From Gammaproteobacteria bacterium (GTDB lineage Bacteria > Pseudomonadota > Gammaproteobacteria > M30B25): a stretch of 64,000 nucleotides of DNA. The position numbers were made by a program, and so were the translations under genes. Under the pieces are notes generated by a model, which worked only from the letters and a program-made list of their open reading frames with translations, ran no database searches and had not been told where the DNA came from. Positions within the stretch are counted from its first letter, which is position 1. Every line of letters begins with the position of its first letter. Shown in pieces: positions 1 through 64,000 of this stretch. The DNA is taken from NCBI GenBank assembly GCA_018402195.1, contig JAGYIW010000002.1, forward strand, positions 14,082 through 78,081. The letters run 5' to 3'.

Positions 1-593
1 ATCCTGAGCTGCACGGTGAGGTCAGGTTTGGTTTGCCAGAAGATTTTGCCAGTGTGTTCTTGTCAGATGTTCTGAGTAAATATGCTTCATTACATCCAAG
101 GATTACTGTCAATATTGAATGCGATTTAACGCTAAATTTATTTGAGCGATTTAAGCAAAAAGATTTTGACTTGGTATTAGTGAAAATGTCTCGTCCAGAA
201 ACATTTCCTGAGGGGCTAGAGGTTTGGTCTGAACCTTTGACGTGGGTAGGGAGTCAAGAGTTTTTAGGCTCGAATTATCCAGTCCCATTGGTGCTATCAC
301 CACAGCCTTGTGTGTATCGTTCTAGGGCTATTAAGTCCTTAGAAAATAATAACAGATTGTGGCGAGTGGCCTTTTCCAGTGAAAGCTTTGCTAGCAAGAT
401 CGCCGCAGTGAAGGCGGGCATGGGGATAACTGTACTGCCTAGAAACATGGTGCCAGAAGGACTGACCATACTTAGGGACGACTTAGATCTGCCTGCGTTA
501 GATGATGCGCATGTTTCCATGCTTAAGCATGATAACGATAATAGCGTGGTCAATTCATTTCAAGATTTTGTGGTTAAACATTTACGTGATTAG
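1..593 (+). CDS. LysR-family transcriptional regulator, C-terminal effector-binding domain (5' end upstream of window)
   Basis: Frame open from window edge (..PELHGEVRFGLPEDFASVFL..) to TAG at 593; layout of a LysR substrate-binding domain; no start or HTH inside window. Confidence 0.7.
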   Translation, partial: PELHGEVRFGLPEDFASVFLSDVLSKYASLHPRITVNIECDLTLNLFERFKQKDFDLVLVKMSRPETFPEGLEVWSEPLTWVGSQEFLGSNYPVPLVLSPQPCVYRSRAIKSLENNNRLWRVAFSSESFASKIAAVKAGMGITVLPRNMVPEGLTILRDDLDLPALDDAHVSMLKHDNDNSVVNSFQDFVVKHLRD

Positions 594-651
594 TTAACAA
601 GTTTGTAATACCTGGAGTCTTAGAGCAAAGTTTGCTACTATAGCGCCTGAA

Positions 652-1671
652 ATGAGTAACAAAAAAATTAACATCTGTGGGACATATATTTATCCTGGCG
701 AGGTGGCAAATCTTGCATTGCCTCTGCCTGAGCAATATTCATGTGCGCCATTGTTTATGCCTATCAAAGTGCTGCATGGGGAGCAAGAGGGGCCATGTTT
801 AGTAGTTTTTTCGGTGCTAAAAGGTACTGAGCTTAATGGGCTGGAGATTGCTAATCGCTTGGTCAAAGCCATCAAACCTTCGCAACTCTCAGGTACCGTT
901 ATCGCCATTCCCGTAATGAATATTCATGGACTCACGCACTATCCCTCTGTTTTGTCATCATGCCATGATTTAGCCACTTGTTTTCCTGGGGATGAGCAGG
1001 GCTCCTACGGCGAAAGAATAGCGCATTTAATCACCCAAGAAATTCTCATGAAAGCGGACTACTGTATTGAATTGCAGACAGGTGGCCTCAATCACAACAT
1101 CTTGCCTCAAGTTTATTGTAATTTCGACAATATTCATGCGAGAGAATTAGCAAAAGTCTTTCGATCTCCAGTCGTAACCAACGTCACCTTAGAGGGAAAC
1201 CACCTCAGGCAAACAACCGAAGAACTACAAATCCCCCTGCTAGTTTATCAAGCTGGTGAAGCCATGCGTTTTGATGAAAACGCAATAGAGCTGGGATTGT
1301 CAGGGATACAGAGTGTTATGCGTACGATTGATATGTTGGCAAAAGAACCAGAACAAGAAACCATTCCGATTTTTTCAAGAGATGAAGATTGGTTGCTTGC
1401 ACACAAAGGTGGCATTTTGCATCCGACTGTGGCACTTGGGCAAACAGTTGAGAAAGGCGAGTTGATGGGTAATGTGAGTGATCCTTTTGGGGCTGATGTT
1501 ATTGAGCCAGTGAAATCACCTAAGAAAGGCATTGTGGTTGGGGTCAATACCTCACCACTCATCCATGAAGGATTGCCTATTTTCAAAATTGCCTCTTTCC
1601 TAGATTGTGACAAAGCAGAAACAGCCATTGAAGCATGGGACCAAAATCAACCCGACAGTTATATAGGCTAG
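652..1671 (+). CDS. succinylglutamate desuccinylase/aspartoacylase (AstE/AspA, M14-like) family deacylase
   Basis: 339-aa ATG ORF; family-level resemblance recalled from sequence (not computed). Confidence 0.55.
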   Translation: MSNKKINICGTYIYPGEVANLALPLPEQYSCAPLFMPIKVLHGEQEGPCLVVFSVLKGTELNGLEIANRLVKAIKPSQLSGTVIAIPVMNIHGLTHYPSVLSSCHDLATCFPGDEQGSYGERIAHLITQEILMKADYCIELQTGGLNHNILPQVYCNFDNIHARELAKVFRSPVVTNVTLEGNHLRQTTEELQIPLLVYQAGEAMRFDENAIELGLSGIQSVMRTIDMLAKEPEQETIPIFSRDEDWLLAHKGGILHPTVALGQTVEKGELMGNVSDPFGADVIEPVKSPKKGIVVGVNTSPLIHEGLPIFKIASFLDCDKAETAIEAWDQNQPDSYIG

Positions 1672-1677
1672 TCAATT

Positions 1678-2949
1678 ATGGTTGATAATAAAATGCAAGC
1701 TAGGGGCTTTCTTGTTTGGGGCATTTGTGCGTTATTTTTTCTTTATGAATTTTTTTTAAGAACTGTGCTGGGTACATACCAGCATCAAGTCATGTTCGAT
1801 TTAGATATCAACACGTTTGAGTTTTCCTTATTGAGCACAACTACTTTTTTACTCATTTATGGTGGCATGCAGATCCCAGTAGGTCTTATTGCAAATAAGT
1901 TTGGGTTGAAGAAATCTCTGATGTGTGCAAGTTTGTGTTGTGCGATTGCGGCCATAGGTTTGGCGTCTGCGCATACCTATGTTCTTGCACTATTTTACCG
2001 GACCCTAATGGGGCTGGGTGCTTCTTTTGGTTTTGTCTGTGTCTTGTTGTCTGTACACGATTGGATGCCGCATAAATACAGTGCCATCTTTATTGGTTTA
2101 TCGCAATTTATTGGCACTATGGGGCCTATGATTGCCGCTGGGCCATTGGAAAGCTTGTCCTCATCAGATGCTGCGATTGGGTGGCGCAGTATATTTGTAG
2201 TGCTAAGTTTGGTAGGTTTGGTTTTGATGGGATTGACCTGGCTTTTTGTGGAAAATAATGTCAGGAAGTCAGGTGAATATAAAATATTGCATCGACCAGA
2301 AAAGGCTTTATCTGCAATGCGTGGGTTGTTTTCCGCGGTGCAGCCATGGAGTATTGCTGTAGTTTCAGCATGCTTGTATTTTTCGATTGAGTATTTGTCA
2401 GAGAATGAAGGGCGCTCATTTTTGGATTTAAAGGGTATTGCAGCAAGTCATGCAGGATACATAATTACCACGGCATGGATAGGTTATGCCATTGGATGCC
2501 CACTGCTCGGGGTAATTTCAGATTTTTTTGAACGACGTAAAAAGTTACTCGATATATGTGCAATACTATCGGTAGCTGCCGTTATCATGGTGCTTTATGC
2601 AAGCAACGAAAAGCTTTTGTTGTTTGCTTTCTTTCTGCTAGGGGTTGGTGCGGGGGGACAAAGTATTGGGTTTGCCATTATTGCTGAGCAGTTTAAGAAG
2701 CAGTTTGTCGCTGTTGGCTTTGGTCTTAACAATGCAGTAATCACCATTTTTTCAGCAATAAATGCCCCTATTATCGGGTTTTTGCTGGATTACAGTCGCC
2801 ATGGTCAGTCATTATCTTTGGCTAATTATCTTTCTGTGTTCAATATTCTTATTGTCATAGTCCTTGTAGCACTGGTGGTTTCAGGCCTTTGTATTAAGGA
2901 GACATATGGTAAATCGGCTGTAGATTTTACGATTTTAACAGTTAGATAA
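1678..2949 (+). CDS. MFS transporter
   Basis: 423-aa ORF, about 12 hydrophobic spans, two-halves architecture; followed by a strong terminator. Confidence 0.75.
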   Translation: MVDNKMQARGFLVWGICALFFLYEFFLRTVLGTYQHQVMFDLDINTFEFSLLSTTTFLLIYGGMQIPVGLIANKFGLKKSLMCASLCCAIAAIGLASAHTYVLALFYRTLMGLGASFGFVCVLLSVHDWMPHKYSAIFIGLSQFIGTMGPMIAAGPLESLSSSDAAIGWRSIFVVLSLVGLVLMGLTWLFVENNVRKSGEYKILHRPEKALSAMRGLFSAVQPWSIAVVSACLYFSIEYLSENEGRSFLDLKGIAASHAGYIITTAWIGYAIGCPLLGVISDFFERRKKLLDICAILSVAAVIMVLYASNEKLLLFAFFLLGVGAGGQSIGFAIIAEQFKKQFVAVGFGLNNAVITIFSAINAPIIGFLLDYSRHGQSLSLANYLSVFNILIVIVLVALVVSGLCIKETYGKSAVDFTILTVR

Positions 2950-2978
2950 TTTGCATAATTTATTGGTAGAAGGTCAAT

Positions 2979-3002
2979 GGGTGAAGCAATTCACCCTTTT
3001 TT
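2979..3002 (+). terminator. rho-independent terminator after MFS gene
   Basis: GGGTGAA-gcaa-TTCACCC hairpin followed by TTTTTT. Confidence 0.75.
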
Positions 3003-3074
3003 AGACGGGAATGGCCACATTTAAGTAAACCTACCATTTTACCCAGCACCCATGCTATAGTTTCTGCCTATTTC

Positions 3075-3165
3075 GGAGAGGTGCCCGAGCGGTCGAAGGG
3101 GCACGCCTGGAAAGCGTGTGTGCGTGAATAACGTACCGAGGGTTCGAATCCCTCTCTCTCCGCCA
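3075..3165 (+). tRNA. tRNA-Ser (anticodon GGA), type II with long variable arm, CCA encoded
   Basis: GGAGAGG..CCTCTCC acceptor pairing, D-loop GAGCGGTCGAA, anticodon loop CTGGAAA, long variable arm, GGTTCGAATCC T-arm, terminal CGCCA. Confidence 0.9.
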
Positions 3166-3174
3166 GCTTTCGTT

Positions 3175-3361
3175 TCTCGAAAAGTTTTTGCTGGATTTTC
3201 TGGGTTTACAAAGTCGCCTTTAAACCCCAGTACTCATGGGCTTTTAGCGGGTTTCAGTCACGCAACACATGCGTACCTAGAGAATCGCAAAACCACCGAT
3301 TTTACCCCAAAATCTCCCATTTTATTCTCCGTTTCACCGTTACATACGAACGTCGGTGGTC
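3175..3361. repeat. left arm of about 185-bp imperfect inverted repeat
   Basis: Reverse complement of 4309-4492 aligns by eye; inner about 110 bp roughly 85-90 percent identical (..ACATGCGTACCTAGAGAATCGCAAAACCACCGATTTTACCCCAAAATCTCCC..). Confidence 0.6.
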
Positions 3362-3595
3362 AAAGTACGCATGTCCAGAGCCCTTGATTTTACTGGGTTT
3401 TGCGAAAATGGGTCTTGAGGTTCGTTATTGGGGCGGAGAATAGGGGCATGTACCCGTAGAACGAGAATTTTCTGCTGAAAGGTACCTAATGTGGTAAAAT
3501 TATACTAGGGAATCCTTAGGTTAATCAGTGAGTTATTTGGTTAAATAGTGGATTAATTTTAGGTTCTGTGGGAGCTATAAAAATGAGGATACAGC

Positions 3596-3750
3596 ATGCA
3601 AGTAGAAGTAATTAAAGCCACCATAGAACAGAAGCCCGTACTGGCTAATCTATTAGAACTATACGCCTACGACTTCACAGGATTTTGTGACTTTGATATT
3701 GGCGATGATGGTTTTTTATGGATATGAACGCCTGCCTTTGTATTCGACAG
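3596..3750 (+). pseudogene. GNAT-family acetyltransferase, 5' fragment (frameshifted, then truncated by IS fragment)
   Basis: MQVEVIKATIEQKPVLANLLELYAYDFTGFCDFDIGDDGF then stop. The other frame continues YGYERLPLY after a T6 run (3712-3717). Homology ends where the IS-derived sequence starts. Confidence 0.45.
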
Positions 3751-4307
3751 ATCGCTAGTGCAAACTATCTATCCTAATGTTTGCTGGTCGATGGATTTCA
3801 TGTCAGACGCAGTATATTGTGGGCGTAAATTTAGGATGTTTAACATCATTGATGATTATAACCGTGAAGCTATATTAGTTGAACCATAATTACCTCGCTC
3901 GTGTAGCAGGGTTATTATTGATATGCTAGATATGATTGTACATCTGAGCGGGGTTACCCAGAGATAATTCGAGTAGATAATGGCACATGTGTAATCTCAT
4001 CATCTATTTTAAAGAGTGGGCTAATCGCAGCATCACATCTTAGTTCGGTCGTAAAACCAACTCTGCAAACCACCACAAAATGGTTTTGTTCAATCGGACC
4101 TTAGAGAGGATGCGATATGAACTTGTTTGGTTCTTTGCGAGAAGTTAGGGGCTATCACTCGTGACTAAGAATAAGGGCAATCAAGAGCGTCCGCATCGTA
4201 ATCACTGGAAGGTTAACGCCAGTTTCTTTGCTGAACAGAGGGAAAAAAGGTTAACACATAAGTTGGGAAACTCTACTTTTAACTAGTTTTAAAAATGGGA
4301 GGGTTAC
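3748..4307 (+). mobile_element. degraded 3' fragment of the IS3-family element (matches 12782-13343)
   Basis: Colinear with the orfB 3' half and right terminal GGGAGGGTTAC of the intact copy; many indels and substitutions, no long ORF. Confidence 0.8.
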
Positions 4308-4308
4308 A

Positions 4309-4492
4309 GACCGACGTTCGCATCTAACGGAGAAACGGAGAACAAAAAGGGAGATTTTGGGGTAAAAATCGGTGATTTTGCGATTCTCTAGGGTACGCAT
4401 GTGTCGGGCGACTAAAAACGCGCTAAAGCCTATGAATTACTGAGGTTCGAGGGTAGTTAATTTGAAAAATGACGCCCAAAAAAAGTTCGAGC
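4309..4492. repeat. right arm of about 185-bp imperfect inverted repeat
   Basis: Reverse complement aligns with 3175-3361; starts 1 nt after the IS fragment end. Confidence 0.6.
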
Positions 4493-4639
4493 TGTAAACC
4501 TGTTGAGGTTGCTTCCCCGTCATAGTGTTTCTAAACTGGGTGGGAAATAGAAATTAATCCCATCTGGTTTAGGTATTTACACTGTTCAGGAGCAAAATCT
4601 TCCCTAAATTAAGCTGCTCTGACTAAGCTTTGAGCTCAG

Positions 4640-4678
4640 ATGTCCTTATAGTTACTCTATTTGTAACTTTAGGGACAT
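4640..4678. repeat. 39-bp imperfect palindrome, copy 1
   Basis: ATGTCCTTATAGTTACtctattTGTAACTTTAGGGACAT; ATGTCC/GGACAT and AGTTAC/GTAACT arms. Confidence 0.6.
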
Positions 4679-4731
4679 GTTTCTCTAAAAAACCCAAATT
4701 AGCTTGGATTTACAAGTATTTTCTGATTAAT

Positions 4732-4769
4732 ATGTCCTTATAGTTACACTATTTGTAACTTACGGACAT
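4732..4769. repeat. 38-bp imperfect palindrome, copy 2
   Basis: ATGTCCTTATAGTTACactattTGTAACTTACGGACAT, 92 bp downstream of copy 1. Confidence 0.6.
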
Positions 4770-5868
4770 AATAACTATGAACTTAAAATATACATAAAAA
4801 GACGTCAGAAAAGACGGAAAACAATACTTCACTATTGAAGATGTCATCAAAAATTTCAGTTGCATTTTATGCAAGAGTTGCATTACAGGTTGGGGCCTGT
4901 TACACCACATTGTTCCACAACGCTGTAAATTTAAAATATTTGACTGAACTCCAGAATGTCCACAGTTACACCATGGCTCTCCATTCCACCACAAGAGTTA
5001 GTCCCTTTGGTGATGAGATATTTAGATGCAAATTATTATGTTGCCTTTGTTGAGTGCTGGATTATTGCATGGGGCAACCCATCAAAACCAGCAAGATCAA
5101 GTTATATCAGATAAACGTAATGCTAACTTCATCTTGGTGATGTGGAAATTGATTATATTTATAAAAATCTATTTTAAATTTACCAACTCAAGATTTTACC
5201 GTGGCTACTGCCTGGCTATCTTAAAGTTGCAACTCCTGGAATTGGTTGCGCTTGATTTATTTAAATTTCAATCATGCTGGCGGTTTAAACCATATTGCAA
5301 CAGTATTTTCAGAGCTCATTGAAAACCTTAGATCCTATTAAACTAATAGATCTTGCAATTACCCCAGTCGTCAGTTGCAGCGTATTACATTCTAGACATT
5401 GATCTTATGGATGGAAGATAATGTTTGAAATAACATCAAGCCTTTACACAGCATGTGCAGAAAAACAAACCAAAGTATTCTGCATCTGAAATTTCTAAAG
5501 CAGGTTATCCAATGTGAGAAGGTAAGGAGAATATTAAACACAGGAGCTGAGAGTGATTTAAGAATGATTCTGAAGATTTTATTAAAGTTGCTAAACGTCC
5601 TGATGGCAAATGGATGAACAGAAATCAAGATTAATTATTAGCCGAGCATTATTGATTTATATAATGACCCGCATATTAGGGAAGCTCTTGTGTTTTAGAG
5701 GTGGCACTATGCTCAATAAACTGTTTTTAGAGCCTCCAAAAGAGAGTAGTGAGACATAGACTTGTCCAAAAAGACCTGATCCTATTGGGCAAACCATCTC
5801 TATTAGAAAGCTACTAAAACCATGGATGGGAGAGCCAAAATGGAAAATCACGCAGCGTGGTAAAGCTT

Positions 5869-6998
5869 GTAACCCTCCCTATTTTTAAAAAACTGTTGGT
5901 GGGTGGAGTCAAACATAGGTGCATTTTTTTCCCAATGTTCAGCAAAAGAAACTGGCGTTAACCCTTCCAGTGATTGATGCGGACGTCTGATTATACATAA
6001 TTAGCCAGTCACGAGTGAGCCCTGCTGCAAAGAACCAAACGTTCATATCAAGAACATCCTCTCTAAAGGTCCGATTACTGCCTATCAAACCATTTTGTGA
6101 TGGTTTGCCGGGTTGGATGAGTATTGAACCATGATGCCGATTAGCCTCACCTTTAAAAGTAGATGATAATGAATTCCTTGCCATTATCTATACTGAATTA
6201 TTCAACCCGATGCAATCAATCTAGCATATCAATAACCCTGTTGCAGGCAGTGAGTAGCTTTTGGTTCAGCCAATATAGCTTCATTGTTGCACCATCACTG
6301 ATTTTAAAAGATCTATCGCTCATTAACAGTGCGTCTGACATGAAATCCATCGACCAGCAAACACAGGGATAGATAGTTTGGTACCAGCGATCTGGCCTTC
6401 ACCTCTTGGGTATTCGCTTTGCGGGTTTATACGGAATATTTAGAACACTTGCATATGCCGTACACGCTTTGAGGATTCCATGTTTTTGTCAGCCTTCAGT
6501 TTATCCATCATTTTATCAACCATCGTTTTGTTCATCACAAAGATTGTAAGCACGTTTATCGCAGCATCACCTTCATGCATTTTCTTTCGGCTTATATATA
6601 TTAGTTTTACTATCGAAACCATCGCAGGCGTTAATGCTAACAGTGTATTGTCTTTCAAATCCTCGATCAACATCCGTCAGAGTATCTCTGGGAACTTTTT
6701 TTCAATTCACCTCCCTAATTTTGTGTTCAGACTAATATCAGCATACATGCCTTTAAGGTGGTTTTCAGCCTCATGCTTTCAGTGTTAGCTCTGATTAGTA
6801 TCCCAATGTACTTGATTCGCTGTAGTGGGTGTTGCCAGCACCTTATATTTACGATGAGATAATATCATTGACAGGCATGCCTGCCTCTGCCTCATTTAGC
6901 ATGTTAAACACTTGTGTATCTGTTAATTGGTCTCCTGTTTCATTAAAATTTAACAGAAAACTCTTCTTTTGGGCAGTCTTATTCTAGGGGAGGGTTAC
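5869..6998 (-). mobile_element. degraded near-full-length copy of the IS3-family element, inverted orientation
   Basis: Both terminal GTAACCCTCCC/GGGAGGGTTAC ends present; colinear with 12128-13343 on the minus strand; about 86 bp shorter, many substitutions and indels; only short ORF fragments. Confidence 0.8.
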
Positions 6999-7107
6999 CC
7001 GATTTATCTCTAAAAGCGCCAGAAAAGACAGTAAGTGAAACTAAGTCTCGGGTTGCAGCTAGTAAACCCAGACCCAAGATAGTCAAAAGCAAATGGATTA
7101 GTGGTGC

Positions 7108-8307
7108 TTAAAAATTCTCTTTGATTATTTTTGTTATAGCGGAATCAATCAATTTACTACTTGAAGTAGCGACGCCAGCATCTTTTGCAAAATCAGACCA
7201 TTTAGCAACAGATGATTTTACTTCATCAATAATTTTAAGCGCATCAGATTTTTTTATATTGCTGATTTTAGCTAGCTCTAGCAATTGATTGATGCCAGGG
7301 TTTTTGCCTTCGCCCATGACCATCGAGCAATGCTCACCACTAGGTCCTGAAGAAAAGGTTAAATCGTAAGAAGGAGAAACCTTCCAAACGCCTTTTGGAT
7401 CCATTAAAAAGGAGAAGTTTTTAGAGTGATCATCTCGGTTATGGCTTAAGACGTTGAAAACGCAGCCTCTATATTGTTTTTCGCTTTCTTTCATATCCTT
7501 AGTTAAATGCATGGTTGCCTTCATGATCATTTCATAGTCAAGGCTTGGAGTTCTATGATCTGCATGTAGCAGACCACTTATCGTATGCATGTGAACTCTG
7601 GAATTATCTGTTTTATCAAATCTAGCGCTGCCAAAAAAACCAAGGCCTTTGCGCGCTGGAAATAATTTAGCTTTCGGCAGTTCAAGACCTGCATCCCCAG
7701 CCATCAGATGATAAGCATATTCAATTGCACCGATATCTTTTGGATCTAAGTGAGATGGAAATTTAATCAGCCAATGCTCATCATCAAGATGCATTAAAAC
7801 TTTTGGCCGAACACCTGCAGAAGAGCCACCAAGACTCAGTAAATCTTCCACATATTTATCATCATCATGCTCTTGAAATTCAGCGATTTCTTCAGCAATT
7901 TCATCTAAAGATTCATGCGGAATATTTGGCGCGTGCTCTGCCTCCGGTTCGTAAATTAAAGCTCCCATACCACCCGAGCCTACAAAACAAAGCCTATCAA
8001 GTACAGATAGGCTGCCAGGGTTGATATTGTGTTTGATGAGCGCGCGATCTAGCAGTAATCTTCCCCAGCCATCAGGTAGAGAGTCATTAAAAACACCAAA
8101 TAAACCATCAAAAGTAAAATCATCTCCTGCTATTACACCGGATTTAAGTGGTAATTTGAATGGAGATAAATTAAGACCAGTTTCTATAAAGCTCGCATCA
8201 TATTCAAAAAAAAGCTTGCGGTTATTCAGGGCCAATCGACCGACAAAAATTTTATCATCCATAGGTTTGTAGTAAACATGGACAAATTTTACAAGATTAA
8301 ATTTCAT
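7108..8307 (-). CDS. hipA: HipA-family serine/threonine kinase toxin (type II TA)
   Basis: 399-aa ORF; SLGGSSAGVRPK loop, catalytic HNRDDHSKNFS, SYDLTFS; ATGA overlap with the upstream HTH gene. Confidence 0.85.
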   Translation of the reverse strand: MKFNLVKFVHVYYKPMDDKIFVGRLALNNRKLFFEYDASFIETGLNLSPFKLPLKSGVIAGDDFTFDGLFGVFNDSLPDGWGRLLLDRALIKHNINPGSLSVLDRLCFVGSGGMGALIYEPEAEHAPNIPHESLDEIAEEIAEFQEHDDDKYVEDLLSLGGSSAGVRPKVLMHLDDEHWLIKFPSHLDPKDIGAIEYAYHLMAGDAGLELPKAKLFPARKGLGFFGSARFDKTDNSRVHMHTISGLLHADHRTPSLDYEMIMKATMHLTKDMKESEKQYRGCVFNVLSHNRDDHSKNFSFLMDPKGVWKVSPSYDLTFSSGPSGEHCSMVMGEGKNPGINQLLELAKISNIKKSDALKIIDEVKSSVAKWSDFAKDAGVATSSSKLIDSAITKIIKENF

Positions 8308-8603
8308 TTGCGGCCTCTTTTTCTAGGGTGGTCATCTAAAAGCTCATCAAGAGATGCAGGTAATTTATCATCCATTTTAGCAAAAAGATGTTCAAACTGA
8401 TCCATCTCACCAAGCGCCAGGGCAATTTTCAGCAATGACTCCAATGATATTTGCCCCTTTTGCTCAAACTTCTTCAACGTGCCATAACTTACCCCTGACT
8501 TTTCAGACAGAGTTTGCTGACTCAAGTTGAGTTTCAAGCGCTTCTCTTGAGCTTTTTTAGCAATTTCGTTAGCCACCTCAAATGGCGATTTTATTGATAT
8601 CAT
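8304..8603 (-). CDS. hipB: XRE-family HTH antitoxin (HipB-like)
   Basis: 99-aa ORF with LSQQTLSEKSGVSYGTLKKFEQ HTH; 4-nt overlap with hipA. Confidence 0.75.
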   Translation of the reverse strand: MISIKSPFEVANEIAKKAQEKRLKLNLSQQTLSEKSGVSYGTLKKFEQKGQISLESLLKIALALGEMDQFEHLFAKMDDKLPASLDELLDDHPRKRGRK

Positions 8604-8632
8604 AACAACCCTTATCTGCTATTTATGCCTAT

Positions 8633-8654
8633 AGTAGATATTATAATATCTACT
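8633..8654. promoter_or_regulatory. 22-bp perfect palindrome, candidate HipB operator overlapping a TATAAT box
   Basis: AGTAGATATTATAATATCTACT lies 30-50 nt upstream of the hipB start; contains TATAAT readable on both strands. Confidence 0.5.
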
Positions 8655-8765
8655 CAAGAATAAGTCAACTCAGGTCTCAATATCTCCCAGCGAACGCTTT
8701 ATAGTCAGTTTCTGAATATCACCCCTAAGAGGCATGGAATTTTAGGAAATTTAAGAGAATAGGCA

Positions 8766-9104
8766 ATGTATAACACTGACGATTTAGCGCAAATTGAAAG
8801 CGCCATATTAAAACTGCAAAGCGGTGAGCGCGTGGTATCGGTGGCTTATGGCGACCATGCCGTTAAATATGCTGAAGTAGATTTGCAAGAATTAATTAGC
8901 CTACGCAATAAAATCAGACGTGAGCCTTGGCTTAGCCGGGTACTACTTAAACTCTATGAGCTTGATCAATATGATGATGCAGAATTAGTGCGTAAAAAAA
9001 CCGCTGCGATGTTTGCAGGCTTTATTACCAGACTTGATCCTGAAAGTAATTTCGTGGGTGAAGCCGACAGATTCTTTCTCTGTAGACGGGTTACTAGTGT
9101 CTAG
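8766..9104 (+). pseudogene. prophage remnant: gpW-like head-tail joining protein fused to an internal portal-protein fragment
   Basis: First about 55 aa (MYNTDDLAQIESAILKLQSGERVVSVAYGDHAVKYAEVDLQELISLRNKI) look gpW-like. The remainder (..YELDQYDDAELVRKKTAAMFAGFITRLDPE..) looks like a lambda-type portal mid-section. No other phage genes nearby. Confidence 0.45.
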
Positions 9105-9115
9105 AGCACAGGTAT

Positions 9116-9162
9116 AAAAAAGGGCAGAAACTTGAAGGAGAATCTCTCCCAAGGTCCTGCCC
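9116..9162 (-). terminator. terminator downstream of hsp20 (hairpin usable on both strands)
   Basis: GGGCAG..(internal GGAGA-atc-TCTCC)..CTGCCC hairpin followed by a T6 run on the minus strand. Confidence 0.55.
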
Positions 9163-9180
9163 TTTATTAGTGACAGTGAA

Positions 9181-9603
9181 TTAGCTCTCGTCTTTGATCT
9201 CTATTGAGTGGGTTTTTGCTTCTTTGGCTTTGGGAATGGTGAGGTTAAGTACACCATCTTTGTAAGAGGCCTCAACTTGTTCACCAGAAACCGAGTCAGG
9301 CAAGCTGAAACTGCGTACGAACTGGCCATAAGCACACTCCACGCGATGAGATTTGCCTTCATCACTCTCTTTTTTATAATGCTTTTCGCCTTTTATAGTG
9401 AGGGTGCCATTCTCAAAAGTTACACTGACATCCTCTTTACTGACGCCCGGCAATTCAGCTTTGATGGTATAGGCATCTCGCCTTTCTGCAATATCAACAC
9501 GTGGCGCCCAGTCCGCCAAGGCCTTACTAGGCTGTCTGCGTAGAAACTGATCAAAAAAAGAATCCATTTCGGTGAGTGGGCTGGAAATTAGCATGTTCAT
9601 CAT
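9181..9603 (-). CDS. Hsp20/alpha-crystallin family small heat-shock protein
   Basis: alpha-crystallin core (PRVDIAERRDAYTIKAELPGVSKEDVSVTFENGTLTIKGEK..DGVLNLTIPK); GGAGG just upstream of the ATG pair; the ORF track starts at TTG 9612. Confidence 0.85.
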   Translation of the reverse strand: MMNMLISSPLTEMDSFFDQFLRRQPSKALADWAPRVDIAERRDAYTIKAELPGVSKEDVSVTFENGTLTIKGEKHYKKESDEGKSHRVECAYGQFVRSFSLPDSVSGEQVEASYKDGVLNLTIPKAKEAKTHSIEIKDES

Positions 9604-9681
9604 GGCCTCCAAATTGTTGCATTAAATAAATGGTGGCTCTGACATCCTTAGTCGGCACAAGATGTCTTCGCTACACCACAC

Positions 9682-9710
9682 TAAGTGGGGTTTGTTTTGA
9701 TCATTTCAAG
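9682..9710 (-). promoter_or_regulatory. sigma32-type heat-shock promoter for hsp20
   Basis: Minus strand reads CCCTTGAAA-13 nt-CCCCACTTA, close to the CTTGAAA/CCCCATNT consensus, about 75 nt upstream of the start. Confidence 0.55.
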
Positions 9711-9734
9711 GGGCCTTTTCCATTGCTCATATGA

Positions 9735-10706
9735 ATGAATCATCGTATATTAGCGTTTTTATCGGAGGTGTTCTCTTTGCAATACGAATCTACAGCCCGT
9801 TCGGGGTATTGGTTTGCCACTATGGTTGGGCAGATGGGTTTAACGATGTGGGCCTTAGTTTCTGCACTTATGGCTCTGGTAACCCGTTTGCCGGCAGCGC
9901 AAATTTTGATGACGGTATTCACGATTAGCGCCTGTGTGTCTTTTACCTTATTGACCGTCAATAAAAAGTGGGATCGTGTTCGCGAGCAGTCCATCCCACT
10001 CTGGATAATCAACATTGCTGGCGTGTGTGGATCAGAAGCTTTGTTTGTATTGGCATCAAAGAATGCACCCCAAGCACACGTGAATTTAATCAACTATCTC
10101 TGGCCAACATTTGTCATTGTATTGGCACCACTCTTGCCAAATGAGGAGTTTGAGCTTAAATACATTGTGTCAGCTATTATTGGGTTCTTAGGTATCACGA
10201 TTTTACTTACACATGGGCAAGGCTTAAGTATGCTGGAATGGCAATACAGTTTGGGATATTTCTATGCTTTTAGTTGTGCCTTGCTCTGGGCAGTGTATTC
10301 CTTAGGCGTAAGGAAGTTCACCCGGCAAATTCCTGAGGCAGTAGGACTTTACTGTGGATTAGGGGCTGTCATCATGTGGCTAATAAACCCTCATTTTGAT
10401 GGGTATATTCAGCCAACAAGTTTTGAAATGGGACTATTGATCTATATGGGGGTGACTAGCCACAATCTGGCCTATTCCTGCTGGGCTTACGGAATTAATA
10501 AAGGTCATTATCGTCTCTTAAGTTTGTTATGTTACGTAAGCCCTTTCATTTCAATTGGTACTTTGGTTGTTTTGGGAATCGCAGAAACCTCCCAGCAACT
10601 TTGGATTAGCGCCATATTTATTTGTTTAGCTGGGCTGAATTCTGCAATTAATTGGCATCATGTGAGTCGTTTATTTGATCGTAAAGCACCTAATGGACAC
10701 TTTTGA
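9735..10706 (+). CDS. EamA/DMT-family transporter
   Basis: 323-aa ORF, about 10 TM spans in two repeated halves. Confidence 0.75.
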   Translation: MNHRILAFLSEVFSLQYESTARSGYWFATMVGQMGLTMWALVSALMALVTRLPAAQILMTVFTISACVSFTLLTVNKKWDRVREQSIPLWIINIAGVCGSEALFVLASKNAPQAHVNLINYLWPTFVIVLAPLLPNEEFELKYIVSAIIGFLGITILLTHGQGLSMLEWQYSLGYFYAFSCALLWAVYSLGVRKFTRQIPEAVGLYCGLGAVIMWLINPHFDGYIQPTSFEMGLLIYMGVTSHNLAYSCWAYGINKGHYRLLSLLCYVSPFISIGTLVVLGIAETSQQLWISAIFICLAGLNSAINWHHVSRLFDRKAPNGHF

Positions 10707-10731
10707 GTGAGTTAGGGGGAAAATATGCTGG

Positions 10732-11688
10732 TCAAAGCCGGTGGCTGCAGCAAAGGTCTTTGCCTAGGTCGGTATGATTAGGGAATAGTGGCGTATCATC
10801 AAAGTGTTCATCTCTATGGCCCATGTGCCTAAAAAAGGGTGTGGCGATGGCAGTGGCATGCATTTTCATATGCAATCGCCCCTGTTGTTTGCACCAGGTT
10901 TCTAACATGTTGAGCATGGTTTTGCTGTTACCCTGATTGGCATGTTGCGGGTGACTAACCAGCCAACGCAAAGCAACATCGATTTCATTATGCAAAAACT
11001 CAATATGAGCTGCGGTAATTATCTGCCAGCCTTTATACTGGATGAAATGAAAATTCTTTTTTGAAATAATGCAGTGATGATTCTGATTATATTCGATTTT
11101 GTTTGGCATAAATAAATATTTTTCCACCAATTCATGGTAGGCACGCCATTCTGTTGATGTATAAGCAAGTACAACGCGCTTACCTTGCCATTCAGTTTTT
11201 TTGGCAATATTCGCAACAAAAGAATCTTTGCCAGCTGTGTACGCAAGAGTGTTGTTGGGGTGCTCTTTAGCAAGACGTTGTTTAAGGTCACCATAAGTTT
11301 GTTTGTCAGTTGGGTGATCTCGCAGCCAATCACGGAAACACAAGTGACGTTGAATTTCCGGGTGACCATGCTCGAATACATGTAAATGATGCGTGCGTCG
11401 GTCACCGCCTTTGGAGAAATAACGGCGAAATAGTACGCCTGCCTCTCCTTTAGCTTCATAACCCATGTGTCGAAGCTTAGCATAACTGCGGTCCACCATG
11501 GCTAGTTCTTTGACTATAGGCATGATATCGATCACTGGTTTGGCAAGCAAGTCGGGCACTGCAGTAGAACCAATATGGTGGACGGCTATGCAGTTTTTAC
11601 CCAGCGCTTCCTGCACCCTATCAGCTTCCAGGGCAAAAGAATTCTCCCATTCTGGGCTGTGCTGGACTACTTCGATTTTCTGGATCAT
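10732..11688 (-). CDS. GrpB-domain protein fused to a C-terminal GNAT acetyltransferase-like domain
   Basis: N-terminal about 170 aa GrpB/UPF0157-like (HHIGSTAVPDLLAKPVIDI..HLHVFEHGHPE..FRDWLR); C-terminal about 140 aa GNAT-like. Confidence 0.6.
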   Translation of the reverse strand: MIQKIEVVQHSPEWENSFALEADRVQEALGKNCIAVHHIGSTAVPDLLAKPVIDIMPIVKELAMVDRSYAKLRHMGYEAKGEAGVLFRRYFSKGGDRRTHHLHVFEHGHPEIQRHLCFRDWLRDHPTDKQTYGDLKQRLAKEHPNNTLAYTAGKDSFVANIAKKTEWQGKRVVLAYTSTEWRAYHELVEKYLFMPNKIEYNQNHHCIISKKNFHFIQYKGWQIITAAHIEFLHNEIDVALRWLVSHPQHANQGNSKTMLNMLETWCKQQGRLHMKMHATAIATPFFRHMGHRDEHFDDTPLFPNHTDLGKDLCCSHRL

Positions 11689-12201
11689 GGTGCTTTTGGA
11701 GACTAGTCATCAAACAATTAAAATAAGTTACACGCGATAGTAGCATGAGGCACAGAAACTCTCAATGAAACCGTTCACATGCACTTTTTCCTTTTTCAGC
11801 TCTTAGAAAGTGATAACTTATTTCAAGGTGGGAACAGGCCGGCAGGTCTAGCCCCCTTTAACACAACCACCCCTCGCCAGATACGTCTTTTCTCTTATTG
11901 AAATCTTCAGTAGCCATCTATGCCCTTAGATGAGCGAGAGAAAATGCCCACCCCCGGGAAGAGGGTGGGCTGGAAAGTTGGATACCTGACAACGCCTTGC
12001 CAAGACTCATCTACTGCAAGACACAACAGGTTTTTTTCTCATTTCCTGCCTGACTGCTTTCACCTGATGCCTTCAACATGGTTTTATTTGATCCCTTCGA
12101 TGATTGATCACACCCCGTACTTGACTGGTAACCCTCCCCTAGAATAAGACTGCCCAAAAGGAGAGTTTTCTGTTAAATTTTAATGAAACAGGAGACTAAA
12201 G

Positions 12202-12489
12202 ATGAAGAAAAGTAAATTAACAGATACACAAATGTTTAACATGCTAAATGAGGCAGAGGCAGGCATGCCTGTCAATGATGTATGTCGTAAATATAAGATT
12301 GCTAATAGCACTTACTACAAACTGAAATCAAAGTACGCTGGGATGAGCTTGTCAGAGCTAACACGCTTGAAAGCGCTTGAGGCTGAAAACCACCGCCTTA
12401 AAGGCATGTATGCTGATATTAGTCTGGAACACAAAATCCTTAAGGAGGTGATTGAAAAAAAGTTCCCAGAGATACTCGACGAATGTTGA
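12202..12489 (+). CDS. IS3-family transposase OrfA (HTH)
   Basis: 95 aa, MKKSKLTDTQMFNMLNEAEAGMPVNDVCRKYKI..LKALEAENHRLK, typical IS3/IS407 OrfA with leucine zipper. Confidence 0.85.
   Translation: MKKSKLTDTQMFNMLNEAEAGMPVNDVCRKYKIANSTYYKLKSKYAGMSLSELTRLKALEAENHRLKGMYADISLEHKILKEVIEKKFPEILDEC
12455..12462 (+). other. programmed -1 ribosomal frameshift site AAAAAAAG (OrfA-OrfB fusion)
   Basis: A7G heptamer-type slippery motif located in the orfA/orfB overlap, as in many IS3-family elements. Confidence 0.6.
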
Positions 12490-13322
12490 TCGAGGATTTG
12501 AAAAGACAATACACTGTTAGCATTAACACCGCCTGCGCATTGGTTTCGATAAGCAAAACTGCTTATTACTATAAGCCGAAAATGCGTGAAGGTGATGCTG
12601 CGATAGAAGCATGCTTGCAATCACTGGCTGATGAACACAAACGATGGGGTTTTGATAAAATGATGGATAAACTGAAGGCTGACAAGAAACCATGGAATCA
12701 TAAGCGTGTACGGCGCATATACTGTAAATTAGGTCTAAATATTCGTATAAAGCCACGAAAGCGAATACCCAAAGGTGAGGCCAGATCGCTAGTGCAAACT
12801 ATCTATCCTAATGTTTGCTGGTCGATGGATTTCATGTCAGACGCACTGTATTGTGGGCGTAAATTTAGGATGTTTAACGTCATTGATGATTATAACCGTG
12901 AAGCTATATTAGCTGAACCAAGCTACTCACTGCCTGCCAGCAGGGTTATTGATATGCTAGATATGATTGCATCTGAGCGGGGTTACCCAGAGATAATTCG
13001 AGTAGATAATGGCACAGAATTCACATCATCTACTTTTAAAGAGTGGGCTAATCGGCATCACATCTTAGTTCAATATATCCAACCCGGCAAACCATCACAA
13101 AATGGTTTTGTCGAGCGGTTCAATCGGACCTTTAGAGAGGATGTTCTTGATATGAACTTGTTTGGTTCTTTGCGAGAAGTTAAGGCTATCACTCGTGACT
13201 GGCTAATTATGTATAATCAAGAGCGTCCGCATCAATCACTGGAAGGGTTAACGCCAGTTTCTTTTGCTGAACAGAGGGAAAAAAGGTTAACACATAAGTT
13301 GGGAAACTCTACTTTTAACTAG
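12483..13322 (+). CDS. IS3-family transposase OrfB (DDE integrase domain)
   Basis: 279 aa; ..WSMDFMSD..VIDDYNREA..IRVDNGTEFTS..QPGKPSQNGFVERFNRTFREDVL..YNQERPHQSL; -1 frame relative to orfA. Confidence 0.85.
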   Translation: MLIEDLKRQYTVSINTACALVSISKTAYYYKPKMREGDAAIEACLQSLADEHKRWGFDKMMDKLKADKKPWNHKRVRRIYCKLGLNIRIKPRKRIPKGEARSLVQTIYPNVCWSMDFMSDALYCGRKFRMFNVIDDYNREAILAEPSYSLPASRVIDMLDMIASERGYPEIIRVDNGTEFTSSTFKEWANRHHILVQYIQPGKPSQNGFVERFNRTFREDVLDMNLFGSLREVKAITRDWLIMYNQERPHQSLEGLTPVSFAEQREKRLTHKLGNSTFN

Positions 13323-13346
13323 TTTTAAAAATGGGAGGGTTACCCC

Positions 13347-14744
13347 CTATTCAGGAGTAGTCTTGTAGAGTATTGTGATGACGGGGGGCAATAGCATCAA
13401 GACGATGCCACCCAGCAGAAATCCTTCATATCGCCACAAAGCTCCTACGGCTATGCGTTCAGGTGGTAGAAATCCTAAGCTAATGGCGATGATGCAGCAA
13501 GTTAGCCCCATGCCAGCGATAAGCCGCATGCCAATTTTGCCGCCAGGTATTTGGAAGGCACGTGGCTGATGTGGATATTTTTGTCGCAGTTTTAGCCCTG
13601 TGGCAAATAAAATGGCGTAGTAGGCTAGGCCCATTTGTGCAGTCATGGCAGTGAGCACCCAATAGCCACTTTCGATAGAGGGCATGAGTATCAATACACT
13701 GCATAAACCTGTGAAAATCATACCTTGTATAAATAGGATAGTGACAGGCACCTTGTGCTGGTTGGTGTAGCTCCAAGATGTGGGCAGGTTGCCGTCTTGC
13801 GCGGCGATGAGTATGCCTTTGGTAGGACCAATAATCCAGGCAGAAACATTGCCTAATCCACTGAGAATAATCATAATGCCAACCAATGGTAGTAGCCAAT
13901 TGAGGTGTTGGTTATCTAGCATGGTTGCAAAGGCTTGGGTAAGCCCGTTGATAACGTTAAGGTTGTGGTTGGGTACGGTGATGGCAATGGCCAATGAGCC
14001 AAGTATCAGTGAGCCAAGGATTATGCCTGTAGATAGTAAGATGGCTTTGGGGTAAGTTTTGCCAGGAGTGGCAATGTCATCTGCGTGTACAGCTGACATT
14101 TCTATACCGAGTAGGCCAAATAAAATCGTGGAGAAAAAAGCGAGGTTTTGTCCATGGCCGCTTTGTGGCCAGAAATACTGCAAGCCAATGGGGGTGGCGA
14201 TGGGCTGGTCTTGCCACAGCCATGTCATGCCTAACCCTATGATTAACCCTAAGGGTATTAAGGTGCCAACGATAGCACTGAATGCACTGAACGCAGCAGA
14301 AAATTGCATGCCAAAGCAATTTAACCAGGTCGCTCCCCAAAACAAGCCCAAAACTAAGGCTAGGATGAGGCCATGGTGTTGTGCCCAATTTGGAAAGAAG
14401 ATGCTAAGACCAGTTTCGACAATGAATACCAAAATGGTTGGGAACCAAATCAAGTTAAATATCCATTGCATCCATATGGTTAAAAAAGCCCACCGATCGC
14501 CAAAGGCTTCGCGTACCCAGATGTAAGCCCCGCCCCGCGATGGCCAGGCTGTGGAGAGTTCTGCAGATATTAGGGCAATAGGAATAAAGAATGTGATGGT
14601 GGCGACAAGATAGTAAAACAACAGACTAAAGCCATATTCTGCACTGAATGGTAGCGTGCGTAAGCTGGCGACTGCCATGATGTTAATCATGGTGAGGGTA
14701 AAGACGCCTAATTTTTTCCCACCAGAAGATGCAATAGCAATCAT
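13347..14744 (-). CDS. APC-superfamily amino acid permease
   Basis: 465-aa ORF, 12 TM pattern, ..AELSTAWPSRGGAYIWVREAFG..; start overlaps the psd stop (ATGA). Confidence 0.8.
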   Translation of the reverse strand: MIAIASSGGKKLGVFTLTMINIMAVASLRTLPFSAEYGFSLLFYYLVATITFFIPIALISAELSTAWPSRGGAYIWVREAFGDRWAFLTIWMQWIFNLIWFPTILVFIVETGLSIFFPNWAQHHGLILALVLGLFWGATWLNCFGMQFSAAFSAFSAIVGTLIPLGLIIGLGMTWLWQDQPIATPIGLQYFWPQSGHGQNLAFFSTILFGLLGIEMSAVHADDIATPGKTYPKAILLSTGIILGSLILGSLAIAITVPNHNLNVINGLTQAFATMLDNQHLNWLLPLVGIMIILSGLGNVSAWIIGPTKGILIAAQDGNLPTSWSYTNQHKVPVTILFIQGMIFTGLCSVLILMPSIESGYWVLTAMTAQMGLAYYAILFATGLKLRQKYPHQPRAFQIPGGKIGMRLIAGMGLTCCIIAISLGFLPPERIAVGALWRYEGFLLGGIVLMLLPPVITILYKTTPE

Positions 14745-15580
14745 GATGATTTTCCTAGAAAATTGCCATGAGATTCCCCCATTTTGACCGCTTTGTCAAT
14801 GGGCAGCTGGGCTTGCCATTCAACCAAATTCTCAGAAAATAACACTAAGATGGATGAGCCAAACTGAAAATGTCCTAGTTCATTGCCTCTTTGGTAAGAG
14901 TGTTCATTGAGTTTGTAGTTGTGACGGGTGATTTTGGGGCTGCTAGGATCCGGGCAAACGGCGCCTGCCCAGTGGGTATGAATGCTACCTACTAAAAAAG
15001 CACCAACAAAGATGACTGCCATTTGGCCTCCTGGGACATCGAATAAAGCAATTACCCGTTCGTTACGGCTAAACACGTCTTTGGGAGCCAGATTTTCATT
15101 TACGGAAAACAATTGTCCAGGTACGCTAAGCATGTGGGTTAATGTGCCTGAAAGTGGAGCATGTACACGGTGATAATTGTGTGGTGCTAGGTAGTAGAGG
15201 GCAAAATCACCTTTGGTAAAGGGGGCGCTGAAATTATGGTATTCTCCAAAGAGAGACTCTATTGTGTAATCATGGCCTTTGATGTTGATGTGCCGGTGAT
15301 TTTGCACTTTGCCTATGGCACTTAGAGTGCCATCCACCGGGGATAAAATCGCTGGTTCGGGGGCGAGTGGTCTGGCGTCAGGTTTGAGCTTGCGAGTGAA
15401 AAGGTCGTTGAGGCTGGTAAATTGCTCTGTTTGGGCTTCTGACAAGTCAATGTTTAGTTGTTTTATGGCCATGCGAATGGCGAATTGGCTAAATCTAGGA
15501 CTTTTGCAGTTGGCCAATCGCCCCATCAGGCGTGAAAGGGAGTGTTGAAGCTTGGAGGATATAGACACGAGGTAATGCAA
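14741..15580 (-). CDS. psd: phosphatidylserine decarboxylase proenzyme
   Basis: 279-aa ORF; ..LSRLMGRLA.. N-terminus, HRVHAP, self-cleavage-type FGSS motif near the C-terminus; TTG start per the ORF track (start uncertain). Confidence 0.85.
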   Translation of the reverse strand: MHYLVSISSKLQHSLSRLMGRLANCKSPRFSQFAIRMAIKQLNIDLSEAQTEQFTSLNDLFTRKLKPDARPLAPEPAILSPVDGTLSAIGKVQNHRHINIKGHDYTIESLFGEYHNFSAPFTKGDFALYYLAPHNYHRVHAPLSGTLTHMLSVPGQLFSVNENLAPKDVFSRNERVIALFDVPGGQMAVIFVGAFLVGSIHTHWAGAVCPDPSSPKITRHNYKLNEHSYQRGNELGHFQFGSSILVLFSENLVEWQAQLPIDKAVKMGESHGNFLGKSS

Positions 15581-15654
15581 CTAGGTTGGTGATTGATTTT
15601 GCCATTATACGGATTTTACTATAAATTACCATGAGATAAGGAAAAGGAATATTG

Positions 15655-16752
15655 ATGGTTATGCAAATTTATTTGGTGGGTGGTGCACTTAGGGACGAAT
15701 TATTAGGGCGTGTGGTCACTGAGAAGGATTGGTGTGTCGTTGGTGCTACTGTTGATGAGATGTTGGCGCAGGGCTACAAGCCAGTAGGTAAAGATTTTCC
15801 GGTTTTTCTCCATCCTGAGACAGGTGAAGAATATGCGTTGGCAAGAACTGAGCGTAAATCTGGTCACGGCTATCATGGTTTCACTTTCCATACGGGTTCT
15901 GAAGTGACGATTGAGGATGATTTGTGCAGGCGTGATTTGACCATCAACGCCATGGCCCGTTTGACTGGCGATAATGTGTTGATAGATCCTTATGGTGGGA
16001 GAAAGGATTTGCAAGGCAAGGTGCTGCGGCATGTGTCTGAAGCTTTTGTTGAAGATCCTGTTCGTGTACTGCGTTTGGCCCGCTTTGCGGCTTTTTTCCC
16101 TGATTTTGAAGTTGCTGATGAGACTATGACTTTGTTGCAAGAGATGGCGAAGAGCGGAGAGTTGGCGAATTTGGTGCCTGAACGCGTTTGGCAAGAATTG
16201 GGCAAGGCACTGTCGGCAGAGGCACCACAGCGTTTTTTTGCTGTATTGCTAATGGGGGAGGTGCTGTCCATTTTGATGCCTGAGCTTGTGGGGATTCAGG
16301 ATGGCTTATCAATTTATATAGGGCAGGTTGTTCAAGTTTTGGAGGATGTAAAAGGGCGTTTTGCAGCGATTTGGGGGCGATGCAGTTTGGAAGCTTTACA
16401 AGCTATGGACACAAGAGTACGTGTGCCATCGGCAGCTATGGAGATGGCGCAGATGGTAAGCAAACATGGTGAAAAAGTGACCCAATTGGATGCTTTGTCA
16501 GCTGAAGATTTGCTGGCAATATTTGAACAATTAGACATTATTCGTCGTGAAGACCGTTTCTGGCAATGGTTACAAGTAGCGCAGGTAGTGCATGGTGTCA
16601 CGGTAGATATTGAGCGTTTACAGCGAGGTTTTATTGCGTGTCAGCAAGTTGATGTAGCTGCATTGCAGGCGCAAGGGTTTTTTGGCGCTGATTTGGGCAA
16701 AGCTATTCATGACAAGCGCGTTGAGTTGCTTGATGGGGCGCTAAGTGTTTGA
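15655..16752 (+). CDS. cca: CCA tRNA nucleotidyltransferase (short form, no HD phosphohydrolase motifs seen)
   Basis: (M)QIYLVGGALRDELLG..DWCVVG..GKDFPVFLHPETGEEYALARTERK..RRDLTINAMA; start could be 15652, 15655 or 15661. Confidence 0.8.
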   Translation: MVMQIYLVGGALRDELLGRVVTEKDWCVVGATVDEMLAQGYKPVGKDFPVFLHPETGEEYALARTERKSGHGYHGFTFHTGSEVTIEDDLCRRDLTINAMARLTGDNVLIDPYGGRKDLQGKVLRHVSEAFVEDPVRVLRLARFAAFFPDFEVADETMTLLQEMAKSGELANLVPERVWQELGKALSAEAPQRFFAVLLMGEVLSILMPELVGIQDGLSIYIGQVVQVLEDVKGRFAAIWGRCSLEALQAMDTRVRVPSAAMEMAQMVSKHGEKVTQLDALSAEDLLAIFEQLDIIRREDRFWQWLQVAQVVHGVTVDIERLQRGFIACQQVDVAALQAQGFFGADLGKAIHDKRVELLDGALSV

Positions 16753-16883
16753 AATTTTTGCCGCATTGGGCTGCGTAGCAGCAGCTGGGGATTGTAATTA
16801 CAGTATTTAAGGAGGCCAAGCAAAGAATTTATCAAGCATGCGGTCTTTCTGTGTGTATCAGTAACGATCCTGATACCTGGCCG

Positions 16884-16953
16884 TGGAGTTGCCCCCTAAA
16901 ACCGATCCACATCTTTACTGGAGTTGCCCCCTAAAACCGATCCACATCTTTAC
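16884..16953. repeat. perfect tandem duplication (2 x 35 bp) of an IS terminal repeat
   Basis: TGGAGTTGCCCCCTAAAACCGATCCACATCTTTAC occurs at 16884-16918 and again at 16919-16953. Confidence 0.85.
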
Positions 16954-17788
16954 ACAGCTAGACTGCACTTGCGAATATACTGTCTAGGCGACAACATTTG
17001 CAAGCCTTTATGTGGCGCGTGCTCATTATAATCCTCAAACCAGGCTGGTAATTGTTCCATAACCCGCTTTGCTGATGATAAGTCACCCTGCCATACATAA
17101 TCTCTTTTAAACGTTTTAACAAATGCCTCAGCCATCCCATTACTCTCTGGGCTGTAAGGCCGTGTCGTACAAATTTCTAACCCGATAGATCGACCAAAGG
17201 CAACGGTCTTTCTAGCAATATAACAAGGACCATTATCACTGAGCCATAATTGTATTTTATGGGAACCTTACCGACTCACCAAAACGATATAGCATCGTTC
17301 TGCCATCAAGTCGCTAATCATTGCGCCATCAATGCCTTTGTTTGAAGTAACATAACGGCGTGGTTTCACGATCGCAGGTATCTAGTGAAAAAGCCACTTG
17401 AACCCGCGAACCATCGTCACACGTAATATAGAAGCCATCAGAACACCATCGAGTATTGAATGCAACGTACCGATCTTGCCGTCGTGTACCTGCACGGTCT
17501 GGTTACATAGCGAGAAAGCAGTAAATTATTATCTCGCATTATCCTATAAACACGCTTGTGATTAATATTACTTTTGCCTGATTGATATTGTCCAGCATTT
17601 AATAGCGCCAGCAATCTGGATATAACCATAGGTTGACGAGAAGAGAGAATACATTTTATATCAGCTGAATATAGCGTTATCTGGCAACGCTGGTTTATCA
17701 GGGCGGAGATTATCCATGTGATTTCTTGTTAATCGCGCCGCTAAATTAGAGCGATGTTTGCAATGTTGCTGCAATCAATCGTTGACTG
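16919..17788 (-). mobile_element. degraded, 5'-truncated IS3-family element of a second type
   Basis: Minus-strand fragments ..AEAFVKTFKRDYVW..YNEHAPHKGLQMLSPRQY (integrase C-terminus) and ..HKRVYRIMRDNNLL..; TG-initiated terminal repeat at 16919-16953; interrupted at 17789 by the other IS. Confidence 0.6.
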
Positions 17789-19003
17789 GTAACCCTCCCC
17801 CCTAGAATAAGACTGCCCAAAAGGAGAGTTTTCTGTTAAATTTTAATGAAACAGAGACTAAAGATGAAGAAAAGTAAATTAACAGATACACAAATGTTTA
17901 ACATGCTAAATGAGGCAGAGGCAGGCATGCCTGTCAATGATGTATGTCAAATATAAGATTGCTAATAGCACTTTACCATAAACTGAAATCAAAGTACGCT
18001 GGGATGAGCTATCAGAGCTAACACGCTTGAAAGCGCTTTGAGGCTGAAACCACCGCCTTAAAGGCATGTATGCTGGATATTAGTCTGGAACACAAAATCC
18101 TTAAGGAGGTGATTGAAAAAGTTCCCAGAGATACTCGACGAATGCTGATCGAGGATTTGAAAAGACAGTACACCGTTAGCACACGCCTGCGCATTGGTTT
18201 CGATAAGCAAACCGCTTATTACTATAAGCCGAAATGCGCATGAAGGTGATGCTGCGATAGAAGCATGCTTGCAATCACTGGCTGATGAACACAAACGATG
18301 GGTTTTGATAAAATGATGGATAAACTGAAGGCTGACAAGAAACCATGGAATCAAGGCGTGTACGGCGCATGGGTAGTGTAAATTAGGTCTAAATATTCGT
18401 GTATAAAGCCACGAAAGCGAATACCCAAAGGTGAGGCCAGACTGCTATGCAAACTATCTATCCTAATGTTTGCTGGTCGATGGATTTCATGTCAGGACGT
18501 GCACTGTATTGTGGGCGTAAATTTAGGATGTTTAATCGTCATTGATGGATTATAACTGTGAAGCTATATTAGCTGAACCAAGTTAATTTTCACTGCCTGC
18601 CAGCAGGTTATTGATATGCTAGATATGATTGCATCTGAGTTGGGGTTACCTAGAGATAATTGAGTAGATAATGGTACAGAATTCACATCATCTACTTTTT
18701 TTTTTTAAAGAGTGGGCTAATCGGCATCACATCTTAGTTCAATATATCTCAACCCTGGCAAACCATCAAAATGGTTTTGTCGAGCGTTCAATCGGACCTT
18801 TAGAGGATGTTCTTGATATGAACATGTTTGGTTCTTTGCGAGAAGGCTATCACTCGTGACTGGCTAATTATGTAAGACCAAGATGTCCTGCATCAATCAC
18901 CGGAAGGGTTAACGCCAGTTTTCTTTTGCTGAACAGAGGGAAAAGGTTAACACATAAGTTGGGAAACTCTACTTTTAACTAGTTTTAAAAATGGGAGGGT
19001 TAC
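17789..19003 (+). mobile_element. full-length but frame-scrambled copy of the IS3-family (IS407-group-like) element
   Basis: Colinear end to end with 12128-13343; both terminal repeats present; more than a dozen indel events in the first about 450 bp, yet total length is 1215 vs 1216 bp. Confidence 0.85.
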
Positions 19004-19265
19004 AACATTTCCATCACGCTTCAAGAGACCAAAAACAGGTGTTTTACCAGCAGCACCTCGCCCTCGTTTACCACGAACTCTCTTGGCACCAAAGTATGAT
19101 TCATCAAATTCAATTTCACCAGAGAATAAACCGCCTGAACTAAAGGGGAGGAAACTATTGTTTGCCGAAAAAGATTGAAATAACGGTTGATTATATTCCT
19201 ATTGATGCCTAAAAGACTTGCTGTCTTGGCGGCCGTTATATCCTCACAAAAGTATAGCATTATCT
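19004..19265 (-). mobile_element. IS1595-family (ISXO2-like) transposase fragment, truncated at both ends
   Basis: Minus strand: ..FCEDITAAKTASLLGINRNIINRYFNLFRQ.. then, in another frame, FSGEIEFDESYFGAKRVRGKRGRGAAGKTPVFGLLKRDGNV, ending exactly at the IS junction. Confidence 0.55.
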
Positions 19266-19308
19266 TTTGCTATACAAGCCGTGGCGAACAATCACCTATA
19301 CCAAATTG

Positions 19309-20244
19309 CTACCTGCCCGGGATAAATAAGTTGTTAAGATCCGAATCTTCCATGCTTGGTTTCTGGAGGTCTGTGTGGGCGCTTTCTGTTGATGATGTTG
19401 GCGAACTCTCTTCCTTTGTGTTGTGGCGATTGGATTTTGGGTGGCTGGCGCCTTCCAACACTGGTTGTGTAATTAATTTTTCATGCATGTGCAAGGTCGA
19501 TGATTGCACAGCGTTATTAGGTAGTAAAACGTAAGCCACTGCAAGATGGCTTACTCCCACGAGCTGGGTTAATTTGATGCTGGCAGCTAAGGCATATGTC
19601 ACGAACCCAACAATCATAAGAGTTCCTGCAAGAGGGAGGTTAAAAAAGGCAATTATTGCGGCAGCCGTAATCACGGTTGCGCCAGCACCTGCAAAAAGCC
19701 AAGAGCCTACATCGAAAGTGAGTTTTTCATAAGCGTTGATAAGAGCGCTTCTTTCGCCACTCTTGTGTGCCTCGTTAAGCATCTTATAGGCTTCATCAGC
19801 TTCTTCCACGGCAAGCCAAAATCCGGTGATAGCAAAAACACCACATCCAATCGGTCCAATTAAGATTTGCAATGGCAGTGAGCTAAATAAAGTGCCGTGA
19901 CTGACAAAAGCAGCTAGCCCGTAAATCAGGGTGGCTAAGCCAACAATGCCAAGCAGCAAATAATCAAAAGTGCCATGCAGTGTTCTGGAGTTTTTTAATC
20001 CTGTATCTTTGGTAAACAGCCCCAAGCCATCAACAGTATTCCAAACAGGTCCCGCCAAGGCCAAGACAATAAAGCTTTCTATGGGTGTAAGTGCTGAAAA
20101 TAGGGCGACACCAAGAGCCACAGTTGCAATTATAAAGAAAACTTTGAGTATCACAGCTTCATTATCTCTGCGTTTGACAAAATGATAGTTATTGCCATTC
20201 TCGCCATTGGATTCTATTGGATGTATGTGCTCAGAGCCTGTCAT
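19309..20244 (-). CDS. hypothetical multi-pass membrane protein with low-complexity Ser/Thr/Glu-rich C-terminal tail
   Basis: ORF track starts at TTG 20325; ATG at 20244 is preceded by GAGGA; about 6 hydrophobic spans; no family recognised. Confidence 0.55.
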   Translation of the reverse strand: MTGSEHIHPIESNGENGNNYHFVKRRDNEAVILKVFFIIATVALGVALFSALTPIESFIVLALAGPVWNTVDGLGLFTKDTGLKNSRTLHGTFDYLLLGIVGLATLIYGLAAFVSHGTLFSSLPLQILIGPIGCGVFAITGFWLAVEEADEAYKMLNEAHKSGERSALINAYEKLTFDVGSWLFAGAGATVITAAAIIAFFNLPLAGTLMIVGFVTYALAASIKLTQLVGVSHLAVAYVLLPNNAVQSSTLHMHEKLITQPVLEGASHPKSNRHNTKEESSPTSSTESAHTDLQKPSMEDSDLNNLFIPGR

Positions 20245-20501
20245 AGGCGTATCCTCATTAATGATGGCTATAGGCAATAAAGTTATTTTAATGCGCTGTC
20301 CTACATTCCGGTGATCTCTGGACAAGAATAGTCAAATAAAAATAAGTTACATATAAAACATCCACCTAAGAGAAGATTAACGGATTATGGAACTTGTTGT
20401 GGATGAACTAAAACCCGAAAATTTTGATTAGTATGGCATAATTTCTGGTGTCTGTAGACAACTTAACTTGATTAGAGGCAAAAATTGTTGCTTAGGGAAT
20501 A

Positions 20502-20780
20502 GTGCTGGAGGAAATTACTGCTTACGAATATCCGCGCTTTTTTGGTGAAGTTGCGATGGAGATTGCATTAGAGAAAGTCCTGTTAGGAAAAACAGAAAAT
20601 CTAGATTCAACAAGCTTTTCACTGACTGGTGACTCTTATTGGCAATCTTATTCAGAAAGTGCGAAGATATGTTTCATGTTATATGAGACAAAATCTGGCA
20701 AAAAGATCAACAACAATCAAAAGCTAGACGAACAGGTGGCAGCACTCCAGCATGAGTTGTCGGGTGAAACAATTGATTGA
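20502..20780 (+). CDS. hypothetical protein
   Basis: 92-aa GTG ORF in an otherwise empty interval, weak AGGGA upstream; no recognisable family. Confidence 0.3.
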   Translation: MLEEITAYEYPRFFGEVAMEIALEKVLLGKTENLDSTSFSLTGDSYWQSYSESAKICFMLYETKSGKKINNNQKLDEQVAALQHELSGETID

Positions 20781-20938
20781 CCTAGTAGCTATATGGTGTA
20801 TTTGTTAGGCCCAGAGTAGCTGAGGTTTTATCAGCTCAATGGTGATAGGCTGTCTGATTTCTTTGTCGCGAATCAGCAAAACGATGATTGGGCAGTGATG
20901 AGGAAGATGCGTTAAGGTATCTTGTTATTAAGGAGATT

Positions 20939-21370
20939 GTGTTGGAAAAAAGCATTTGGCTAACAGCACTCAATGTTGACATAGCAAATAGGCGCGGTAA
21001 AAATACCTTATGTGAACACTTGGATATTCGATTTATTGAAGTGGGTGACAACTACCTCAAGGCCACCATGCCTGTGAATACAACAACAAAACAACCCATG
21101 GGGTTGCTGAATGGTGGAGCATCTTGTGCGCTGGCAGAAACAGTGGGTAGCACAGCAGCAAATTTTTGTGTGGATCAGTCGGTCTTATTTTGTGTAGGTC
21201 TGGATATTAATGCCAATCATGTTAGGGCGGCAAGAAATGGTTTGGTGACTGCAACAGCCAGGCCCATTCATTTGGGTAGAAAATCTCAGGTTTGGGGGAT
21301 AGAAATTTGTAATGCGGGTGGTCAGTTAATCTGCATGTCCAGATTGACCATGTTAGTAATGGAGAAATAA
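20939..21370 (+). CDS. PaaI/YbdB-type hotdog-fold thioesterase
   Basis: ..[43 protein letters not shown]..; AAGGAG 3 nt upstream of GTG 20939 (ORF track starts at 20888). Confidence 0.7.
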
Positions 21371-21852
21371 TGATGGAGTTACTCAAAGAAAAAACCGGTA
21401 TTGTCCAAGTCAAAAAACTTGATGCTCGACTGGGTACGACATTTCCTGAACCTCAATACGCCACGCCAGGTTCAGCGGGGCTAGATTTGGTGGCATGCTT
21501 AGATAAGCCGCTACGCCTTTGTCCTGGTGATGCTGAGCTAATTCCCACAGGGATAGCTCTGTATATAGCCAATCCATGTTTGTCAGGGATGATTTTGCCG
21601 CGTTCTGGACTTGGGCATAAGCACGGTATTGTGCTAGGTAATTTGATCGGCTTGATTGATGCCGATTACCAAGGTCCGCTCATGGTATCATGTTGGCATC
21701 GTGGTGATACACCATTTCGTATCATGCCAGGTGATCGAATAGCGCAGTTGATTTTTGTTCCCGTCATGCATCCAAGCTTTGCGTGGGTGGATACATTTGA
21801 TCAAAGTGAGCGTGGTACAGGTGGCTTTGGTTCAACGGGAGTATCTTCCTAA
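21370..21852 (+). CDS. dut: dUTP diphosphatase
   Basis: [37 protein letters not shown] motifs. Confidence 0.9.
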
Positions 21853-21873
21853 GAGAGGTTGTGTGTGCGTGTT

Positions 21874-22638
21874 ATGACGTTGAATATCAATGGTATTCGT
21901 GCTGGAGCTCGCAAAGGTTTTTTTGATTGGTTTGCGCAGCAATCAGTGGATGTACTGTGCTTGCAAGAAATCAAAGCCCAAGAAGATCAGTTACAAGATC
22001 CCGTGTTCAACCCCGATGGTTATCATCGTTATTTAGCATGTGCAGAAAAAAAAGGTTATAGCGGGGTGGCGCTTTATCTCAAAAAAACTCCTGAGCAGGT
22101 GGTGCAGCGTTTGGACTGGGCTGTGTCTGATCAGGAAGGGCGTTATGTGCACGCAGAGTTTGCCAATTATGTTGTGGCTTCAGTATACCTGCCATCAGGA
22201 ACGAGTGGCGATACACGCCAGGCTGTAAAATTTGCCTATCTGGACACGGTGATGGTGCATTTGAAGCGTTTGCAAGAGTTGGGTAAATCACTGATTATAT
22301 CGGGTGATTGGAATATTGCTCATAAAGCCATTGACTTGAAAAATTGGAAAGCCAATCAGAAAAATTCAGGATTTTTACCAGAAGAGAGAGCGTGGATGGA
22401 CGCTTTGTTTGCTGAAGATATGTTGGTGGATGCACTCCGGGTGGTTAATAAAGAGCCTGATGTCTATACCTGGTGGTCTAATCGAGGCAGGGCTTGGGAT
22501 AATAACGTTGGATGGCGCATTGATTACCAAGTGGTGAGCCAGGATTTGATGCCAAAAATTCAGGCTGCAAGCGTCTATAAGCAACAACGTTTCTCTGATC
22601 ATGCGCCCCTGATTGTGGAATATGATATTAAGGCATAG
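21874..22638 (+). CDS. xth: exodeoxyribonuclease III
   Basis: MTLNINGIRA..DVLCLQEIK..SGDWNIAH..WWSNR..RIDY..SDHAP; ORF track start 21859. Confidence 0.85.
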   Translation: MTLNINGIRAGARKGFFDWFAQQSVDVLCLQEIKAQEDQLQDPVFNPDGYHRYLACAEKKGYSGVALYLKKTPEQVVQRLDWAVSDQEGRYVHAEFANYVVASVYLPSGTSGDTRQAVKFAYLDTVMVHLKRLQELGKSLIISGDWNIAHKAIDLKNWKANQKNSGFLPEERAWMDALFAEDMLVDALRVVNKEPDVYTWWSNRGRAWDNNVGWRIDYQVVSQDLMPKIQAASVYKQQRFSDHAPLIVEYDIKA

Positions 22639-22640
22639 CG

Positions 22641-23335
22641 CTATGTAGATTCAGAAATAGCCAGCTGTTGTAAGGCAAATAGTTCACTGATGCCTTGCTT
22701 GGCAAGCTTTAGCATGGTTGCCAGAGCTTCATCATCAAAGGGTTTTTTTTCCGCGGTGCCTTGGATTTCAATAAATTTGTTCGCATCATTCATAACCACA
22801 TTCATATCTGTGTCTGCCTGGCTTGTCTTTTTCATAGTCTAGGTCAAGTACTCGCTTCGCCCATCGACCATGCCTACGGAAATAGCAGAAACCCAATGTT
22901 TGAAAGGATCTTGCTTAAGTTTCCTGCGGCTAAAAGGTGGTTGATGGCTTGACGCAGGGCAACACAGCCCCCGGTGATGGCTGCTGTGCGTGTGCCTCCA
23001 TCAGCCTGAAGGACATCACAGTCTACTGTGATACAGACATCCTTAAGCCTCTTAAGGTCAACCGCTGCACGCAAAGAACGACCAATAAGGCGCTGGATTT
23101 CCAAGGTCCTACCACCTTGTTTGCCTATGGCTGCTTCACGGTTCATGCGCTCATGGGTAGATCTTGGGAGCATGCCATATTCAGCAGTAACCCAGCCACG
23201 GTCGCTATTTTGTAAAAAACGGGGCAGGTTGGAAGCGATGCTGGCGTTGCACAGTACCCGGGTGTTGCCAATAGTGATTAGTACTGACCCTTCAGCGTGC
23301 ATGGTGTAGTCATTTTCTAGGGTAACTTGACGCAT
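22641..23335 (-). pseudogene. rph: ribonuclease PH, broken by a cluster of small indels at about 22836-22925
   Basis: N-terminal 153 aa (..[40 protein letters not shown]..) and C-terminal 64 aa (..[17 protein letters not shown]..) are in separate ORFs. The missing middle ([19 protein letters not shown] / VLDLDYEKD) is readable in other frames. Confidence 0.8.
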
Positions 23336-23607
23336 AAAAAGCTTTTCCTTATAAGTTAAAGCATTGGTTTTTCATGGGTTTTGAGTTTGTTTTTACAGAA
23401 TTTTGAGTCAATAATAAGTATTATAACATGTGGAGATGGGGGAATGGAATCCTTGCTTGATGATATTATTTATGATTTTTATTTATATCAATTGGTTATG
23501 TTTAATATGGAAGGGGGTTGTGGTAAGAAAAACTGAAAAAATGGGTGTCTTCTGTGAAAGGATTCGTTAGTATAGTCATCCTCAGTGAGTAAACGGATGA
23601 CGAATTG

Positions 23608-24471
23608 ATGGTCTCAAGTATGACAGCATTTGCGCGAGAAGTCATGCAAACTGACATGGGGATTCTTACCATAGAAATGAGAACATTAAACTATCGATAT
23701 CTCGATGTTCATATGGTCGTGCCAGAAAATTGGGATCAGTTTATCGATGAGGGGTCTCAGGTAGTCAAACATTATCTGCGCCGTGGCCGGGCAGAATGCC
23801 GGGTCCTATTTGAGCCAATCCAAGATGATAGTGCATTTCGAGTCAATATGCACCTTGTTGAGCAGTTAACAGAAGCAGTCGAAGCCATGGCGTCTGTATA
23901 TCCACATGCGCAAGGGGTGAACGCTTGGGATTTATTGTCATGGCCAGGAGTCTTGCAGGCAAAGTCTATGGTGATTGATGAAGTCAGGAAGGATGTAATG
24001 TCATTATTGAAGTCAGTGACAAGCTCCCTGGTTAAAGTGCGTATGCGTGAAGGGAAAGCCTTAGGGCAAGCCATCAAAATCCGTTTGGAGATATTTCTGG
24101 AAGAGGTAGCCGCCATTAAAAAGCGTATGCCTTGGGTGTTGCGAAAGCAACGAGAAAAGCTCCATGCCAAATTGAGCGCAGTCAAAAGTGGTTTCGATCC
24201 CATGCGTCTAGAGCAAGAAATGATTATTTTTGCCCAGAGAATGGATGTTTCTGAGGAGATTGAGCGCTTAGAAGTTCATGTTAACGAGGTCTTGCGAGTG
24301 TTGGAGGGGGATGGACCCATAGGCCGCCGCTTAGATTTCATGATGCAAGAATTGAATCGTGAGGCGAACACCTTGGCTTCGAAGTCAGTAGATGCTAAAA
24401 TATCGCATGCTGCAGTGCAGTTGAAAGTTTCAATTGAACAAATGCGCGAACAAGTTCAAAATATTGAATAA
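23608..24471 (+). CDS. yicC: YicC-family stress-induced protein
   Basis: MVSSMTAFAREV.. aligns to the YicC N-terminus MIRSMTAYARRE; C-terminal ..MMQELNREANTLASKS.. Confidence 0.8.
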   Translation: MVSSMTAFAREVMQTDMGILTIEMRTLNYRYLDVHMVVPENWDQFIDEGSQVVKHYLRRGRAECRVLFEPIQDDSAFRVNMHLVEQLTEAVEAMASVYPHAQGVNAWDLLSWPGVLQAKSMVIDEVRKDVMSLLKSVTSSLVKVRMREGKALGQAIKIRLEIFLEEVAAIKKRMPWVLRKQREKLHAKLSAVKSGFDPMRLEQEMIIFAQRMDVSEEIERLEVHVNEVLRVLEGDGPIGRRLDFMMQELNREANTLASKSVDAKISHAAVQLKVSIEQMREQVQNIE

Positions 24472-24506
24472 TTTATTATTCCATTGTTTTTTATCGGAGT
24501 TGCTTT

Positions 24507-25127
24507 ATGGATCAGGGTGGTTTATTTGTAGTTTCAGCTCCGTCTGGGACTGGGAAAACCAGCCTTGTGGCTGAGTTGGTTAAGCGTCTGCCAAATTTGA
24601 TGGTGTCAATCTCCCACACAACGCGATCCAAGCGTTCGGGCGAGAGGGATGGTATCAACTATTTCTTTGTTGGGCGTGACGCTTTTGATCACATGGTAAG
24701 CAGTGGTGCCATGTTAGAGTATGCCAATGTCTTTGGTGAAGGCTACGGTACTTCCAAGGACTGGGTCTTGGCTAAGTTGGATGCAGGGCAGGATGTTATT
24801 TTAGAGATTGACACTCAGGGCGCTGAGCAAGTTCGGTCAATGTATCCTGAGGCAGTGTCAATTTTTATTTTGCCACCATCTATGCCTGTACTACGTTCAC
24901 GCATTCAGGCTCGTCGCCAAGATGACGAAGCAAGTATTGCTAAACGTATGGAGCAAGTTCAGGGTGAGGTGGGGCAATACAAGCATTATGATTACTTGCT
25001 AGTGAATGATGATTTTGATTTGGCCTTAAAGCATTTGGCTTGCATTGTTCAGAGCGCACGGTTACGGATTAAACGTCAAGAGCCAGCATTGAGAAAAATA
25101 CTGGAAAGTTTTGCTCTAAACAGTTAA
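24507..25127 (+). CDS. gmk: guanylate kinase
   Basis: SAPSGTGKTS P-loop, ..HTTR..R.GE.DG..YFF.. Confidence 0.9.
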   Translation: MDQGGLFVVSAPSGTGKTSLVAELVKRLPNLMVSISHTTRSKRSGERDGINYFFVGRDAFDHMVSSGAMLEYANVFGEGYGTSKDWVLAKLDAGQDVILEIDTQGAEQVRSMYPEAVSIFILPPSMPVLRSRIQARRQDDEASIAKRMEQVQGEVGQYKHYDYLLVNDDFDLALKHLACIVQSARLRIKRQEPALRKILESFALNS

Positions 25128-25162
25128 ACTAATGTTTTTAATTATCTATATGGGATTGAGGC

Positions 25163-25504
25163 ATGGCTAGAGTAACGGTTGAAGATTGTATCGAGCGAAT
25201 TCCCAATCGTTTTGATTTGGTGCTGAGGGCTTCTGAAAGAGCGCGCAAGCTAGATAGGGCAGATGCACAATCCCCTCTAGATATAGAGAATGATAAAAAC
25301 ACGGTTGTGGCCTTGCGTGAAATTGCCGAGGGCATTTTTATGGAAGAGTTTGAGCGAGCAGACTTGCAGGGTGAAGAAGATGATGCCAAAGTGAAAGCTA
25401 GCAAAGAGGAAGAAACCTCTACGGCTGTTACTGACGTTGAAGGTGAAGCTGCTGAGGCTGGAGAAGCCTCTGAAAATAATGCCCCTGCTGAGGAAGACAG
25501 TTAA
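25163..25504 (+). CDS. rpoZ: DNA-directed RNA polymerase subunit omega
   Basis: [30 protein letters not shown]; acidic C-terminal tail; gmk-rpoZ-spoT-recG context. Confidence 0.85.
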
Positions 25505-25576
25505 TTGCGTACCCAGTGAGTGATTGCATGATAAACGCCACCTTCAGGATTTTTTTCTTGTGACAAGGGCTTTATT

Positions 25577-27697
25577 GTGTGGCTTTTTTTTAAACTTAGA
25601 TACAAATTATATTATCTAGACAGAGAGAAAATAGCACTTATCTACAAGGCTTTTCGCTTTGCTAGAGCGTGCCACAAAGGCCAGATGCGCCACTCTGGTA
25701 TTCCTTACATTACCCATCCTGTTGAGGTCGCTTTAATCCTTTCTGCCATGAAGCTGGACTACCAGACTATTGCGGCTGCGCTGTTGCATGATGTTATTGA
25801 AGATACTGAAGTTGAGAAAGAAGTAATAGCCGAGCGCTTCGGTGAGCCTATTGCCATGCTCGTCGATGGTGTGAGTAAACTCACAAGGTTAAACTTTAAA
25901 AACCGTGAGGAAGAACAGGCCGCTTATCTACGCAAGATGTTTCTTGCCACGGCTTCAGACGTACGTATTTTCATGATTAAGCTGGCAGATCGCCTACATA
26001 ATATGCGTACGCTAGAATCCTTGCCGCCAGAAAAACAGCGCAGAAAAGCTGAAGAAACCTTAACCATCTATGTGCCAGTAGCCAACCGATTTGGTATGCA
26101 TGAATTTGCCATGGAAATGGAGGATCTCAGTTTTACTGCCAAATATCCACTTCGCTCAAAAGTGCTAGCTGCTGCAGTAGAAAAAGCTGAAGGTGAGCGT
26201 GCTGAACAATTCAATCAAATCAAGCAAGATATCAAAGAAGTATTGGCAAGAAGTCCTTTGGTACAATATGAAGTCAAAGGAAGAAGAAAGCAGCTATACA
26301 GTATTTACAAAAAAATGCGCGATAAGAAATTGTTGCTCTCTGAAATTTTAGATGTATATGCATTTCGGGTGTTGTTAGAATCTGTAGATGACTGCTATCG
26401 CTGTTTGGGTGTAACTCATCAGCTCTATGTGCCATTTTCTGAGCGATTCAAGGATTACATTGCCAATTCTAAAGCCAACAAGTACCAATCATTGCATACA
26501 ACACTTTTTGGTCCCAACGGTGTGCCTGTCGAAGTGCAGATTAGAACCTATGAGATGGATAGGCTTGCCAGTCATGGCCTAGCTTCACATTGGCTTTATA
26601 AGGTAGGTGAGGTTGATGTCAGTCAGGCCGAGCTGATTAAGCAAGAGTGGCTTCAGAATCTCTTAGATATGTGGAAATTATCTGGGAATTCCGTTGAATT
26701 TATTGAAAATGTTAAGATGGATTTGTTTCCCAATACCATTTATATATTTACACCACAAGGCGAAGTGCGAGAACTCCCACAGGGCTCTAGCGTACTGGAT
26801 TTTGCTTATGCGGTGCATACTGACATTGGTGAAAACTGTGTAGCGGCTCGGGTTGATAGGCATTTGGTGCCGTTATCTACTATTTTATCCAGTGGGCAAA
26901 CAGTGGAGGTAATCACATCACCTGAGGCCAAGCCAGAATTCTCTTGGTTGAAGTTTGTTGTCACAGGGAAGGCACGCAGCAAAGTCAGCAATTATCTCAA
27001 ACACCAGCGTCGCAAGCAGTCGATTATTTTGGGTGAAAGCTTGTTTCAGCAAATACTGATTCAGCAACAAGTTGCCCTTCAGCATGTGAAAGAATCATAT
27101 CTAAAGAAGCTATTCGAACGTTATAAATGCAAGACCATCGACGATTTATACGAGACCATTGGTTTGGGCTATCAAGAGCCGGAGCAGGTGGTTGAAAGCT
27201 TGTTGGCGTTGTTGGGGGCACAAAAATCATCAGAAGATGACAAGGCCATCTTGATGCCTGAGTTAATCATTGGTGCTGCTGATGATCCAGGCATCAAAAT
27301 GGCCAATTGTTGCTACCCTGTCCCTGGTGACAAAGTGCTCGGAGTGATGACGCCGGGTCTGGGGATGACGGTGCATGTGGCGCACTGTAAAAAAATCGGC
27401 AGGGTGAGACAGCAGGGGCGTATGATACCTTTGCGTTGGTCTGACGAGATAAGCAGTGAATTTCCGGTGGAATTAAAGCTTGTTGTGGAGGACAAAATTG
27501 GTTCTTTGAATAACTTAACCTCTATTTTGGCAGCCAGCCAAGTATCTATCATCGATTTGGATGTGAGGGGTTTGGAGAATGGCTTTGCTGAAGGTAATGT
27601 GAAAGTGTGGATAAAAGATCGATTACATTTAGCCAAAGTACTGCGTTTGTTAAGGCGTGAGCGCATTGTGATTCAGGCTTCTCGACACTGTGGCTAA
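25577..27697 (+). CDS. spoT: bifunctional (p)ppGpp synthetase/hydrolase
   Basis: 706 aa; HD hydrolase motif (HPVEVA..LLHDVIEDT), RelA/SpoT synthetase core, TGS and C-terminal ACT-like region; GTG start. Confidence 0.85.
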   Translation: MWLFFKLRYKLYYLDREKIALIYKAFRFARACHKGQMRHSGIPYITHPVEVALILSAMKLDYQTIAAALLHDVIEDTEVEKEVIAERFGEPIAMLVDGVSKLTRLNFKNREEEQAAYLRKMFLATASDVRIFMIKLADRLHNMRTLESLPPEKQRRKAEETLTIYVPVANRFGMHEFAMEMEDLSFTAKYPLRSKVLAAAVEKAEGERAEQFNQIKQDIKEVLARSPLVQYEVKGRRKQLYSIYKKMRDKKLLLSEILDVYAFRVLLESVDDCYRCLGVTHQLYVPFSERFKDYIANSKANKYQSLHTTLFGPNGVPVEVQIRTYEMDRLASHGLASHWLYKVGEVDVSQAELIKQEWLQNLLDMWKLSGNSVEFIENVKMDLFPNTIYIFTPQGEVRELPQGSSVLDFAYAVHTDIGENCVAARVDRHLVPLSTILSSGQTVEVITSPEAKPEFSWLKFVVTGKARSKVSNYLKHQRRKQSIILGESLFQQILIQQQVALQHVKESYLKKLFERYKCKTIDDLYETIGLGYQEPEQVVESLLALLGAQKSSEDDKAILMPELIIGAADDPGIKMANCCYPVPGDKVLGVMTPGLGMTVHVAHCKKIGRVRQQGRMIPLRWSDEISSEFPVELKLVVEDKIGSLNNLTSILAASQVSIIDLDVRGLENGFAEGNVKVWIKDRLHLAKVLRLLRRERIVIQASRHCG

Positions 27698-27709
27698 TGG
27701 AGGTAGGGG

Positions 27710-29807
27710 ATGACAGCGAAGCCGTGCCTATCTAGTGTTCCTTGTACGCAGTTGGCTGGTGTTGGTACAAAAGTGGCAGAAAAACTTGCGGGGCTTGGTA
27801 TTCAGTCAGTGCAGGACGTTCTGTTCCATTTGCCCCGATCCTATCAAGATAGAACCACCATTATTCCTATCAATCGCGTGACCGTAGGGATGCAGCAATT
27901 GGTGCAGGGTGAGATTCTCTCTGCGCAAGTAATTTACGGACGGCGTATAAGTCTCTTGGTTAATCTTTCCGATGGTGCAGGTCTTCTGACACTGCGTTTT
28001 TTTCACTTCAGCCACGCCATGAAGACTCAGCTATCCCAAGTTGGAGGGATACTGCGTTGCTTTGGGGAAATCAGGTTTGGGTCAAAAGGGCTAGAGATGG
28101 TGCATCCTGAGTATCAGCGTGTTGATAGCCAGACTAAGGCACCGTTGTCATCAGCATTAACACCCGTTTACCCACTGACAGAAGGGCTGGGACAAGTGAT
28201 GCTTAGATCGCTAGTGGCAAAAGCGCTGGTGTATTTTGCAAGCCATGGTGCTTTACAAGAGTATTTACCTGATTTTATTCGTCATCAATATGGTTTTGCT
28301 TCCTTAGAAGAAGCATTACAGTTTGTCCATAACCCACCTTTGCATGCAGATACCAAATCAATAATGAATGGAAATCACCCTGCAGTGCAGCGTTTGTCTT
28401 TTGAAGAATTGCTGGCACATCAGTTGGTAATGATACAAAGTCGTGAAATATTCAGGCGCCAACAGGCACAGGCGCTGAAGCAGGATGACTCCCTGCGCCA
28501 GCAGTTGGTGAAATGGTTGGGATTTGACCTTACAGATGCTCAGAAAAGGGTTATCAAAGAAATCGATGCAGATCTCAATCAGTCTGTGCCTATGATGCGT
28601 TTGCTGCAGGGTGATGTTGGCTGTGGCAAAACTGTGGTCGCTGCTATGATCATTTGTCGTGCCTTGGCCTCGGGTAAACAGGCAGCACTGATGGCGCCCA
28701 CGGAAATATTAATGAAACAGCATTTTAATGCATTTTTCACAGTGGTTTGGAAAACAGATATTAAGGTGCGGTTTTTTCGGCGAAGGTAAAGGCGCAAAAG
28801 CACGCAGAGATGTTTTGCAGGCGATAGCAAAGCAGGCTCCTCTGGTGGTGGTTGGCACCCATGCTTTATTTCAAGATGAGGTGACTTTTGCCGATCTTGG
28901 ATTAGCTGTTATCGACGAGCAGCACCGCTTTGGGGTAGGACAGCGACAAGCGTTAATACAAAAAGGTTCTAAAAATGGGTTTGTACTACATCAACTTATC
29001 ATGACAGCTACACCCATTCCGAGAACCATGGCAATGACAGCCTATGCAGATCTTGATTATTCTATCATTGATGCTTTACCCAAAGGGAGAAAGCCGATAC
29101 AAACTGTCGTGTTGGCCAACAGTCGAAGAGATGATGTTGTTGAACGGGTGTTAGCTAATTATCAGGGCGGAGGGCAAGCCTATTGGGTGTGCACACTAAT
29201 TGATGAATCTGAGGTCTTGCAATGCCAAGCGGCTGAAGCCACTGCTGATATGTTGGCCAAACGTTTGCCAGGCGTTAATGTGGGCTTGGTGCATGGTAAA
29301 ATGCCATTTGATGAAAAAGAGACTGTAATGCAACAGTTCAAAAATCAACAAATTGCCTTACTGGTAGCAACAACAGTTATTGAGGTTGGGGTTGACGTGC
29401 CCAACGCCAACTTGATGATTATTGAAAATGCAGAGAGACTAGGGCTGGCACAGCTGCATCAGCTGCGTGGAAGAGTTGGTCGAGGCAGTGCTGCAAGTTA
29501 CTGTGTGTTGCTCTATCAGTCGCCTCTATCTAGCCGTGGGCAAGCTCGCTTGCATTTGCTGCGCAGTACCCACGATGGTTTTGTCATTGCAGAAAAAGAC
29601 TTACAGTGGCGTGGGAGTGGAGAAGTGCTAGGGACAAAGCAAACTGGCCTACCTCAGTACCGTATTGCAGATGTTTTACGAGATCAGGCTTTGCTTGAGG
29701 GGGTGCAAAAAGTGGCCAAGTGGTTGATGCAGCATGCGCCTGAAAGGGTTACTGCCTTGCAGCAGCGCTGGGTCAATGTCAAGCAGGCCAGCTACATGCA
29801 TTCGTAA
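27710..29807 (+). pseudogene. recG: ATP-dependent DNA helicase RecG, single frameshift at a T5 run (28733-28737)
   Basis: Two 359-aa ORFs overlap at 28728-28789; GDVGCGKT, DEQHRFGV, QLRGRVGRG motifs. Removing one T joins ..QHFNAF|SQWFGKQ.. Confidence 0.85.
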
Positions 29808-29897
29808 AAAAAAAGGTAATTTGAAATGGTTAGTCAGTACATTTGCCCGTTGTTATGTGATAGCATAACTGAGATGTAGGTCTCTAGGAGTATTGTC

Positions 29898-30104
29898 ATG
29901 ACCATGAACGATCAAGCCTGTGCAGATGATTGGGTAGAAATCACTGGTGAGGATTTACCATTAGCTTGTCCCATGTCTCACCAAGGTATTCAGCATGCAC
30001 ATCCTCGCGTTTATTTGCCCATAGAAAAATCTGGCAAAGCCACGTGCTATTACTGTGGGACTTTGTATGTACTCAAAGATTTTTCAGGCAAAATGGATGA
30101 ATGA
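29898..30104 (+). CDS. small zinc-finger (CHCC-type) domain protein
   Basis: 68-aa ORF, ..LACPM..HPRVYL......ATCYYCGTLYVL..; overlaps the next gene start. Confidence 0.5.
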   Translation: MTMNDQACADDWVEITGEDLPLACPMSHQGIQHAHPRVYLPIEKSGKATCYYCGTLYVLKDFSGKMDE

Positions 30105-31014
30105 GGTGTCTGCGTATCTCCGGCTTTGGCTCCTGCCGCGCTCATGGGGGTGGGCGTTGCTCATCACTTTCTTAAAAACCATATCGCGAATGCCTTTCTC
30201 CAGCAGAATATGGTGTGGTAAATGGATAGGTAGGCTGATTCGCCTTGCACTTCGGGAAAGAGCTCGGATTGTTCAAGCCAATGTCGCTGCATGTTTTCCA
30301 GATCTGGTAGCAGTCAGGCAGGCTCAGCTGGTTTCTAATCATTTTACCAGTCTTGGTACTGGCTTTTTGGAGATGGGTTTAGCTTGGCGGCAGCATATGG
30401 GTGCTTTACCTATAGCGCCTTGCGTAACTGAGGGGTTGGGCCATTTGGCTAAAGCCAAAGCTAGTGGCAACGGCATATTGATTGTCACTGCGCATTTCGC
30501 TCCTCCAGATTTGATGGGTGTTTATTTGGGGAGGTGTGTTGACTACCATGCCATGGTAAGGCCACAAAAAAGCCAAGTACTCAACGACTATGTGGCTCAA
30601 AAGCGCTCTTATGCCAAGTCAGTTTTCTATCAGCATGAACAGCTTAAAGCCTGTCGCTTGCTAAAAAAAGGTGAATGTATGGCTTATTTTGCTGATCAAG
30701 ATTATGGTATCAAACATAGCGTATTTGCACCATTTTTCAACAACCCTGCTGCTACCGTGGTGGCGGTGGAGAAAATGGCCAGGATTTCTGGTTCTGTGGT
30801 GCTGCCGGCATTTTTTTTCAGGGATGCTTCTATCAAAGGCTACCGTTTGGCATTCATGCCCATGATTGAACCTTTTCCCAAGGAAAATCCTGTGGCGTCA
30901 GCCGCTGCAATAAATTCTGTCATAGAGCAAGCTGTGAAAAGATTTCCCGAGCAATATCTATGGGGGCATCGGCGTTTCAAAAGTAGGCCGCCGTCCTTTA
31001 AGCCTCTGTATTAA
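30097..31014 (+). CDS. lipid A biosynthesis (lauroyl/myristoyl) acyltransferase, LpxL/HtrB family
   Basis: N-terminal TM, HX4D motif (AHFAPPD), ..YFADQDYG..PFF...A....A.EK.A.. layout; ATG 30097 overlaps the upstream stop (ORF track start 30055). Confidence 0.75.
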   Translation: MNEVSAYLRLWLLPRSWGWALLITFLKTISRMPFSSRIWCGKWIGRLIRLALRERARIVQANVAACFPDLVAVRQAQLVSNHFTSLGTGFLEMGLAWRQHMGALPIAPCVTEGLGHLAKAKASGNGILIVTAHFAPPDLMGVYLGRCVDYHAMVRPQKSQVLNDYVAQKRSYAKSVFYQHEQLKACRLLKKGECMAYFADQDYGIKHSVFAPFFNNPAATVVAVEKMARISGSVVLPAFFFRDASIKGYRLAFMPMIEPFPKENPVASAAAINSVIEQAVKRFPEQYLWGHRRFKSRPPSFKPLY

Positions 31015-31024
31015 TGTCGTGCCA

Positions 31025-31699
31025 CTATTCAGTGGGTTCAGTGACATCTTCATGCCTGACCTGCATGACAGTCGGGTCTTTCATTGGGTCACGCTCAGAT
31101 TTGAGATAGGTGAGTTTTGCCTGCAGCAACGGCGCCAGAATTTGGTCTTCTTTTCCTAGAGTAACGGTGTCATAGTCACCATGTAGTGGCTTAAGCTTCA
31201 GGGTTTTCCCATCACCAATTAATTTTCTAAAAATCAAGTTGTTGTCGCTTAAAGCCAGCACAAAATCTTGGTCGTGATAAGCTGCTTCAGGATCAAAGAT
31301 GAGTGCTGTATTGAGTGGGAAAATAGGGAACATGCTGTTGTCTGGGGCAATGTAGGCAAATGCTCTGGAAGTAGTGTGTAAGTCAGTGGTAATGAAATGT
31401 GAGCATGGGATAGCATGATCATAGCGCATGTGCTGCACCACTTGCTGGGCATTAAGAATGGGGAGGGTAGTGACCTTAGGTAAGCCCAGCGTCATTGGTT
31501 GAGTACCAAAGAGCTGTTCAACTTGAATGCCAAAATGTTGGGCAATGGGCAGTAGTGTTTCAATTTTAGGGTTGGTGGTATCCCCTGCAGCAATGCGATG
31601 AACCACGGGCTGCTGAATGCCTGTTTGCCTAGCTAATCTCGAGGCGCTAAGACGATAATGTTTGAGTAAGAAGGATAGATTTTTTGCAAGCTTGTTCAT
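31025..31699 (-). CDS. XRE-HTH / S24 peptidase (LexA/CI-like) repressor
   Basis: 224 aa; N-terminal HTH (LSASRLARQTGIQQPVVHRIAAG), C-terminal S24-like domain (..DNSM.P......LIFD...........V..). Confidence 0.7.
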   Translation of the reverse strand: MNKLAKNLSFLLKHYRLSASRLARQTGIQQPVVHRIAAGDTTNPKIETLLPIAQHFGIQVEQLFGTQPMTLGLPKVTTLPILNAQQVVQHMRYDHAIPCSHFITTDLHTTSRAFAYIAPDNSMFPIFPLNTALIFDPEAAYHDQDFVLALSDNNLIFRKLIGDGKTLKLKPLHGDYDTVTLGKEDQILAPLLQAKLTYLKSERDPMKDPTVMQVRHEDVTEPTE

Positions 31700-31804
31700 A
31701 TGGTTGGATTCTATTTTATTGCTTCGATTGTCTCAGGTTGAAAGATAAAATTCAAATTATTCACCACAGGTGTTTTTTATGTATTGTTGCATCGAATTTA
31801 ATGT

Positions 31805-31838
31805 GTTATGATTTATTTGGTTGGTAGGAAATCATAAC
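31805..31838. promoter_or_regulatory. 10-bp perfect inverted repeat (GTTATGATTT-N14-AAATCATAAC) upstream of the LuxR-type gene
   Basis: Seen directly; lies 15 nt upstream of the start, just before the AAGGAG SD, in the divergent intergenic region. Confidence 0.3.
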
Positions 31839-31852
31839 CACAATAAGGAGCA

Positions 31853-32224
31853 ATGATGGAACAATCGTCAAAGATAGTGGATAACCTCTGCTTAAGTCAA
31901 CCCAGTATGCCAGACTGGGATAAATTTCAAGTAAAATTACAGAAAATAAAGGCTGATCGTCACCCCACGCAGATAACGCGGCGGCACTTTAAGATCGATG
32001 CCAGGTATGGTGATGTTTACTTCACATTGCGTGAAGCACAATGTATGGCTCAAATCATGCGTGGTAGAACAGTGAAATCAACCGCACTCTTTTTGGGACT
32101 TTCACCTAGAACAGTTGAGTATTATTTGAAAAACATGAAGGCGAAAATGAAATGTAGGACCAAGTCAGAATTAATGCAGCTTATTGCAGATACTGAGTTC
32201 ATGACCACAATTGGTCGTTTTTAA
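31853..32224 (+). CDS. LuxR/GerE-family HTH regulator (small, no receiver domain)
   Basis: 123 aa; C-terminal ..TLREAQCMAQIMRGRTVKSTALFLGLSPRTVEYYLKNMKAKM.. GerE HTH. Confidence 0.65.
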   Translation: MMEQSSKIVDNLCLSQPSMPDWDKFQVKLQKIKADRHPTQITRRHFKIDARYGDVYFTLREAQCMAQIMRGRTVKSTALFLGLSPRTVEYYLKNMKAKMKCRTKSELMQLIADTEFMTTIGRF

Positions 32225-32307
32225 TCCTATTATGATGTGTTTTGACCGCAGAGGGGGCGACATGATACTCTTGTCGCCCTCGATAAGTGCTTGCAGGCAG
32301 GTGTTTT

Positions 32308-33078
32308 ATGCAGCTTGTGGATAAAGACTTGTGGCATGAAAGCCAGCCTCATATCTGAAGAGGTAGTGCTAACCTCTGGTGCACTCAGGTTTCAGAGGCT
32401 GCAGTGAGCTGCATTTGGCCTCCCGCCCGACGTGCTCACTGATGATGAAAACAAAATAGCTCGTATTCAAGCGCCTGTGGTGCAGCCAGGTGCATGGGCG
32501 CAAGAGCCTGCATTTTGCCAGGGTTGCTGCCAAGGTCACACCATCAAATCAATCCCTAAAATATTTCTTTGTTATTAGGTGATAATGGCAAACCATATTT
32601 GCCTGAAACACAAAACAAAGCTACAGTTTAATGTCACCCATACAGATGGACTGGATGCTTGTCGCATTTGGTCTAGGCAGCTTCTGAAGCCGCGTTGACT
32701 CATGGAGCATCAAATCTTGAAGGCGGCGGTACGCTTTGATGGCATTGCCGCCAGTGCCACGGCAAGTTTTCACCAGAAGAATATCAGTGGACGTGCGCAG
32801 AAAAATGAACCAGGAAGGCGCCAGCGCCAAGAGGCGCGTTTCCGGCGCCCGGGGTGGCAAAGGAAGCCTTGCCTAAAAGCCGGGGGTATGGGGGCCACAA
32901 CCTGCGCCTAGATGCTTCTCCGGAACCTCTTCGAAGGGAGGATAAAGGGGGCGCTAAGCACAGCTCCTTTATCGCTGCGCGTGCAGGAAACCCTCAGAGA
33001 AATCCGTTGCTTCCTCTGAAGCGTTGCCAAGTATATTTATCCCGATACCAAGCCGCTTTGTCGCTGAATAATCTGTAA
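32308..33078 (+). pseudogene. Sfp/EntD-type 4'-phosphopantetheinyl transferase, multiply frameshifted
   Basis: Pieces in three frames: ..LTDDENKIARIQ.., ..GDNGKPYLPE..FNVTHTDG.., ..W.RK.CLKAGGMG.. (W-KEA-KA-G motif). Confidence 0.5.
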
Positions 33079-33278
33079 GTGCAAACGGTTCTTTGTTGTC
33101 GATATGCTGACAGATAACGCTAAAGTGCGATAGCAAGGCTTGCACAATCAGGTTAATGGCTTCGATGATTTCAAAAGCGGTTGTTTGTAGCGCCAAGTCC
33201 CTTTATACTGTAACGGTACGCTTCGGGGAAACTGTCGTACGGCCGACATTGCTACAGTACGAGAATAGCGCCATTTTC

Positions 33279-33373
33279 GGGAGGGGCCCCGGAGCGGTCA
33301 AAGGGATCAGACTGCAAACCGGCGACTTAGCTTCTTTAGTGCCTCAGCAGGTTCGAATCCTACCCCTCCACCA
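33279..33373 (+). pseudogene. tRNA-Tyr-like sequence, anticodon arm disrupted (loop reads CTGCAAA)
   Basis: GGAGGGG/CCCCTCC acceptor, GAGCGGTCAAAGGG D-region, GGTTCGAATCC T-loop and CCA present. The anticodon stem TCAGA/CCGGC cannot pair and the span is about 10 nt too long. Confidence 0.5.
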
Positions 33374-33391
33374 CTGGTGGGTAGAAAATAA

Positions 33392-33462
33392 GCGGGTGTA
33401 GTTCAGCGGTAGAACTTCAGCCTTCCAAGCTGATTGCGTGGGTTCGATTCCCATCACCCGCT
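33392..33462 (+). tRNA. tRNA-Gly (anticodon TCC), apparently intact, no encoded CCA
   Basis: GCGGGTG/CACCCGC acceptor, GTTC/GAAC D-stem, TCAGC-CTTCCAA-GCTGA anticodon arm, GTGGG-TTCGATT-CCCAT T-arm. Confidence 0.8.
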
Positions 33463-33463
33463 G

Positions 33464-33565
33464 GCTGAGGTTTGGGCAAGCCCATAAGGAAGCTCCTCAG
33501 GCTTGGTAGAGCACTTCTTGGTAAGGAAGAGGTCACCGTGTCTAATTCCGGGTTATGGGGCACCA
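33464..33565 (+). pseudogene. tRNA-Thr(GGT)-like sequence with an insertion of about 19 nt and broken stems
   Basis: ..TTGGTAGAGCAC..CTTGGTAAGGAAG..GGCACCA recognisable, but the acceptor and T stems do not pair. Confidence 0.45.
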
Positions 33566-33619
33566 AGATGGAGTAGGACAACTCGTAAACATAACATTTG
33601 GGTAGAGGGCATGAAGGCA

Positions 33620-34891
33620 CTGGCAAAGAAACTGAGCTGAAGCAAACCGGCATATCACCTGTGTAGGTACAATTGGTCACTGCAGACTATGGTGCTGAAT
33701 GACGCTGGGGAATTGAAGGGTGTAGCCAGACATAGCTGATTATAAAATGCGTCTGAAAGTTGAGCATGGTGGCAGCTCAAAACTATGCGGATATAGATAA
33801 AGCGCCAGAAGAGAAAGCGCGAGGGCATCGATCACTCTCAACCACAGACGCTGAGTATGCAGTGAAAGTGCGACATCCCCACGCAGACTGTCCCATTACG
33901 GATTATGTAAAGAACATGATCAGCGGTAGCAGACATGGGATTGAGCGATACTGGTTGTATCAGCGGCGGATGGTCCAATGCCACGTGACAAAGCAGAGCT
34001 ATATTGTTGGCAAGGCAGGTAGTGCCATCGATGGTGGTATTTCCTTTTGAACAAAGCAGACATGGTAGATGGCATTATGATACAGATTTGGCAGAAATGG
34101 AAGTACAGAGAGCGGTTGAGCGAGTACGACTTTCCGGCGTGACGAAGTACCAGAATCATCAAGGGATCAGCTTGAAAGGACTGGCGGCGGTAAAGCAGTG
34201 CATTACAAAGTGGCGCAAGTTGATCAAAGATTTGGTGTTGGCGATGGATGAGTACTTTGAGATACCAGAGCGTCCGTGTAGACAAGGACTTTTTGATGCC
34301 GATTGAAGACGTATTTTCTATTTCAGGTCAAAAAAGTGGCCAGCAGTACGCGACAGGGCGAATCGAGCGTGAGGTAGTGCAAAGTCAGGGGATCTGATAG
34401 AGATTGCAGGGTAAAATTCAGAGGCACCGCAAACAACAATTACGTACGGGTGCGTATATTGCTCTCGCAAGTTGTTGGACGAAGGTTTTGCGGAGACAAC
34501 GTGTATTGTTGGCGGGGCGCTTAGCTATGTAGCAGCTCAGAGCGAGGCCAAGCACGGAAGGGCAAAGCCAGGCAACGACTCCGGCCTGGCCAACACCAGC
34601 TCCAGCGGGAAGTGTACGTATTGACCAAAGATTTAGTTGCGGGCGTCATGCTTAAGCCCCCGATGATACGCCACAGCCCCCACTGGAGAATTTGAGTTGC
34701 ACTCCTTAACGTGGAGATCAAGCCACTGTGGACTACGGTAGAGATGAAGTAGGTTTTTTCCAGGAGACAATGCACAGCAGTAGCGAGAGCCGACCTGTTC
34801 CAATTGCGATGGAGCGCGGTAAGTTTCCTCATTCGCGAAGGTAATGCAAACAGTAGGTGCCGGGAATGTAACTGAGGTAATTACTGAGTAA
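33620..34891 (+). pseudogene. tuf: elongation factor Tu, heavily degraded copy
   Basis: Colinear nucleotide similarity to 50203-51394 from (c)TGGCAAAGAAA to ATTACTGAGTAA; dense indels and substitutions; about 80 bp longer; no ORF longer than about 120 aa. Confidence 0.85.
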
Positions 34892-34930
34892 GATGCTGTG
34901 GGTGAGCTTGTTTTTGCAGCCTCCGGGCAT

Positions 34931-35015
34931 AGGCTAGTAGCTCAATCTGGGTGGTGATGCAGCGGATCTCAAAACCGCAGGTTGGGGGTCTGAGTCCCCT
35001 CCTCCTAGCCTGCCA
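34931..35015 (+). pseudogene. tRNA-Trp-like sequence, internally disrupted (anticodon loop reads CTCAAAA)
   Basis: AGGCTAG/CTAGCCT acceptor and CCA tail pair perfectly, but the D and T regions are expanded (85 nt) and the CCA anticodon is not intact. Confidence 0.5.
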
Positions 35016-35032
35016 CAACTCACAGCCAGGAA

Positions 35033-35404
35033 ATGAGTACCAAGCAGATCACAGGTAAAAATGCTGCTGACACCCGGTGGCCCTTTGTGACTGCTTTGTT
35101 GACGTTAGCATTGGTAGCCAATATGTGGTTTACTGATGTTGATGGTATTACGTGCTGCGGTTGGTATTGTTGTTGTACTATTGGCGCGCTTGGTGGCACA
35201 AGCAAAACAATGTCAAGGCAAAGACACTGCAAATGCTCTCAACAAAGACACATGGAGATGCGTAAAGTGGTTTGGCCGACAAGACAAGAAGCTTCCAGAT
35301 GAAATACCATGTTGGTGGCACCACTGTTGTATTAATGTCAGGTGTGTTATGGGGCATTGACACATGACAGTTTGCATGGGCCAATTATGAAATTTGTAGG
35401 GTAA
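35033..35404 (+). pseudogene. secE: preprotein translocase subunit SecE, frameshifted
   Basis: ORF 35033.. contains ..EMRKVVWPTRQEA.. (SecE signature); the downstream TM segment is in another frame. Confidence 0.6.
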
Positions 35405-35407
35405 AAA

Positions 35408-36007
35408 GTGCAAACACGGTCGTGGTAAGGTCACCGAACTCTGCCTATAATATCCATTTTGTATCCTTTCAAAGGAAAACGTGTGGTAAAAGACTCCGGT
35501 ATAGTCCTACCTGCATTGCATAATCCTGGGTGACTAAATTTTGGTGAAATCTTGGTTCCTTCGGAGACTGTGATGGAGATCAAAAAGGTGGCACTAAGAA
35601 AAGCATTGAGCGTAAAATTTTTCCTGGCTATGTGTTGTTGCAGATGCACTGACTGACGAAACTCAGTATGGTTAGGGAAGCACACCTTAATGTTATGGGA
35701 TTTATTATGGCAATTTCAATGACGTCCAACTCCCTATTTCAAATAAAGAGGTTTGTATTTCAAACGAGGCTATATTGATACGTGTTGAAGAGGGTGTCAG
35801 CAAGCCTAGGGCCCCAAACATTATTCGAGGTTGGTGAGGTTGTGCGTGTTGTAGGGTGGCCCATTTGCCGACTTGGACGGAGCGTTTCATGAAGATATCA
35901 CTCGATGACAAGAGTCGGCTACGGGTGGCTGTAAAAATGATCATCCCTGGACGATCTACTCCGCAGGTTGAACTAGAATTTGGCGAAGTAGGAAAAATAG
36001 CTAGTAA
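35408..36007 (+). pseudogene. nusG: transcription termination/antitermination factor NusG, multiply frameshifted
   Basis: Fragments ..VPSETVMEIKK....KFF(P)GY.., ..GEVVRVV.GP.. and ..GRSTPQVELEFGEV.K. scattered over three frames in the canonical secE-nusG-rplK position. Confidence 0.65.
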
Positions 36008-36056
36008 AACAACAGTGGGAGCCGGAAGGCGTTTGAACCCATAGAGGAAAAGTCAA

Positions 36057-36505
36057 GTGGCAACTAAAAAATCGTCAACTACGTGAAGCTGCAGATTTCT
36101 GCAGGTTCTGCCAATCCTGCACCGCCGGTTGGCCCAGCACTGGGGCAGCACGGCTTGAACATTGTGGGGTTTTGTAAAGAATTTAACGAAAAAACCAAAG
36201 ATTTGGAGAAAGGCCTGCCAGTACCAACGGTCATTACCGTATATTCTGATAAAAGCTTTACTTTTATACTGAAAACACCACCAGCATCTGTGTTGCTACT
36301 AAAGGCTGCTGGAATCAAAAAAGGCAGTGGTGTTCCTCATAAAGAGAAAGTAGGTCAAGTGACGCGTGCTCAGTTGGAAGAAATAGCCGCCACTAAGATG
36401 CCTGATTTGTCAGCCAATGATATGGATGCAGCTGTCTTAATTATTGCAGGTACAGCGAGAAGTATGGGGATTGAAACTAATTTAGGTGATGGGGGTGCTG
36501 CATGA
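36057..36505 (+). CDS. rplK: 50S ribosomal protein L11 (uL11); frameshift in codon 5 at an A6 run, or start at GTG 36083
   Basis: ORF 36083-36505 = ..[23 protein letters not shown]... With one extra A at 36066-36071, GTG 36057 (GAGGA upstream) gives [17 protein letters not shown]. Confidence 0.85.
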
Positions 36506-37194
36506 CTATAAGTAAAAGAAAAGGGGTCATGCGCGAGCAAGTAGACATCAATCGCACTTACCCTATCGAAGAAGCAGTGGCATTGCTTAAGTCAATGTCG
36601 TCAGTAAAATTTGATGAAACCATTGAGTTTGTTGTACGCTTAGGCATTGATGCAAAAAAATCAGACCAAGTAGTGCGTGGCGCAACAGTACTGCCTCATG
36701 GTACAGGTAAAACGGTTAGAGTCGCAGTGTTTGCACAAGGTGATTTGGCTGAGGAAGCCAGCAAAGAAGGTGCTGACATTGTTGGATTTGATGATTTGGC
36801 AGATAAAGTTAAGAAAGGCGAGTTGAACTTCGATGTTGTTATTGCTGCACCTGATGCCATGCGCGTTGTTGGTCAGTTAGGACAAATCTTAGGCCCTAAA
36901 GGGCTGATGCCCAACCCGAAAGTGGGTACTGTGACAAAAGACATTGGCATTGCTGTGAAAAATGCCAAGTCTGGGCAGGTACAATATCGTGTAGATAAAG
37001 CTGGTCATATCCACGCTGGTGTGGGTAAAGTTAGTTTTGAAGTTGATGCATTGGTAGCTAATATAAAAGCATTGGTTGAAGATCTCAAGCGCTTGCGCCC
37101 AAGTGCGGCCAAGGGGATTTACCTGCGCAAAATGTCTGTCTCTTCAAGCATGGGGATTGGTCTTGTGGTAGATATATCTTCAGTAGAGGGGTAA
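36502..37194 (+). CDS. rplA: 50S ribosomal protein L1 (uL1)
   Basis: 230-aa intact ORF, ATGA overlap with rplK; ..[25 protein letters not shown].. Confidence 0.9.
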
Positions 37195-37349
37195 GAGGCA
37201 ATCAGTTCGCAGTAGTGTTGGTTTTTAACCTGCACACTGTCGAAGACCGTGGGTGCCTGGCATATGTGAGGCTTAATTTTCCCGCGCAGATGGTGGTAGT
37301 GTTTGGAAGCACTGCTGAATATTAATGGTGTGATGAGAGGAGTAAATTC

Positions 37350-37877
37350 ATGGCACTAAAATTAGAGCAAAAGAAGGCAGTTGTCGCAGAAGTCAAAGCA
37401 ATGGCTTCCGAGGCCGTGTCCGCTGTTGTCGCAGATTACCGTGGTTTAACCATGTCTGCGTTAACAGAATTGCGCTGTAAAGCACGAGATGTCAACGTCA
37501 AAGTGCGTGTGGTTCGTAATACGCTCGCTAAACGTGCAATCCAAGAGACAGGCTTTGCTTGTTTGGATTCTGTCCTTAGTGGTCCGGTTATCTTGTTGTT
37601 CGCTATGGATCATCCTGGCGCTGCAGCCCGATTGGCCAAAGAATTTACGAAAAAGCACAATAAATTAGATGTAACAGCCTTGGCTTTTGAGGGCAATTTG
37701 ATGTCAGCAGATCAGCTGGCTATGCTCGCAAGTTTGCCAACATACGAAGAGGGTATCAGTTTGCTTATGGCAATGATGATGGCGCCTTTGACGCAAACTG
37801 CGCGTTGCATGTCTGAGACAGTGGGCAAATTGGTGCGTGTTACAGATGCTGTAGCGAAACAGCAAGACGCTGCTTAA
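37350..37877 (+). CDS. rplJ: 50S ribosomal protein L10 (uL10)
   Basis: 175-aa intact ORF, MALKLEQKKAVVAEV..; 155-nt leader upstream (possible L10 autoregulatory leader, not verified). Confidence 0.9.
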   Translation: MALKLEQKKAVVAEVKAMASEAVSAVVADYRGLTMSALTELRCKARDVNVKVRVVRNTLAKRAIQETGFACLDSVLSGPVILLFAMDHPGAAARLAKEFTKKHNKLDVTALAFEGNLMSADQLAMLASLPTYEEGISLLMAMMMAPLTQTARCMSETVGKLVRVTDAVAKQQDAA

Positions 37878-37907
37878 TTTAATGAATAAATCGTTGGAGA
37901 ATGAACA

Positions 37908-38296
37908 ATGAGTGAACTATCTAAAGAAGTACAATCAATGCTTGATGGCATAAAAAAGTTAACTGTGGTACAAGTGGTTGAGCTTGTGAAGGCAATGGAA
38001 GATGAATTTAGCGTTTCTGCCGCAGCCATGGCTGCGCCAGCTGCTGCTCCTGTCGGCGGTGCTGGTGGCGAAGCTGCTGAAGAAAAACTGAATTCGACGT
38101 TGTAATGACTAGTTTTGGCCCTAACAAAGTTGCAGTTATTAAGGTAGTTAGGGTGATAACGTCTCTTGGCTTGAAAGAAGCCAAGGACTTGGTTGAGTCT
38201 GCACCCTCATCTGTTAAAGAAGGTGTCTCTAAAGACGAAGCAGAAGACATTAAGAAACAGCTCGTAGAAGCTGGTGCTGAAGTGGAAGTGAAGTAA
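37908..38296 (+). pseudogene. rplL: 50S ribosomal protein L7/L12 (bL12), single frameshift at an A5 run (38083-38087)
   Basis: ORFs 37908-38105 and 38105-38296. One extra A gives ..[42 protein letters not shown].. Confidence 0.85.
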
Positions 38297-38317
38297 CTCC
38301 CTGAAGCATTTTCGAAG

Positions 38318-38350
38318 CCTGTGGTGCTCGCTAATGGGCGTCACAGGTTT
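38318..38350 (+). terminator. candidate rplL-rpoB attenuator hairpin
   Basis: CCTGTGGTGC..GCGTCACAGG imperfect hairpin followed by TTT; sits where E. coli has a partial terminator. Confidence 0.35.
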
Positions 38351-38399
38351 CTGTGGTTACAGGCTGTAAAGTGATCAATGTGATATCAAGAGGGCGCGT

Positions 38400-41300
38400 A
38401 TGACGCAAAATGTTTCCAACAAAAAGAGAGCTGGTGAAGCAAAGTTGGGTTTCACCGAGTCAAAACGGATAAGAAAAACCTTCAATGGTTCGACTGATGG
38501 CACATATGAGGCCTTTGACGTTCCTCATTTGTTGTCTATTCAGTCTGATTCATACAAGCGTTTCTTACAAGCCGATGTTACCGCTAGTGAGCGGGAAAGT
38601 GTTGGTCTGCATGCTGCGTTCCAGTCTGTATTTCCCATTGAAAGTTATTCAGGCTACCAAAAGCTAGAGTACGTAAGGTATAGGCTTGGTAAGCCTATCT
38701 TTGATAAAGCACAATGTATCAATCGCGATAGCACATTTTCAGCGCCCATCCGTGTTGACATGCGCTTGGTTATTTATGATAGAGAAGGCGATCAGGGCGA
38801 CCAAAAAGTTGTCAAAGATATCCGTGAGCAAGAAGTATTCCTGGGTGAAATTCCTTTGATGACCGAGACGGGCAGTTTTGTTATCAATGGTACTGAGCGA
38901 GTGATTGTATCGCAATTACACCGTTCGCCAGGAGTGTTTTTCGAACATGACAAGGGTAAAACACACTCTTCGGGTCGCTTATTGTATGCCGCCAAAATTA
39001 TCCCGTACAGGGGCTCTTGGCTGGATTTTGAAATGGACCCCAAAGATTGCGTCTATGTCCGTATTGATCGCCGACGTAAGATTCCTGCCACGGTGTTGCT
39101 CAAAGCTTTGGGTTATACCATGGATGAAATTCTATCCATGTTCTATGAAGTGAACATGTACCATATCGATCCTAAAAACCCAGACATTGTTGTGGCTGAC
39201 ATTGTCCCTGAGCGTTTAAAAGGGGAAACATCTGTTGTCGAAATCACTGATACATCAGGGAAAGTGATTGTCAAGCCAGGTGATCGTATTTATCCACGTC
39301 ACATTGCTGCGATGAAACAAGCTAAGTTGACTCAACTGACCCTGCCATGTGATGCATTGATCGGCAAAATACTTGCTAAGGCGCTGATTGACAAGGAAAC
39401 TGGTGAAGAACTATTGCCTGCCAATACCGAAATCACTGAAGAGACGTTAGCTGTGCTGTTGTCATCTAGCTACTTGGAGATTCCTACCTTGTATGTCAAT
39501 GATATCGACAAAGGTAGCTACGTTGCTAGTACACTTCGCATTGACTCCACGACTAGTCGTGAAGAGGCTTTGGTTGAAATTTACCGAATGATGCGTCCAG
39601 GTGAGCCACCAACACGTGAAGCAGCAGAAAACCTTTTCGAAGGCTTATTCTTCTCGCAGGAGCGCTACAATCTATCTGAAGTAGGTCGTATGAAATTTAA
39701 CCGTCGTCTGGGTCGTGAGCAGTTAGACGGTGAAGGGGTTTTGTCCAAAGAAGACATTGTTGATGTGCTGAAGCTGTTACTGGAAATACGTGATGGTCGA
39801 GGTGACATTGATGATATTGATCACTTGGGTAACCGCCGTGTGCGATGCGTGGGCGAGATGGTTGAAAACCAATTCCGCATAGGTTTATTGCGTGTAGAAC
39901 GTGCTGTACGTGATCGATTGAGTGCTGCTGAAACTGATAACCTTAGCCCACAAGACTTGATCAATGCGAAGCCTGTATCTGCTGCAATCAAAGAGTTTTT
40001 TGGTTCTAGTCAGTTGTCGCAATTCATGGATCAAAACAACCCATTGTCAGAGGTAACACACAAACGTCGTGTGTCAGCCCTAGGTCCAGGCGGTTTGACG
40101 CGTGATCGAGCGGGATTTGAGGTGCGTGATGTACACTTCACCCACTATGGTCGTGTTTGTCCAATTGAAACGCCTGAAGGCCCAAACATTGGTTTGATCA
40201 ATTCATTGGCTATGTATGCGCGTTTGAACAGATATGGCTTACTAGAAACCCCTTATCGTCATGTGGTAGACGGTAAGCTGCAAGATGAATGCGAGTACTT
40301 ATCTGCCATTGAAGAGGGCAATTTCTACATTGCCCAGGCCAATACGGAAGTGAACAAAGAAGGTAAAATTGTTCACGATATGGCTGCTTGCCGCTATCGT
40401 GGTGAAACGATGATTACATCTGTAAACAAAGTTCAATTCATCGATGTGTCTCCAAGACAAATTGTTTCGGTTGCGGCTGCGTTAATTCCTTTCCTTGAGC
40501 ACGATGATGCTAACCGTGCCTTGATGGGTTCAAACATGCAACGCCAAGCTGTACCAAGTGTTCGTGCTGAAAAACCTCTTGTTGGTACGGGGATAGAACG
40601 TAAAGTTGCCAAGGATTCTGGGGTAACAGTGGTTGCTAAACGTAGTGGTACCGTCGATTCTGTCGATGCTTCACGTATTGTGATTCGTGCTGACGAATCT
40701 GAAGTGGGTGAGGGCGATTCTGGTGTTGATATTTACCGCTTGGTAAAATTCTCTCGTTCTAACCACACCACATGTATTAATCAGCGTCCTATCGTTCAGG
40801 TTAACGATAAAGTTTCTTCTGGCGATGTTTTGGCAGATGGCCCTTCAACAGACTTGGGTGAATTGGCTCTTGGACAAAACCTCATGGTCGCATTCATGCC
40901 GTGGCATGGTTACAACTTTGAGGATTCCATCCTGATTTCTGAACGGGTAGTTTCTGACGACCGCTTTACCAGCATTCATATCCAAGAGTTGGTGTGTATT
41001 GCTAGGGATACTAAGCTTGGGCCAGAAGAAATCACGGCTGATATCCCTAACATTGGTGAGTCAGCCCTATCTAAGCTAGATGAAAGTGGTGTCGTCTACG
41101 TGGGCGCAGAGGTTGAAGCTGGTGATATTTTGGTGGGTAAAGTAACACCTAAGAATGAAGCACAGCTTTCACCCGAGGAAAAGCTTTTGCACGCTATTTT
41201 TGGTGAGAAAGCCGCAGATGTTAAAGACACTTCAACGCGCGTGCCTTCAAGCACGGTAGGTACAGTCATTGGTGTGCAAGTCTTTACCCGTGAAGGTGTA

Positions 41301-42551
41301 CAGAAAGATGATCGTGCGCAAGAAATTGAAAAAGCCATGCTTGACACGGTGAAGAAAGACATCGATGACGAATGGCGTGTCCAGCAAGGGTCATTGTTTG
41401 GCCGTATTGCCAAGTTACTGATAGGTTGTGAATTGGCCAAAGGTATCAAAACTATTAAGGCTGGTGTTAAACTCACGGCTGACCATTTAGAAAAAATTGA
41501 GCGTGAAAAATGGACTTCTGTGGCATTGAAAGATGACAAAAAGAGCCGATCATTAGAAAAACTGGCTGAACAATTGATACAATTGCGCAAAGATCGTGAC
41601 TCTAAGTTCCAGCTTGAGTCAATGAAGATTACCCAAGGTGATGATTTGTCGCCAGGTGTCATCAAAGTGGTGAAAGTCAGCTTGGCGGTTAAACGTCGGG
41701 TACAGCCTGGTGATAAAATGGCTGGTCGACACGGAAACAAGGGGGTATGCTCCATGATTATTCCTGTGGAAGACATGCCTTATCTTGCTGATGGTACTCC
41801 TGTGGACATTGTGTTGAACCCACTAGGTGTGCCTTCACGTATGAACATCGGTCAGGTATTGGAAACCCACCTTGGTTGGGCAGCCAAAGGCATGGGCAAG
41901 AAGATCGGCAATTTGTTAGATAGACGTCCTTCTGCCAAAGAACTGCGTGACATGGTAACTGAAGTTTACAAAGTAGGTGGCGGCGATCCTGTCGACATCT
42001 CCAGCCTGAATGACAAGTCTGTGAAAACATTAGCAGAAAACCTCCGGGGCGGTGTGCCTATCGCAACACCTGTGTTCAGTGGTGTTTCTGAAAAGCAAAT
42101 CAAAGCCCTGTTACAATACGCTGATTTGCCTGAGTCAGGACAAGTCCAATTATATGACGGCCGCACAGGCGAGAAGTTTGACCGCCTGGTGACAGTAGGT
42201 TACATGTACATGTTCAAGCTTAATCACTTGGCGGATGACAAGATGCATGCGCGTTCTACCGGTTCTTATAGTTTGGTAACCCAGCAACCACTGGGTGGTA
42301 AAGCCCAAGGTGGTGGTCAGCGATTTGGTGAGATGGAGGTCTGGGCATTAGAAGCCTATGGTGCCGCCTATACCTTACAAGAAATGCTCACAATTAAGTC
42401 AGATGATGTCAACGGACGTACCAAAATGTACAAAAATATCATTGATGGCAATTTAGAAATGGATCCAGCAACGCCTGAATCATTTAACGTGTTGGTGAAA
42501 GAGATTCGTTCCTTGGGTATTAACATGATTTTTGAATATGAAGATCAATAA
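38400..42551 (+). CDS. rpoB: DNA-directed RNA polymerase subunit beta
   Basis: 1383-aa intact ORF with full-length beta-subunit signatures (..[28 protein letters not shown].., ..NMQRQAVP.., ..[12 protein letters not shown]..). Confidence 0.95.
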
Positions 42552-42608
42552 TCCTAAGTTATTTGTAAATAGTGAAAGGTTATTTAACGCATTGAAAGGG
42601 GAACGCTG

Positions 42609-45600
42609 TTGGCTAGTATCGTATCACATCTAAACCAGAAGAATGCTGACTTTATCAGCTCAGTCCAGGTCCGTATTGCTTCGCCTGAAGATATCTTGGC
42701 TGAATCGTATGGTGAAGTCACAACACCAGAAACAATTAACTATCGGACTGGGAAGCCCGAGCGTAAGGGGTTGATGGATGGTCAAATTTTTGGTCCAACC
42801 AAAGATCACGAGTGTATGTGTGGGAAATACAAACGCTTGAAGCACCGAGGGGTGATTTGTGAGAAGTGTGGTGTTGAAGTCACCTTGTCTAAAGTGCGTC
42901 GAGAGCGTATGGGGCATATTGCGTTGGCCTCACCTGTGGCGCATATATGGTATTTGCGCTCATTACCCTCACGTATTGGCTTGATTTTGGATATGACCCT
43001 CAGAGACATTGAGCGGGTGCTATATTTTGAAGCCTATCTTGTGGTAGATCCTGGCTTGACTGAGCTTGAAACCGGCCAATTGCTGACCGAAGAAGGTTAC
43101 CAAGAAGCCATACAGATGTATGGCAATGATTTTGAAGCATTAATGGGAGCAGAAGGGATTCAGAGGCTTCTCAAGCAGCTTGATTTAAAAGAAGAATCTG
43201 CACGACTGCGTGAGGAAATGCCAAGTATTAATTCAGAAACCAAGCTCAAGAAAATTGCTAAGCGACTGAAAATTATTGAATCATTTATTAATTCTGGCAA
43301 CAAGCCAGAATGGATGGTATTGACAGTATTGCCAGTTTTACCACCAGATCTTCGTCCCTTGGTACCTTTGGATGGTGGACGTTTCGCCACCTCTGATTTA
43401 AACGATTTATACCGTCGGGTAATCAATCGTAACAACCGTTTGAAGCGTTTATTGGATCTGCATGCTCCTGATATCATCGTTCGTAACGAAAAACGTATGT
43501 TGCAAGAAGCGGTAGATGCTTTATTAGATAATGGCAGACGTGGTCGAGCTATCACTGGTGCTAATAAGCGCCCACTGAAATCTTTGGCGGACATGCTTAA
43601 AGGTAAGCATGGTCGATTTAGATTGAACTTGCTAGGTAAACGTGTTGATTATTCAGGACGTTCCGTGATTGTGGTTGGTCCTGAGCTTAAACTTCATCAG
43701 TGTGGTCTACCTAAGCGTATGGCTTTAGAGCTGTTTAAGCCTTTTGTGTTCTCAAGGCTGCAGGCCAGCGATCCTAGCATTACTGTGAAAGCTGCCAAGA
43801 AGATGGTAGAAAGTGAAGTAGGTGAGGTTTGGGATGTTTTAGAAGAAGTTATTCGTGAGCATCCTGTCCTGCTTAACCGTGCACCTACCTTGCACCGTTT
43901 GGGGATCCAAGCATTTGAGCCTATGCTAATCGAAGGTAAAGCCATTCAGCTCCACCCTTTGGTTTGTACTGCTTATAACGCTGACTTTGATGGTGACACC
44001 ATGTCTGTGCATGTGCCATTGACGTTAGAGGCACAAATTGAAGCTAGAACTTTAATGATGTCGTCTAATAACATATTGCATCCTGCCAACGGTGAGCCAG
44101 TGATCAATCCTACTCAGGATGTGGTCTTGGGGCTATATTACATGACGCGTGATCGTGTGAATGCCAAAGGTGAGGGCATGATTTTTGCCGATGTGAACGA
44201 AGTACAGCGTGCTTACGGTAACGGTCTGGTTCAGCTGCATGCCAAAGTGAAAGTACGTATCACTGAGCACAGCAAAGATGAAAATGGCGAGTGGAGTGAG
44301 TCAAGAGCTATTCACGACACCACCGTGGGTCGTGCTTTAGCTTGGGAAGTGGTACCAAAAGGTATGGCATTCTCGGAAATCAACATGGTTTTGACTAAGA
44401 AAGCCATTTCAAATCTATTAAAAACTTGTTATCGCCGCTTGGGCTTGAAAGCCACTGTAGTATTTTCAGATCAATTATTGTACACCGGTTTTACCTATGC
44501 CACACGTTCTGGGGTGTCTATCGGCATTGATGATCTGTTGGTTCCTGAAGAGAAGCAAGGCATTTTGGAAGCTGCTGAGAAAGAAGTGCGTGAAATTGAC
44601 AGACAATTCAATTCTGGTTTGGTAACTCAGGATGAGCGTAAGAATAAAGTTGTTGATGTCTGGACTGTAGCGGGTGACAAGGTATCCAAAGTGATGATGG
44701 CAGGAATCTCCAAAGAAATGATTGAGGATGCTGACGGCAATGCTGTCGAGCATGCTTCCTTCAACAGTATCTTCATGATGGCAGATTCTGGCGCAAGGGG
44801 CTCTGCACCGCAGATCCGTCAGCTGTCTGGTATGCGGGGTCTGATGACTCGACCGGACGGAAGTGTTATCGAAACACCAGTAACAGCAAGTTTCCGTGAA
44901 GGTTTGGATATTCTCGAATACTTTATTTCTACGCACGGGGCACGTAAAGGTCTCTCTGATACTGCTTTGAAAACAGCAAACTCCGGTTATTTGACCCGTC
45001 GTTTGGTTGACGTTGCACAAGATGTTGTTGTCTTAGAAGATGACTGCGGAACCGATGAAGGTTTAATCATGACACCTTGTATTGAGGGTGGTGAAATAGT
45101 AGAACCTTTGCGTGATCGGGTACTGGGGCGTATTTTAGCTGCCGATGTTCTCAATCCTGGCAATGGCAGTGTGTTAATTGAATCAGGTGAGTTACTCAAT
45201 GAAGCCATGGTTAAAACCCTTGATGAATATGGTATTGATAGTGTCAAAGTGCGCTCACCAATCACCTGCAAGACTGATCATGGTATTTGTGTCAGTTGTT
45301 ACGGTCGTGATTTAGCCCGTGGCACACAAATCAACCAGGGCGAAGCTGTCGGTGTGATTGCGGCACAGTCTATTGGTGAACCTGGTACTCAGTTGACAAT
45401 GCGTACTTTCCACGTCGGTGGTGCTGCGTCTTTGGCAGTAACAGCTAATAAGATTGAAGTATGTAACAATGGTGTTGTGCGCCTAAAGACCGTGAAGACG
45501 GTTGAGCGCAAATCTGGTCATTTGGTCGCTGTATCTCGATCAGGCGTGCTAGCAATTCAAGATGAGCAAGGCCGTGAACTAGAGCGTTATAAGCTTCCTT

Positions 45601-46795
45601 ATGGCGCTGTTATTGCTATCAAAGATGGTGGCAAAGTGAAAGCGGGTGATATTGTCGCGGAATGGGATCCTCACACACATCCAATCATCACTGAGGTTGG
45701 CGGTGTCTTGCGTTTGCTTAATATCGAAGAGGGCATTAATGCTACCAAGCAAACTGATGATTTAACTGGTCTTTCAAATATTGTCATTACGACTGGCAAA
45801 CACCGTGACATGGATGAGGCACGACCTATGGTTAAGCTAACCGATGCCAAGGGGGAAGATTTAATGATCAGTGGTACCAAGGTACCTGCGCATTATTATT
45901 TGCCTGTGGGTGCAATCATTCAGTTAAAAGATGGTGACAAAGTAGGTACTGGTGAGGTTATTGCTCGTATACCACAAGAGACTTCAAAGTCTCGTGATAT
46001 TGCTGGTGGTTTGCCGCGGGTTGCTGATTTGTTTGAAGCCAGACGTCCTAAGGATGCGGCTATCTTGGCAGAATTATCTGGGGTAATTAGCTTTGGCTGA
46101 AACCAAAGAGAAGAAACGCCTTGTGATTACAGCACTGATGGTGAAACCTATGAGGTAGTAATTCGAAATGGCGTCGTTGGTGTGTTTGAAGGTGAGCAAA
46201 TCGAACGTGGTGAAATTGTGGCTGAAGGGTCCTAGCGATCCACATGATATTGTCCGTTTGTGGGGTCAATGCTTGGCCGAGTATATTGTCAATGAGATCC
46301 AAGAGGTTTACCGCTTGCAAGGTGTAAAAATCAATGACAAGCATATTGGAAGTCATATAAGACAGATGCTGCGAAAAGTGGTTATCAATCCTGTGACACC
46401 GCGCTAATCATTGGCGAGCAGGTGGGAGCAAGGACGTTTAATGAGACTAATGCAGCATTGAAGAAGGCAAAGTACCAGCACGCTGTGAACCACTTTGTTG
46501 GGGATTACAAAGCCTCATTGGCGACAGAGTCATTCTTGTCTGCAGCGTCGTTCCAAGAAACCACGCGTATTGACAGAAGCCTCTGTTGCCGGGGAAAAAG
46601 ACAATCTTCGTGGTCAAAAGAGAACATGATTGTCAGTCGCCATCCCTGCGGAACTGGTTTGGCGAAGCGTCGTTTAGATGCTAAGCGTAGGGCGGAGGTT
46701 TGGCTCGGGAAGCCATAGGTGTAACACCAGAATCTGCTGAGCAAGCACTTTCAAGCCCTGCAGGATAGCAGTGCTGATGCAAAAATAATTTTTAG
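42609..46795 (+). pseudogene. rpoC: DNA-directed RNA polymerase subunit beta': intact for 1163 codons, the last about 230 codons frame-scrambled
   Basis: TTG start with AGGGG SD; NADFDGD at about 43980. The ORF stops at 46100 (..ISFG*), yet the C-terminus (..ETKEKKRLVI.., ..[12 protein letters not shown].., ..[13 protein letters not shown].., ..ASLATESF.SAASFQETTR..) continues in shifting frames. Confidence 0.9.
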
Positions 46796-46926
46796 ATAGT
46801 TTGGCTTGCCCCTTGCACCGCGTTGCGGCAACGGGGCTCTCCCAAAGGTATAAATCCCCAGGTTAAACCATTTTGCTTGGTTTGTCCTAGGCAATATTGA
46901 ATTAAAGGCGATTCTTGACGAGAAAA

Positions 46927-46965
46927 GCCCACACAGAAACCCTGCACTTTGTGTGTGGGCTCTTA
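46927..46965 (+). terminator. candidate terminator after rpoC
   Basis: GCCCACACA-15 nt-TGTGTGGGC hairpin then TCTTAATATT; lies inside the low-fidelity block, so the T-tract may be corrupted. Confidence 0.35.
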
Positions 46966-47059
46966 ATATTGGTCTCAGTGCCTAATCCTGAGACTAGAGA
47001 AATTGAACAGACAGGTTATGTCGATTGGTGAAAAGACGCTTAAAATAGCGATTTTGCGC

Positions 47060-47089
47060 TTGACAAGAGATGGTGTGTGCTTTTAGAAT
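47060..47089 (+). promoter_or_regulatory. candidate sigma70 promoter of the str operon
   Basis: TTGACA-18 nt-TAGAAT about 60 nt upstream of the rpsL ATG. Confidence 0.3.
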
Positions 47090-47149
47090 CGCGCGTTCAA
47101 TTTAAATTTCCAAATGTTTTCACCGCGTCGGTTGAGCAACAATTTAGTT

Positions 47150-47527
47150 ATGGCTAGAATAAATCAATTATGCAGGAAGCCACGGAAACGAAGTTAAGAA
47201 GACATCGTCACCAGCGTTGAGTCGCTGTCCCACAACGTCGTGGTGTATGTGTGCGAGTCTACACAACAACCCCTCGTAAGCCCTAACTCTGCGTTACGTA
47301 AAGAAGCTAGGGTCTTGTGACAAACAGGTATGGAAGTCCCTGTTTACATTGGTGGTGAAGGCCACAACTTGCAAGAACATTCCATTGTGCTTGTGCGTGG
47401 TGGCAAAAAGATTTTGCCAGGCGTGCGTTACCATGTGGTCCGTGGCGCTCTAGATACTTCAGGGTTGGCAAGACGTCAGACGACGTTCCAAATATATGAA
47501 AGAAGCCAAAGAAAAATAAGAAGCTAA
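47150..47527 (+). pseudogene. rpsL: 30S ribosomal protein S12 (uS12), frameshifted
   Basis: ATGGCTAGAATAAATCAATTA..; ORF 47330-47527 carries ..[38 protein letters not shown].. while the N-terminal half is in other frames; span 378 bp. Confidence 0.8.
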
Positions 47528-47534
47528 GGTTTGC

Positions 47535-48080
47535 CATGAGAAGAAGGCGCGCTGGCACTATATTGCCCTGACCCTTTGCTTAAAAGTGAACTGGTTGCCA
47601 AGTTCTATCAATTGCATCATGATGGATGGAAAAATCTGTAGCAGAGAGCATTGTGTATGATGCAGATGAATTGTAAAGCGTCAAGGTCCCTAAGGGTATT
47701 GGAAAAATTGATGGTGAAGAAGACGCAGGTAAGAAGGCGGCAAAGGTGGTTCTATAGTCGCACCAACGACCGGGCGCGTCGTCGCTTTGGGGCTTTCGAA
47801 GACCATTGAGGCAGTCAAACCCTCAGTTGAAGTAAAGTCCGCCGCGTGGGTGGTTTCTAACTACCAAGTGCCGGTGGAAGTTCGTCCCAAGCGCCGTTTG
47901 GCTTTGCCATGCGTTAGCTCAAGACTGTTGCCGTGGCAAGATCCCCTGAGAAGTCCATGTCCAAACGTTTAGCTAACGAGTGCTAGATGTGCTTGGCAGG
48001 GCGAGGGAATACTAAAGAAGCGTAATGATACGCATCAAATGGCTAAGGCAAATCAGGCATTTGCCCATTACATGTGGGGC
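47535..48080 (+). pseudogene. rpsG: 30S ribosomal protein S7 (uS7), frameshifted
   Basis: MRRRRAG.., ..SVAESIVYDA.., ..VEVKS..GGSNYQVPVEVRPKRR.ALA.., ..[10 protein letters not shown] in different frames. Confidence 0.75.
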
Positions 48081-48090
48081 GAAGGCACAA

Positions 48091-50188
48091 GTGAGACAAC
48101 ATATCGAGTTGTACCGTAATATTGGTATTATGGCGCACATCGACGCCGGTAAAACAACAACGACAGAGCGCATTCTTTTATACGGAAATCCTACAAAATT
48201 GGTGAAGTGCATGATGGTGCTGCCACCATGGACTGGATGGAACAAGAGCAAGAGCGTGGTATTACGATACAATCAGCTGCAACAACTTGCTTCTGGTCTG
48301 GTATGGATAACCAATACAAGGCGCATCGCATTAACATTATTGATACGCCTGGCCACGTTGGACATTTCCATTGAAGTTGAGCGATCGCTCAAAGTCTTGG
48401 ATGAAGTGCATGTGCTGTATTTTGTGCTGTGGGTGGTGTCGAGCCTCAGTCTGAGACTGTATGGCGTCAGGCTACTAAATACAATGTGTACCTCGCATGG
48501 GCTGTCCAGATGGACCGTGCTGGTGCCATTTGCGTGTGGTCGAGCAAGCGTTTGCGATTGGGTTTTCTAATCCAGTGGCCATGCAGCTGCCAATTGGCGC
48601 TAAAGATTCTTTCGAGGGCGTGGTTGACTTGGTATTGATGAAGGCTATTCACTGGGATGAAGCCTCACAAGGCACTAAATTCGAGTTGAAAGATATCCTC
48701 AGAAAATATGGTCGACAGAATACAGCCGCTACCGCGAGAAATCTTGAAGCTGCGGCGGAATCTTCTGATGAATTAATGGGAAGCTTATTGAAAATGGTGA
48801 CCTTTCTGAAGATCAAATACATGTAAGCTATCATTGCCCGTACATTGGCTAACAGAAGTGGTTTCCTGTATTTTGTGGTTCTGCCTTTAAGAACAAAGGT
48901 GTGCAAGCCATGTTGGATGCAGTTATTGAGTACATGCCTTCACCTGCTGACATTGGATCCTGTGGTTGGTATTGCTGGATGACAAAGATGGATCAGAAAT
49001 CCAGTGCCCACCCTAAAGATGATGAGCCTTTTGCTGCTTTGGCATTCAAGATTTCAACTGACCCATTTTGTGGTACTTTGACTTACTTTCGTGTACTCTG
49101 GGCTATTACAATCCTGGCGATACAGTTTTATAACCCTTTGAAAGGCAAGCGTGAACGCATTGGTCGTTTTGCGCAAATGCACTCTAATTCTCGTGAAGAA
49201 ATCAAAGCAGTATGCGCTTCTTGGTGACATTGCAGCTGTTGTTGGTCTGAAGACAGCTGGGACAGGTGACACCTTTGTGTGACATAAACCGTATATTAAC
49301 GCTGATCCTGGAGTTCCCAGAGCCAGTAATTTCGGTTGCCGTTGAGCCTAAGACCCAAAGCTGACCAAGAGAAAATGGGTACAGCTTTGGAAATTGGCTC
49401 AGGAAGACCCCTTCTTTCAGGTACATACTGACGAAGAATCAGGTCAGACAATTATTTCTGGCATGGGTGAACTCCACCTTGGTAATCGTTGATCGAATGT
49501 TGCGTGAATTTAAAGTGCAAGCCAACGTTGGTAAGCCACAGGTCGCTTACCGTGAAACTATCCGAGGGTACTTGCGAGCAAGAGCACAAATTTGTGCGTC
49601 GACAGGTGGGCGCGGTCAATTTGGCCATGTCTATATTCGCATTGAGCCACAGAAGCCGGAGGGCTTTGAATTTGTCAACGAAATTGTTGGTGGTGTGATT
49701 CCAAGAGAATACATTCCGGCTGTTGAGAAGGGTGTGGTTGAACAAATGAAAAATGGTGTGGTTGCCGGATACCCTGTTGTAGATGTTAAAGTTACCTTGT
49801 ACGATGGTTCATTTCATGCTGTAGATTCTAGTGAGATGGCATTCAAGATTGCTGGCTCATTGGCCTTCAAAGAAGGCGCACCTAAAAAGCCAATGCCGTC
49901 CTACTTGAGCCTGTCATGGCTGTTGAAGTTGTGGACACCTGAAGAATACATGGGTGACATTGTTGGTGACCTGAACCGTCGTCGTGGTGTCATTTTAGGT
50001 ATGGATGAAATCTGTTGGTAAAATCATCAAGGCTGAAGTACCCTTTTTTTTTGGCTGAGATGTTTGGTTACTCTACAGATCTGCGTTCATCTTCGCAGGG
50101 ACGTGCATGTTATACAATGGAATTCTTAAAATACAACGAGCTACCTAAGAATATTGCTGATGGTATTGCTGAAACTAGAAAATCTTAA
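48091..50188 (+). pseudogene. fusA: elongation factor G, many frameshifts
   Basis: ..[22 protein letters not shown].., ..[23 protein letters not shown].., ..[11 protein letters not shown].. and ..[14 protein letters not shown].. readable across all three frames; about 10 ORF fragments; span 2098 bp, about the size of an intact fusA. Confidence 0.9.
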
Positions 50189-50202
50189 CTAAGGAGTTGA
50201 GC

Positions 50203-51394
50203 ATGGCAAAGAAATTTGAGCGAAATAAACCGCATATCAATGTAGGTACAATTGGTCACGTAGACCATGGTAAGACGACGCTAACAGCAGCGATAGCGAC
50301 AGTAATGTCGAAAGAGTATGGTGGTGAAGCTCAAAACTATGCGGATATAGATAAAGCGCCAGAAGAGAAAGCGCGAGGCATCACGATTTCAACGGCACAC
50401 GTTGAGGTATGAAAGTGGTGCGCGACACTACGCGCCACGTAGACTGTCCTGGTCACGCCCAGGATTATGTAAAGAACATGATCACGGGTGCAGCGCGAGA
50501 TGGATGGAGCGATACTGGTTGTATCAGCGGCGGATGGTCCAATGCCACAGACAAGAGAGCATATATTGTTGGCAAGGCAGGTAGGGTGCCATCGATGGTG
50601 GTATTTTGAACAAAGCAGACATGGTAGATGATGCAGAGCTATTAGAGCTGGTAGAAATGGAAGTAAAGAGAGCTGTTGAGCGAGTACTACTTTCCAGGTG
50701 ACGAAGTACCAATCATCAAGGGATCCAGCTTTGAAAGGATTGGCAGGTGAAAAGCAGTGACATAGGTGAGCAAGCGATCAAAGATTTGGTGTTGGCGATG
50801 GATGAGTACTTTGAGATACCAGAGCGTCCAGTAGACAAGGACTTTTTGATGCCGATTGAAGACGTATTTTCTATCGGTCGTGGTACAGTAGTGACAGGGC
50901 GAATCGAGCGGGGTAAAAGGTAGCTAGGGGATTGGATAGAAGATTGTAGGTATCAGAGGTACTCAAAAACAACATGTACGGGTGTAGAGATGTTTCGCAA
51001 GTTGCTGGACGAAGGTTTTGCGGGAGACAACGTAGGTGTATTGTTAAGGGGTACGAAGCGAGAAGAAGTAGAGCGAGGCCAAGTATTGGCAAAGCCAGGC
51101 ACGATCAAGCCACACACGAAGTTCAAAGCGGAAGTGTACGTATTGACCAAAGATGAAGGTGGGCGTCATAAGCCATTCTTCGGAGGATACAAGCCACAGT
51201 TCTACTTCAGGACGACAGACGTAACGGGAGAGATCAAGTTACCGACGGATGTAGAGATGGTGATGCCAGGAGACAATGTGACAGTAGAAGTAGAGTTAAT
51301 TGTTCCAATTGCGATGGAGCAAGGGGTAAGTTTCTCTATTCGCGAAGGTGGCCGCACAGTAGGTGCTGGTGTCGTAACTGAAATTACTGAGTAA
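50203..51394 (+). pseudogene. tuf: elongation factor Tu: 5' two-thirds frameshifted, last 134 codons intact
   Basis: [30 protein letters not shown].. stops at 50412. [17 protein letters not shown].. and later segments shift frame until about 50970; 50990-51394 is clean (..[20 protein letters not shown]..). Span 1192 bp. Confidence 0.9.
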
Positions 51395-51399
51395 GATTC

Positions 51400-51738
51400 A
51401 TGGCAACAAAGTTAATGAGAAATGAGCGTATTCGCATAGTCTTGAAAGGCTTTGACCATCGTCAGTTGGACGAGTCTACACGTGCCATTATTGAAACTGC
51501 TAAGCGTACAGGTGCAAGAATTCGTGGGCCTATCCCATTGCCTAACCGCACCCAGAAGTTTGTGGTTTTGATTTCACCGCATGTGAATAAAGACGCGCGT
51601 GAAGCTTATCAAATGATAACCCATAAACGGTTGATTGACTTGATTCAACCAACTGAGAAAACAGTGGATGCACTGATGAAGCTGGATTTATCTGCCGGCA
51701 TTGATGTGCAAATTAGTGTGGACAAGATTGAAGAATAA
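51400..51738 (+). CDS. rpsJ: 30S ribosomal protein S10 (uS10)
   Basis: Intact 112-aa ORF, ..[27 protein letters not shown].. Confidence 0.9.
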
Positions 51739-51772
51739 ATGCCTTTTTGGTGTGTGACTGAGAGAGAAGATC

Positions 51773-52429
51773 ATGACAAAAGCCTTAATTATTGGCACAA
51801 AAGTGGGAATGACGCGAGTCTTCGGTCAAGATGGTGAATCCATCCCTGTAACCGTACTGCAAGTTCAGCCTAACCAAGTGCTTAAGCGTGAGGAGTTATC
51901 AGAGCATATAGCCCTGATTACGACTAGCTATGGCGAAGAAAAACCACTGGCGCGAATGACAAAAGCTGTGGCAGGTAAGTACCGCCACGCCAATGCTAAA
52001 GGTGCACAAGGGATGCGATCCTTTAAAGTGCCCTCAACTTCTGAGTTAAAAGTTGAAGATGCCCTAGACGTTACTGCTTTTGCTGAAGGTGACTATGTTG
52101 ATGTGGCGGGTATTTCAAAAGGTAAAGGCTTCCAGGGTGTGATTAAGCGACACGGTTTTGGTATGCAGCCAGCAACCCACGGCACGTCATTGGCCCACAG
52201 AGCCCATGGTTCTACTGGGCAGTGTCAGGATCCAGGTAAGGTTTTCAAAGGTAAGAAAATGGCTGGCCAAATGGGTAACAAACGTGTTACAACACAAAAC
52301 TTACGTGTTGTACGCACGGATGCTGAAAAGCAACTGTTGTTGATCAGGGGTGCCATTCCAGGCGCTCCTGGGACTTTTGTAGAAGTCTCTGCAGCAATAA
52401 AAAAGAAAAAAGAAGGTGGTGAACCGTGA
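51773..52429 (+). CDS. rplC: 50S ribosomal protein L3 (uL3)
   Basis: Intact 218-aa ORF, ..GTKVGMTRVF..; S10-operon order. Confidence 0.9.
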   Translation: MTKALIIGTKVGMTRVFGQDGESIPVTVLQVQPNQVLKREELSEHIALITTSYGEEKPLARMTKAVAGKYRHANAKGAQGMRSFKVPSTSELKVEDALDVTAFAEGDYVDVAGISKGKGFQGVIKRHGFGMQPATHGTSLAHRAHGSTGQCQDPGKVFKGKKMAGQMGNKRVTTQNLRVVRTDAEKQLLLIRGAIPGAPGTFVEVSAAIKKKKEGGEP

Positions 52430-53049
52430 GTGTGAAATTAGCAGTACGAAAGAGTGACGGCAAAGCAGGCACACCAGTGAACGTTTCTGAGCAGGTATTT
52501 GGTGCCAAATATAACGAGGCATTGGTGCATGAAGTGGTTACTGGTCTTATGGCCAACACTCGCTCAGATACCTCAATGCAAAAAAACCGCTCTGCAGTAA
52601 GTGGTGGTGGTATTAAGCCATGGCGTCAAAAAGGCTTAGGTCGGGCCCGTGCTGGTAGTATTCGTAGTCCGCTATGGCGTAGTGGTGGTACCACGTTTGG
52701 TGGTCAACAAGCTTCTCACCAGAAGAAAATCAACAAAAAAGCTTATCGTGCTGCGATTCGTGCTATGCTATCTGAGTTGGTACGTATTGAGCGTTTATTT
52801 GTGATTGATGATTTGTCACTTTCAGCGCCTAAGACCAAAGATCTTAAGGTTAAACTAGATAAAATGAATCTAAGAAATGCGTTAATTTTGATGGAAGAGT
52901 TTGACGAAACCTTATTCCTGGCTTCACGCAATATTCCTTATGTTGACGTGATGCTAGTAGAAGATATGTATCCTGTCAGCCTGTTGGCATATGAAAATTT
53001 GATATTGACATCTGGCGCGGTGAAGCAAATTGAGGAGTGGTTGTCATGA
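52426..53049 (+). CDS. rplD: 50S ribosomal protein L4 (uL4)
   Basis: Intact 207-aa ORF, GTG start overlapping the rplC stop; ..KPWRQKGLGRARAGSIRSPLWR.GG.. Confidence 0.9.
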   Translation: MSVKLAVRKSDGKAGTPVNVSEQVFGAKYNEALVHEVVTGLMANTRSDTSMQKNRSAVSGGGIKPWRQKGLGRARAGSIRSPLWRSGGTTFGGQQASHQKKINKKAYRAAIRAMLSELVRIERLFVIDDLSLSAPKTKDLKVKLDKMNLRNALILMEEFDETLFLASRNIPYVDVMLVEDMYPVSLLAYENLILTSGAVKQIEEWLS

Positions 53050-53345
53050 ATGAGAGAGATATAAGTGTGTTGATCGAGCCTCGCCTTTCTGAGAAGGCTA
53101 GTAATCTTTCAGAAAATTTCGGTCAATACACATTTAAAGTCCTGAAAACTTCAGGAAAGTTGGCCATCAAACAAGCTGTTGAAGCGATGTTTGAAGTAAA
53201 TGTGGCATCTGTACGTACCGTTAGCTGTGTGGGTAAAACCAAGCGTTCTGGTAAACGTATGGGGCGCACAAAAGCTTGGAAAAAAGCATATGTCAAGCTA
53301 CAAAAAGGCCAAAAAATTGATATGGCGTCTCAAGAAGTCGCGTAG
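53046..53345 (+). CDS. rplW: 50S ribosomal protein L23 (uL23)
   Basis: ATG 53046 overlaps the rplD stop (ATGA), GAGGAG upstream; ..[11 protein letters not shown].. (ORF track start 53037). Confidence 0.9.
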
Positions 53346-53359
53346 GGGAAGAGTTTAAA

Positions 53360-54232
53360 ATGGCAGCAAGAATAAAACGATATAGGCCAATTACACCAGG
53401 CCAACGTCACAAAGAGACAGTGAATCATAAGCCTGTGGTTCACAGTGGAGGTCCTGTTAAAGCCTTGACCAAAGGCAAAAAGCAGTCTGCAGGCCGTAAT
53501 ACACACGGTTGCATCACAGTACGTGGTCGTGGTGGCGGTACCAAAAAGAAGATTCGTACGGTCGATTTTAAGCGTCATGATAAATTTGGTATACCTGCTA
53601 AAGTTGAGCGTTTAGAATACGATCCTAATCGTAGTGCCTATCTTGCTTTGTTATTATACGCAGACGGTGAGCGTCGTTACATCATTGCTGCTAAGGGTAT
53701 GGAGCCAGGAATGCAAGTGCATGCTGGCCCTGATGCACCTATTCAACCAGGTAACTGTTTGCCTTTGTCAAACATTCCTCAAGGTACCGTGATTCATGGT
53801 ATTGAGTTGAAGCTTGGTAAAGGGGCTCAGTTGATAAGATCCGCAGGAACTTCAGCCCAATTAGTAGCCAAGGGTGATTCCGATGATGCAGGTGATTATG
53901 TGATTGTCAGGCTGGGTTCAAAAGAATACCGAAAAGTGTTGGCCAAATGCTGTGCAAGCATTGGTGAAGTATCAAATTCAGATCATGGCTTGCGTAAGCT
54001 GGGTAAGGCTGGTGCCAATCGCTGGAGGGGACGTCGTCCTAAAGTCCGTGGTGTGGCCATGAATCCTGTCGATCACCCACATGGTGGTGGTGAAGGTAAG
54101 TCTTCTGGTGGGCGTCATCCTGTGAGTCCAACAGGTGTACCTGCCAAAGGATTTAAAACACGGGCGAAAAGTCATCGAACTGACAAGATGATCGTCCGCT
54201 CGAGAAGAAAGAATCAGAAGAGGAGTGACTAG
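53360..54232 (+). CDS. rplB: 50S ribosomal protein L2 (uL2)
   Basis: Intact 290-aa ORF, ..[12 protein letters not shown].., ..[17 protein letters not shown].. Confidence 0.95.
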
Positions 54233-54513
54233 TGGCACGTTCAGCTAAAAAATGCTATTTCATTGACGCTTCACTGCACGAAAAGGTGCTTAGAGCGCAA
54301 AAAGAAAAGTCTAGAAAACCCATCAAAACGCACTCCAGGCGTTCAACCGTGATTCCGGCCATGGTCGGTTTGGTGATGGCTGTACATAATGGCCGTGCAC
54401 ATGTGCCTGTACTGGTTGTAGAAAGCATGGTTGGTGAGAAATTGGGTGTGTTTGCTCCAACTAGGACGTTTCATGGGCATGCTGGTAACAAGAAAGCCGA
54501 CAAGAAGAAATAA
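54232..54513 (+). CDS. rpsS: 30S ribosomal protein S19 (uS19)
   Basis: Intact 93-aa GTG ORF; ..[24 protein letters not shown].. Confidence 0.9.
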
Positions 54514-54525
54514 GTGAGGTGACAA

Positions 54526-54858
54526 GTGGAAGTTAAAGCAGTATTGAAGAACGCTGGCATGTCTGCTCAAAAAGCAGGGTTGGTAGCGGATCAAATAAGA
54601 GGGCTTCCTGTGGGGAAGGCGCTAGAATTGCTACATTTTAGCCGTAAAGAGGCCGCTCAAATGATGAAGAAGGTTCTTGATTCAGCCATTGCCAATGCAG
54701 AGCACAATCATGGTGCTGATGTAGATGAGCTGAAGGTTTCTACTGTGTATGTGGACAAAGGCATGATGTTAAAGCGCATGCGTGCTAGAGCCCGAGGTCG
54801 TGGCAACCGCATATTAAAGCGATTTTGTCATATTACAGTAAAAGTATCTGATAGTTAA
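54526..54858 (+). CDS. rplV: 50S ribosomal protein L22 (uL22)
   Basis: Intact 110-aa GTG ORF; ..[22 protein letters not shown].. Confidence 0.9.
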
Positions 54859-54876
54859 CGAATAAGAGAAGTAGTT

Positions 54877-55539
54877 ATGGGGCAAAAAGTAAATCCTAAT
54901 GGAATGCGTCTTGGCATTGTCAGAGACTGGGATGCGAATTGGTTTGAACAAAAGCATTATGCTAAATATTTGGCAGAAGACATTCGCGTTCGTCAGTATA
55001 TTGAGAGCAATTTCACCAATGCAGCGGTAGCACGTATCCTGATTGAGCGTCAAGCAACTAAACCAATCGTCACCGTTTTTTGTGGCCGTCCTGGTGTTTT
55101 GCTCGGGCGCAAAGGCACCGGCCGTGATGAGATTGTTGCTAAGCTTAGCAGCATGCTGGGTGTTAAGGTGCGAGTTCAGATTGAGGAAGTGAAGCGTATT
55201 GATTTAGATGCGACTTTGTTGGCAGCAAATATTGCTCAACAACTGGAGCGGCGTGTCATGTTTCGTCGGGCCATGAAGCGTGCGGTCCAAACAGCTATGC
55301 GAGCTGGTGCTTTGGGTGTTAAGGTTGCAGTAGCTGGTCGTTTGGGCGGTGCTGAGATTGCGCGTACAGAATGGTATCGTGAAGGGCGTGTTCCTTTGCA
55401 TACTTTCCGTGCTGATATTGATTATGCCACTGCCAGAGCATCAACTACTTATGGTGTGATTGGTGTCAAGGTTTGGATCTTCAAAGGTGAAGTTCTGGGT
55501 GATAAAGACTCAGGCAGCATGAAAGATAGAGAACAGTAA
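54877..55539 (+). CDS. rpsC: 30S ribosomal protein S3 (uS3)
   Basis: Intact 220-aa [17 protein letters not shown].. Confidence 0.95.
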
Positions 55540-55563
55540 ACAGGTTAAAGAGGGGCTTTAAAG

Positions 55564-55977
55564 ATGTTATTGCCAAATAGAACAAAATACCGAAAGCAGC
55601 ATAAAAATGTGAAACACGGCATGGCCCACAGAGGAAACCGAGTTTCTTTTGGTGATTTTGGTATAAAAGCAACTGGGAAGGGTAGAATGACTAGCCGGCA
55701 AATCGAAGCAGCTAGACGGGCTATCACACGTTGCTTGCAACGTGCAGGCAAAGTGTGGATTCGCGTTTTCCCAGACAAACCAATCACCCAAAAACCCTTG
55801 GAAGTTCGCCAAGGCAAAGGTAAAGGTAATGTTGAGTACTGGGTGGTTGTTGTACGCCCGGGCATGGTGTTATTCGAAATTGGCGGCGTTTCTGAAGAGT
55901 TGGCTCGTGAAGCGTTCAGGCTGGCTGCTTCCAAGCTGCCGTTTTTGGTTACATTTGTTGAGAGGACTACCTTATGA
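55564..55977 (+). CDS. rplP: 50S ribosomal protein L16 (uL16)
   Basis: Intact 137-aa [17 protein letters not shown].. Confidence 0.95.
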
Positions 55978-56174
55978 CAGATTTAAAAGCCTTGCGTGAG
56001 ATGTCCTTAGAGGCGCTCAAACAACGTTCAACTGAGCTCGTAAAAGACAGAGTTAAGCTTCGTTTCAAGCGTTGCGTCGGGGAAATGAGTCAAACGCACC
56101 AATTTGCAGCATTACGCAAAGAGCGTGCACGTATTGAAACTATCATCCGTGAAAGAGGTCAAACAGATGAGTGA
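55974..56174 (+). CDS. rpmC: 50S ribosomal protein L29 (uL29)
   Basis: Intact 66-aa ORF overlapping the rplP stop. Confidence 0.85.
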
Positions 56175-56430
56175 TGAAAATAAAACACCACGCCAGCTTA
56201 TTGGCACGGTAATAAGTACGGCCATGGATAAAAGTATTGTTGTATATATAGAACGACGTGTACGTCATCCTTTATACGGCAAGTACATGAAACGTTCTAC
56301 AAAACTTATCGTTCATGACCCTGAGGGTGTGGCTGGTAAAGGAGATAAAGTCCGGATTGAGCTCGTGAAACCTATTTCTAAGCGCAAATCTTGGGTCTTG
56401 GCTGAAATTCTAGAAAAGAATGCAGCCTAA
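56167..56430 (+). CDS. rpsQ: 30S ribosomal protein S17 (uS17)
   Basis: ATG 56167 overlaps the rpmC 3' end; [34 protein letters not shown].. (ORF track start 56104). Confidence 0.9.
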
Positions 56431-56488
56431 TTGTTTTATTTTTTTGTGAATTGATGGCATAATAGATGGCCATTATTTGGAGATAACA

Positions 56489-56854
56489 ATGATTCAAATG
56501 CAGTCGCTGCTAGAAGTTGCGGATAACAGTGGTGCGAGAAAAGTAATGTGCATCAAAGTTCTTGGTGGCTCTAAGCGGCGTTACGCCAACATTGGCGATG
56601 TGATAAAAGTCAGTGTCAGGGGTGCAAGTTCTACTGGACGTGTGAAAGCAGGTGATGTCATGACCGCTGTGGTTGTGCGTACGAAGAAAGGCGTTCGTCG
56701 TTCTGATGGATCACTGATCCGTTTTGATGAAAACGCTGCGGTGCTAATCAATGCGCAAAACCAACCGATTGGTACGCGCATTTTTGGCCCTGTAACTCGT
56801 GAGTTGCGTGCCACATTTATGCGTATTATCTCATTGGCTGAAGAAGTATTGTAA
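56489..56854 (+). CDS. rplN: 50S ribosomal protein L14 (uL14)
   Basis: [18 protein letters not shown]..; GGAG 7 nt upstream (ORF track start 56477). Confidence 0.95.
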
Positions 56855-56867
56855 GGGTTGAGAAAAC

Positions 56868-57224
56868 ATGGCGATGCAAAAAGTAAAAGTGGGCGACGAA
56901 GTCATTGTCCGTACCGGTGCCGATAAAGGCAAGCGTGGTACTGTGTCTAAAGTTTTCGTCAAAATGAAAAATAGAAAATCTCGATTGATGGTTCTGGTTG
57001 AAGGTTTAAAGCTTATCCGTAAGCATGTGAAGCCTAACCCACAAGCAGGGCAGCAAGGCGGTATTGTTGAGAAAGAGGCGCCTATGGATGCTTCCAACGT
57101 AGCTTTGTACAATCCAGGTGACAAAAAGGCTAGCCGTGTTGGCATCAAGATGCTGAAAGACGGTAAGAAAGTTCGTTATTATAAGTCTAACGGCGAAGTC
57201 GTTGATGGTGGAGAAGATAAGTAA
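56868..57224 (+). CDS. rplX: 50S ribosomal protein L24 (uL24)
   Basis: Intact 118-aa ORF, ..[22 protein letters not shown].. Confidence 0.9.
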
Positions 57225-57769
57225 TGGCAACGTTAGCAGTACAGTACAAAAAAAAGATCGTCCCTGAGTTACAGAAGGCTTTTGGTTTTTCCAGCGTGAT
57301 GCGCGTGCCAAAACTTGAAAAAATTGTGCTCAATATGGGGGTTGGTGAAGCCATTAATGATAAAAAACATATTATTAATGCGGTTCATGATTTGGGTTTG
57401 TTGGCAGGCCAGAAGCCAGTGGTGACTTTGGCTCGCAAATCTGTGGCGGGCTTTAAAGTTCGCGAAGGTTGGCCTCTTGGATGTAAGTAACTGCGCGGTG
57501 AACGCATGTATGAGTTTCTTGACGTTTGGTAGTTATTGCTATTCCTCGTATCCGTGACTGGAGGTTTTAGCCCCAAAGAGTTTGACGGTGATTTCAACTA
57601 CAATTTCCCATTACATTAAAAGAACAAATCGTTTCCTAGGTTGGATTATGATAAAAGTTGATTCAAGTTCGTGGGTTAAACATCACATTTGTAACTACGA
57701 AGACCCATGAAGAGGGCGTGGCTTTGTTAAAAGCTTTGGGTTTTCCTTTGAAGAGAAAAGAAGGCATAG
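57224..57769 (+). pseudogene. rplE: 50S ribosomal protein L5 (uL5): first 88 codons intact, remainder frameshifted
   Basis: ORF stops at 57490 (..REGWPLGCK*); ..LRGERMYEFLD.., ..IPRIRD.., ..FDG.. and ..GLNITFVTT..EEGVALLKALGFP.. continue in other frames. Confidence 0.85.
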
Positions 57770-57772
57770 GGT

Positions 57773-58078
57773 ATGGCAAAGGAAATGTATGGTAGCGCGC
57801 GAGCGTAAGCGCGTAGAAAGCAGCCAAAAGTGGTGCTGAGTGCAGAGACAAGCTAAAGGCGTTAATAAAAGACGTTAGCGCTGATTTTGACACCAAGCTC
57901 AAAGCTATCTTAGATTTAAGTCGTCGCAAACGTGATGAAAGTGAAGTGTCGTCTGCGGCATCGTTGTATGTGCTGCGGACGTCCTCATGCAGTTTATCGT
58001 AAATTTAGACTTTGCCGTATGTGTTTACGTCAGGCGGTGATGAGGTTGGTTGCCTGGGGTTGCAAGTCTAGCTAGTAA
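57773..58078 (+). pseudogene. rpsN: 30S ribosomal protein S14 (uS14), frameshifted
   Basis: ATGGCAAAGGAAA..; fragments ..REKRVE.., ..[21 protein letters not shown]..; span 306 bp, the size of an intact rpsN. Confidence 0.7.
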
Positions 58079-58107
58079 GAATAATAAAGAATTGAGGGTA
58101 ACAGACT

Positions 58108-58516
58108 ATGAGTATGCAAGATCAATTTCTGATGCATTGACACGGATTCTGCTTGCCGCCACGCTGTCGGGCACAAATCCGTGAGCATGCATACATCAAA
58201 ATTGCCGCAATATATTGAAAGTAATGCAAGACCAGAAGGCTACATCCGAGACTTTGCTGTACAACTGGTAGAGAGGACTCAGCTACGAAAGATATTGTGG
58301 TGCGTTTGTTTTGATGGTGCACCAGTTATTGAGCACTTCAAAAACATTTGAGTACCTGGTCGTAAGCAGCTACGTCAGGGTGTCTGATTTGCCCAAAGAA
58401 AAAGAAGGTTTGGGTATTGTAATCATGACAACATCGCAAGGTGTAATGACAACTCACCCAGGCTGAAAAGCTTGGACTGGGTGGTGAATTATTGGTGGCT
58501 ATTTACCAACAGTTAA
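58108..58516 (+). pseudogene. rpsH: 30S ribosomal protein S8 (uS8), frameshifted
   Basis: MSMQD.ISDALTRI.. then shifts; ..GLGIVIMTTSQGVMT.. recognisable. Confidence 0.7.
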
Positions 58517-58560
58517 GGTTTAACTATGACACTTAGTACAAAAAGACAATTTGATCTAGC

Positions 58561-59122
58561 ATTTCTAGGGTTGCCAAGCAACCTATCATGATACCTCCAG
58601 GGTAACTGTGGCTGTTGACGGGCAAAATGTAAATTGTCAAAGGACCTAAAGGCAGGGTGACCAGTAGAATTGCATGCCTCAGTCGAAGTCATGCTGCGCA
58701 GTTAGTGGAGAAAAGGTGGTGAGGGACAGTTTGCCCAGTGGTCTAATGTTGCTTACCTACCTCCTCAGTGGCGGATAGTAACATGCGTACCGGTACTGCT
58801 AGAGCACTTGCAACAACTTGGTGACAGGTGTATATAAGGTTTTGAGAAGAGAATTAGTTATGATTGGTGTTGGTTATCATTGCATAAATACCAAGGTAAT
58901 AAACTGGTGTTTACGCCCAGGTAAATCATCCAGATGATTTGTTTTACCAGAAGGTATTTCTGCTGAGTTACCAAGCCAAGCTGAAGTTATTCTCAAGGGT
59001 ATCGACAAACAAGCTGTGGGGCAGGCGCTAAAATCAGAATTTTAGACCACCATTCTGCAAAAATTAAAGAGCACGCTATACCCGATGAACATATAAGATG
59101 GAAAGAAGAGGCTAAGAAGTAA
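58561..59122 (+). pseudogene. rplF: 50S ribosomal protein L6 (uL6), frameshifted, start codon altered
   Basis: ..SRVAKQPI.IPPG.TVAVDGQNV.IVKGPKG.. in shifting frames; ends ..EAKK*. Confidence 0.65.
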
Positions 59123-59477
59123 TGTCAGATAAATTAAAACGACAGAAGAGAGCGCTAAAAACACATTACCAATATTGTAAGGCTCAAGAAGATTAATTGT
59201 CAGTTACAAAAGCAGCCAGCATATTGAGGCGCAGTTGATCGATCCTCAAGGGAAGGTATTGGTATATTTTCCACAAAGAGGTGAAACTTTCAAAAACTTG
59301 GCTTGGCTCTTGGAAGCAATATTCAAGCAGCCTCTAGAAGAAACTGGGGACGTGGTCGCCGATGCAGGATGCAAGCTTGGTTTTTGAAAAGTGGCTTTTG
59401 ATCGTTCTGGATTTCGATTCCACGGACGCATCAAAGCGTTGGCTGATGCTGCGTGAAGGCGGTTTAATTTTGCTTAA
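59122..59477 (+). pseudogene. rplR: 50S ribosomal protein L18 (uL18), frameshifted
   Basis: ATGTCAGATAAATTAAAACGACAGAAGAGAGCG.. (MSDKLKRQKRA..), ..FDRSGFRFHGRIKALADAA.EGGL.F in other frames. Confidence 0.65.
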
Positions 59478-59486
59478 AGGGTGAGC

Positions 59487-59999
59487 ATGGCTGTTCCAGC
59501 AGAAAAACAGCTGGATACCGATGGTATTCTAGAAAGTTAGTGACAGTGCGCCATTGCTGCTCACGTGGCCGAGGCGGACGTGTGTTTGGCTCCGCCTGGT
59601 AGTGGTGGGTGATGGTGAAGGCGCGTCGGCTTTGGTTTTTGCCAAAGCTTCAGAAGTGCCTGTTGCCATTAAGAAGGCCATGCAAAGTGCTAGGCGTAAC
59701 ATGGTGTTGATTCCTTTTTAAATGGAACAACGCTGTATCACCATTAACAGATTTTGCGCTACAGTGCAATGATTCAATGACACTGCTAAGCAGGTACCGG
59801 TGGCATGATTGCCAGAGCAACGCAATGCGTGCCTGTATTCGAAGTCTTAGGTGTTGAAAACGTGTTGTAAAATCTCTTGGGATTTCGACTACCCAATTAA
59901 TGTCGTTAGAGCAACCATTAAAGGTCTGAAGTCCATGACTGCGCCTGACGTTGCATAAACAGGAAAAAATCTCTAAGAAGCAATAGAAGAAGTTATACG
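59487..59999 (+). pseudogene. rpsE: 30S ribosomal protein S5 (uS5), frameshifted
   Basis: Fragments ..RGGRVF.F.A.VVVGDGEG.VGFG..KA.EVPVAIKKAMQSARRNMV.. in shifting frames. Confidence 0.65.
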
Positions 60000-60185
60000 A
60001 TGGCAAAGACGGTTAAAGTGACGTTGAGTAAAGTAAGTTTGGTCATAAGAAACCTGGACACAGAGAAACGTGTAGAAGGTCTTGGTTTGTCGTATACATC
60101 AGAGCAGTTGATGTACTGGATACATGAAAATCAAAGGGCATGATAAATAAAGTTATCTACATACTTAAAGTTGAAGAAGAGCTAA
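60000..60185 (+). pseudogene. rpmD: 50S ribosomal protein L30 (uL30), frameshifted
   Basis: MAKTVKVTL.. then shifts; ..LLKVEE.. at the end. Confidence 0.6.
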
Positions 60186-60188
60186 ACC

Positions 60189-60622
60189 ATGAGTATGCGA
60201 CTAAATACCTCAAGCCTGCAGAAGGCGCAAAGTAAAAGAAAGCAAATTATTGGACGTAGGATCAGTAGTGGTTCTGGTAAGACATGTAAGCGCGGTCATA
60301 AAGGTCAGCGTTCTAGACGTGTTGCACCACATGCATTTATCGGCTTTGGTGGTCAAACGCCATTGCAGAGACGATCTACCTAAATCTGGCTTTAATTCGC
60401 GTAAGCAAAGAACGCTGTGTCATGCTTTGTCTGAATTTGGCTAAGGTAGAAGGCGATATTGCTGACATGGATGATGTTGTGGCGGGTTGGTTCAAACCTT
60501 ACCAAACAATGAAGATAATGTTTAATCAAGGTGAAATTTCACATTAACTGATAGTTAAAGGCACCGATTCGTTTGACCAAAGTGCCAAGAAAGCTGTTGA
60601 AAAAGTAGGTGATAGAAAGTAA
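60189..60622 (+). pseudogene. rplO: 50S ribosomal protein L15 (uL15), frameshifted
   Basis: (MS)MRLNT.....[28 protein letters not shown].. then stop at 60383; the rest is in other frames. Confidence 0.7.
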
Positions 60623-60627
60623 GCAGG

Positions 60628-61897
60628 ATGCGAGGTTGAAGAGAAGCATAAAACTGCATGATTCAACAAGGGTCATCCCAGGTGCTTTCGCAGAGCTAAA
60701 AGAGCCGTTTGCTCTTTTGCTGGCATCTTGATATTTCCTTTAGGGTGCATCCCGTGCCAAGATGATGATGTGCACTGGCAAAACTTTTTGGTGATGGTAG
60801 TCGCTCCCTTGCAGGTCACCAATATGTTTTCAAACGGAACCTTTAAACCTTGTGCAGTTTTTGCTGGGCATAATACCTTATATTTCCCAGCTCATGTTAT
60901 ACAACTGATGTCTGTCACAGTGCACCAGAGATTGGAGCTGCATGAAGAGGAAGGTGATGCAGGAAGGCAATAAAATTACTCAATAATACTCTCAGTACAG
61001 CACATAAGTATTAACAGTTTCAGGCATGGTTTATGAAGTATCTGATAGCAGCACAGGTATTTGTCATTAATCCTGAGTATGGTTTCTTCTGTCCACCACT
61101 CAACCTTCGTTTGTTCTCTTTTGGTAGTTGGGCAGACAAATGACTGAAAGAGGCATTATTAACAGGGTATCTTTAATTATATATAGTATTGACCCTCAAC
61201 TTTCCTGAGGCTATTTCAAGTTTTCTCAGTGCAGGCAGCTTGGTCCTATTTCCTAATTGTCTTGGAATTGCTTTGGTTTTGCTGCAGTAACATATTTTGT
61301 AGTTTATATGGAGCGGGCTGGCAATCATTCCTGTGCACTACGCTAAGCGTCAGCAGGAGCCATAAGCTTTATGCAGCACAAAATAGCCTTTTACTTAAAA
61401 ATCAATATGTCTGGTGTGATTCCTCCCATGCTTTGCTTCAAGTATTATTTTGTTTCCTCAGACTATTTCTAGCTGGTTTGGCCAAAGTGGGGTTGGAATT
61501 GGTTCGTACCTTAAACATACAGTTAGGCCATGGTCAGCCTTTGTATATGATTTTATTTGTATCTGCGTTGGCTTTTCTACCTTTTTCACAGCGTTGGTGT
61601 TTAATTTCAGACTGCTCAAAATCTAAAGAAGTCTGGGACTTTATACCCAGTATACGTCTAGCGAGCAGACGGCAGCATATCGTAAGGTATTATTTGTTGA
61701 CTCTGGTTGGCGCATGTTACTTATCTGCAGTGGCTTTGCTACCAGAGTTTCTAATCATAGGCTGGCACGTGCCATTCTATTTTTTTTAATTGGTACCTCT
61801 TTGTTAATTGCTGGTGGTTGTGTTGATGGATTTGATAGCGCAAATACAAGCGTTACTGCTGTCTGATCAATACGGATCACTGATGAAAGGCTTCTAA
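60628..61897 (+). pseudogene. secY: preprotein translocase subunit SecY, many frameshifts
   Basis: ..FAELK..L.LLAGILIF..G..IPVP.., ..NMFSNG.., ..GQPLYMILFVSALAF.. and ..LLPEFLI... in all three frames; the longest fragment is ORF 61229-61789. Confidence 0.75.
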
Positions 61898-61953
61898 ATT
61901 TGGAAGCCAGGTGCCAATTTGTTAGGTTAAATTAAGCGTAAGGAGTAAGGCAA

Positions 61954-62068
61954 ATGAAAGTAGGTGCGTCAGTGAAGCGCCGGTTGCAAAGATTGTCCAG
62001 ATTTATCAAACGCAAAGGCCGTGTTATAGTTATTTGGCGATACCTACTTCCTGCAGCGCCAAGGTTGA
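61954..62068 (+). pseudogene. rpmJ: 50S ribosomal protein L36 (bL36), frameshifted
   Basis: ATGAAAGTAGGTGCGTCAGTGAAGCGC.. (MKV.ASVKR), AAGGAG SD; ends ..RQG*; span 115 bp, not a multiple of 3. Confidence 0.6.
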
Positions 62069-62178
62069 TACGTTGATTAAAGCGGCAATTTGGCAAGTAA
62101 AAGATTGATTTTTGCCCAGAGCGTTAAAATGTCGCGCTCTGGTTTAAATCAAGATCACAAGAGTTAGGAGAATATTGA

Positions 62179-62536
62179 GTGCCACGTATTTTGGCTGTTA
62201 ACGTTCCGGGTGAGAAGCACATTGTTATCGGGCTTACTCATATTTATAGCATTAGCCTTCCTAGAGCCAAGGCCTTTGTAAGCAATTAGGCATCAATCCA
62301 CGAAACTAGGGTGATGACTTGACGAAATCAGATTGAATATAGCATTCGCGAGCTGTTAAAGTCTTACACGCTGAAGGTGATTTAAAGCGTGAAGTGATGA
62401 TGTACATCAAGCGATTGATGGAAATTTAAATACACACCGCGGACGTAGACACCGTTCTGGTTTGCCACTACGGGGCAAAGGGCAAACAATGCGAACTCGC
62501 AAAGGTAAGAAAAGCAAGCTCAATAACGAGCGATAG
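62179..62536 (+). pseudogene. rpsM: 30S ribosomal protein S13 (uS13), frameshifted
   Basis: GTGCCACGTATTTTGGCTGTTAACGTTCCG.. (MPRI.AVNVP.EKHIVIGLTHIY.I..); ..EGDLKREVMMYIKRLM.. and ..RGKGQTMRTRKG.. in other frames; span 358 bp. Confidence 0.7.
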
Positions 62537-62693
62537 ACAAAAAGTGAGAGAATGACATGGCAGATAGTACTGAAGAAACAATTGAAAACACAGAGCAAGT
62601 TGAAGCACCTGTGTCGGAAGCTACTCAAGCTGGGGTAAAAAATCTAATGAAGTCATAGCTAAAGTAAACAAAGCTGAAGCTACGCTAGCGTCT

Positions 62694-63128
62694 TTGCAGG
62701 AGTCGAGTGAAGGTGCGACGGGAGCTTCAGCAGTGACTGCGGCTAAGAAATCTTCTAAAAACAAGAAAAAGATTGTGATAGAAGGCGCTGCGCATGTAAC
62801 AGCTTCATTCAATAATACAATTGTTTCTATTACCAACTTGCGTGGTGATGTGTTGGCATGGTCTTCTGCAGGTGCCTGTGGTTTCAAAGGCTCTAAGAAA
62901 GGTACGCCTTATGCTGGCCAAATGGCAGCAACTGCGGCAGCCAAAGCTGTGATTGACCCTAAAACCGGTTGTGGCATGGAACGTATTAAGATTTATGTGA
63001 GTGGTTTTGGTGCTGCACGAGATTCTGTTATCCGTGCTTTATCATCGGTATTGAAAGTGTCAGCATTGATTGATACAACATCGATTCCATTCAATGGTTG
63101 TCGTAACCCCAAAGAACGTCGAGTTTAG
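62694..63128 (+). CDS. rpsK: 30S ribosomal protein S11 (uS11); possible N-terminal extension starting at ATG 62557, interrupted at an A6 run
   Basis: ORF ..KKIVIEGAAHVTASFNNTIVSITNLRGDVLAWSSAG..GFKGSKKGTPYA..PFNGCRNPKERRV; see the finding on 62557-62693. Confidence 0.85.
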   Translation: MQESSEGATGASAVTAAKKSSKNKKKIVIEGAAHVTASFNNTIVSITNLRGDVLAWSSAGACGFKGSKKGTPYAGQMAATAAAKAVIDPKTGCGMERIKIYVSGFGAARDSVIRALSSVLKVSALIDTTSIPFNGCRNPKERRV

Positions 63129-63140
63129 GAGAGAAAATAG

Positions 63141-63806
63141 GTGGGAAGGTATAGAGGTCCAACGTGTAAGCTGGCTAGAAGAGAAGGTACAGACCTTCTA
63201 CTGAAAAGCCACCTTCGTGATATTAAAACCAAATGTAAGTTAGATACGTTGCCAGGCGTTGCAAAAATGCGCGGCCGCTTGTCTGATTACGGCGTTCAAT
63301 TACGTATGAAGCAAATGATTCGCCGTTACTACGGTGTGTCTGAGAAGCAGTTCCGGCGATATTATGCTATGGCAGATAGACGCAAGGGTGCTACAGGTAC
63401 CGAACTGTTGCGTATTTTGGAATCTCGTTTGGATAACGTTGTATACCGTCTTGGTTTTGCAGCAACGCGTGCTGAGGCACGTCAGTTGGTCAGCCATAAA
63501 GCCATTGTGGTGACACCTGCACCTAGCGTTGATACTGACGCTGGTATCTCACGTAAGCATGTTCCTACAGTCGTTAGTGTTGCTTCGTATCGTGTGCACC
63601 CTGGTGACGTGATCTCTGTGCGCGAGAAAGCCAAATCTCAAATGCGTATTCAAGCAGCGTTAGAACTCAGCCAGCGTGTTGAAGCACCTGGTTGGTTGGC
63701 GTTGGATTCTAAAGCCATGACAGGCACTTTTAATGCGTATCCTGGTGAAGATGACTTCCCGGCCGAATTTAAAGTGAATCTCGTGGTTGAATTGTACTCT
63801 AAGTAG
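63141..63806 (+). CDS. rpsD: 30S ribosomal protein S4 (uS4)
   Basis: Intact 221-aa [25 protein letters not shown].., ..[25 protein letters not shown].. Confidence 0.9.
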
Positions 63807-63816
63807 AGGTAAGTAT

Positions 63817-64000
63817 ATGTCTAGTCAAGAAGAGTCAAGTACTGTAAATGTGCAGGATATTTTTCAAAATATGCTTGTACCTACAAAAATTAATGTCACT
63901 GAAATATCTGAACACTGCTTTAAGATTGTGCTAGAGCCGTTTGAGCGTGGCTACGGCCATACTATCGGCGCAGCCTTGAGGCGCATCTTGCTTGCTTCTA
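63817..64000 (+). CDS. rpoA: DNA-directed RNA polymerase subunit alpha, 5' part (continues beyond window)
   Basis: [61 protein letters not shown]; expected position after rpsD. Confidence 0.85.

Follow-up and report, generated by a model that had tools for sequence, protein, structure and literature searches.

Why are the genes for EF-Tu, SecE and NusG unreadable in a contig in which the ribosomal protein and RNA polymerase genes directly downstream can be read? The stretch concerned (block A, 3.8 kb) lies in a 64-kb window, the whole stretch of DNA that was analysed, from an uncultured gammaproteobacterium. An earlier note, made from the letters of the sequence, had offered two explanations for it, a low-fidelity consensus such as an unpolished long-read patch, and a genuinely decaying paralogous copy. 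Our analysis decides for the first of these: block A is the ordinary, essential tRNA–EF-Tu–secE–nusG cluster of an uncultured lake bacterium, written with low accuracy (~75–85% of bases correct), one patch of a public draft assembly was poorly corrected, and what looks like decay is a data-quality artefact, not biology. The features of the locus are as follows.

32309..33070, forward strand: putative remnant of a 4'-phosphopantetheinyl transferase (PPTase) gene, garbled (motif-like fragments, weak Pfam score)
33280..33373, forward strand: tRNA-Tyr, garbled, with anticodon GCA for GTA and an excess of ~10 nt
33391..33463, forward strand: tRNA-Gly(TCC), intact (ARAGORN; Rfam 73.1 bits, E = 4e-15, passing the gathering threshold)
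33480..33565, forward strand: tRNA-Thr(GGT), garbled, with an excess of ~10 nt (alignment to relatives)
33619..34894, forward strand: tuf (EF-Tu), tufB-type operon copy at ~77% fidelity (alignment to the intact tuf of contig L086)
34931..35015, forward strand: tRNA-Trp, garbled, with a C lost from the anticodon loop and an excess of ~10 nt
35033..35401, forward strand: secE, garbled (tblastn with a relative's SecE, E = 3e-13)
35419..35999, forward strand: nusG, garbled (tblastn matches in all three frames)
36057..36505, forward strand: rplK, otherwise clean, but with one A missing from the A-run at 36,066-36,071, so that the reading frame loses its first 8-9 codons

An ORF scan of positions 32,225-36,082 found no readable protein gene between ~32,300 and 36,071, where the longest ORF (121 aa) is on the wrong strand; the earlier observation that no frame stays open from just after the LuxR-type gene to about 36,070 was thus correct. 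The order of the genes is nevertheless fully recognisable. By alignment and tblastn, tRNA-Tyr, tRNA-Gly, tRNA-Thr, tuf, tRNA-Trp, secE, nusG, rplK and rplA follow each other on one strand, and the identical order recurs at six relatives' loci as well as in L081 and L083, the closest relatives. Within block A, tRNA-Gly is the sole gene that is intact when open frames and cloverleaf folds are examined. We estimate the error load at ~26 per 100 true bases in tuf and at roughly 15% in secE-nusG.

Among the tRNAs, ARAGORN and the Rfam tRNA model (RF00005, E up to 1) detected only tRNA-Gly(TCC) in block A. It has no indels relative to three of six relatives' tRNA-Gly and forms a clean island, adjoined by stretches with 55-70% identity. 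The Tyr-, Thr- and Trp-like sequences, which are missed by ARAGORN and do not match RF00005 even at E up to 1, can be recognised solely by alignment to relatives' tRNAs, and each has gained 9-16 bases and lost 1-6. For tRNA-Tyr, alignment to six relatives' tRNA-Tyr(GTA) gave 67-73 matches with 9-16 extra and 1-6 missing bases; alignments of tRNA-Thr to relatives gave up to 67 matches and, where they were full-length, 11-13 extra and 1-2 missing bases; and tRNA-Trp matches the tRNA-Trp(CCA) of L081 at 71 bases, with 3 mismatched, 11 added and 2 lost. These three tRNAs are therefore broken, as had been claimed. The PPTase-like gene that had been described in three frames is a different matter: motif-like fragments (GKPYL, FNVTHT, KEAL) are indeed spread over three frames, but neither an unbiased three-frame Pfam scan nor a minus-strand scan of 32309..33070 matched a PPTase domain (ACPS, AASDHPPT_N), and neither a PDB search nor tblastn with relatives' ORFs matched this stretch. 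AASDHPPT_N appeared only when a fragment was stitched together by hand, with E = 0.023 and 15.3 bits where the Pfam cutoff is 27, and the motif-like fragments hint only faintly at a PPTase.

Set against the intact tuf of L086 over 1,332 columns, the tuf copy of block A has 1,025 matches and 110 mismatches (77% identity); 76 insertion events add 141 bases and 33 deletion events remove 56, and a frameshift-aware alignment shows 3 in-frame stops and no fewer than 25 frameshifts. Aligned to the second tuf of the window (tuf2, 50,203-51,394), it is colinear, ~80 bp longer and 76% identical (119 mismatches, with 140 bases gained and 59 lost), in agreement with the earlier description of an indel-dense, longer copy. 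The damage is also uneven. Perfect runs of 54, 52, 49 and 42 nt are common to the block-A tuf and L086, so that four runs of at least 30 nt are seen against 0.11 expected under uniform error, and these runs agree with the other tuf copy also where the relatives have a different base.

The spectrum of these changes bears directly on the possibility that block A is a genuinely decaying duplicate, that is, a second, dead tRNA-tuf-secE-nusG copy in a genome that holds functional copies elsewhere. Such an idea has some appeal, since tuf is naturally duplicated in many proteobacteria, two tuf copies are present in the window, and our view covers 64 kb of the genome, so that functional copies may lie outside it. 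The differences in the block-A tuf number 95/105/102 at the three codon positions, whereas true divergence from a relative gives 30/22/178, and this lack of codon-position bias is also what would be expected of a copy without selection. Mira, Ochman and Moran are said to have reported in 2001 that bacterial pseudogenes decay mainly through substitutions, with a deletion bias. The block-A tuf has the opposite spectrum: 197 indel bases exceed 110 substitutions, insertions exceed deletions 2.5:1 (the net-insertion bias noticed earlier is real), transitions and transversions stand at 52:58 (0.9) against 134:96 for real divergence, and inserted bases are of equal composition and lack homopolymer context. 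The excess of substitutions, transitions and deletions typical of a natural pseudogene is absent, and the spectrum is the coding-blind, indel-dominated one of an artefact. Because the changes ignore codon position, with more indels than substitutions and 2.5 times as many insertions as deletions, they are noise and not pseudogene decay.

Downstream of tuf the picture is similar, and the claim that secE and nusG are broken holds, as relatives' proteins match them only across several frames. In frameshift-aware alignments, secE has at least 4 frameshifts (58/129 identities) and nusG no fewer than 6, along with 12 additional codons (107/181 identities); the corresponding Pfam models reach only E = 0.0036 for SecE, under the cutoff, and E = 0.14 for NusG. 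The heavy damage then ends abruptly, and rplA, rplJ and rpoB are clean, as had been noted. At its very start rplK carries a last frameshift (123/147 identities): the sequence there is written GTG GCA ACT AAAAAA TCG, one A short of the seven that would preserve the frame. Where errors persist in the "clean" DNA, they are of this same type, one-base losses in A-runs (A7 to A6 in rplK, A6 to A5 in rplL, where the frameshift again falls within the "clean" zone).

Evidence for an artefact also comes from L086, an independent short-read contig of the same organism (run SRR14300309) that encodes an intact EF-Tu of 395 aa. It is identical to positions 50,990-51,980 of the window in 991 of 991 bases (100.00%), whereas just upstream tuf2 is broken over its first ~790 nt, which makes it no clean reference, and differs there from L086 in 23 columns (3 mismatches, with 12 bases gained and 8 lost in 14 indel events). 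The same gene is thus broken in the contig and intact in an independent assembly with an identical flank, which is hard to reconcile with decay; by extension, the block-A tuf would have been damaged in the same way. For secE and nusG, no reference from an independent assembly was found. A search of 5.8 billion protein clusters, which include the contig's other proteins, likewise yielded neither an intact EF-Tu nor an intact NusG of this organism; the best EF-Tu does not exceed 89% identity and there is no matching NusG.

Block A is also not alone in the window, in which two further stretches are damaged.

46100..50990, forward strand: block B, in which the rpoC 3' end, rpsL, rpsG, fusA and the first ~790 nt of tuf2 are garbled
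57500..62700, forward strand: block C, comprising the rplE 3' end, rpsN, rpsH, rplF, rplR, rpsE, rplO, secY, rpsM and the rpsK 5' end

In block B, tblastn matches fall in multiple frames and have identities of 33-68%, where clean genes give 80-90%; in block C, matches to E. coli proteins are fragmentary and hop between frames, and ORF lengths collapse. Copies of an IS3-like element at 3.7, 6 and 17.8 kb, inside other blocks, show patchy indel noise relative to a clean copy at 12,127-13,343. The window is thus damaged in several blocks, which affect essential single-copy genes and whose edges fall within genes (rplK, rpoC, tuf2, rplE); by our estimate, roughly a quarter to a third of its 64 kb is involved. 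In quality the contig forms a mosaic, with stretches that are (i) error-free, (ii) marked by sparse indels, or (iii) heavily noisy.

Taken together, these observations leave the decaying duplicate close to refuted and, in our judgement, very improbable. Block A occupies the canonical, single-copy position and runs unbroken into rplK-rplA-rplJ-rplL-rpoB-rpoC, and a "dead copy" in this place would be the operon's own 5' part. Decay would also have to explain perfect 42-54-nt runs equal to the other tuf copy, a perfect tRNA-Gly beside stretches of 55-70% identity, and the like damage to rpsL, fusA, secY and other genes, and among the 5.8 billion protein clusters there was no intact EF-Tu or NusG of this organism to take over.

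A chimeric consensus, in which reads from related populations were mixed and part of the noise is the divergence of another species, seems to us just as far from likely. Related lineages do occur in public metagenomes (rplA 76-81% identical), and where a relative differs too, the block equals it in 38 of 84 mismatch columns, chance being one third. Real divergence between lineages is however free of coding indels and concentrated in third positions, unlike the indel-dominated block, and the long perfect runs match the organism's own tuf rather than that of relatives. Such mixing would at best be a minor component of an artefact, and the block would still not be biological. We give even less credence to the idea that block A faithfully reproduces DNA of the organism, such as a dead, hypermutated version of the 5' part of the operon in a subpopulation or degenerating cell line, with intact tRNA-Trp, secE, nusG and tuf on another replicon. 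A further reading is that the window was corrupted after deposition, for example by a synthetic perturbation, and that the public record is free of the damage. This would suit the random look of the noise and its inserted bases, but has next to no chance of being right, as the truncated products made by the block edges are on file in exactly this form for a single NCBI contig of 105,452 bp. They comprise rplK (140 aa), the tuf2 3' part (134 aa), rpoC (1,163 aa), pieces of fusA (181 aa) and secY (186 aa), and the two halves of rplL.

We therefore consider it very probable that block A is an uncultured gammaproteobacterium's genuine locus in its canonical form, rendered in the deposited draft contig by a low-fidelity consensus. 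This is the first of the two explanations offered earlier, and the noise-like spectrum, the intact tuf of L086 and the essential genes hit in at least two more blocks all favour it. The genes of block A are almost certainly intact in the organism, and hence nothing "works" differently at this locus. The damage most likely originated in a hybrid metagenome assembly, in which noisy Nanopore-derived sequence would have been spliced between clean short-read contigs, and short-read polishing would then have mended only islands where reads can anchor. The perfect runs and the flawless tRNA-Gly could be such local short-read corrections. That the patch was placed here by the tuf repeat, as had been suggested, may account for part of its extent; ~2.5 kb of block A is, however, unique sequence, and no repeat was seen in block C.

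Run SRR14300309 belongs to a metagenome study of Lake Shunet that combined Nanopore and Illumina data and merged long- and short-read assemblies (PMC8382752). Its pipeline used metaFlye on the Nanopore reads, Pilon, MEGAHIT on the short reads, quickmerge, Pilon five more times and then Unicycler (PMC8382752), and MAGs that lack short-read support over up to a fifth of their length were possibly retained. Such a workflow would likely give the mosaic described above, the link between the window and the study being the identity to one contig of one run.

Some properties of the damage sit awkwardly with a patch of this kind. The error in tuf (~26%) is higher than in a usual raw R9-era Nanopore read, and the noise is patchy rather than uniform, with four perfect runs of at least 30 nt and a flawless tRNA-Gly. 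Nanopore consensus tends towards deletions. The 2.5:1 insertion bias is unexpected in this respect, and one has to suppose either faulty polishing or a single read of very low quality.

Block A itself has no biological significance, its genes being standard. Its importance lies in the public record, where a contig with kilobase-sized blocks at 75-97% accuracy gives rise to false pseudogenes. The damaged blocks drop EF-Tu, EF-G, SecY, SecE, NusG, many ribosomal proteins and three tRNAs from the annotation, depress marker-gene estimates of completeness, and could pass for genome decay in this uncultured lineage, to which the nearest neighbours show only ~80% identity in ribosomal protein L1. Users of this genome should mask or re-assemble them.

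Beneath the noise, the locus resembles the proteobacterial tufB-secE-nusG-rplKAJL-rpoBC cluster in order and orientation, with tRNA-Tyr, tRNA-Gly(TCC) and tRNA-Thr(GGT) upstream of tuf and a second tuf after fusA in the str operon. The equivalent in E. coli we take to be thrU-tyrU-glyT-thrT-tufB, followed by secE-nusG, rplKA and rplJL-rpoBC; unlike there, tuf and secE are separated by a tRNA-Trp(CCA), an arrangement also seen in the non-enteric relatives that were examined. A further difference is that block A, as written, is non-functional for every gene but tRNA-Gly. Many broken frames beside intact genes also recall the pseudogene-rich genomes of recently host-restricted bacteria such as Sodalis and Mycobacterium leprae. 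In genomes of that type, tuf, fusA, secE, secY, nusG, ribosomal protein genes and tRNA-Trp stay intact, and substitutions and deletions dominate decay, whereas the damage in the window hits exactly the translation and secretion core and is dominated by indels, above all insertions. Parallels are also found in long-read and hybrid assemblies, for which gene-fragmenting indel errors have been described (PMC12007338, Kastor tool) and are named as a problem of its own workflow by the Lake Shunet study (PMC8382752). As in these, frameshifts and premature stops in the window fake pseudogenes, essential ones included, and one-base homopolymer losses are left over in otherwise clean sequence. The damage in block A nevertheless differs from the usual scattered homopolymer indels in being far heavier (~26% in tuf) and insertion-biased, and that in the window differs from usual long-read errors in being limited to kilobase-sized blocks with sharp edges.

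The broken stretch at about 32,300-36,071 of the window (Block A), which runs through tRNA genes, tuf, secE and nusG and ends in rplK, is not a real biological feature. The earlier note had offered two readings of it, a low-fidelity consensus or a genuinely decaying paralogous copy. A noise-like error spectrum, an intact tuf on an independent contig (L086) and further noisy blocks in the window support the first; the second is not supported. The claim that nothing reads through the block is confirmed: the largest open reading frame between 32,224, where the LuxR-type gene stops, and 36,082 has 121 amino acids and is on the minus strand, and the longest stop-to-stop frame, mapped along the sequence, clearly collapses over Block A. 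A three-frame Pfam scan of the block with stops masked gave only shadows below the cutoff:

GTP_EFTU, E = 7e-5
SecE, E = 0.004
NusG, E = 0.14

The closest relatives that we obtained are two metagenome contigs, L081 (rplA 81% identical) and L083 (79%). In tblastn with relatives' proteins, the clean rplK, rplA, rpoB and rpoC each lie in a single frame at 81-91% identity, rplJ matches at 70% and rplL is split across two frames; the block's tuf, secE and nusG come out as fragments over all three frames at 38-67%. In L081 (ENA contig ctg69948_2x_c) the assembly is collapsed and doubled, with tuf linking fusA straight to secE; its rpoC and fusA each fall in three open reading frames, which points to long-read frameshift errors there too.

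In more distant relatives the order is tRNA-Tyr(GTA), tRNA-Gly(TCC), tRNA-Thr(GGT), tuf, tRNA-Trp(CCA), secE, nusG, rplK. Based on this order and on alignments of the tRNAs, Block A is the standard locus in its usual position, so that the earlier word "scrambled" fits its base sequence but not its gene order, which is canonical. ARAGORN predicts two tRNAs in the whole window, one of them inside Block A, tRNA-Gly(TCC) at 33,391-33,463, and the Rfam tRNA model, at E up to 1, has no other match in the block. Three more were located by aligning the relatives' tRNAs:

33,280-33,373, tRNA-Tyr
33,480-33,565, tRNA-Thr
34,931-35,015, tRNA-Trp

Each of these three has 9-16 extra and 1-6 missing bases compared with the relatives' tRNAs. 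The tRNA-Gly is indel-free against three of six relatives; it is flawless (73.1 bits) although the garbled tRNA-Tyr and tRNA-Thr flank it on both sides, 18-20 nt off, and may represent an island where short reads corrected the sequence. We also observed a G+C content of 0.49-0.50 across the block (32,001-35,000) against 0.43-0.47 in the flanks, a rise consistent with random inserted bases, which would pull composition towards 50%.

The 4'-phosphopantetheinyl transferase (PPTase) gene proposed in the earlier note is unproven. Motif-like fragments are spread over three frames at 32,309-33,070, and a hand-stitched fragment gives a weak AASDHPPT_N match (E = 0.023), but the unbiased three-frame Pfam scan, a minus-strand Pfam scan, a comparison of the stitched peptide with PDB sequences and a tblastn of 3,080 open reading frames from the relatives' loci against 32,230-33,290 all returned no match.

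A true reference exists for tuf. The window's rpsJ protein recurs on L086, a 1,774-bp contig independently assembled from short-read run SRR14300309, which encodes an intact EF-Tu of 395 aa and shares 991 nt (50,990-51,980) with the window at 100.00% identity. In the 790 nt just upstream of 50,990, a comparison of the second tuf of the window (tuf2) with L086 shows 3 substitutions and 14 indel events (12 extra bases and 8 missing, 20 in all), and this broken part has 10 frameshifts. So many events directly beside 991 nt with no difference, within one gene, are unlike gene decay; the break in tuf2 therefore belongs to the contig, not to the organism. As the comparison for the block's copy, which is how the note had used it, tuf2 is suitable in its 3' part, which matches L086 exactly, but not in the roughly 790 broken nt of its 5' part.

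Fine error counts were made with the tuf of L086 and with frameshift-aware protein alignment; DNA alignment to relatives was dropped for this purpose, as it opens gaps even in clean genes when identity is only about 75%. Against L086, the block's tuf (33,619-34,894) gives 1,332 alignment columns with 1,025 matches (77%), 110 substitutions, 141 extra bases in 76 events and 56 missing bases in 33 events, or 0.26 errors per true base, and the frameshift-aware alignment requires at least 25 frameshifts, 3 in-frame stops and 26 extra codons. Transitions to transversions stand at 52:58, compared with 134:96 for real divergence (L086 against L081), and mismatches fall at 95/105/102 over the three codon positions, compared with 30/22/178. 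The inserted bases are drawn evenly from the four nucleotides (T 39, A 36, C 35, G 32), and single-base insertions adjoin an identical base in 17 of 44 cases, which is not above chance. In 84 of the mismatch columns a relative departs from the true tuf as well, and in 38 of these the block carries a relative's base.

The noise is also patchy, with perfect runs of 54, 52, 49 and 42 nt against L086, in which the block follows this organism's tuf at positions where the relatives carry other bases. Gene conversion between the two tuf copies is not a sufficient source of these runs, since the unique flanks (tRNAs, secE, nusG) are equally damaged. Uniform raw-read error is ruled out by the four runs of at least 30 nt, where a uniform model expects 0.11, and by the flawless tRNA-Gly.

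Beyond tuf, frameshift-aware alignment to the L081 proteins requires no frameshift in rplA and rplJ, whereas secE needs at least 4 and nusG at least 6 together with 12 extra codons. Clean rplK has 75-77% DNA identity to four relatives (indel-free against two, and with no more than six indel bases in the remaining comparisons). In Block A the identity is 60-64%, and every 1.1 kb contains about 200 indel bases; this drop corresponds to roughly 15% added error. For the secE-nusG part, no independent reference was found among the candidate contigs: L083, L088 and L089 were rejected as other relatives, at 75-77% DNA identity in clean rplK. The end coordinate in the earlier note was right, as the final error is the loss of one base from the A-run at 36,066-36,071, which takes away the rplK start. 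The left edge falls after an intact terminator-like hairpin (about 32,250-32,285) and before the first premature stop (about 32,356).

Block A is one of several such stretches, separated by clean intervals:

about 46,100-50,990, second noisy block: rpoC 3' end, rpsL, rpsG, fusA and tuf2 5' part (~790 nt); multi-frame, low-identity tblastn (relatives' and E. coli proteins)
about 57,500-62,700, third noisy block (spc operon): rplE 3' end, rpsN, rpsH, rplF, rplR, rpsE, rplO, secY, rpsM and rpsK 5' end; fragmentary, frame-hopping tblastn

Their edges fall inside genes, and the contig is a mosaic of quality tiers whose borders ignore genes. An IS3-like insertion element (rve integrase core, E = 1.4e-5) occurs in the window in clean and noisy forms:

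12,127-13,343, clean copy
17,763-19,028, noisy copy, 91% identical to the clean copy (37 mismatches, 34 extra, 47 missing)
about 3,750-4,340, noisy or partial copy
5,835-7,011, minus strand, noisy or partial copy, 80% identical

The three noisy or partial copies sit in other low-ORF blocks (about 3,000-7,000 and 17,000-19,300), with the same kind of patchy indel noise against the clean copy. The surroundings of rplL (38,078-38,090) are clean, but in GAAGAAAAACTG a lone deletion of one base shortens an A-run from A6 to A5 and splits the gene into open reading frames of 65 and 63 aa.

The same damage is carried into the protein record. The protein collection lists intact rplA, rpoB and rplJ, as well as a 706-aa protein, under one 105,452-bp NCBI contig, and under the same contig it has truncated pieces that the block edges create:

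rplK, truncated, 140 aa, from GTG 36,083
tuf2, 3' piece, 134 aa
rpoC, truncated, 1,163 aa
fusA, piece, 181 aa
secY, piece, 186 aa
rplL, both halves, as separate proteins

No EF-Tu in this collection exceeds 89% identity to the organism's own, and no NusG entry surpasses those of the relatives in its fit to the block. As deposited, the genome seems to be without any working tuf or nusG, and a cell living without them is impossible. The organism has no close sequenced relative: an rplA scan of species-representative genomes found none closer than 66% (named matches at 65-67% are Marinospirillum and Salinicola), and the nearest metagenome contig reaches 81%. An exact 30-mer from the clean rplK start had 0 matches in JGI metagenomes.

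The window's 100% identity to L086 suggests that the organism probably comes from the meromictic Lake Shunet, as SRR14300309 is one of six runs of a metagenome study of that lake (PMC8382752). The runs, under BioProject PRJNA721826, are SRR14300307, SRR14300308, SRR14300309, SRR14307495, SRR14307795 and SRR14307796. The study's workflow used metaFlye, followed by Pilon polishing, for the Nanopore reads and MEGAHIT for the Illumina reads, and quickmerge joined both assemblies; bins received five more Pilon rounds and, optionally, a Unicycler re-assembly with long-read contigs as bridges (PMC8382752). Block A probably arose in this way. Long-read sequence spliced between short-read contigs would produce exactly such a mosaic of quality, as would polishing that is effective only where short reads anchor; this would also account for intact patches, for instance tRNA-Gly and conserved stretches of tuf. 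For users of the deposited record, Block A is a caution and not biology. The error rate of about 26% and the 2.5:1 insertion bias are worse than, and unlike, an expected Nanopore consensus. One long read of very low quality, mis-polishing over repeated rounds or an admixture of reads from related populations may be part of the cause; these misfits, possible admixture included, leave Block A non-biological.

Follow-up and report, generated by a model that had tools for sequence, protein, structure and literature searches.

Dense frameshifts from rpoC to tuf in a gammaproteobacterial contig probably reflect sequence error rather than gene decay

Introduction

Are the str genes of this gammaproteobacterium truly broken, or is it their public sequence that is at fault? 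In the 64-kb stretch of one contig analysed here (the window), the 3' end of rpoC, rpsL, rpsG, fusA and the first 770 nt of tuf are interrupted by frameshifts along their whole length, in a stretch that we call Block B, while the genes on both sides are clean. That uncorrected errors in long reads can give rise to apparent frameshift pseudogenes has been described before (PMC12007338). The original prediction, made from the letters of the DNA, had taken Block B to be erroneous sequence rather than a set of pseudogenes.

Frameshifts begin and end abruptly inside genes

Frameshift-aware protein-to-DNA alignment was carried out with reference proteins from the TARA scaffold L081, the closest relative with an intact operon, and from L001 for tuf; rpoB, codons 1–1167 of rpoC, rplK, rplA, rplJ and rplD to rplX served as control genes for the same aligner. 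In the 4873 nt of Block B the alignments place 76 frameshifts, i.e., 15.6 per kb, distributed fairly evenly at 5–14 per 500 nt. No internal frameshift was found in any of the control genes; the aligner does report five single events at gene ends, including the end of rpoB, which are read as alignment-end effects. Across ~14 kb of flanking genes, the sole real internal frameshift is a missing A in rplL (~38080), so that the comparison of indel rates with the clean flanks, which had been proposed as a check, sets 15.6 per kb against no internal event but this one. When the relatives' proteins were searched against Block B by tblastn, every gene was split across all three frames, and the ORF list holds, from the rpoC stop up to 50990, short ORFs only, in shifting frames of the + strand. 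A codon-usage frame HMM switches frame every 50–500 nt in Block B, whereas in the flanks it switches only at gene boundaries. Besides the frameshifts there are a few in-frame stops, which sit in essential genes.

Both edges of the block lie within genes: the frameshift rate, 0 before 46098, is 15.6 per kb from there on and falls back to 0 after ~50968. The original prediction described an rpoC that reads cleanly for 1163 codons and then stops after ISFG, and this is what is found, the ORF from 42609 ending in GVISFG with its stop at 46100. The first error, at 46098, is a single t in place of a Lys codon. The rpoC C-terminus does go on in shifting frames, with 0 frameshifts in codons 1–1167 and 14 in the last 245 codons of the alignment with L081 (P = 2e-11 for all 14 lying in the last 17% of the gene). 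At the downstream edge, the change in an A-run announced near 50,966 is a run one base short (50964–50969), beyond which the rest of tuf and the S10 operon are clean as claimed, with intact ORFs from 50990 and 0 frameshifts; at the Block B rate, the probability of zero frameshifts in the following 6.5 kb is e^-102. The spans of fusA, rpsL and tuf are near wild type, as had been noted, tuf covering 1192 nt in total (50203–51394). For fusA, the count of about ten pieces agrees with its ten longer ORF pieces but understates the number of frameshifts. Coordinates are collected in Table 1.

Table 1. Features of the window discussed in the text; "corrected" means after correction of the reading frame
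Feature	Position	Strand	Remarks
Noisy ORF-poor block	2929–7137		Two damaged copies of the same IS (5925–6999, reversed, 82%; 3748–4307, 89%); tRNA-Ser
Clean reference IS3-family copy	12121–13343	+	orfA 12202–12489, orfB 12483–13322
Noisy IS block	16735–19012		Full IS3-family copy (17782–19003), other transposase fragments
Block A	32222–36067	+	Much noisier; damaged tRNA-Tyr-like gene, intact tRNA-Gly, tufB (33620–34894), secE, nusG
rpoB	38400–42551		1383 aa; intact in ORF list
rpoC, clean part (codons 1–1163)	42609–46097	+	Single ORF, 0 frameshifts; 78% identical to L081 RpoC
Block B	46098–50970	+	76 frameshifts from frameshift-aware alignments
rpoC, 3' end (~245 codons)	46098–46803	+	14 frameshifts, 13 deletions; corrected, 71.8% identical to L081
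Putative str promoter	47063–47095 (approximate)	+	Sigma-70-like TTGACA-17-TAGAAT upstream of rpsL, read from the sequence
rpsL (S12)	47150–47519	+	5 frameshifts, 1 in-frame stop; corrected, 85% identical to L081 S12
rpsG (S7)	47536–48080	+	~12 frameshifts, stop codon lost; corrected, 76–78% identical to L081 S7
fusA (EF-G)	48079–50188 (start uncertain by ~10 nt, 48079/48090)	+	~35 frameshifts; corrected, 83% identical to L081 EF-G
tuf, noisy first 770 nt	50203–50970	+	10 frameshifts (codons 1–254), the last a missing A (run 50965–50969)
tuf, clean last 424 nt	50971–51394	+	ORF 50990–51394, 0 frameshifts
Block C	57487–62600 (end approximate)	+	Mid-rplE, rpsN, rpsH, rplF, rplR, rpsE, rpmD, rplO, secY, rpmJ, rpsM

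Genuine pseudogenes, either a dead str duplicate with an intact copy elsewhere or the decay seen in a degenerate symbiont, would account for the numerous frameshifts and the occasional in-frame stops in essential genes. A dead gene should decay throughout, however, and here the damage begins and ends inside rpoC and tuf, the remainder of which is perfect. Block B also lies in the one canonical rpoBC–str–S10 array, in continuous register with clean genes; tblastn and frameshift-aware alignment agree in placing the rpoC 3' end, rpsL, rpsG, fusA and tuf in canonical order on the + strand.

Indels are small, balanced over the whole block and not concentrated in homopolymers

The events in Block B comprise 38 insertions (44 nt) and 38 deletions (58 nt), with frameshifts of 1–2 nt; there are no large deletions in the block, no event exceeding ~9 nt. 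The expectation that insertions and deletions cancel is correct for the whole block and only there, because locally deletions prevail in the rpoC 3' end (13, against a single insertion; net ~-29 nt versus L081) and insertions in the middle of fusA. Neutral decay in bacteria produces several-fold more substitutions than indels, together with a deletion bias; the literature searched yielded no paper from which this ratio could be taken directly. The indels of Block B, small and balanced overall, lack the deletion-biased signature of decay, as the original prediction maintained.

Substitutions tell the same way. Frame-corrected Block B proteins are only 2–5 identity points more diverged than expected: in relative-rate comparisons with the outgroup L004, the window is 1.5 points closer to it than L081 is in the clean genes and 1.6–5.4 points further from it than L081 is in the block genes. 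Because so little extra substitution accompanies the 76 frameshifts, the damage is indel-dominated, and the high amino-acid similarity reported within fragments becomes a near-normal divergence once the frames are corrected. Almost no excess substitution, no overall deletion bias and no large deletions thus argue against pseudogenes. The genes of Block B resemble those of host-restricted bacteria such as Mycobacterium leprae and Sodalis-type symbionts in being frameshifted or stopped yet recognisable; they differ from them on each of these three points, and also in that essential translation and transcription genes are hit and that the damage is bounded by coordinates.

The frameshifts show no enrichment at homopolymers. 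A run of 4 or more is found within 7 nt of 14% of the events, against a background of 14%, and the fraction of indels in homopolymers, another of the proposed checks, accordingly shows no concentration there. Length changes do occur, in the A-run at 50965, in rplL (~38080) and in a noisy IS copy of the window (A7 to A5 and A6 to A4). Runs of 6 or more occur in the noisy blocks at half the frequency that they have in clean sequence (16 found versus 35 expected, P = 3e-4). The same odd 7-T insertion occurs in fusA (T2 to T9, 50044–50052) and in the noisy IS copy (18696).

These contexts also bear on whether the frameshifts are real and decoded by recoding, i.e., programmed ribosomal frameshifting or transcriptional slippage. 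Bacteria do use recoding (as in prfB, dnaX and IS3 transposases), and in endosymbionts some genes are rescued by slippage at long poly(A) tracts; the clean IS copy of the window carries the usual orfA/orfB overlap. The 76 sites in 4.9 kb, by contrast, share no slippery motif or long A-tract; their contexts are heterogeneous, the frame is shifted either way and by 1 or 2 nt, none of the relatives has these sites, their ORFs being uninterrupted, and none occurs in the adjacent 14 kb. Recoding is thereby effectively refuted.

Relatives are intact and no closer second copy is on record

The relatives L081, L004 and L001 have rpsL-rpsG-fusA intact in the same order; tuf is intact in L004 and L001, and in L081 the scaffold stops within fusA. 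Sampling of the lineage is sparse: the nearest RpoC relatives are 78–80% identical (80% for the best hit of the protein search), and the RpoC C-terminal query had a best match of 65% identity among species-representative genomes. An unusual lifestyle is conceivable, which would favour pseudogenes, as would the fact that the analysis covered one contig of the genome.

An accurate copy of Block B's own sequence was found neither in the window nor in public collections. The truncated 1163-aa RpoC is present in a public protein collection (P0001, from an NCBI contig of 105,452 bp), which shows that this assembly was indexed; since the frame-corrected EF-G has no match above 81% identity among the predicted proteins of indexed contigs, no intact second fusA is on record. 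The presence of the truncated RpoC there also rules against a corruption of the sequence on its way into this analysis. The search for a duplicate str locus, suggested with the original prediction, thus ended without an EF-G above 81% identity in the collection where this assembly is represented, and this too speaks against a dead duplicate. Moreover secE, nusG, secY and ten ribosomal protein genes, which lie in noisy sequence elsewhere in the window, would need to be dead as well. We regard genuine pseudogenes as highly improbable.

It is also conceivable that the frameshifts are real and arose by a very recent, strongly indel-biased process confined to 2–5 kb tracts of one genome copy in a polyploid or multi-lineage symbiont. 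If so, intact copies in the other genome copies or lineages would supply the essential proteins and the assembly would have caught a damaged copy, a situation resembling the reciprocal degeneration in Hodgkinia; we consider this extremely improbable.

With its intragenic edges, balanced indels, near-normal divergence, intact relatives and no second fusA above 81% identity in the protein collection, the evidence supports the earlier view of an erroneous block. Judged from sequence data, Block B is almost certainly a product of sequencing or assembly error, rich in indels and left uncorrected in the public record, rather than of gene decay. In the organism itself, normal copies of rpoC, rpsL, rpsG, fusA and tuf are almost certainly present at this locus.

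Similar noise recurs in four other blocks of the window

Block B is one of five noisy blocks, which together make up ~20 kb of the 64 kb, and the similar behaviour of the other four adds support to the reading as error; Blocks A and C were analysed by tblastn and frameshift-aware alignment with E. coli K-12 proteins. In Block C, secY alone has 28 frameshifts in 1.27 kb and rplE, like rpoC and tuf, is perfect in one part and scrambled in the other; beyond the block, rpsK and rpsD are clean. The stretches 2929–7137 and 16735–19012 were considered as ordinary non-coding DNA, and this was rejected, as they contain damaged copies of the IS at 12121–13343.

Where a clean copy allows measurement, noise ranges from ~7% to 29% between blocks. 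The noisy IS copy at 17782–19003 matches the clean one at 93.1% identity; 24 mismatches, 18 insertion events and 20 deletion events separate the two, and no more than 7 of the 20 deletions fall within runs of at least 3. The same aligner gives it 25 frameshifts per kb, which is of the same order as Block B; for Block B itself a rough extrapolation suggests noise of ~3–4%. In Block A, tufB is a garbled tuf in which perfect stretches of 20–100 nt alternate with scrambled patches, 71% identical to the clean 3' end of tuf (54 mismatches, 59 extra nt and 26 missing nt in 483 columns). Part of this 29% difference could be real divergence between two tuf copies.

An artefact of another kind, namely homopolymer errors of low-depth 454 or Ion Torrent data or a multi-strain or multi-species consensus collapsed in a metagenome bin, would fit the homopolymer changes among the errors (the A-run at 50965, rplL at ~38080 and the A-runs of the noisy IS copy). 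Metagenome assemblies often tangle over very conserved genes, and Blocks B and C span such genes. Most indels, however, lie away from homopolymers, and differences of 17–29% in the other blocks far exceed 454 or Ion Torrent error; strain mixing yields substitutions and chimeras, not balanced indels of 1–2 nt, and the IS copies, also affected, are not conserved housekeeping genes. Such an origin is very unlikely.

Unpolished gap filling as the probable source

We put at roughly 0.93 the probability that the sequence of Block B goes back to noisy long reads, be it a raw read or the consensus of very few, and was left uncorrected by accurate reads, the flanks deriving from accurate data. Short-read contigs of 6–13 kb would have broken at repeats (the IS copies and both tuf genes) and in some further places, after which the contigs would have been joined and the 2–5 kb gaps filled with long-read sequence without a final polish; an equivalent variant would be a long-read draft polished by short reads only in places. 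Gap filling of this kind is the most likely cause of the noisy blocks. The difference in noise between blocks fits different read support for each gap.

Several observations sit less easily with it. Indels without homopolymer enrichment are unlike the typical consensus error of polished nanopore or of 454/Ion Torrent data, and a difference of 29%, as in tufB, is large even by the standard of raw long reads. The sequence is single-copy throughout Block C and in most of Block B (from the rpoC 3' end to fusA), so that gaps at repeats fail to explain why accurate data are missing there.

Pseudogenes created by uncorrected long-read error in hybrid or gap-filled bacterial assemblies, a phenomenon described in PMC12007338, share with Block B the dense small indels in conserved genes and the retention of fragment similarity and gene length. 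Further likenesses to such pseudogenes are the dominance of indels and, in the window at large, an apparent shortening of long homopolymers and the presence of noisy repeats beside one clean copy. The window differs in its sharp noisy blocks of 2–5 kb alternating with error-free stretches of 6–13 kb, in noise that is specific to each block (7% to 29%) and in indels mostly outside homopolymers; the type of data is in our case presumed.

Consequences for use of the assembly

The broken str genes are almost certainly without biological significance, and the finding amounts to a quality warning: ~20 kb of the 64-kb window is low-accuracy public sequence from a sparsely sampled gammaproteobacterial lineage of marine type. 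Gene calls, pseudogene counts, completeness estimates and inferences of IS decay would be misled by this assembly, as would marker-gene phylogenies built on rpsL, rpsG, fusA, tuf, the spc-operon proteins or secY. The same caution applies to features in 2929–7137, 16735–19012, 32222–36067 and 57487–62600.

The array itself is the canonical gammaproteobacterial rpoBC–str–S10–spc–alpha arrangement, with a second tuf upstream of secE-nusG and the same order and spacing; compared with E. coli and the nearest relatives, nothing biological differs, only sequence quality. Judged by its motif and position, TTGACA-17-TAGAAT upstream of rpsL is likely the str promoter.

Loss of reading frame between rpoC and tuf

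Block B, the segment that holds the rpoC 3′ end, rpsL, rpsG, fusA and the start of tuf, is scrambled as the original prediction had described. In the ORF map, rpoB is uninterrupted and rpoC is open up to its early stop; from there to 50990 only short ORFs in a changing frame are found on the + strand, and beyond 50990 tuf is intact for its final 134 codons, as is the entire S10 operon. A tblastn search with the proteins of relatives placed the rpoC 3′ end, rpsL, rpsG, fusA and tuf in canonical order, all present and split across three frames. The first error, at 46098, is a single t in place of a Lys codon, and the last is an A-run shorter by one base at 50965-50969, in agreement with the predicted position near 50,966.

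To count the lesions, a frameshift-aware protein-to-DNA aligner was written for the purpose and run with references first from two relatives (L004 and L001) and then from L081, a TARA Oceans scaffold that is the closest relative with rpoB-rpoC-rpsL-rpsG-fusA intact (RpoC 78% identical). The alignment gave no frameshift in rpoC codons 1-1167 and 14 in the final 245 codons, followed by 5 in rpsL, 12 in rpsG, 35 in fusA and 10 in tuf codons 1-254, with none after 50964. The total of 76 events in 4873 nt (15.6 per kb; 5-14 per 500 nt throughout) comprises 32 of +1, 6 of +2, 18 of –1 and 20 of –2. Gene spans are nonetheless near wild type, as had been claimed. The accompanying claim that insertions and deletions roughly cancel holds over the whole of Block B, where 44 nt are inserted against 58 nt deleted, and fails locally, the rpoC tail being deletion-biased and mid-fusA insertion-biased. 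The same aligner found no internal frameshift in ~14 kb of flanking genes except one missing A in rplL; five single events at the termini of these control genes are read as alignment-end effects.

The rplL lesion, which breaks the gene into two ORFs, lies around 38078-38082 and looks like an A-run (GAAGAAAAACTG) with one A missing, a lone homopolymer error in a block (36068-46097) that is otherwise clean. The rpoC-rpsL spacer is ~350 nt in the window, whereas it is ~110 nt in L081, and a near-consensus sigma-70 promoter (TTGACA, 17-nt spacer, TAGAAT) is predicted from the sequence ~60 nt upstream of rpsL.

Tests of gene decay and recoding

Were the Block B genes decaying pseudogenes, the defining features of decay would be expected, and these fail. 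Inside rpoC the error rate jumps from 0 to 15.6 per kb, and inside tuf it returns to 0. That every rpoC lesion should lie in the final 17% of the gene has a probability of 2e-11; for zero lesions over the next 6.5 kb at the Block B rate, the probability is e^-102. Substitutions were examined by a relative-rate test of L081 against the window, with L004 as outgroup. Judged on clean genes, the window lies nearer to L004 than L081 does, by 1.5 points; judged on frame-corrected Block B genes, it lies further away than L081, by 1.6-5.4 points, and some of that gap comes from misalignment beside frameshifts. Thus, very little extra substitution accompanies the 76 frameshifts. In bacteria under neutral decay, substitutions outnumber indels several-fold, deletions prevail over insertions and larger deletions occur; Block B has none of these traits. 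Decoding of the frameshifts by recoding is excluded, because relatives carry the same gene order with uninterrupted ORFs, and the 76 sites share no common motif and shift in both directions.

At the sequence level, Block B has the features of uncorrected assembly noise and lacks those of pseudogene decay and recoding, in support of the artefact interpretation originally proposed: the scramble is very probably (about 93%) such noise and not a real feature.

Noisy blocks and their repeats

Mapping with a codon-usage frame HMM, together with tblastn and alignment with E. coli K-12 proteins, placed Block B as one among five low-quality blocks, with error-free stretches of 6.5-13 kb in between. The noise has sharp block edges, is indel-dominated and has an intensity specific to each block.

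Features of the window, with noisy blocks and repeat copies
Feature	Coordinates	Strand	Remarks
Noisy block	2929-7137		two damaged IS copies, tRNA-Ser
IS copy	3748-4307		89% identical to clean copy
IS copy	5925-6999	reversed	82% identical to clean copy
IS3-family element, ~1.22 kb	12121-13343		intact (clean copy); orfA 12202-12489, orfB 12483-13322
Noisy block	16735-19012		complete IS3-family copy and other transposase fragments
Second IS3-like transposase	16953-17728	-	pieces (rve_3, rve, HTH_21)
IS full-length noisy copy	17782-19003		93.1% identical to clean copy
T11	18696-18706		in noisy IS copy
IS1595-like transposase fragment	18950-19198	-	adjoins end of IS3 copy
A9	29806		clean sequence
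Block A	32222-36067		damaged tRNA-Tyr-like gene, tufB, secE, nusG; garbled to a far greater degree than Block B
tRNA-Tyr-like gene	33280-33369		long variable arm; 21 bits only
tRNA-Gly(UCC)	33392-33462		perfect, 73 bits
tufB	33620-34894		71% identical to clean tuf 3′ end
rplL	37908-38296		ORFs 37908-38105 and 38105-38296
rpoB	38400-42551		uninterrupted
rpoC	from 42609		stop at 46100 after 1163 codons
Block B	46098-50970	+	rpoC 3′ end to tuf
Predicted sigma-70 promoter	~47063-47095		within Block B
T9	50044-50052		in fusA
Block C	57487 to ~62600		mid-rplE, rpsN, rpsH, rplF, rplR, rpsE, rpmD, rplO, secY (28 frameshifts), rpmJ, rpsM
rpsK	from 62694		clean, as is rpsD

Repeats having one clean copy are associated with three of the five noisy blocks, and these clean copies elsewhere in the window allow direct DNA-level error profiles. 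In the clean IS element orfA and orfB overlap in the manner of programmed –1 frameshifting. Against it, the full-length noisy copy has 18 insertions adding 31 nt, 20 deletions removing 32 nt, and 24 mismatched positions, and the same aligner scores this copy at 25 frameshifts per kb; by rough extrapolation, the Block B rate corresponds to ~3-4% nucleotide error. Between tufB and tuf, perfect runs of 20-100 nt alternate with garbled patches. The tRNA-Tyr-like gene, 22 nt upstream of tRNA-Gly, received no call from ARAGORN, and the rest of the usual Thr-Tyr-Gly-Thr tRNA cluster before tufB was not detectable.

Deposited record and possible origin

The public protein collection already includes the cut-off RpoC product as P0001, encoded on a 105,452-bp NCBI contig; the scramble therefore belongs to the deposited record, and the proteins of this assembly are indexed. 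An intact second operon copy, which would have made Block B a decaying duplicate, was sought in that collection through fusA: the frame-corrected EF-G query matched L081 EF-G best, at 81%, with nothing closer, and so no intact second fusA is on record. The nearest RpoC among 5.8 billion sequences are at 80% (JGI metagenome) and 78% (TARA Oceans scaffold), and over the C-terminal part of RpoC, identity to species-representative genomes is 65% at most; the source gammaproteobacterium is poorly sampled. The locus itself is an unremarkable gammaproteobacterial rpoBC-str-S10-spc array, of very low biological interest; its value is as a warning, about one-third of the window being unreliable.

The noise most likely arose when accurate short-read contigs were joined and the spaces between them filled from long reads, raw or of low depth, without a later polish; in an equivalent scenario, short reads served to polish a long-read draft but could be placed on parts of it only. 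Frameshift pseudogenes arising from long-read errors are documented (PMC12007338). Gap-filling of collapsed repeats would fit both the single clean IS copy beside several noisy ones and the single clean tuf 3′ end beside noisy tufB. It would leave unexplained the missing accurate data over the single-copy rpoC 3′ end-fusA stretch and the spc operon, for which low or uneven short-read coverage, or metagenome graph tangles over very conserved genes, are possible causes.

The Block B frameshift sites show no enrichment near homopolymers; runs of at least six, however, number only 16 in noisy blocks against 35 expected, half their frequency in clean sequence (P = 3e-4). A peculiar 7-T insertion is common to fusA (50044) and the noisy IS copy (18696), and could be a trace left by the sequencing chemistry or base-caller. 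T9 and T11, the two runs produced by inserting seven Ts beside a short stretch of T, exceed every other T-run of the window and are both within noisy blocks; the sole equal of T9 is the clean A9. Since the IS1595-like fragment adjoins the end of the IS3 copy, that copy may have used another transposase gene as its insertion site.

Follow-up and report, generated by a model that had tools for sequence, protein, structure and literature searches.

The spc-operon stretch from rplE to rpsK

The window, the 64-kb stretch of DNA analysed here, carries on its plus strand a run of spc-operon genes and rpsK. Eleven of these genes, from the 3′ half of rplE to rpsM, together with the 5′ end of rpsK, are broken, and we refer to this region as block C. 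The reference for the block C alignments was the intact relative L036.

57,224 to 57,766, plus strand: rplE, first 88 codons open, 3′ half broken
57,224 to 57,487, plus strand: error-free first 88 codons of rplE and end of the clean block (ORF 57,224 to 57,490; lesion-free alignment to L5 of L036)
57,488 to 57,490, plus strand: first lesion, a 3-nt loss giving TAA (GCK-stop-LRGER in the window, GCKVTLRGER in the relative)
57,488 to 62,642, plus strand: block C, very probably uncorrected consensus of long-read quality (frameshifts, stops and gap events)
57,773 to 58,076, plus strand: rpsN
58,108 to 58,506, plus strand: rpsH
58,526 to 59,119, plus strand: rplF
59,122 to 59,472, plus strand: rplR
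59,487 to 60,013, plus strand: rpsE
60,000 to 60,184, plus strand: rpmD
60,195 to 60,658, plus strand: rplO
60,658 to 61,927, plus strand: secY, about 411 codons recognisable, with at least 25 frameshifts and 2 stops
61,954 to 62,065, plus strand: rpmJ
62,179 to 62,523, plus strand: rpsM
62,557 to 63,128, plus strand: rpsK with a lineage-specific N-terminal extension (S11 of L036 is 210 aa)

The left edge of block C lies where the original prediction had put it: the rplE frame runs on for 88 codons (57,224 to 57,487) and is then interrupted by the TAA at 57,488 to 57,490, which arises because 3 nt have been lost relative to L036. The exact sequence of the 88-aa product is on record from the NCBI contig, which is 105,452 bp long. 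From 57,490 to 62,694, the ORF structure of the window includes no long ORFs. At the right edge, the last lesion does fall near 62,637 to 62,642, as had been proposed, but not in an rpsK leader; the site is inside the N-terminally extended rpsK coding sequence. It consists of a net 1-nt loss within GGGGTAAAAAA (62,632 to 62,642) and leaves the ORF that starts at the ATG at 62,557 offset by one base from the rpsK frame. Sequence is clean again from 62,652 at the latest, the point, about 10 bp past the last lesion, at which the Logan contig L032 begins; in that contig, the S11 frame is open from the first base, upstream of 62,694.

Lesion load in block C

In frameshift-aware alignments of L036 proteins to the window DNA, the reading frame between 57,488 and about 62,642 shifts at least 85 times and meets 14 stops, with the earliest lesion placed at 57,490 and the latest at about 62,633 to 62,642. 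For L5 to S13 and the S11 N terminus, the shifts divide into 47 of type +1 and 38 of type +2. The genes from rpsN to rpsM can be recognised only as frame-hopping fragments, as had been suggested, and their order and spans agree with the original prediction. The same alignment found no frameshifts and no stops in seven flanking genes (those for S3, L16, L29, S17, L14, L24 and S4). The rpmJ gene, for the 38-aa L36, shows compound errors at its 3′ end. After frameshift correction, the secY translation has SecY proteins as its matches, and none of those listed for this corrected query, the best of which is 67% identical, is a full-length intact SecY from the same organism.

The lesions are of a particular kind. 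Gap events relative to L036 number 13 to 29 per 250 bp in block C and 0 to 9 in most bins outside it, whereas substitution identity is unchanged, at ~0.76 inside and ~0.78 outside. Insertions are about as frequent as deletions, all are tiny, and the gene spans stay within ~2% of those of L036, in agreement with the near-canonical sizes noted originally. We estimate that error events affect roughly 3 to 4% of positions, mostly as 1- to 2-nt indels, often in homopolymers or short repeats. Simulated noise, in which ~3 to 6% indels were introduced into clean genes, reproduced the block C statistics. A census of homopolymer run lengths in noisy and clean blocks gave a weak depletion of runs of at least 6, a signal that is not decisive alone.

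Two sister blocks and the read-derived contigs

Block C is one of three scrambled blocks in the window, all of the same nature.

32,300 to 36,071, plus strand: block A, tRNA cluster, second tuf copy and secE/nusG region; the noisiest block
46,098 to 50,967, plus strand: block B, rpoC 3′ end, rpsL, rpsG, fusA and the 5′ two-thirds of tuf, frame-hopping like block C
50,406 to 50,967, plus strand: ground-truth patch in block B, in the tuf copy upstream of rpsJ (L038 compared with the window)

In a Pfam scan of block B, for which frames with stops were X-masked, the domains RNA_pol_Rpb1_5, S12, S7, EFG_III/IV/C and GTP_EFTU were scattered across all three frames. The tuf copy of block B has 10 frameshifts and 1 stop, and that of block A has 23 frameshifts and 10 stops. 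Block A is near raw-read quality, with 76 gap opens in 1,280 bp against the relative L033, and its tuf differs from the clean parts of the block B copy by ~10 to 14% mismatches and 9 to 11% indel events. Noise is not uniform within the blocks: 50,203 to 50,405 in block B is error-free, the tRNA-Gly gene at 33,392 to 33,462 in block A is perfect, and noise density is unequal among the blocks. Lesions shared by the two tuf copies, as would come from systematic error or shared reads, were considered and rejected. The lesion positions mostly differ between the copies, and the errors are therefore independent and random.

Independently assembled Logan contigs of run SRR14300309 are 100% identical to the clean blocks of the window. 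The identity extends over 2,555 bp in L035, over 1,220 bp in L032 (window positions 62,652 to 63,871) and over ~1,200 bp in L038 outside its patch. L038 continues into block B, and all 23 bases at which it differs from the window fall within 50,406 to 50,967, with no differences in 50,203 to 50,405 or in 50,968 to 51,980. The differences comprise 9 insertion and 6 deletion events, together 15 indels, and 3 substitutions, a ratio of 5:1; several are homopolymeric, including T5 to T4, T3 to T1 and AA to AAAA. The EF-Tu encoded by L038 is intact, at 395 aa. Over these 562 bp of block B, the read-derived contig has none of the lesions seen in the window. Frameshift density in block C (16.5/kb) is close to that in this verified patch (17.8/kb). 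The frame-shifted ORFs P0001 and P0129 to P0131 were recorded from the NCBI contig only and never from Logan; exact look-ups of P0001 and of L24 start variants returned no contig.

The window is tied to SRR14300309 and to a published hybrid pipeline. This run is part of the Lake Shunet study (PRJNA721826; PMC8382752), in which MAGs were built from Nanopore and Illumina reads of the lake's water (PMC8382752); it is presumably an Illumina run, and the NCBI contig probably belongs to the same BioProject. Assembly was done with metaFlye, Pilon and quickmerge with MEGAHIT contigs, followed by Unicycler with long-read contigs "as bridges" (PMC8382752). The authors acknowledged long-read indel errors, applied Pilon as a counter-measure and retained MAGs with short-read coverage of at least 80% (PMC8382752).

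Origin of the block C lesions

These observations very probably identify block C as an artefact of assembly and polishing, in which unpolished sequence of Nanopore quality stands in a hybrid MAG contig that is otherwise Illumina-exact. The assembly is very probably a hybrid of noisy long reads with short-read polishing and merging, and the lesions are dominated by tiny, balanced indels in homopolymer contexts, with no matching rise in substitutions. Direct read-derived proof lies in block B only, and block C probably shares its cause. The idea of patches of different consensus quality, already favoured from the sequence alone, is supported by a pipeline in which sequence from long reads is joined to sequence from short reads, and by the absence of the block B lesions from L038. 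The true rplE to rpsM genes of the organism, including secY, are almost certainly intact.

The proposed course of events is as follows. Long-read (metaFlye/Flye) contigs would have been polished with Pilon, quickmerged with MEGAHIT contigs and rebuilt in Unicycler with long-read bridges. The resulting contig would be a mosaic, exact in stretches that derive from Illumina data or were corrected by them. Block C probably escaped correction because short reads were missing or too few, mapped to several places or had been captured by a redundant contig, so that the quality of a low-depth Nanopore consensus was kept. The step at fault may have been a quickmerge splice, a Unicycler bridge or the sequestration of reads by redundant contigs. 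Residual 1- to 2-nt indels in coding sequence would then yield frame-hopping genes of normal length and order. Counting against an artefact is the observation that block C, which is single-copy and 5 kb long, is nevertheless unpolished, although reads are evident for at least part of block B.

Residual indels that survive Pilon-type polishing in long-read or hybrid assemblies, where depth is low or absent or repeats multi-map, are likewise indel-dominated and enriched in homopolymers. They also fragment ORFs while keeping gene order and length, and they have abrupt borders with polished sequence. The patches described here differ in being unusually large (4 to 5 kb), dense and located in single-copy conserved operons.

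A variant in which the noisy blocks are a mixed-strain or chimeric consensus, made when long reads from several related strains or species in the sample collapsed at conserved genes, and do not simply reflect low coverage, is very unlikely. The genes under all three blocks are indeed strongly conserved (tuf, fusA, rpoC, ribosomal protein genes and secY), and at such genes metagenome graphs tangle, and relatives at 78 to 90% DNA identity are present in other metagenomes. However, the S10 operon and rpoB are clean though equally conserved, and the verified errors are homopolymer indels, not strain SNPs. A mixed-strain consensus would still be a technical artefact and would therefore merely refine the explanation preferred here.

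Real pseudogenisation would be a biological alternative: block C would be a decayed spc operon, for example one from a host-associated genome that has undergone reduction, or one that arose by duplication or transfer, and an intact copy might have patched it through gene conversion. We regard this as extremely unlikely. Bacterial pseudogenes are dominated by substitutions, with deletions that are biased and variable in size, and the block C genes are universally essential. The lineage is Coxiellaceae/Legionellales-like, the candidate MAG is small (~1.3 Mb), fragments of insertion sequences and transposases at other places in the window point to a degree of genome flux, and the block edges are as sharp as those of recombination tracts. 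Yet decay would have inactivated 11 essential single-copy genes, secY among them, of which the 64-kb window has no second copy. Substitutions are not in excess over the flanks, insertions balance deletions, and gene lengths are kept, so the signature of relaxed selection (excess substitutions, deletion bias, variable sizes) does not appear in block C. Identical-looking lesions in block B are missing from the reads' own contig, L038, and for that block pseudogenisation is largely refuted. The less favoured reading of the original prediction, in which gene conversion had mixed tracts of an intact operon copy with those of a decayed one, is not supported either, given the lack of a second block C copy in the window, the 5:1 ratio of indels to substitutions in the block B patch and, within block C, unchanged divergence with balanced, length-preserving indels. 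Pseudogene tracts in reduced genomes, such as those of Mycobacterium leprae, Rickettsia and young endosymbionts, likewise place frameshifts and stops in adjacent genes; in contrast to them, the tracts in the window show no elevated substitutions, no deletion bias and conserved lengths, they hit essential genes, and their lesions in block B are missing from read-derived contigs.

It is similarly improbable, in the extreme, that block C differs from the verified part of block B in being real, for example, a decaying duplicate spc operon of a sub-population or a host-integrated copy from this Coxiellaceae-like bacterium, spliced into the chromosome backbone by the assembler. Rescue of the genes by programmed ribosomal frameshifting, transcriptional slippage or an unusual genetic code has a negligible chance of being correct: some lesions do lie in homopolymers, such as the A6 run at 62,637 to 62,642, but the 5-kb block contains at least 85 shifts, which go both ways and are scattered over positions that are not conserved, a load too dense and too random for recoding, which would use a single slippery site or a small set of them shared with relatives. 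The genes are also plainly open in the relatives L036 and L010, and flanking genes of the same operon need no recoding.

With block C read as unpolished long-read sequence, its message is a data-quality warning only, with no new biology. About one-fifth of the 64-kb window appears to be of Nanopore-draft quality, affecting the marker genes tuf, fusA, the rpoC 3′ end and the 11 spc-operon genes with secY. Protein databases already carry truncated or frame-shifted products from the deposited record, such as an 88-aa "L5" and a 186-aa "SecY" fragment. For this MAG, gene calls, marker-based completeness, phylogenomic placement and any inference of pseudogenes or genome reduction would be distorted.

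Frameshifts in the spc operon

In the ORF map, ribosomal-protein genes are normal and closely packed as far as codon 88 of rplE (57,224-57,487), and gene packing is ordinary again from rpsK/rpsD onward; between these points, in block C (57,488 to ~62,642; the 3' half of rplE through rpsM, including secY, and the 5' end of rpsK), no ORF above chance length was found. When the spc operon of L010, a Legionellales-like MAG, was used as a tblastn query, all expected spc genes were present in canonical order as short, frame-switching matches. We next used a frameshift-aware dynamic programme to align the window with the proteins of L036, a fully intact ENA metagenome contig from a closer relative than L010 (L14 at least 90% identical; DNA identity about 75-78%). 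The controls S3, L16, L29, S17, L14, L24, and S4 had no frameshifts and no stops; L5 through S13, together with the S11 N terminus, had 85 frameshifts (47 "+1" and 38 "+2") and 14 in-frame stops, the lesions running from 57,490 to about 62,633-62,642. The scrambled block is real: the ORF map and this alignment bear out the coordinates and gene list of the original prediction, and its remark on canonical gene sizes also holds, every gene lying within ~2% of its expected length.

Aligned-column DNA identity to L036 was ~0.76 inside block C versus ~0.78 outside, and gap events per 250 bp numbered 13 to 29 inside versus 0 to 9 in most bins outside. Individual lesions are very small, occur evenly along the block, and are balanced between the two directions. 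Simulated noise applied to the window's own clean genes matched the block C statistics at ~3-6% indels plus a few percent substitutions. Unchanged identity, small balanced indels, preserved lengths, and the noise simulation together argue for error rather than decay; the lesions are an error signature.

Ground truth from an independent assembly

L038, a 1,774-bp Logan contig assembled independently from run SRR14300309, corresponds to window positions 50,203-51,980; it carries S10 after an uninterrupted EF-Tu gene of 395 codons. Comparison with the window shows 23 differing bases, made up of 9 insertion events, 6 deletion events, and 3 substitutions (T5->T4, T3->T1, and AA->AAAA are among the changes). 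Every difference falls within 50,406-50,967, where tuf belongs to block B (46,098-50,967), and neither flank has any. Since L038 is intact across this noisy stretch, the consensus of the reads themselves lacks the frameshifts, at least there. With the frameshift-aware aligner, frameshift density is essentially equal in the verified tuf patch (17.8/kb) and in block C (16.5/kb). Block C is almost certainly technical, not biological, with direct ground truth covering the block B stretch only; patches of differing consensus quality, the main reading offered earlier, is borne out, and the tuf patch is its direct, read-derived proof for that part of block B.

A mixed-strain consensus could contribute to the noisy blocks, but they would still be an artifact. 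Genuine pseudogenization or gene conversion is contradicted: the affected genes are essential, the window holds no second copy of block C, substitutions are not in excess, indels are tiny and direction balanced, and the L038 ground truth in block B is intact. Recoding that rescues the genes is excluded, as the shifts are too many and too random and the genes are intact in relatives.

In the rest of block B, the RpoC C-terminal domain, S12, S7, EF-G, and EF-Tu domains are spread over three frames. The second tuf copy, in block A (32,300-36,071), has 23 frameshifts and 10 stops, near raw-read quality, and shows ~10-14% mismatches and ~9-11% indel events against clean parts of the block B copy; its lesions are positioned differently from those of the block B copy, so the errors are independent. 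Block B is not uniformly noisy, the first 203 nt of tuf (50,203-50,405) being error-free, and in block A tRNA-Gly(TCC) (33,392-33,462) is perfect. Such clean spots suggest local polishing success where reads place uniquely. Directly upstream of this tRNA and the second tuf copy, a sub-threshold tRNA-like match (33,280-33,369; 21 bits; long variable arm; anticodon-loop CUGCAAA) is probably a tRNA-Tyr from the tRNA cluster usually found upstream of tufB, damaged by the same sequencing noise.

Origin and edges of the noisy patches

The 88-aa truncated L5 and the other block ORFs are on record only from the 105,452-bp NCBI contig; the clean-block proteins S4, L2, and S10 are also present in Logan assemblies of SRR14300309, and two Logan contigs, L032 (62,652-63,871) and L035 (52,490-55,044), are 100% identical to the window. 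Deliberate corruption of the window was excluded, as the frame-shifted ORFs exist in a public NCBI-derived protein set. The run, probably an Illumina run judging from the exactness of its Logan contigs, is cited in a study of Lake Shunet MAGs that combined Nanopore and Illumina data (Chen et al., Commun Biol 2021; PMC8382752). That pipeline used metaFlye, Pilon, MEGAHIT, quickmerge (-ml 7500), metaWRAP, and five Pilon rounds, with a later Flye/Unicycler step in which long-read contigs served as bridges; the authors note numerous in-del errors in long-read assemblies and retained MAGs with short-read coverage of ≥80% (PMC8382752). The candidate source MAG is M30B25/JAGYIW (Gammaproteobacteria o__UBA7916; GC, 44.3%; 1.29 Mb).

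The contig is a mosaic of Illumina-exact and Nanopore-only stretches; the step that left each patch uncorrected is inferred. Compared with the true block B copy, the block A tuf reaches its minimum mismatch rate in approximately the interval of the 562-bp tuf patch, which suggests that the two copies are truly identical over the patch. If so, short reads would multi-map, leaving Pilon without weighted evidence. Block C is single copy in the window, so a cause other than tuf-type multi-mapping must apply. Unicycler or quickmerge may have bridged the region from a Flye contig of low depth, Illumina coverage may have been sparse, or short reads may have been pulled away by a redundant MEGAHIT contig too short for the 7.5-kb merge threshold.

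The last lesion, previously assigned to the rpsK leader, actually falls within the rpsK gene itself, which is extended at its N terminus: across GGGGTAAAAAA (62,632-62,642), the ORF that starts at the ATG at 62,557 and the rpsK frame are one base out of step, and S11 of L036 has 210 aa. L032 begins at 62,652, ~10 bp past this lesion, which supports the idea that block edges are linked to short-read contig ends. In this lineage, S11 (window, 62,557-63,128; L036, 7,999-8,631) appears to be extended N terminally by ~60-80 acidic, Ala/Thr-rich residues; with the 1-nt error mended, it would have ~191 aa here, and it has 210 aa in L036, compared to ~130 aa in typical bacteria and L010.

Lineage and database consequences

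S4 (rpsD; 63,141-63,806) has 221 aa, ~16 residues more than L036 S4 (205 aa). Its closest GTDB representatives are only ~60% identical, pointing to a deep, poorly sampled Coxiellaceae/Legionellales-like lineage. In a relative's contig (L033 1-3640, ENA ERZ650160; ~79% DNA identity), a radical-SAM gene and trmB precede tuf-rpsJ, replacing rpsL-rpsG-fusA; thus, members of the group do not share a conserved gene order ahead of the S10 operon. Two more ORF-poor stretches (2,947-6,443 and 16,750-19,183) hold IS3-type (rve/DDE) and IS1595-like transposase fragments and have in common a repeat encoding ...VTLPFLKLVKSRVSQLMC (4,254-4,436 and 18,950-19,183, both on the minus strand); they may be genuine IS remnants or further repeat sequence that escaped polishing.

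Noisy-block products form singleton clusters in a large public protein collection.

Truncated or frame-shifted products, each a singleton cluster
57,224-57,490: 88-aa L5
61,229-61,789: 186-aa SecY-region ORF
48,025-48,570: 181-aa fragment
50,990-51,394: 134-aa EF-Tu C terminus

The artifact has already spread into protein databases, and the marker genes of this record should be re-polished before any use.
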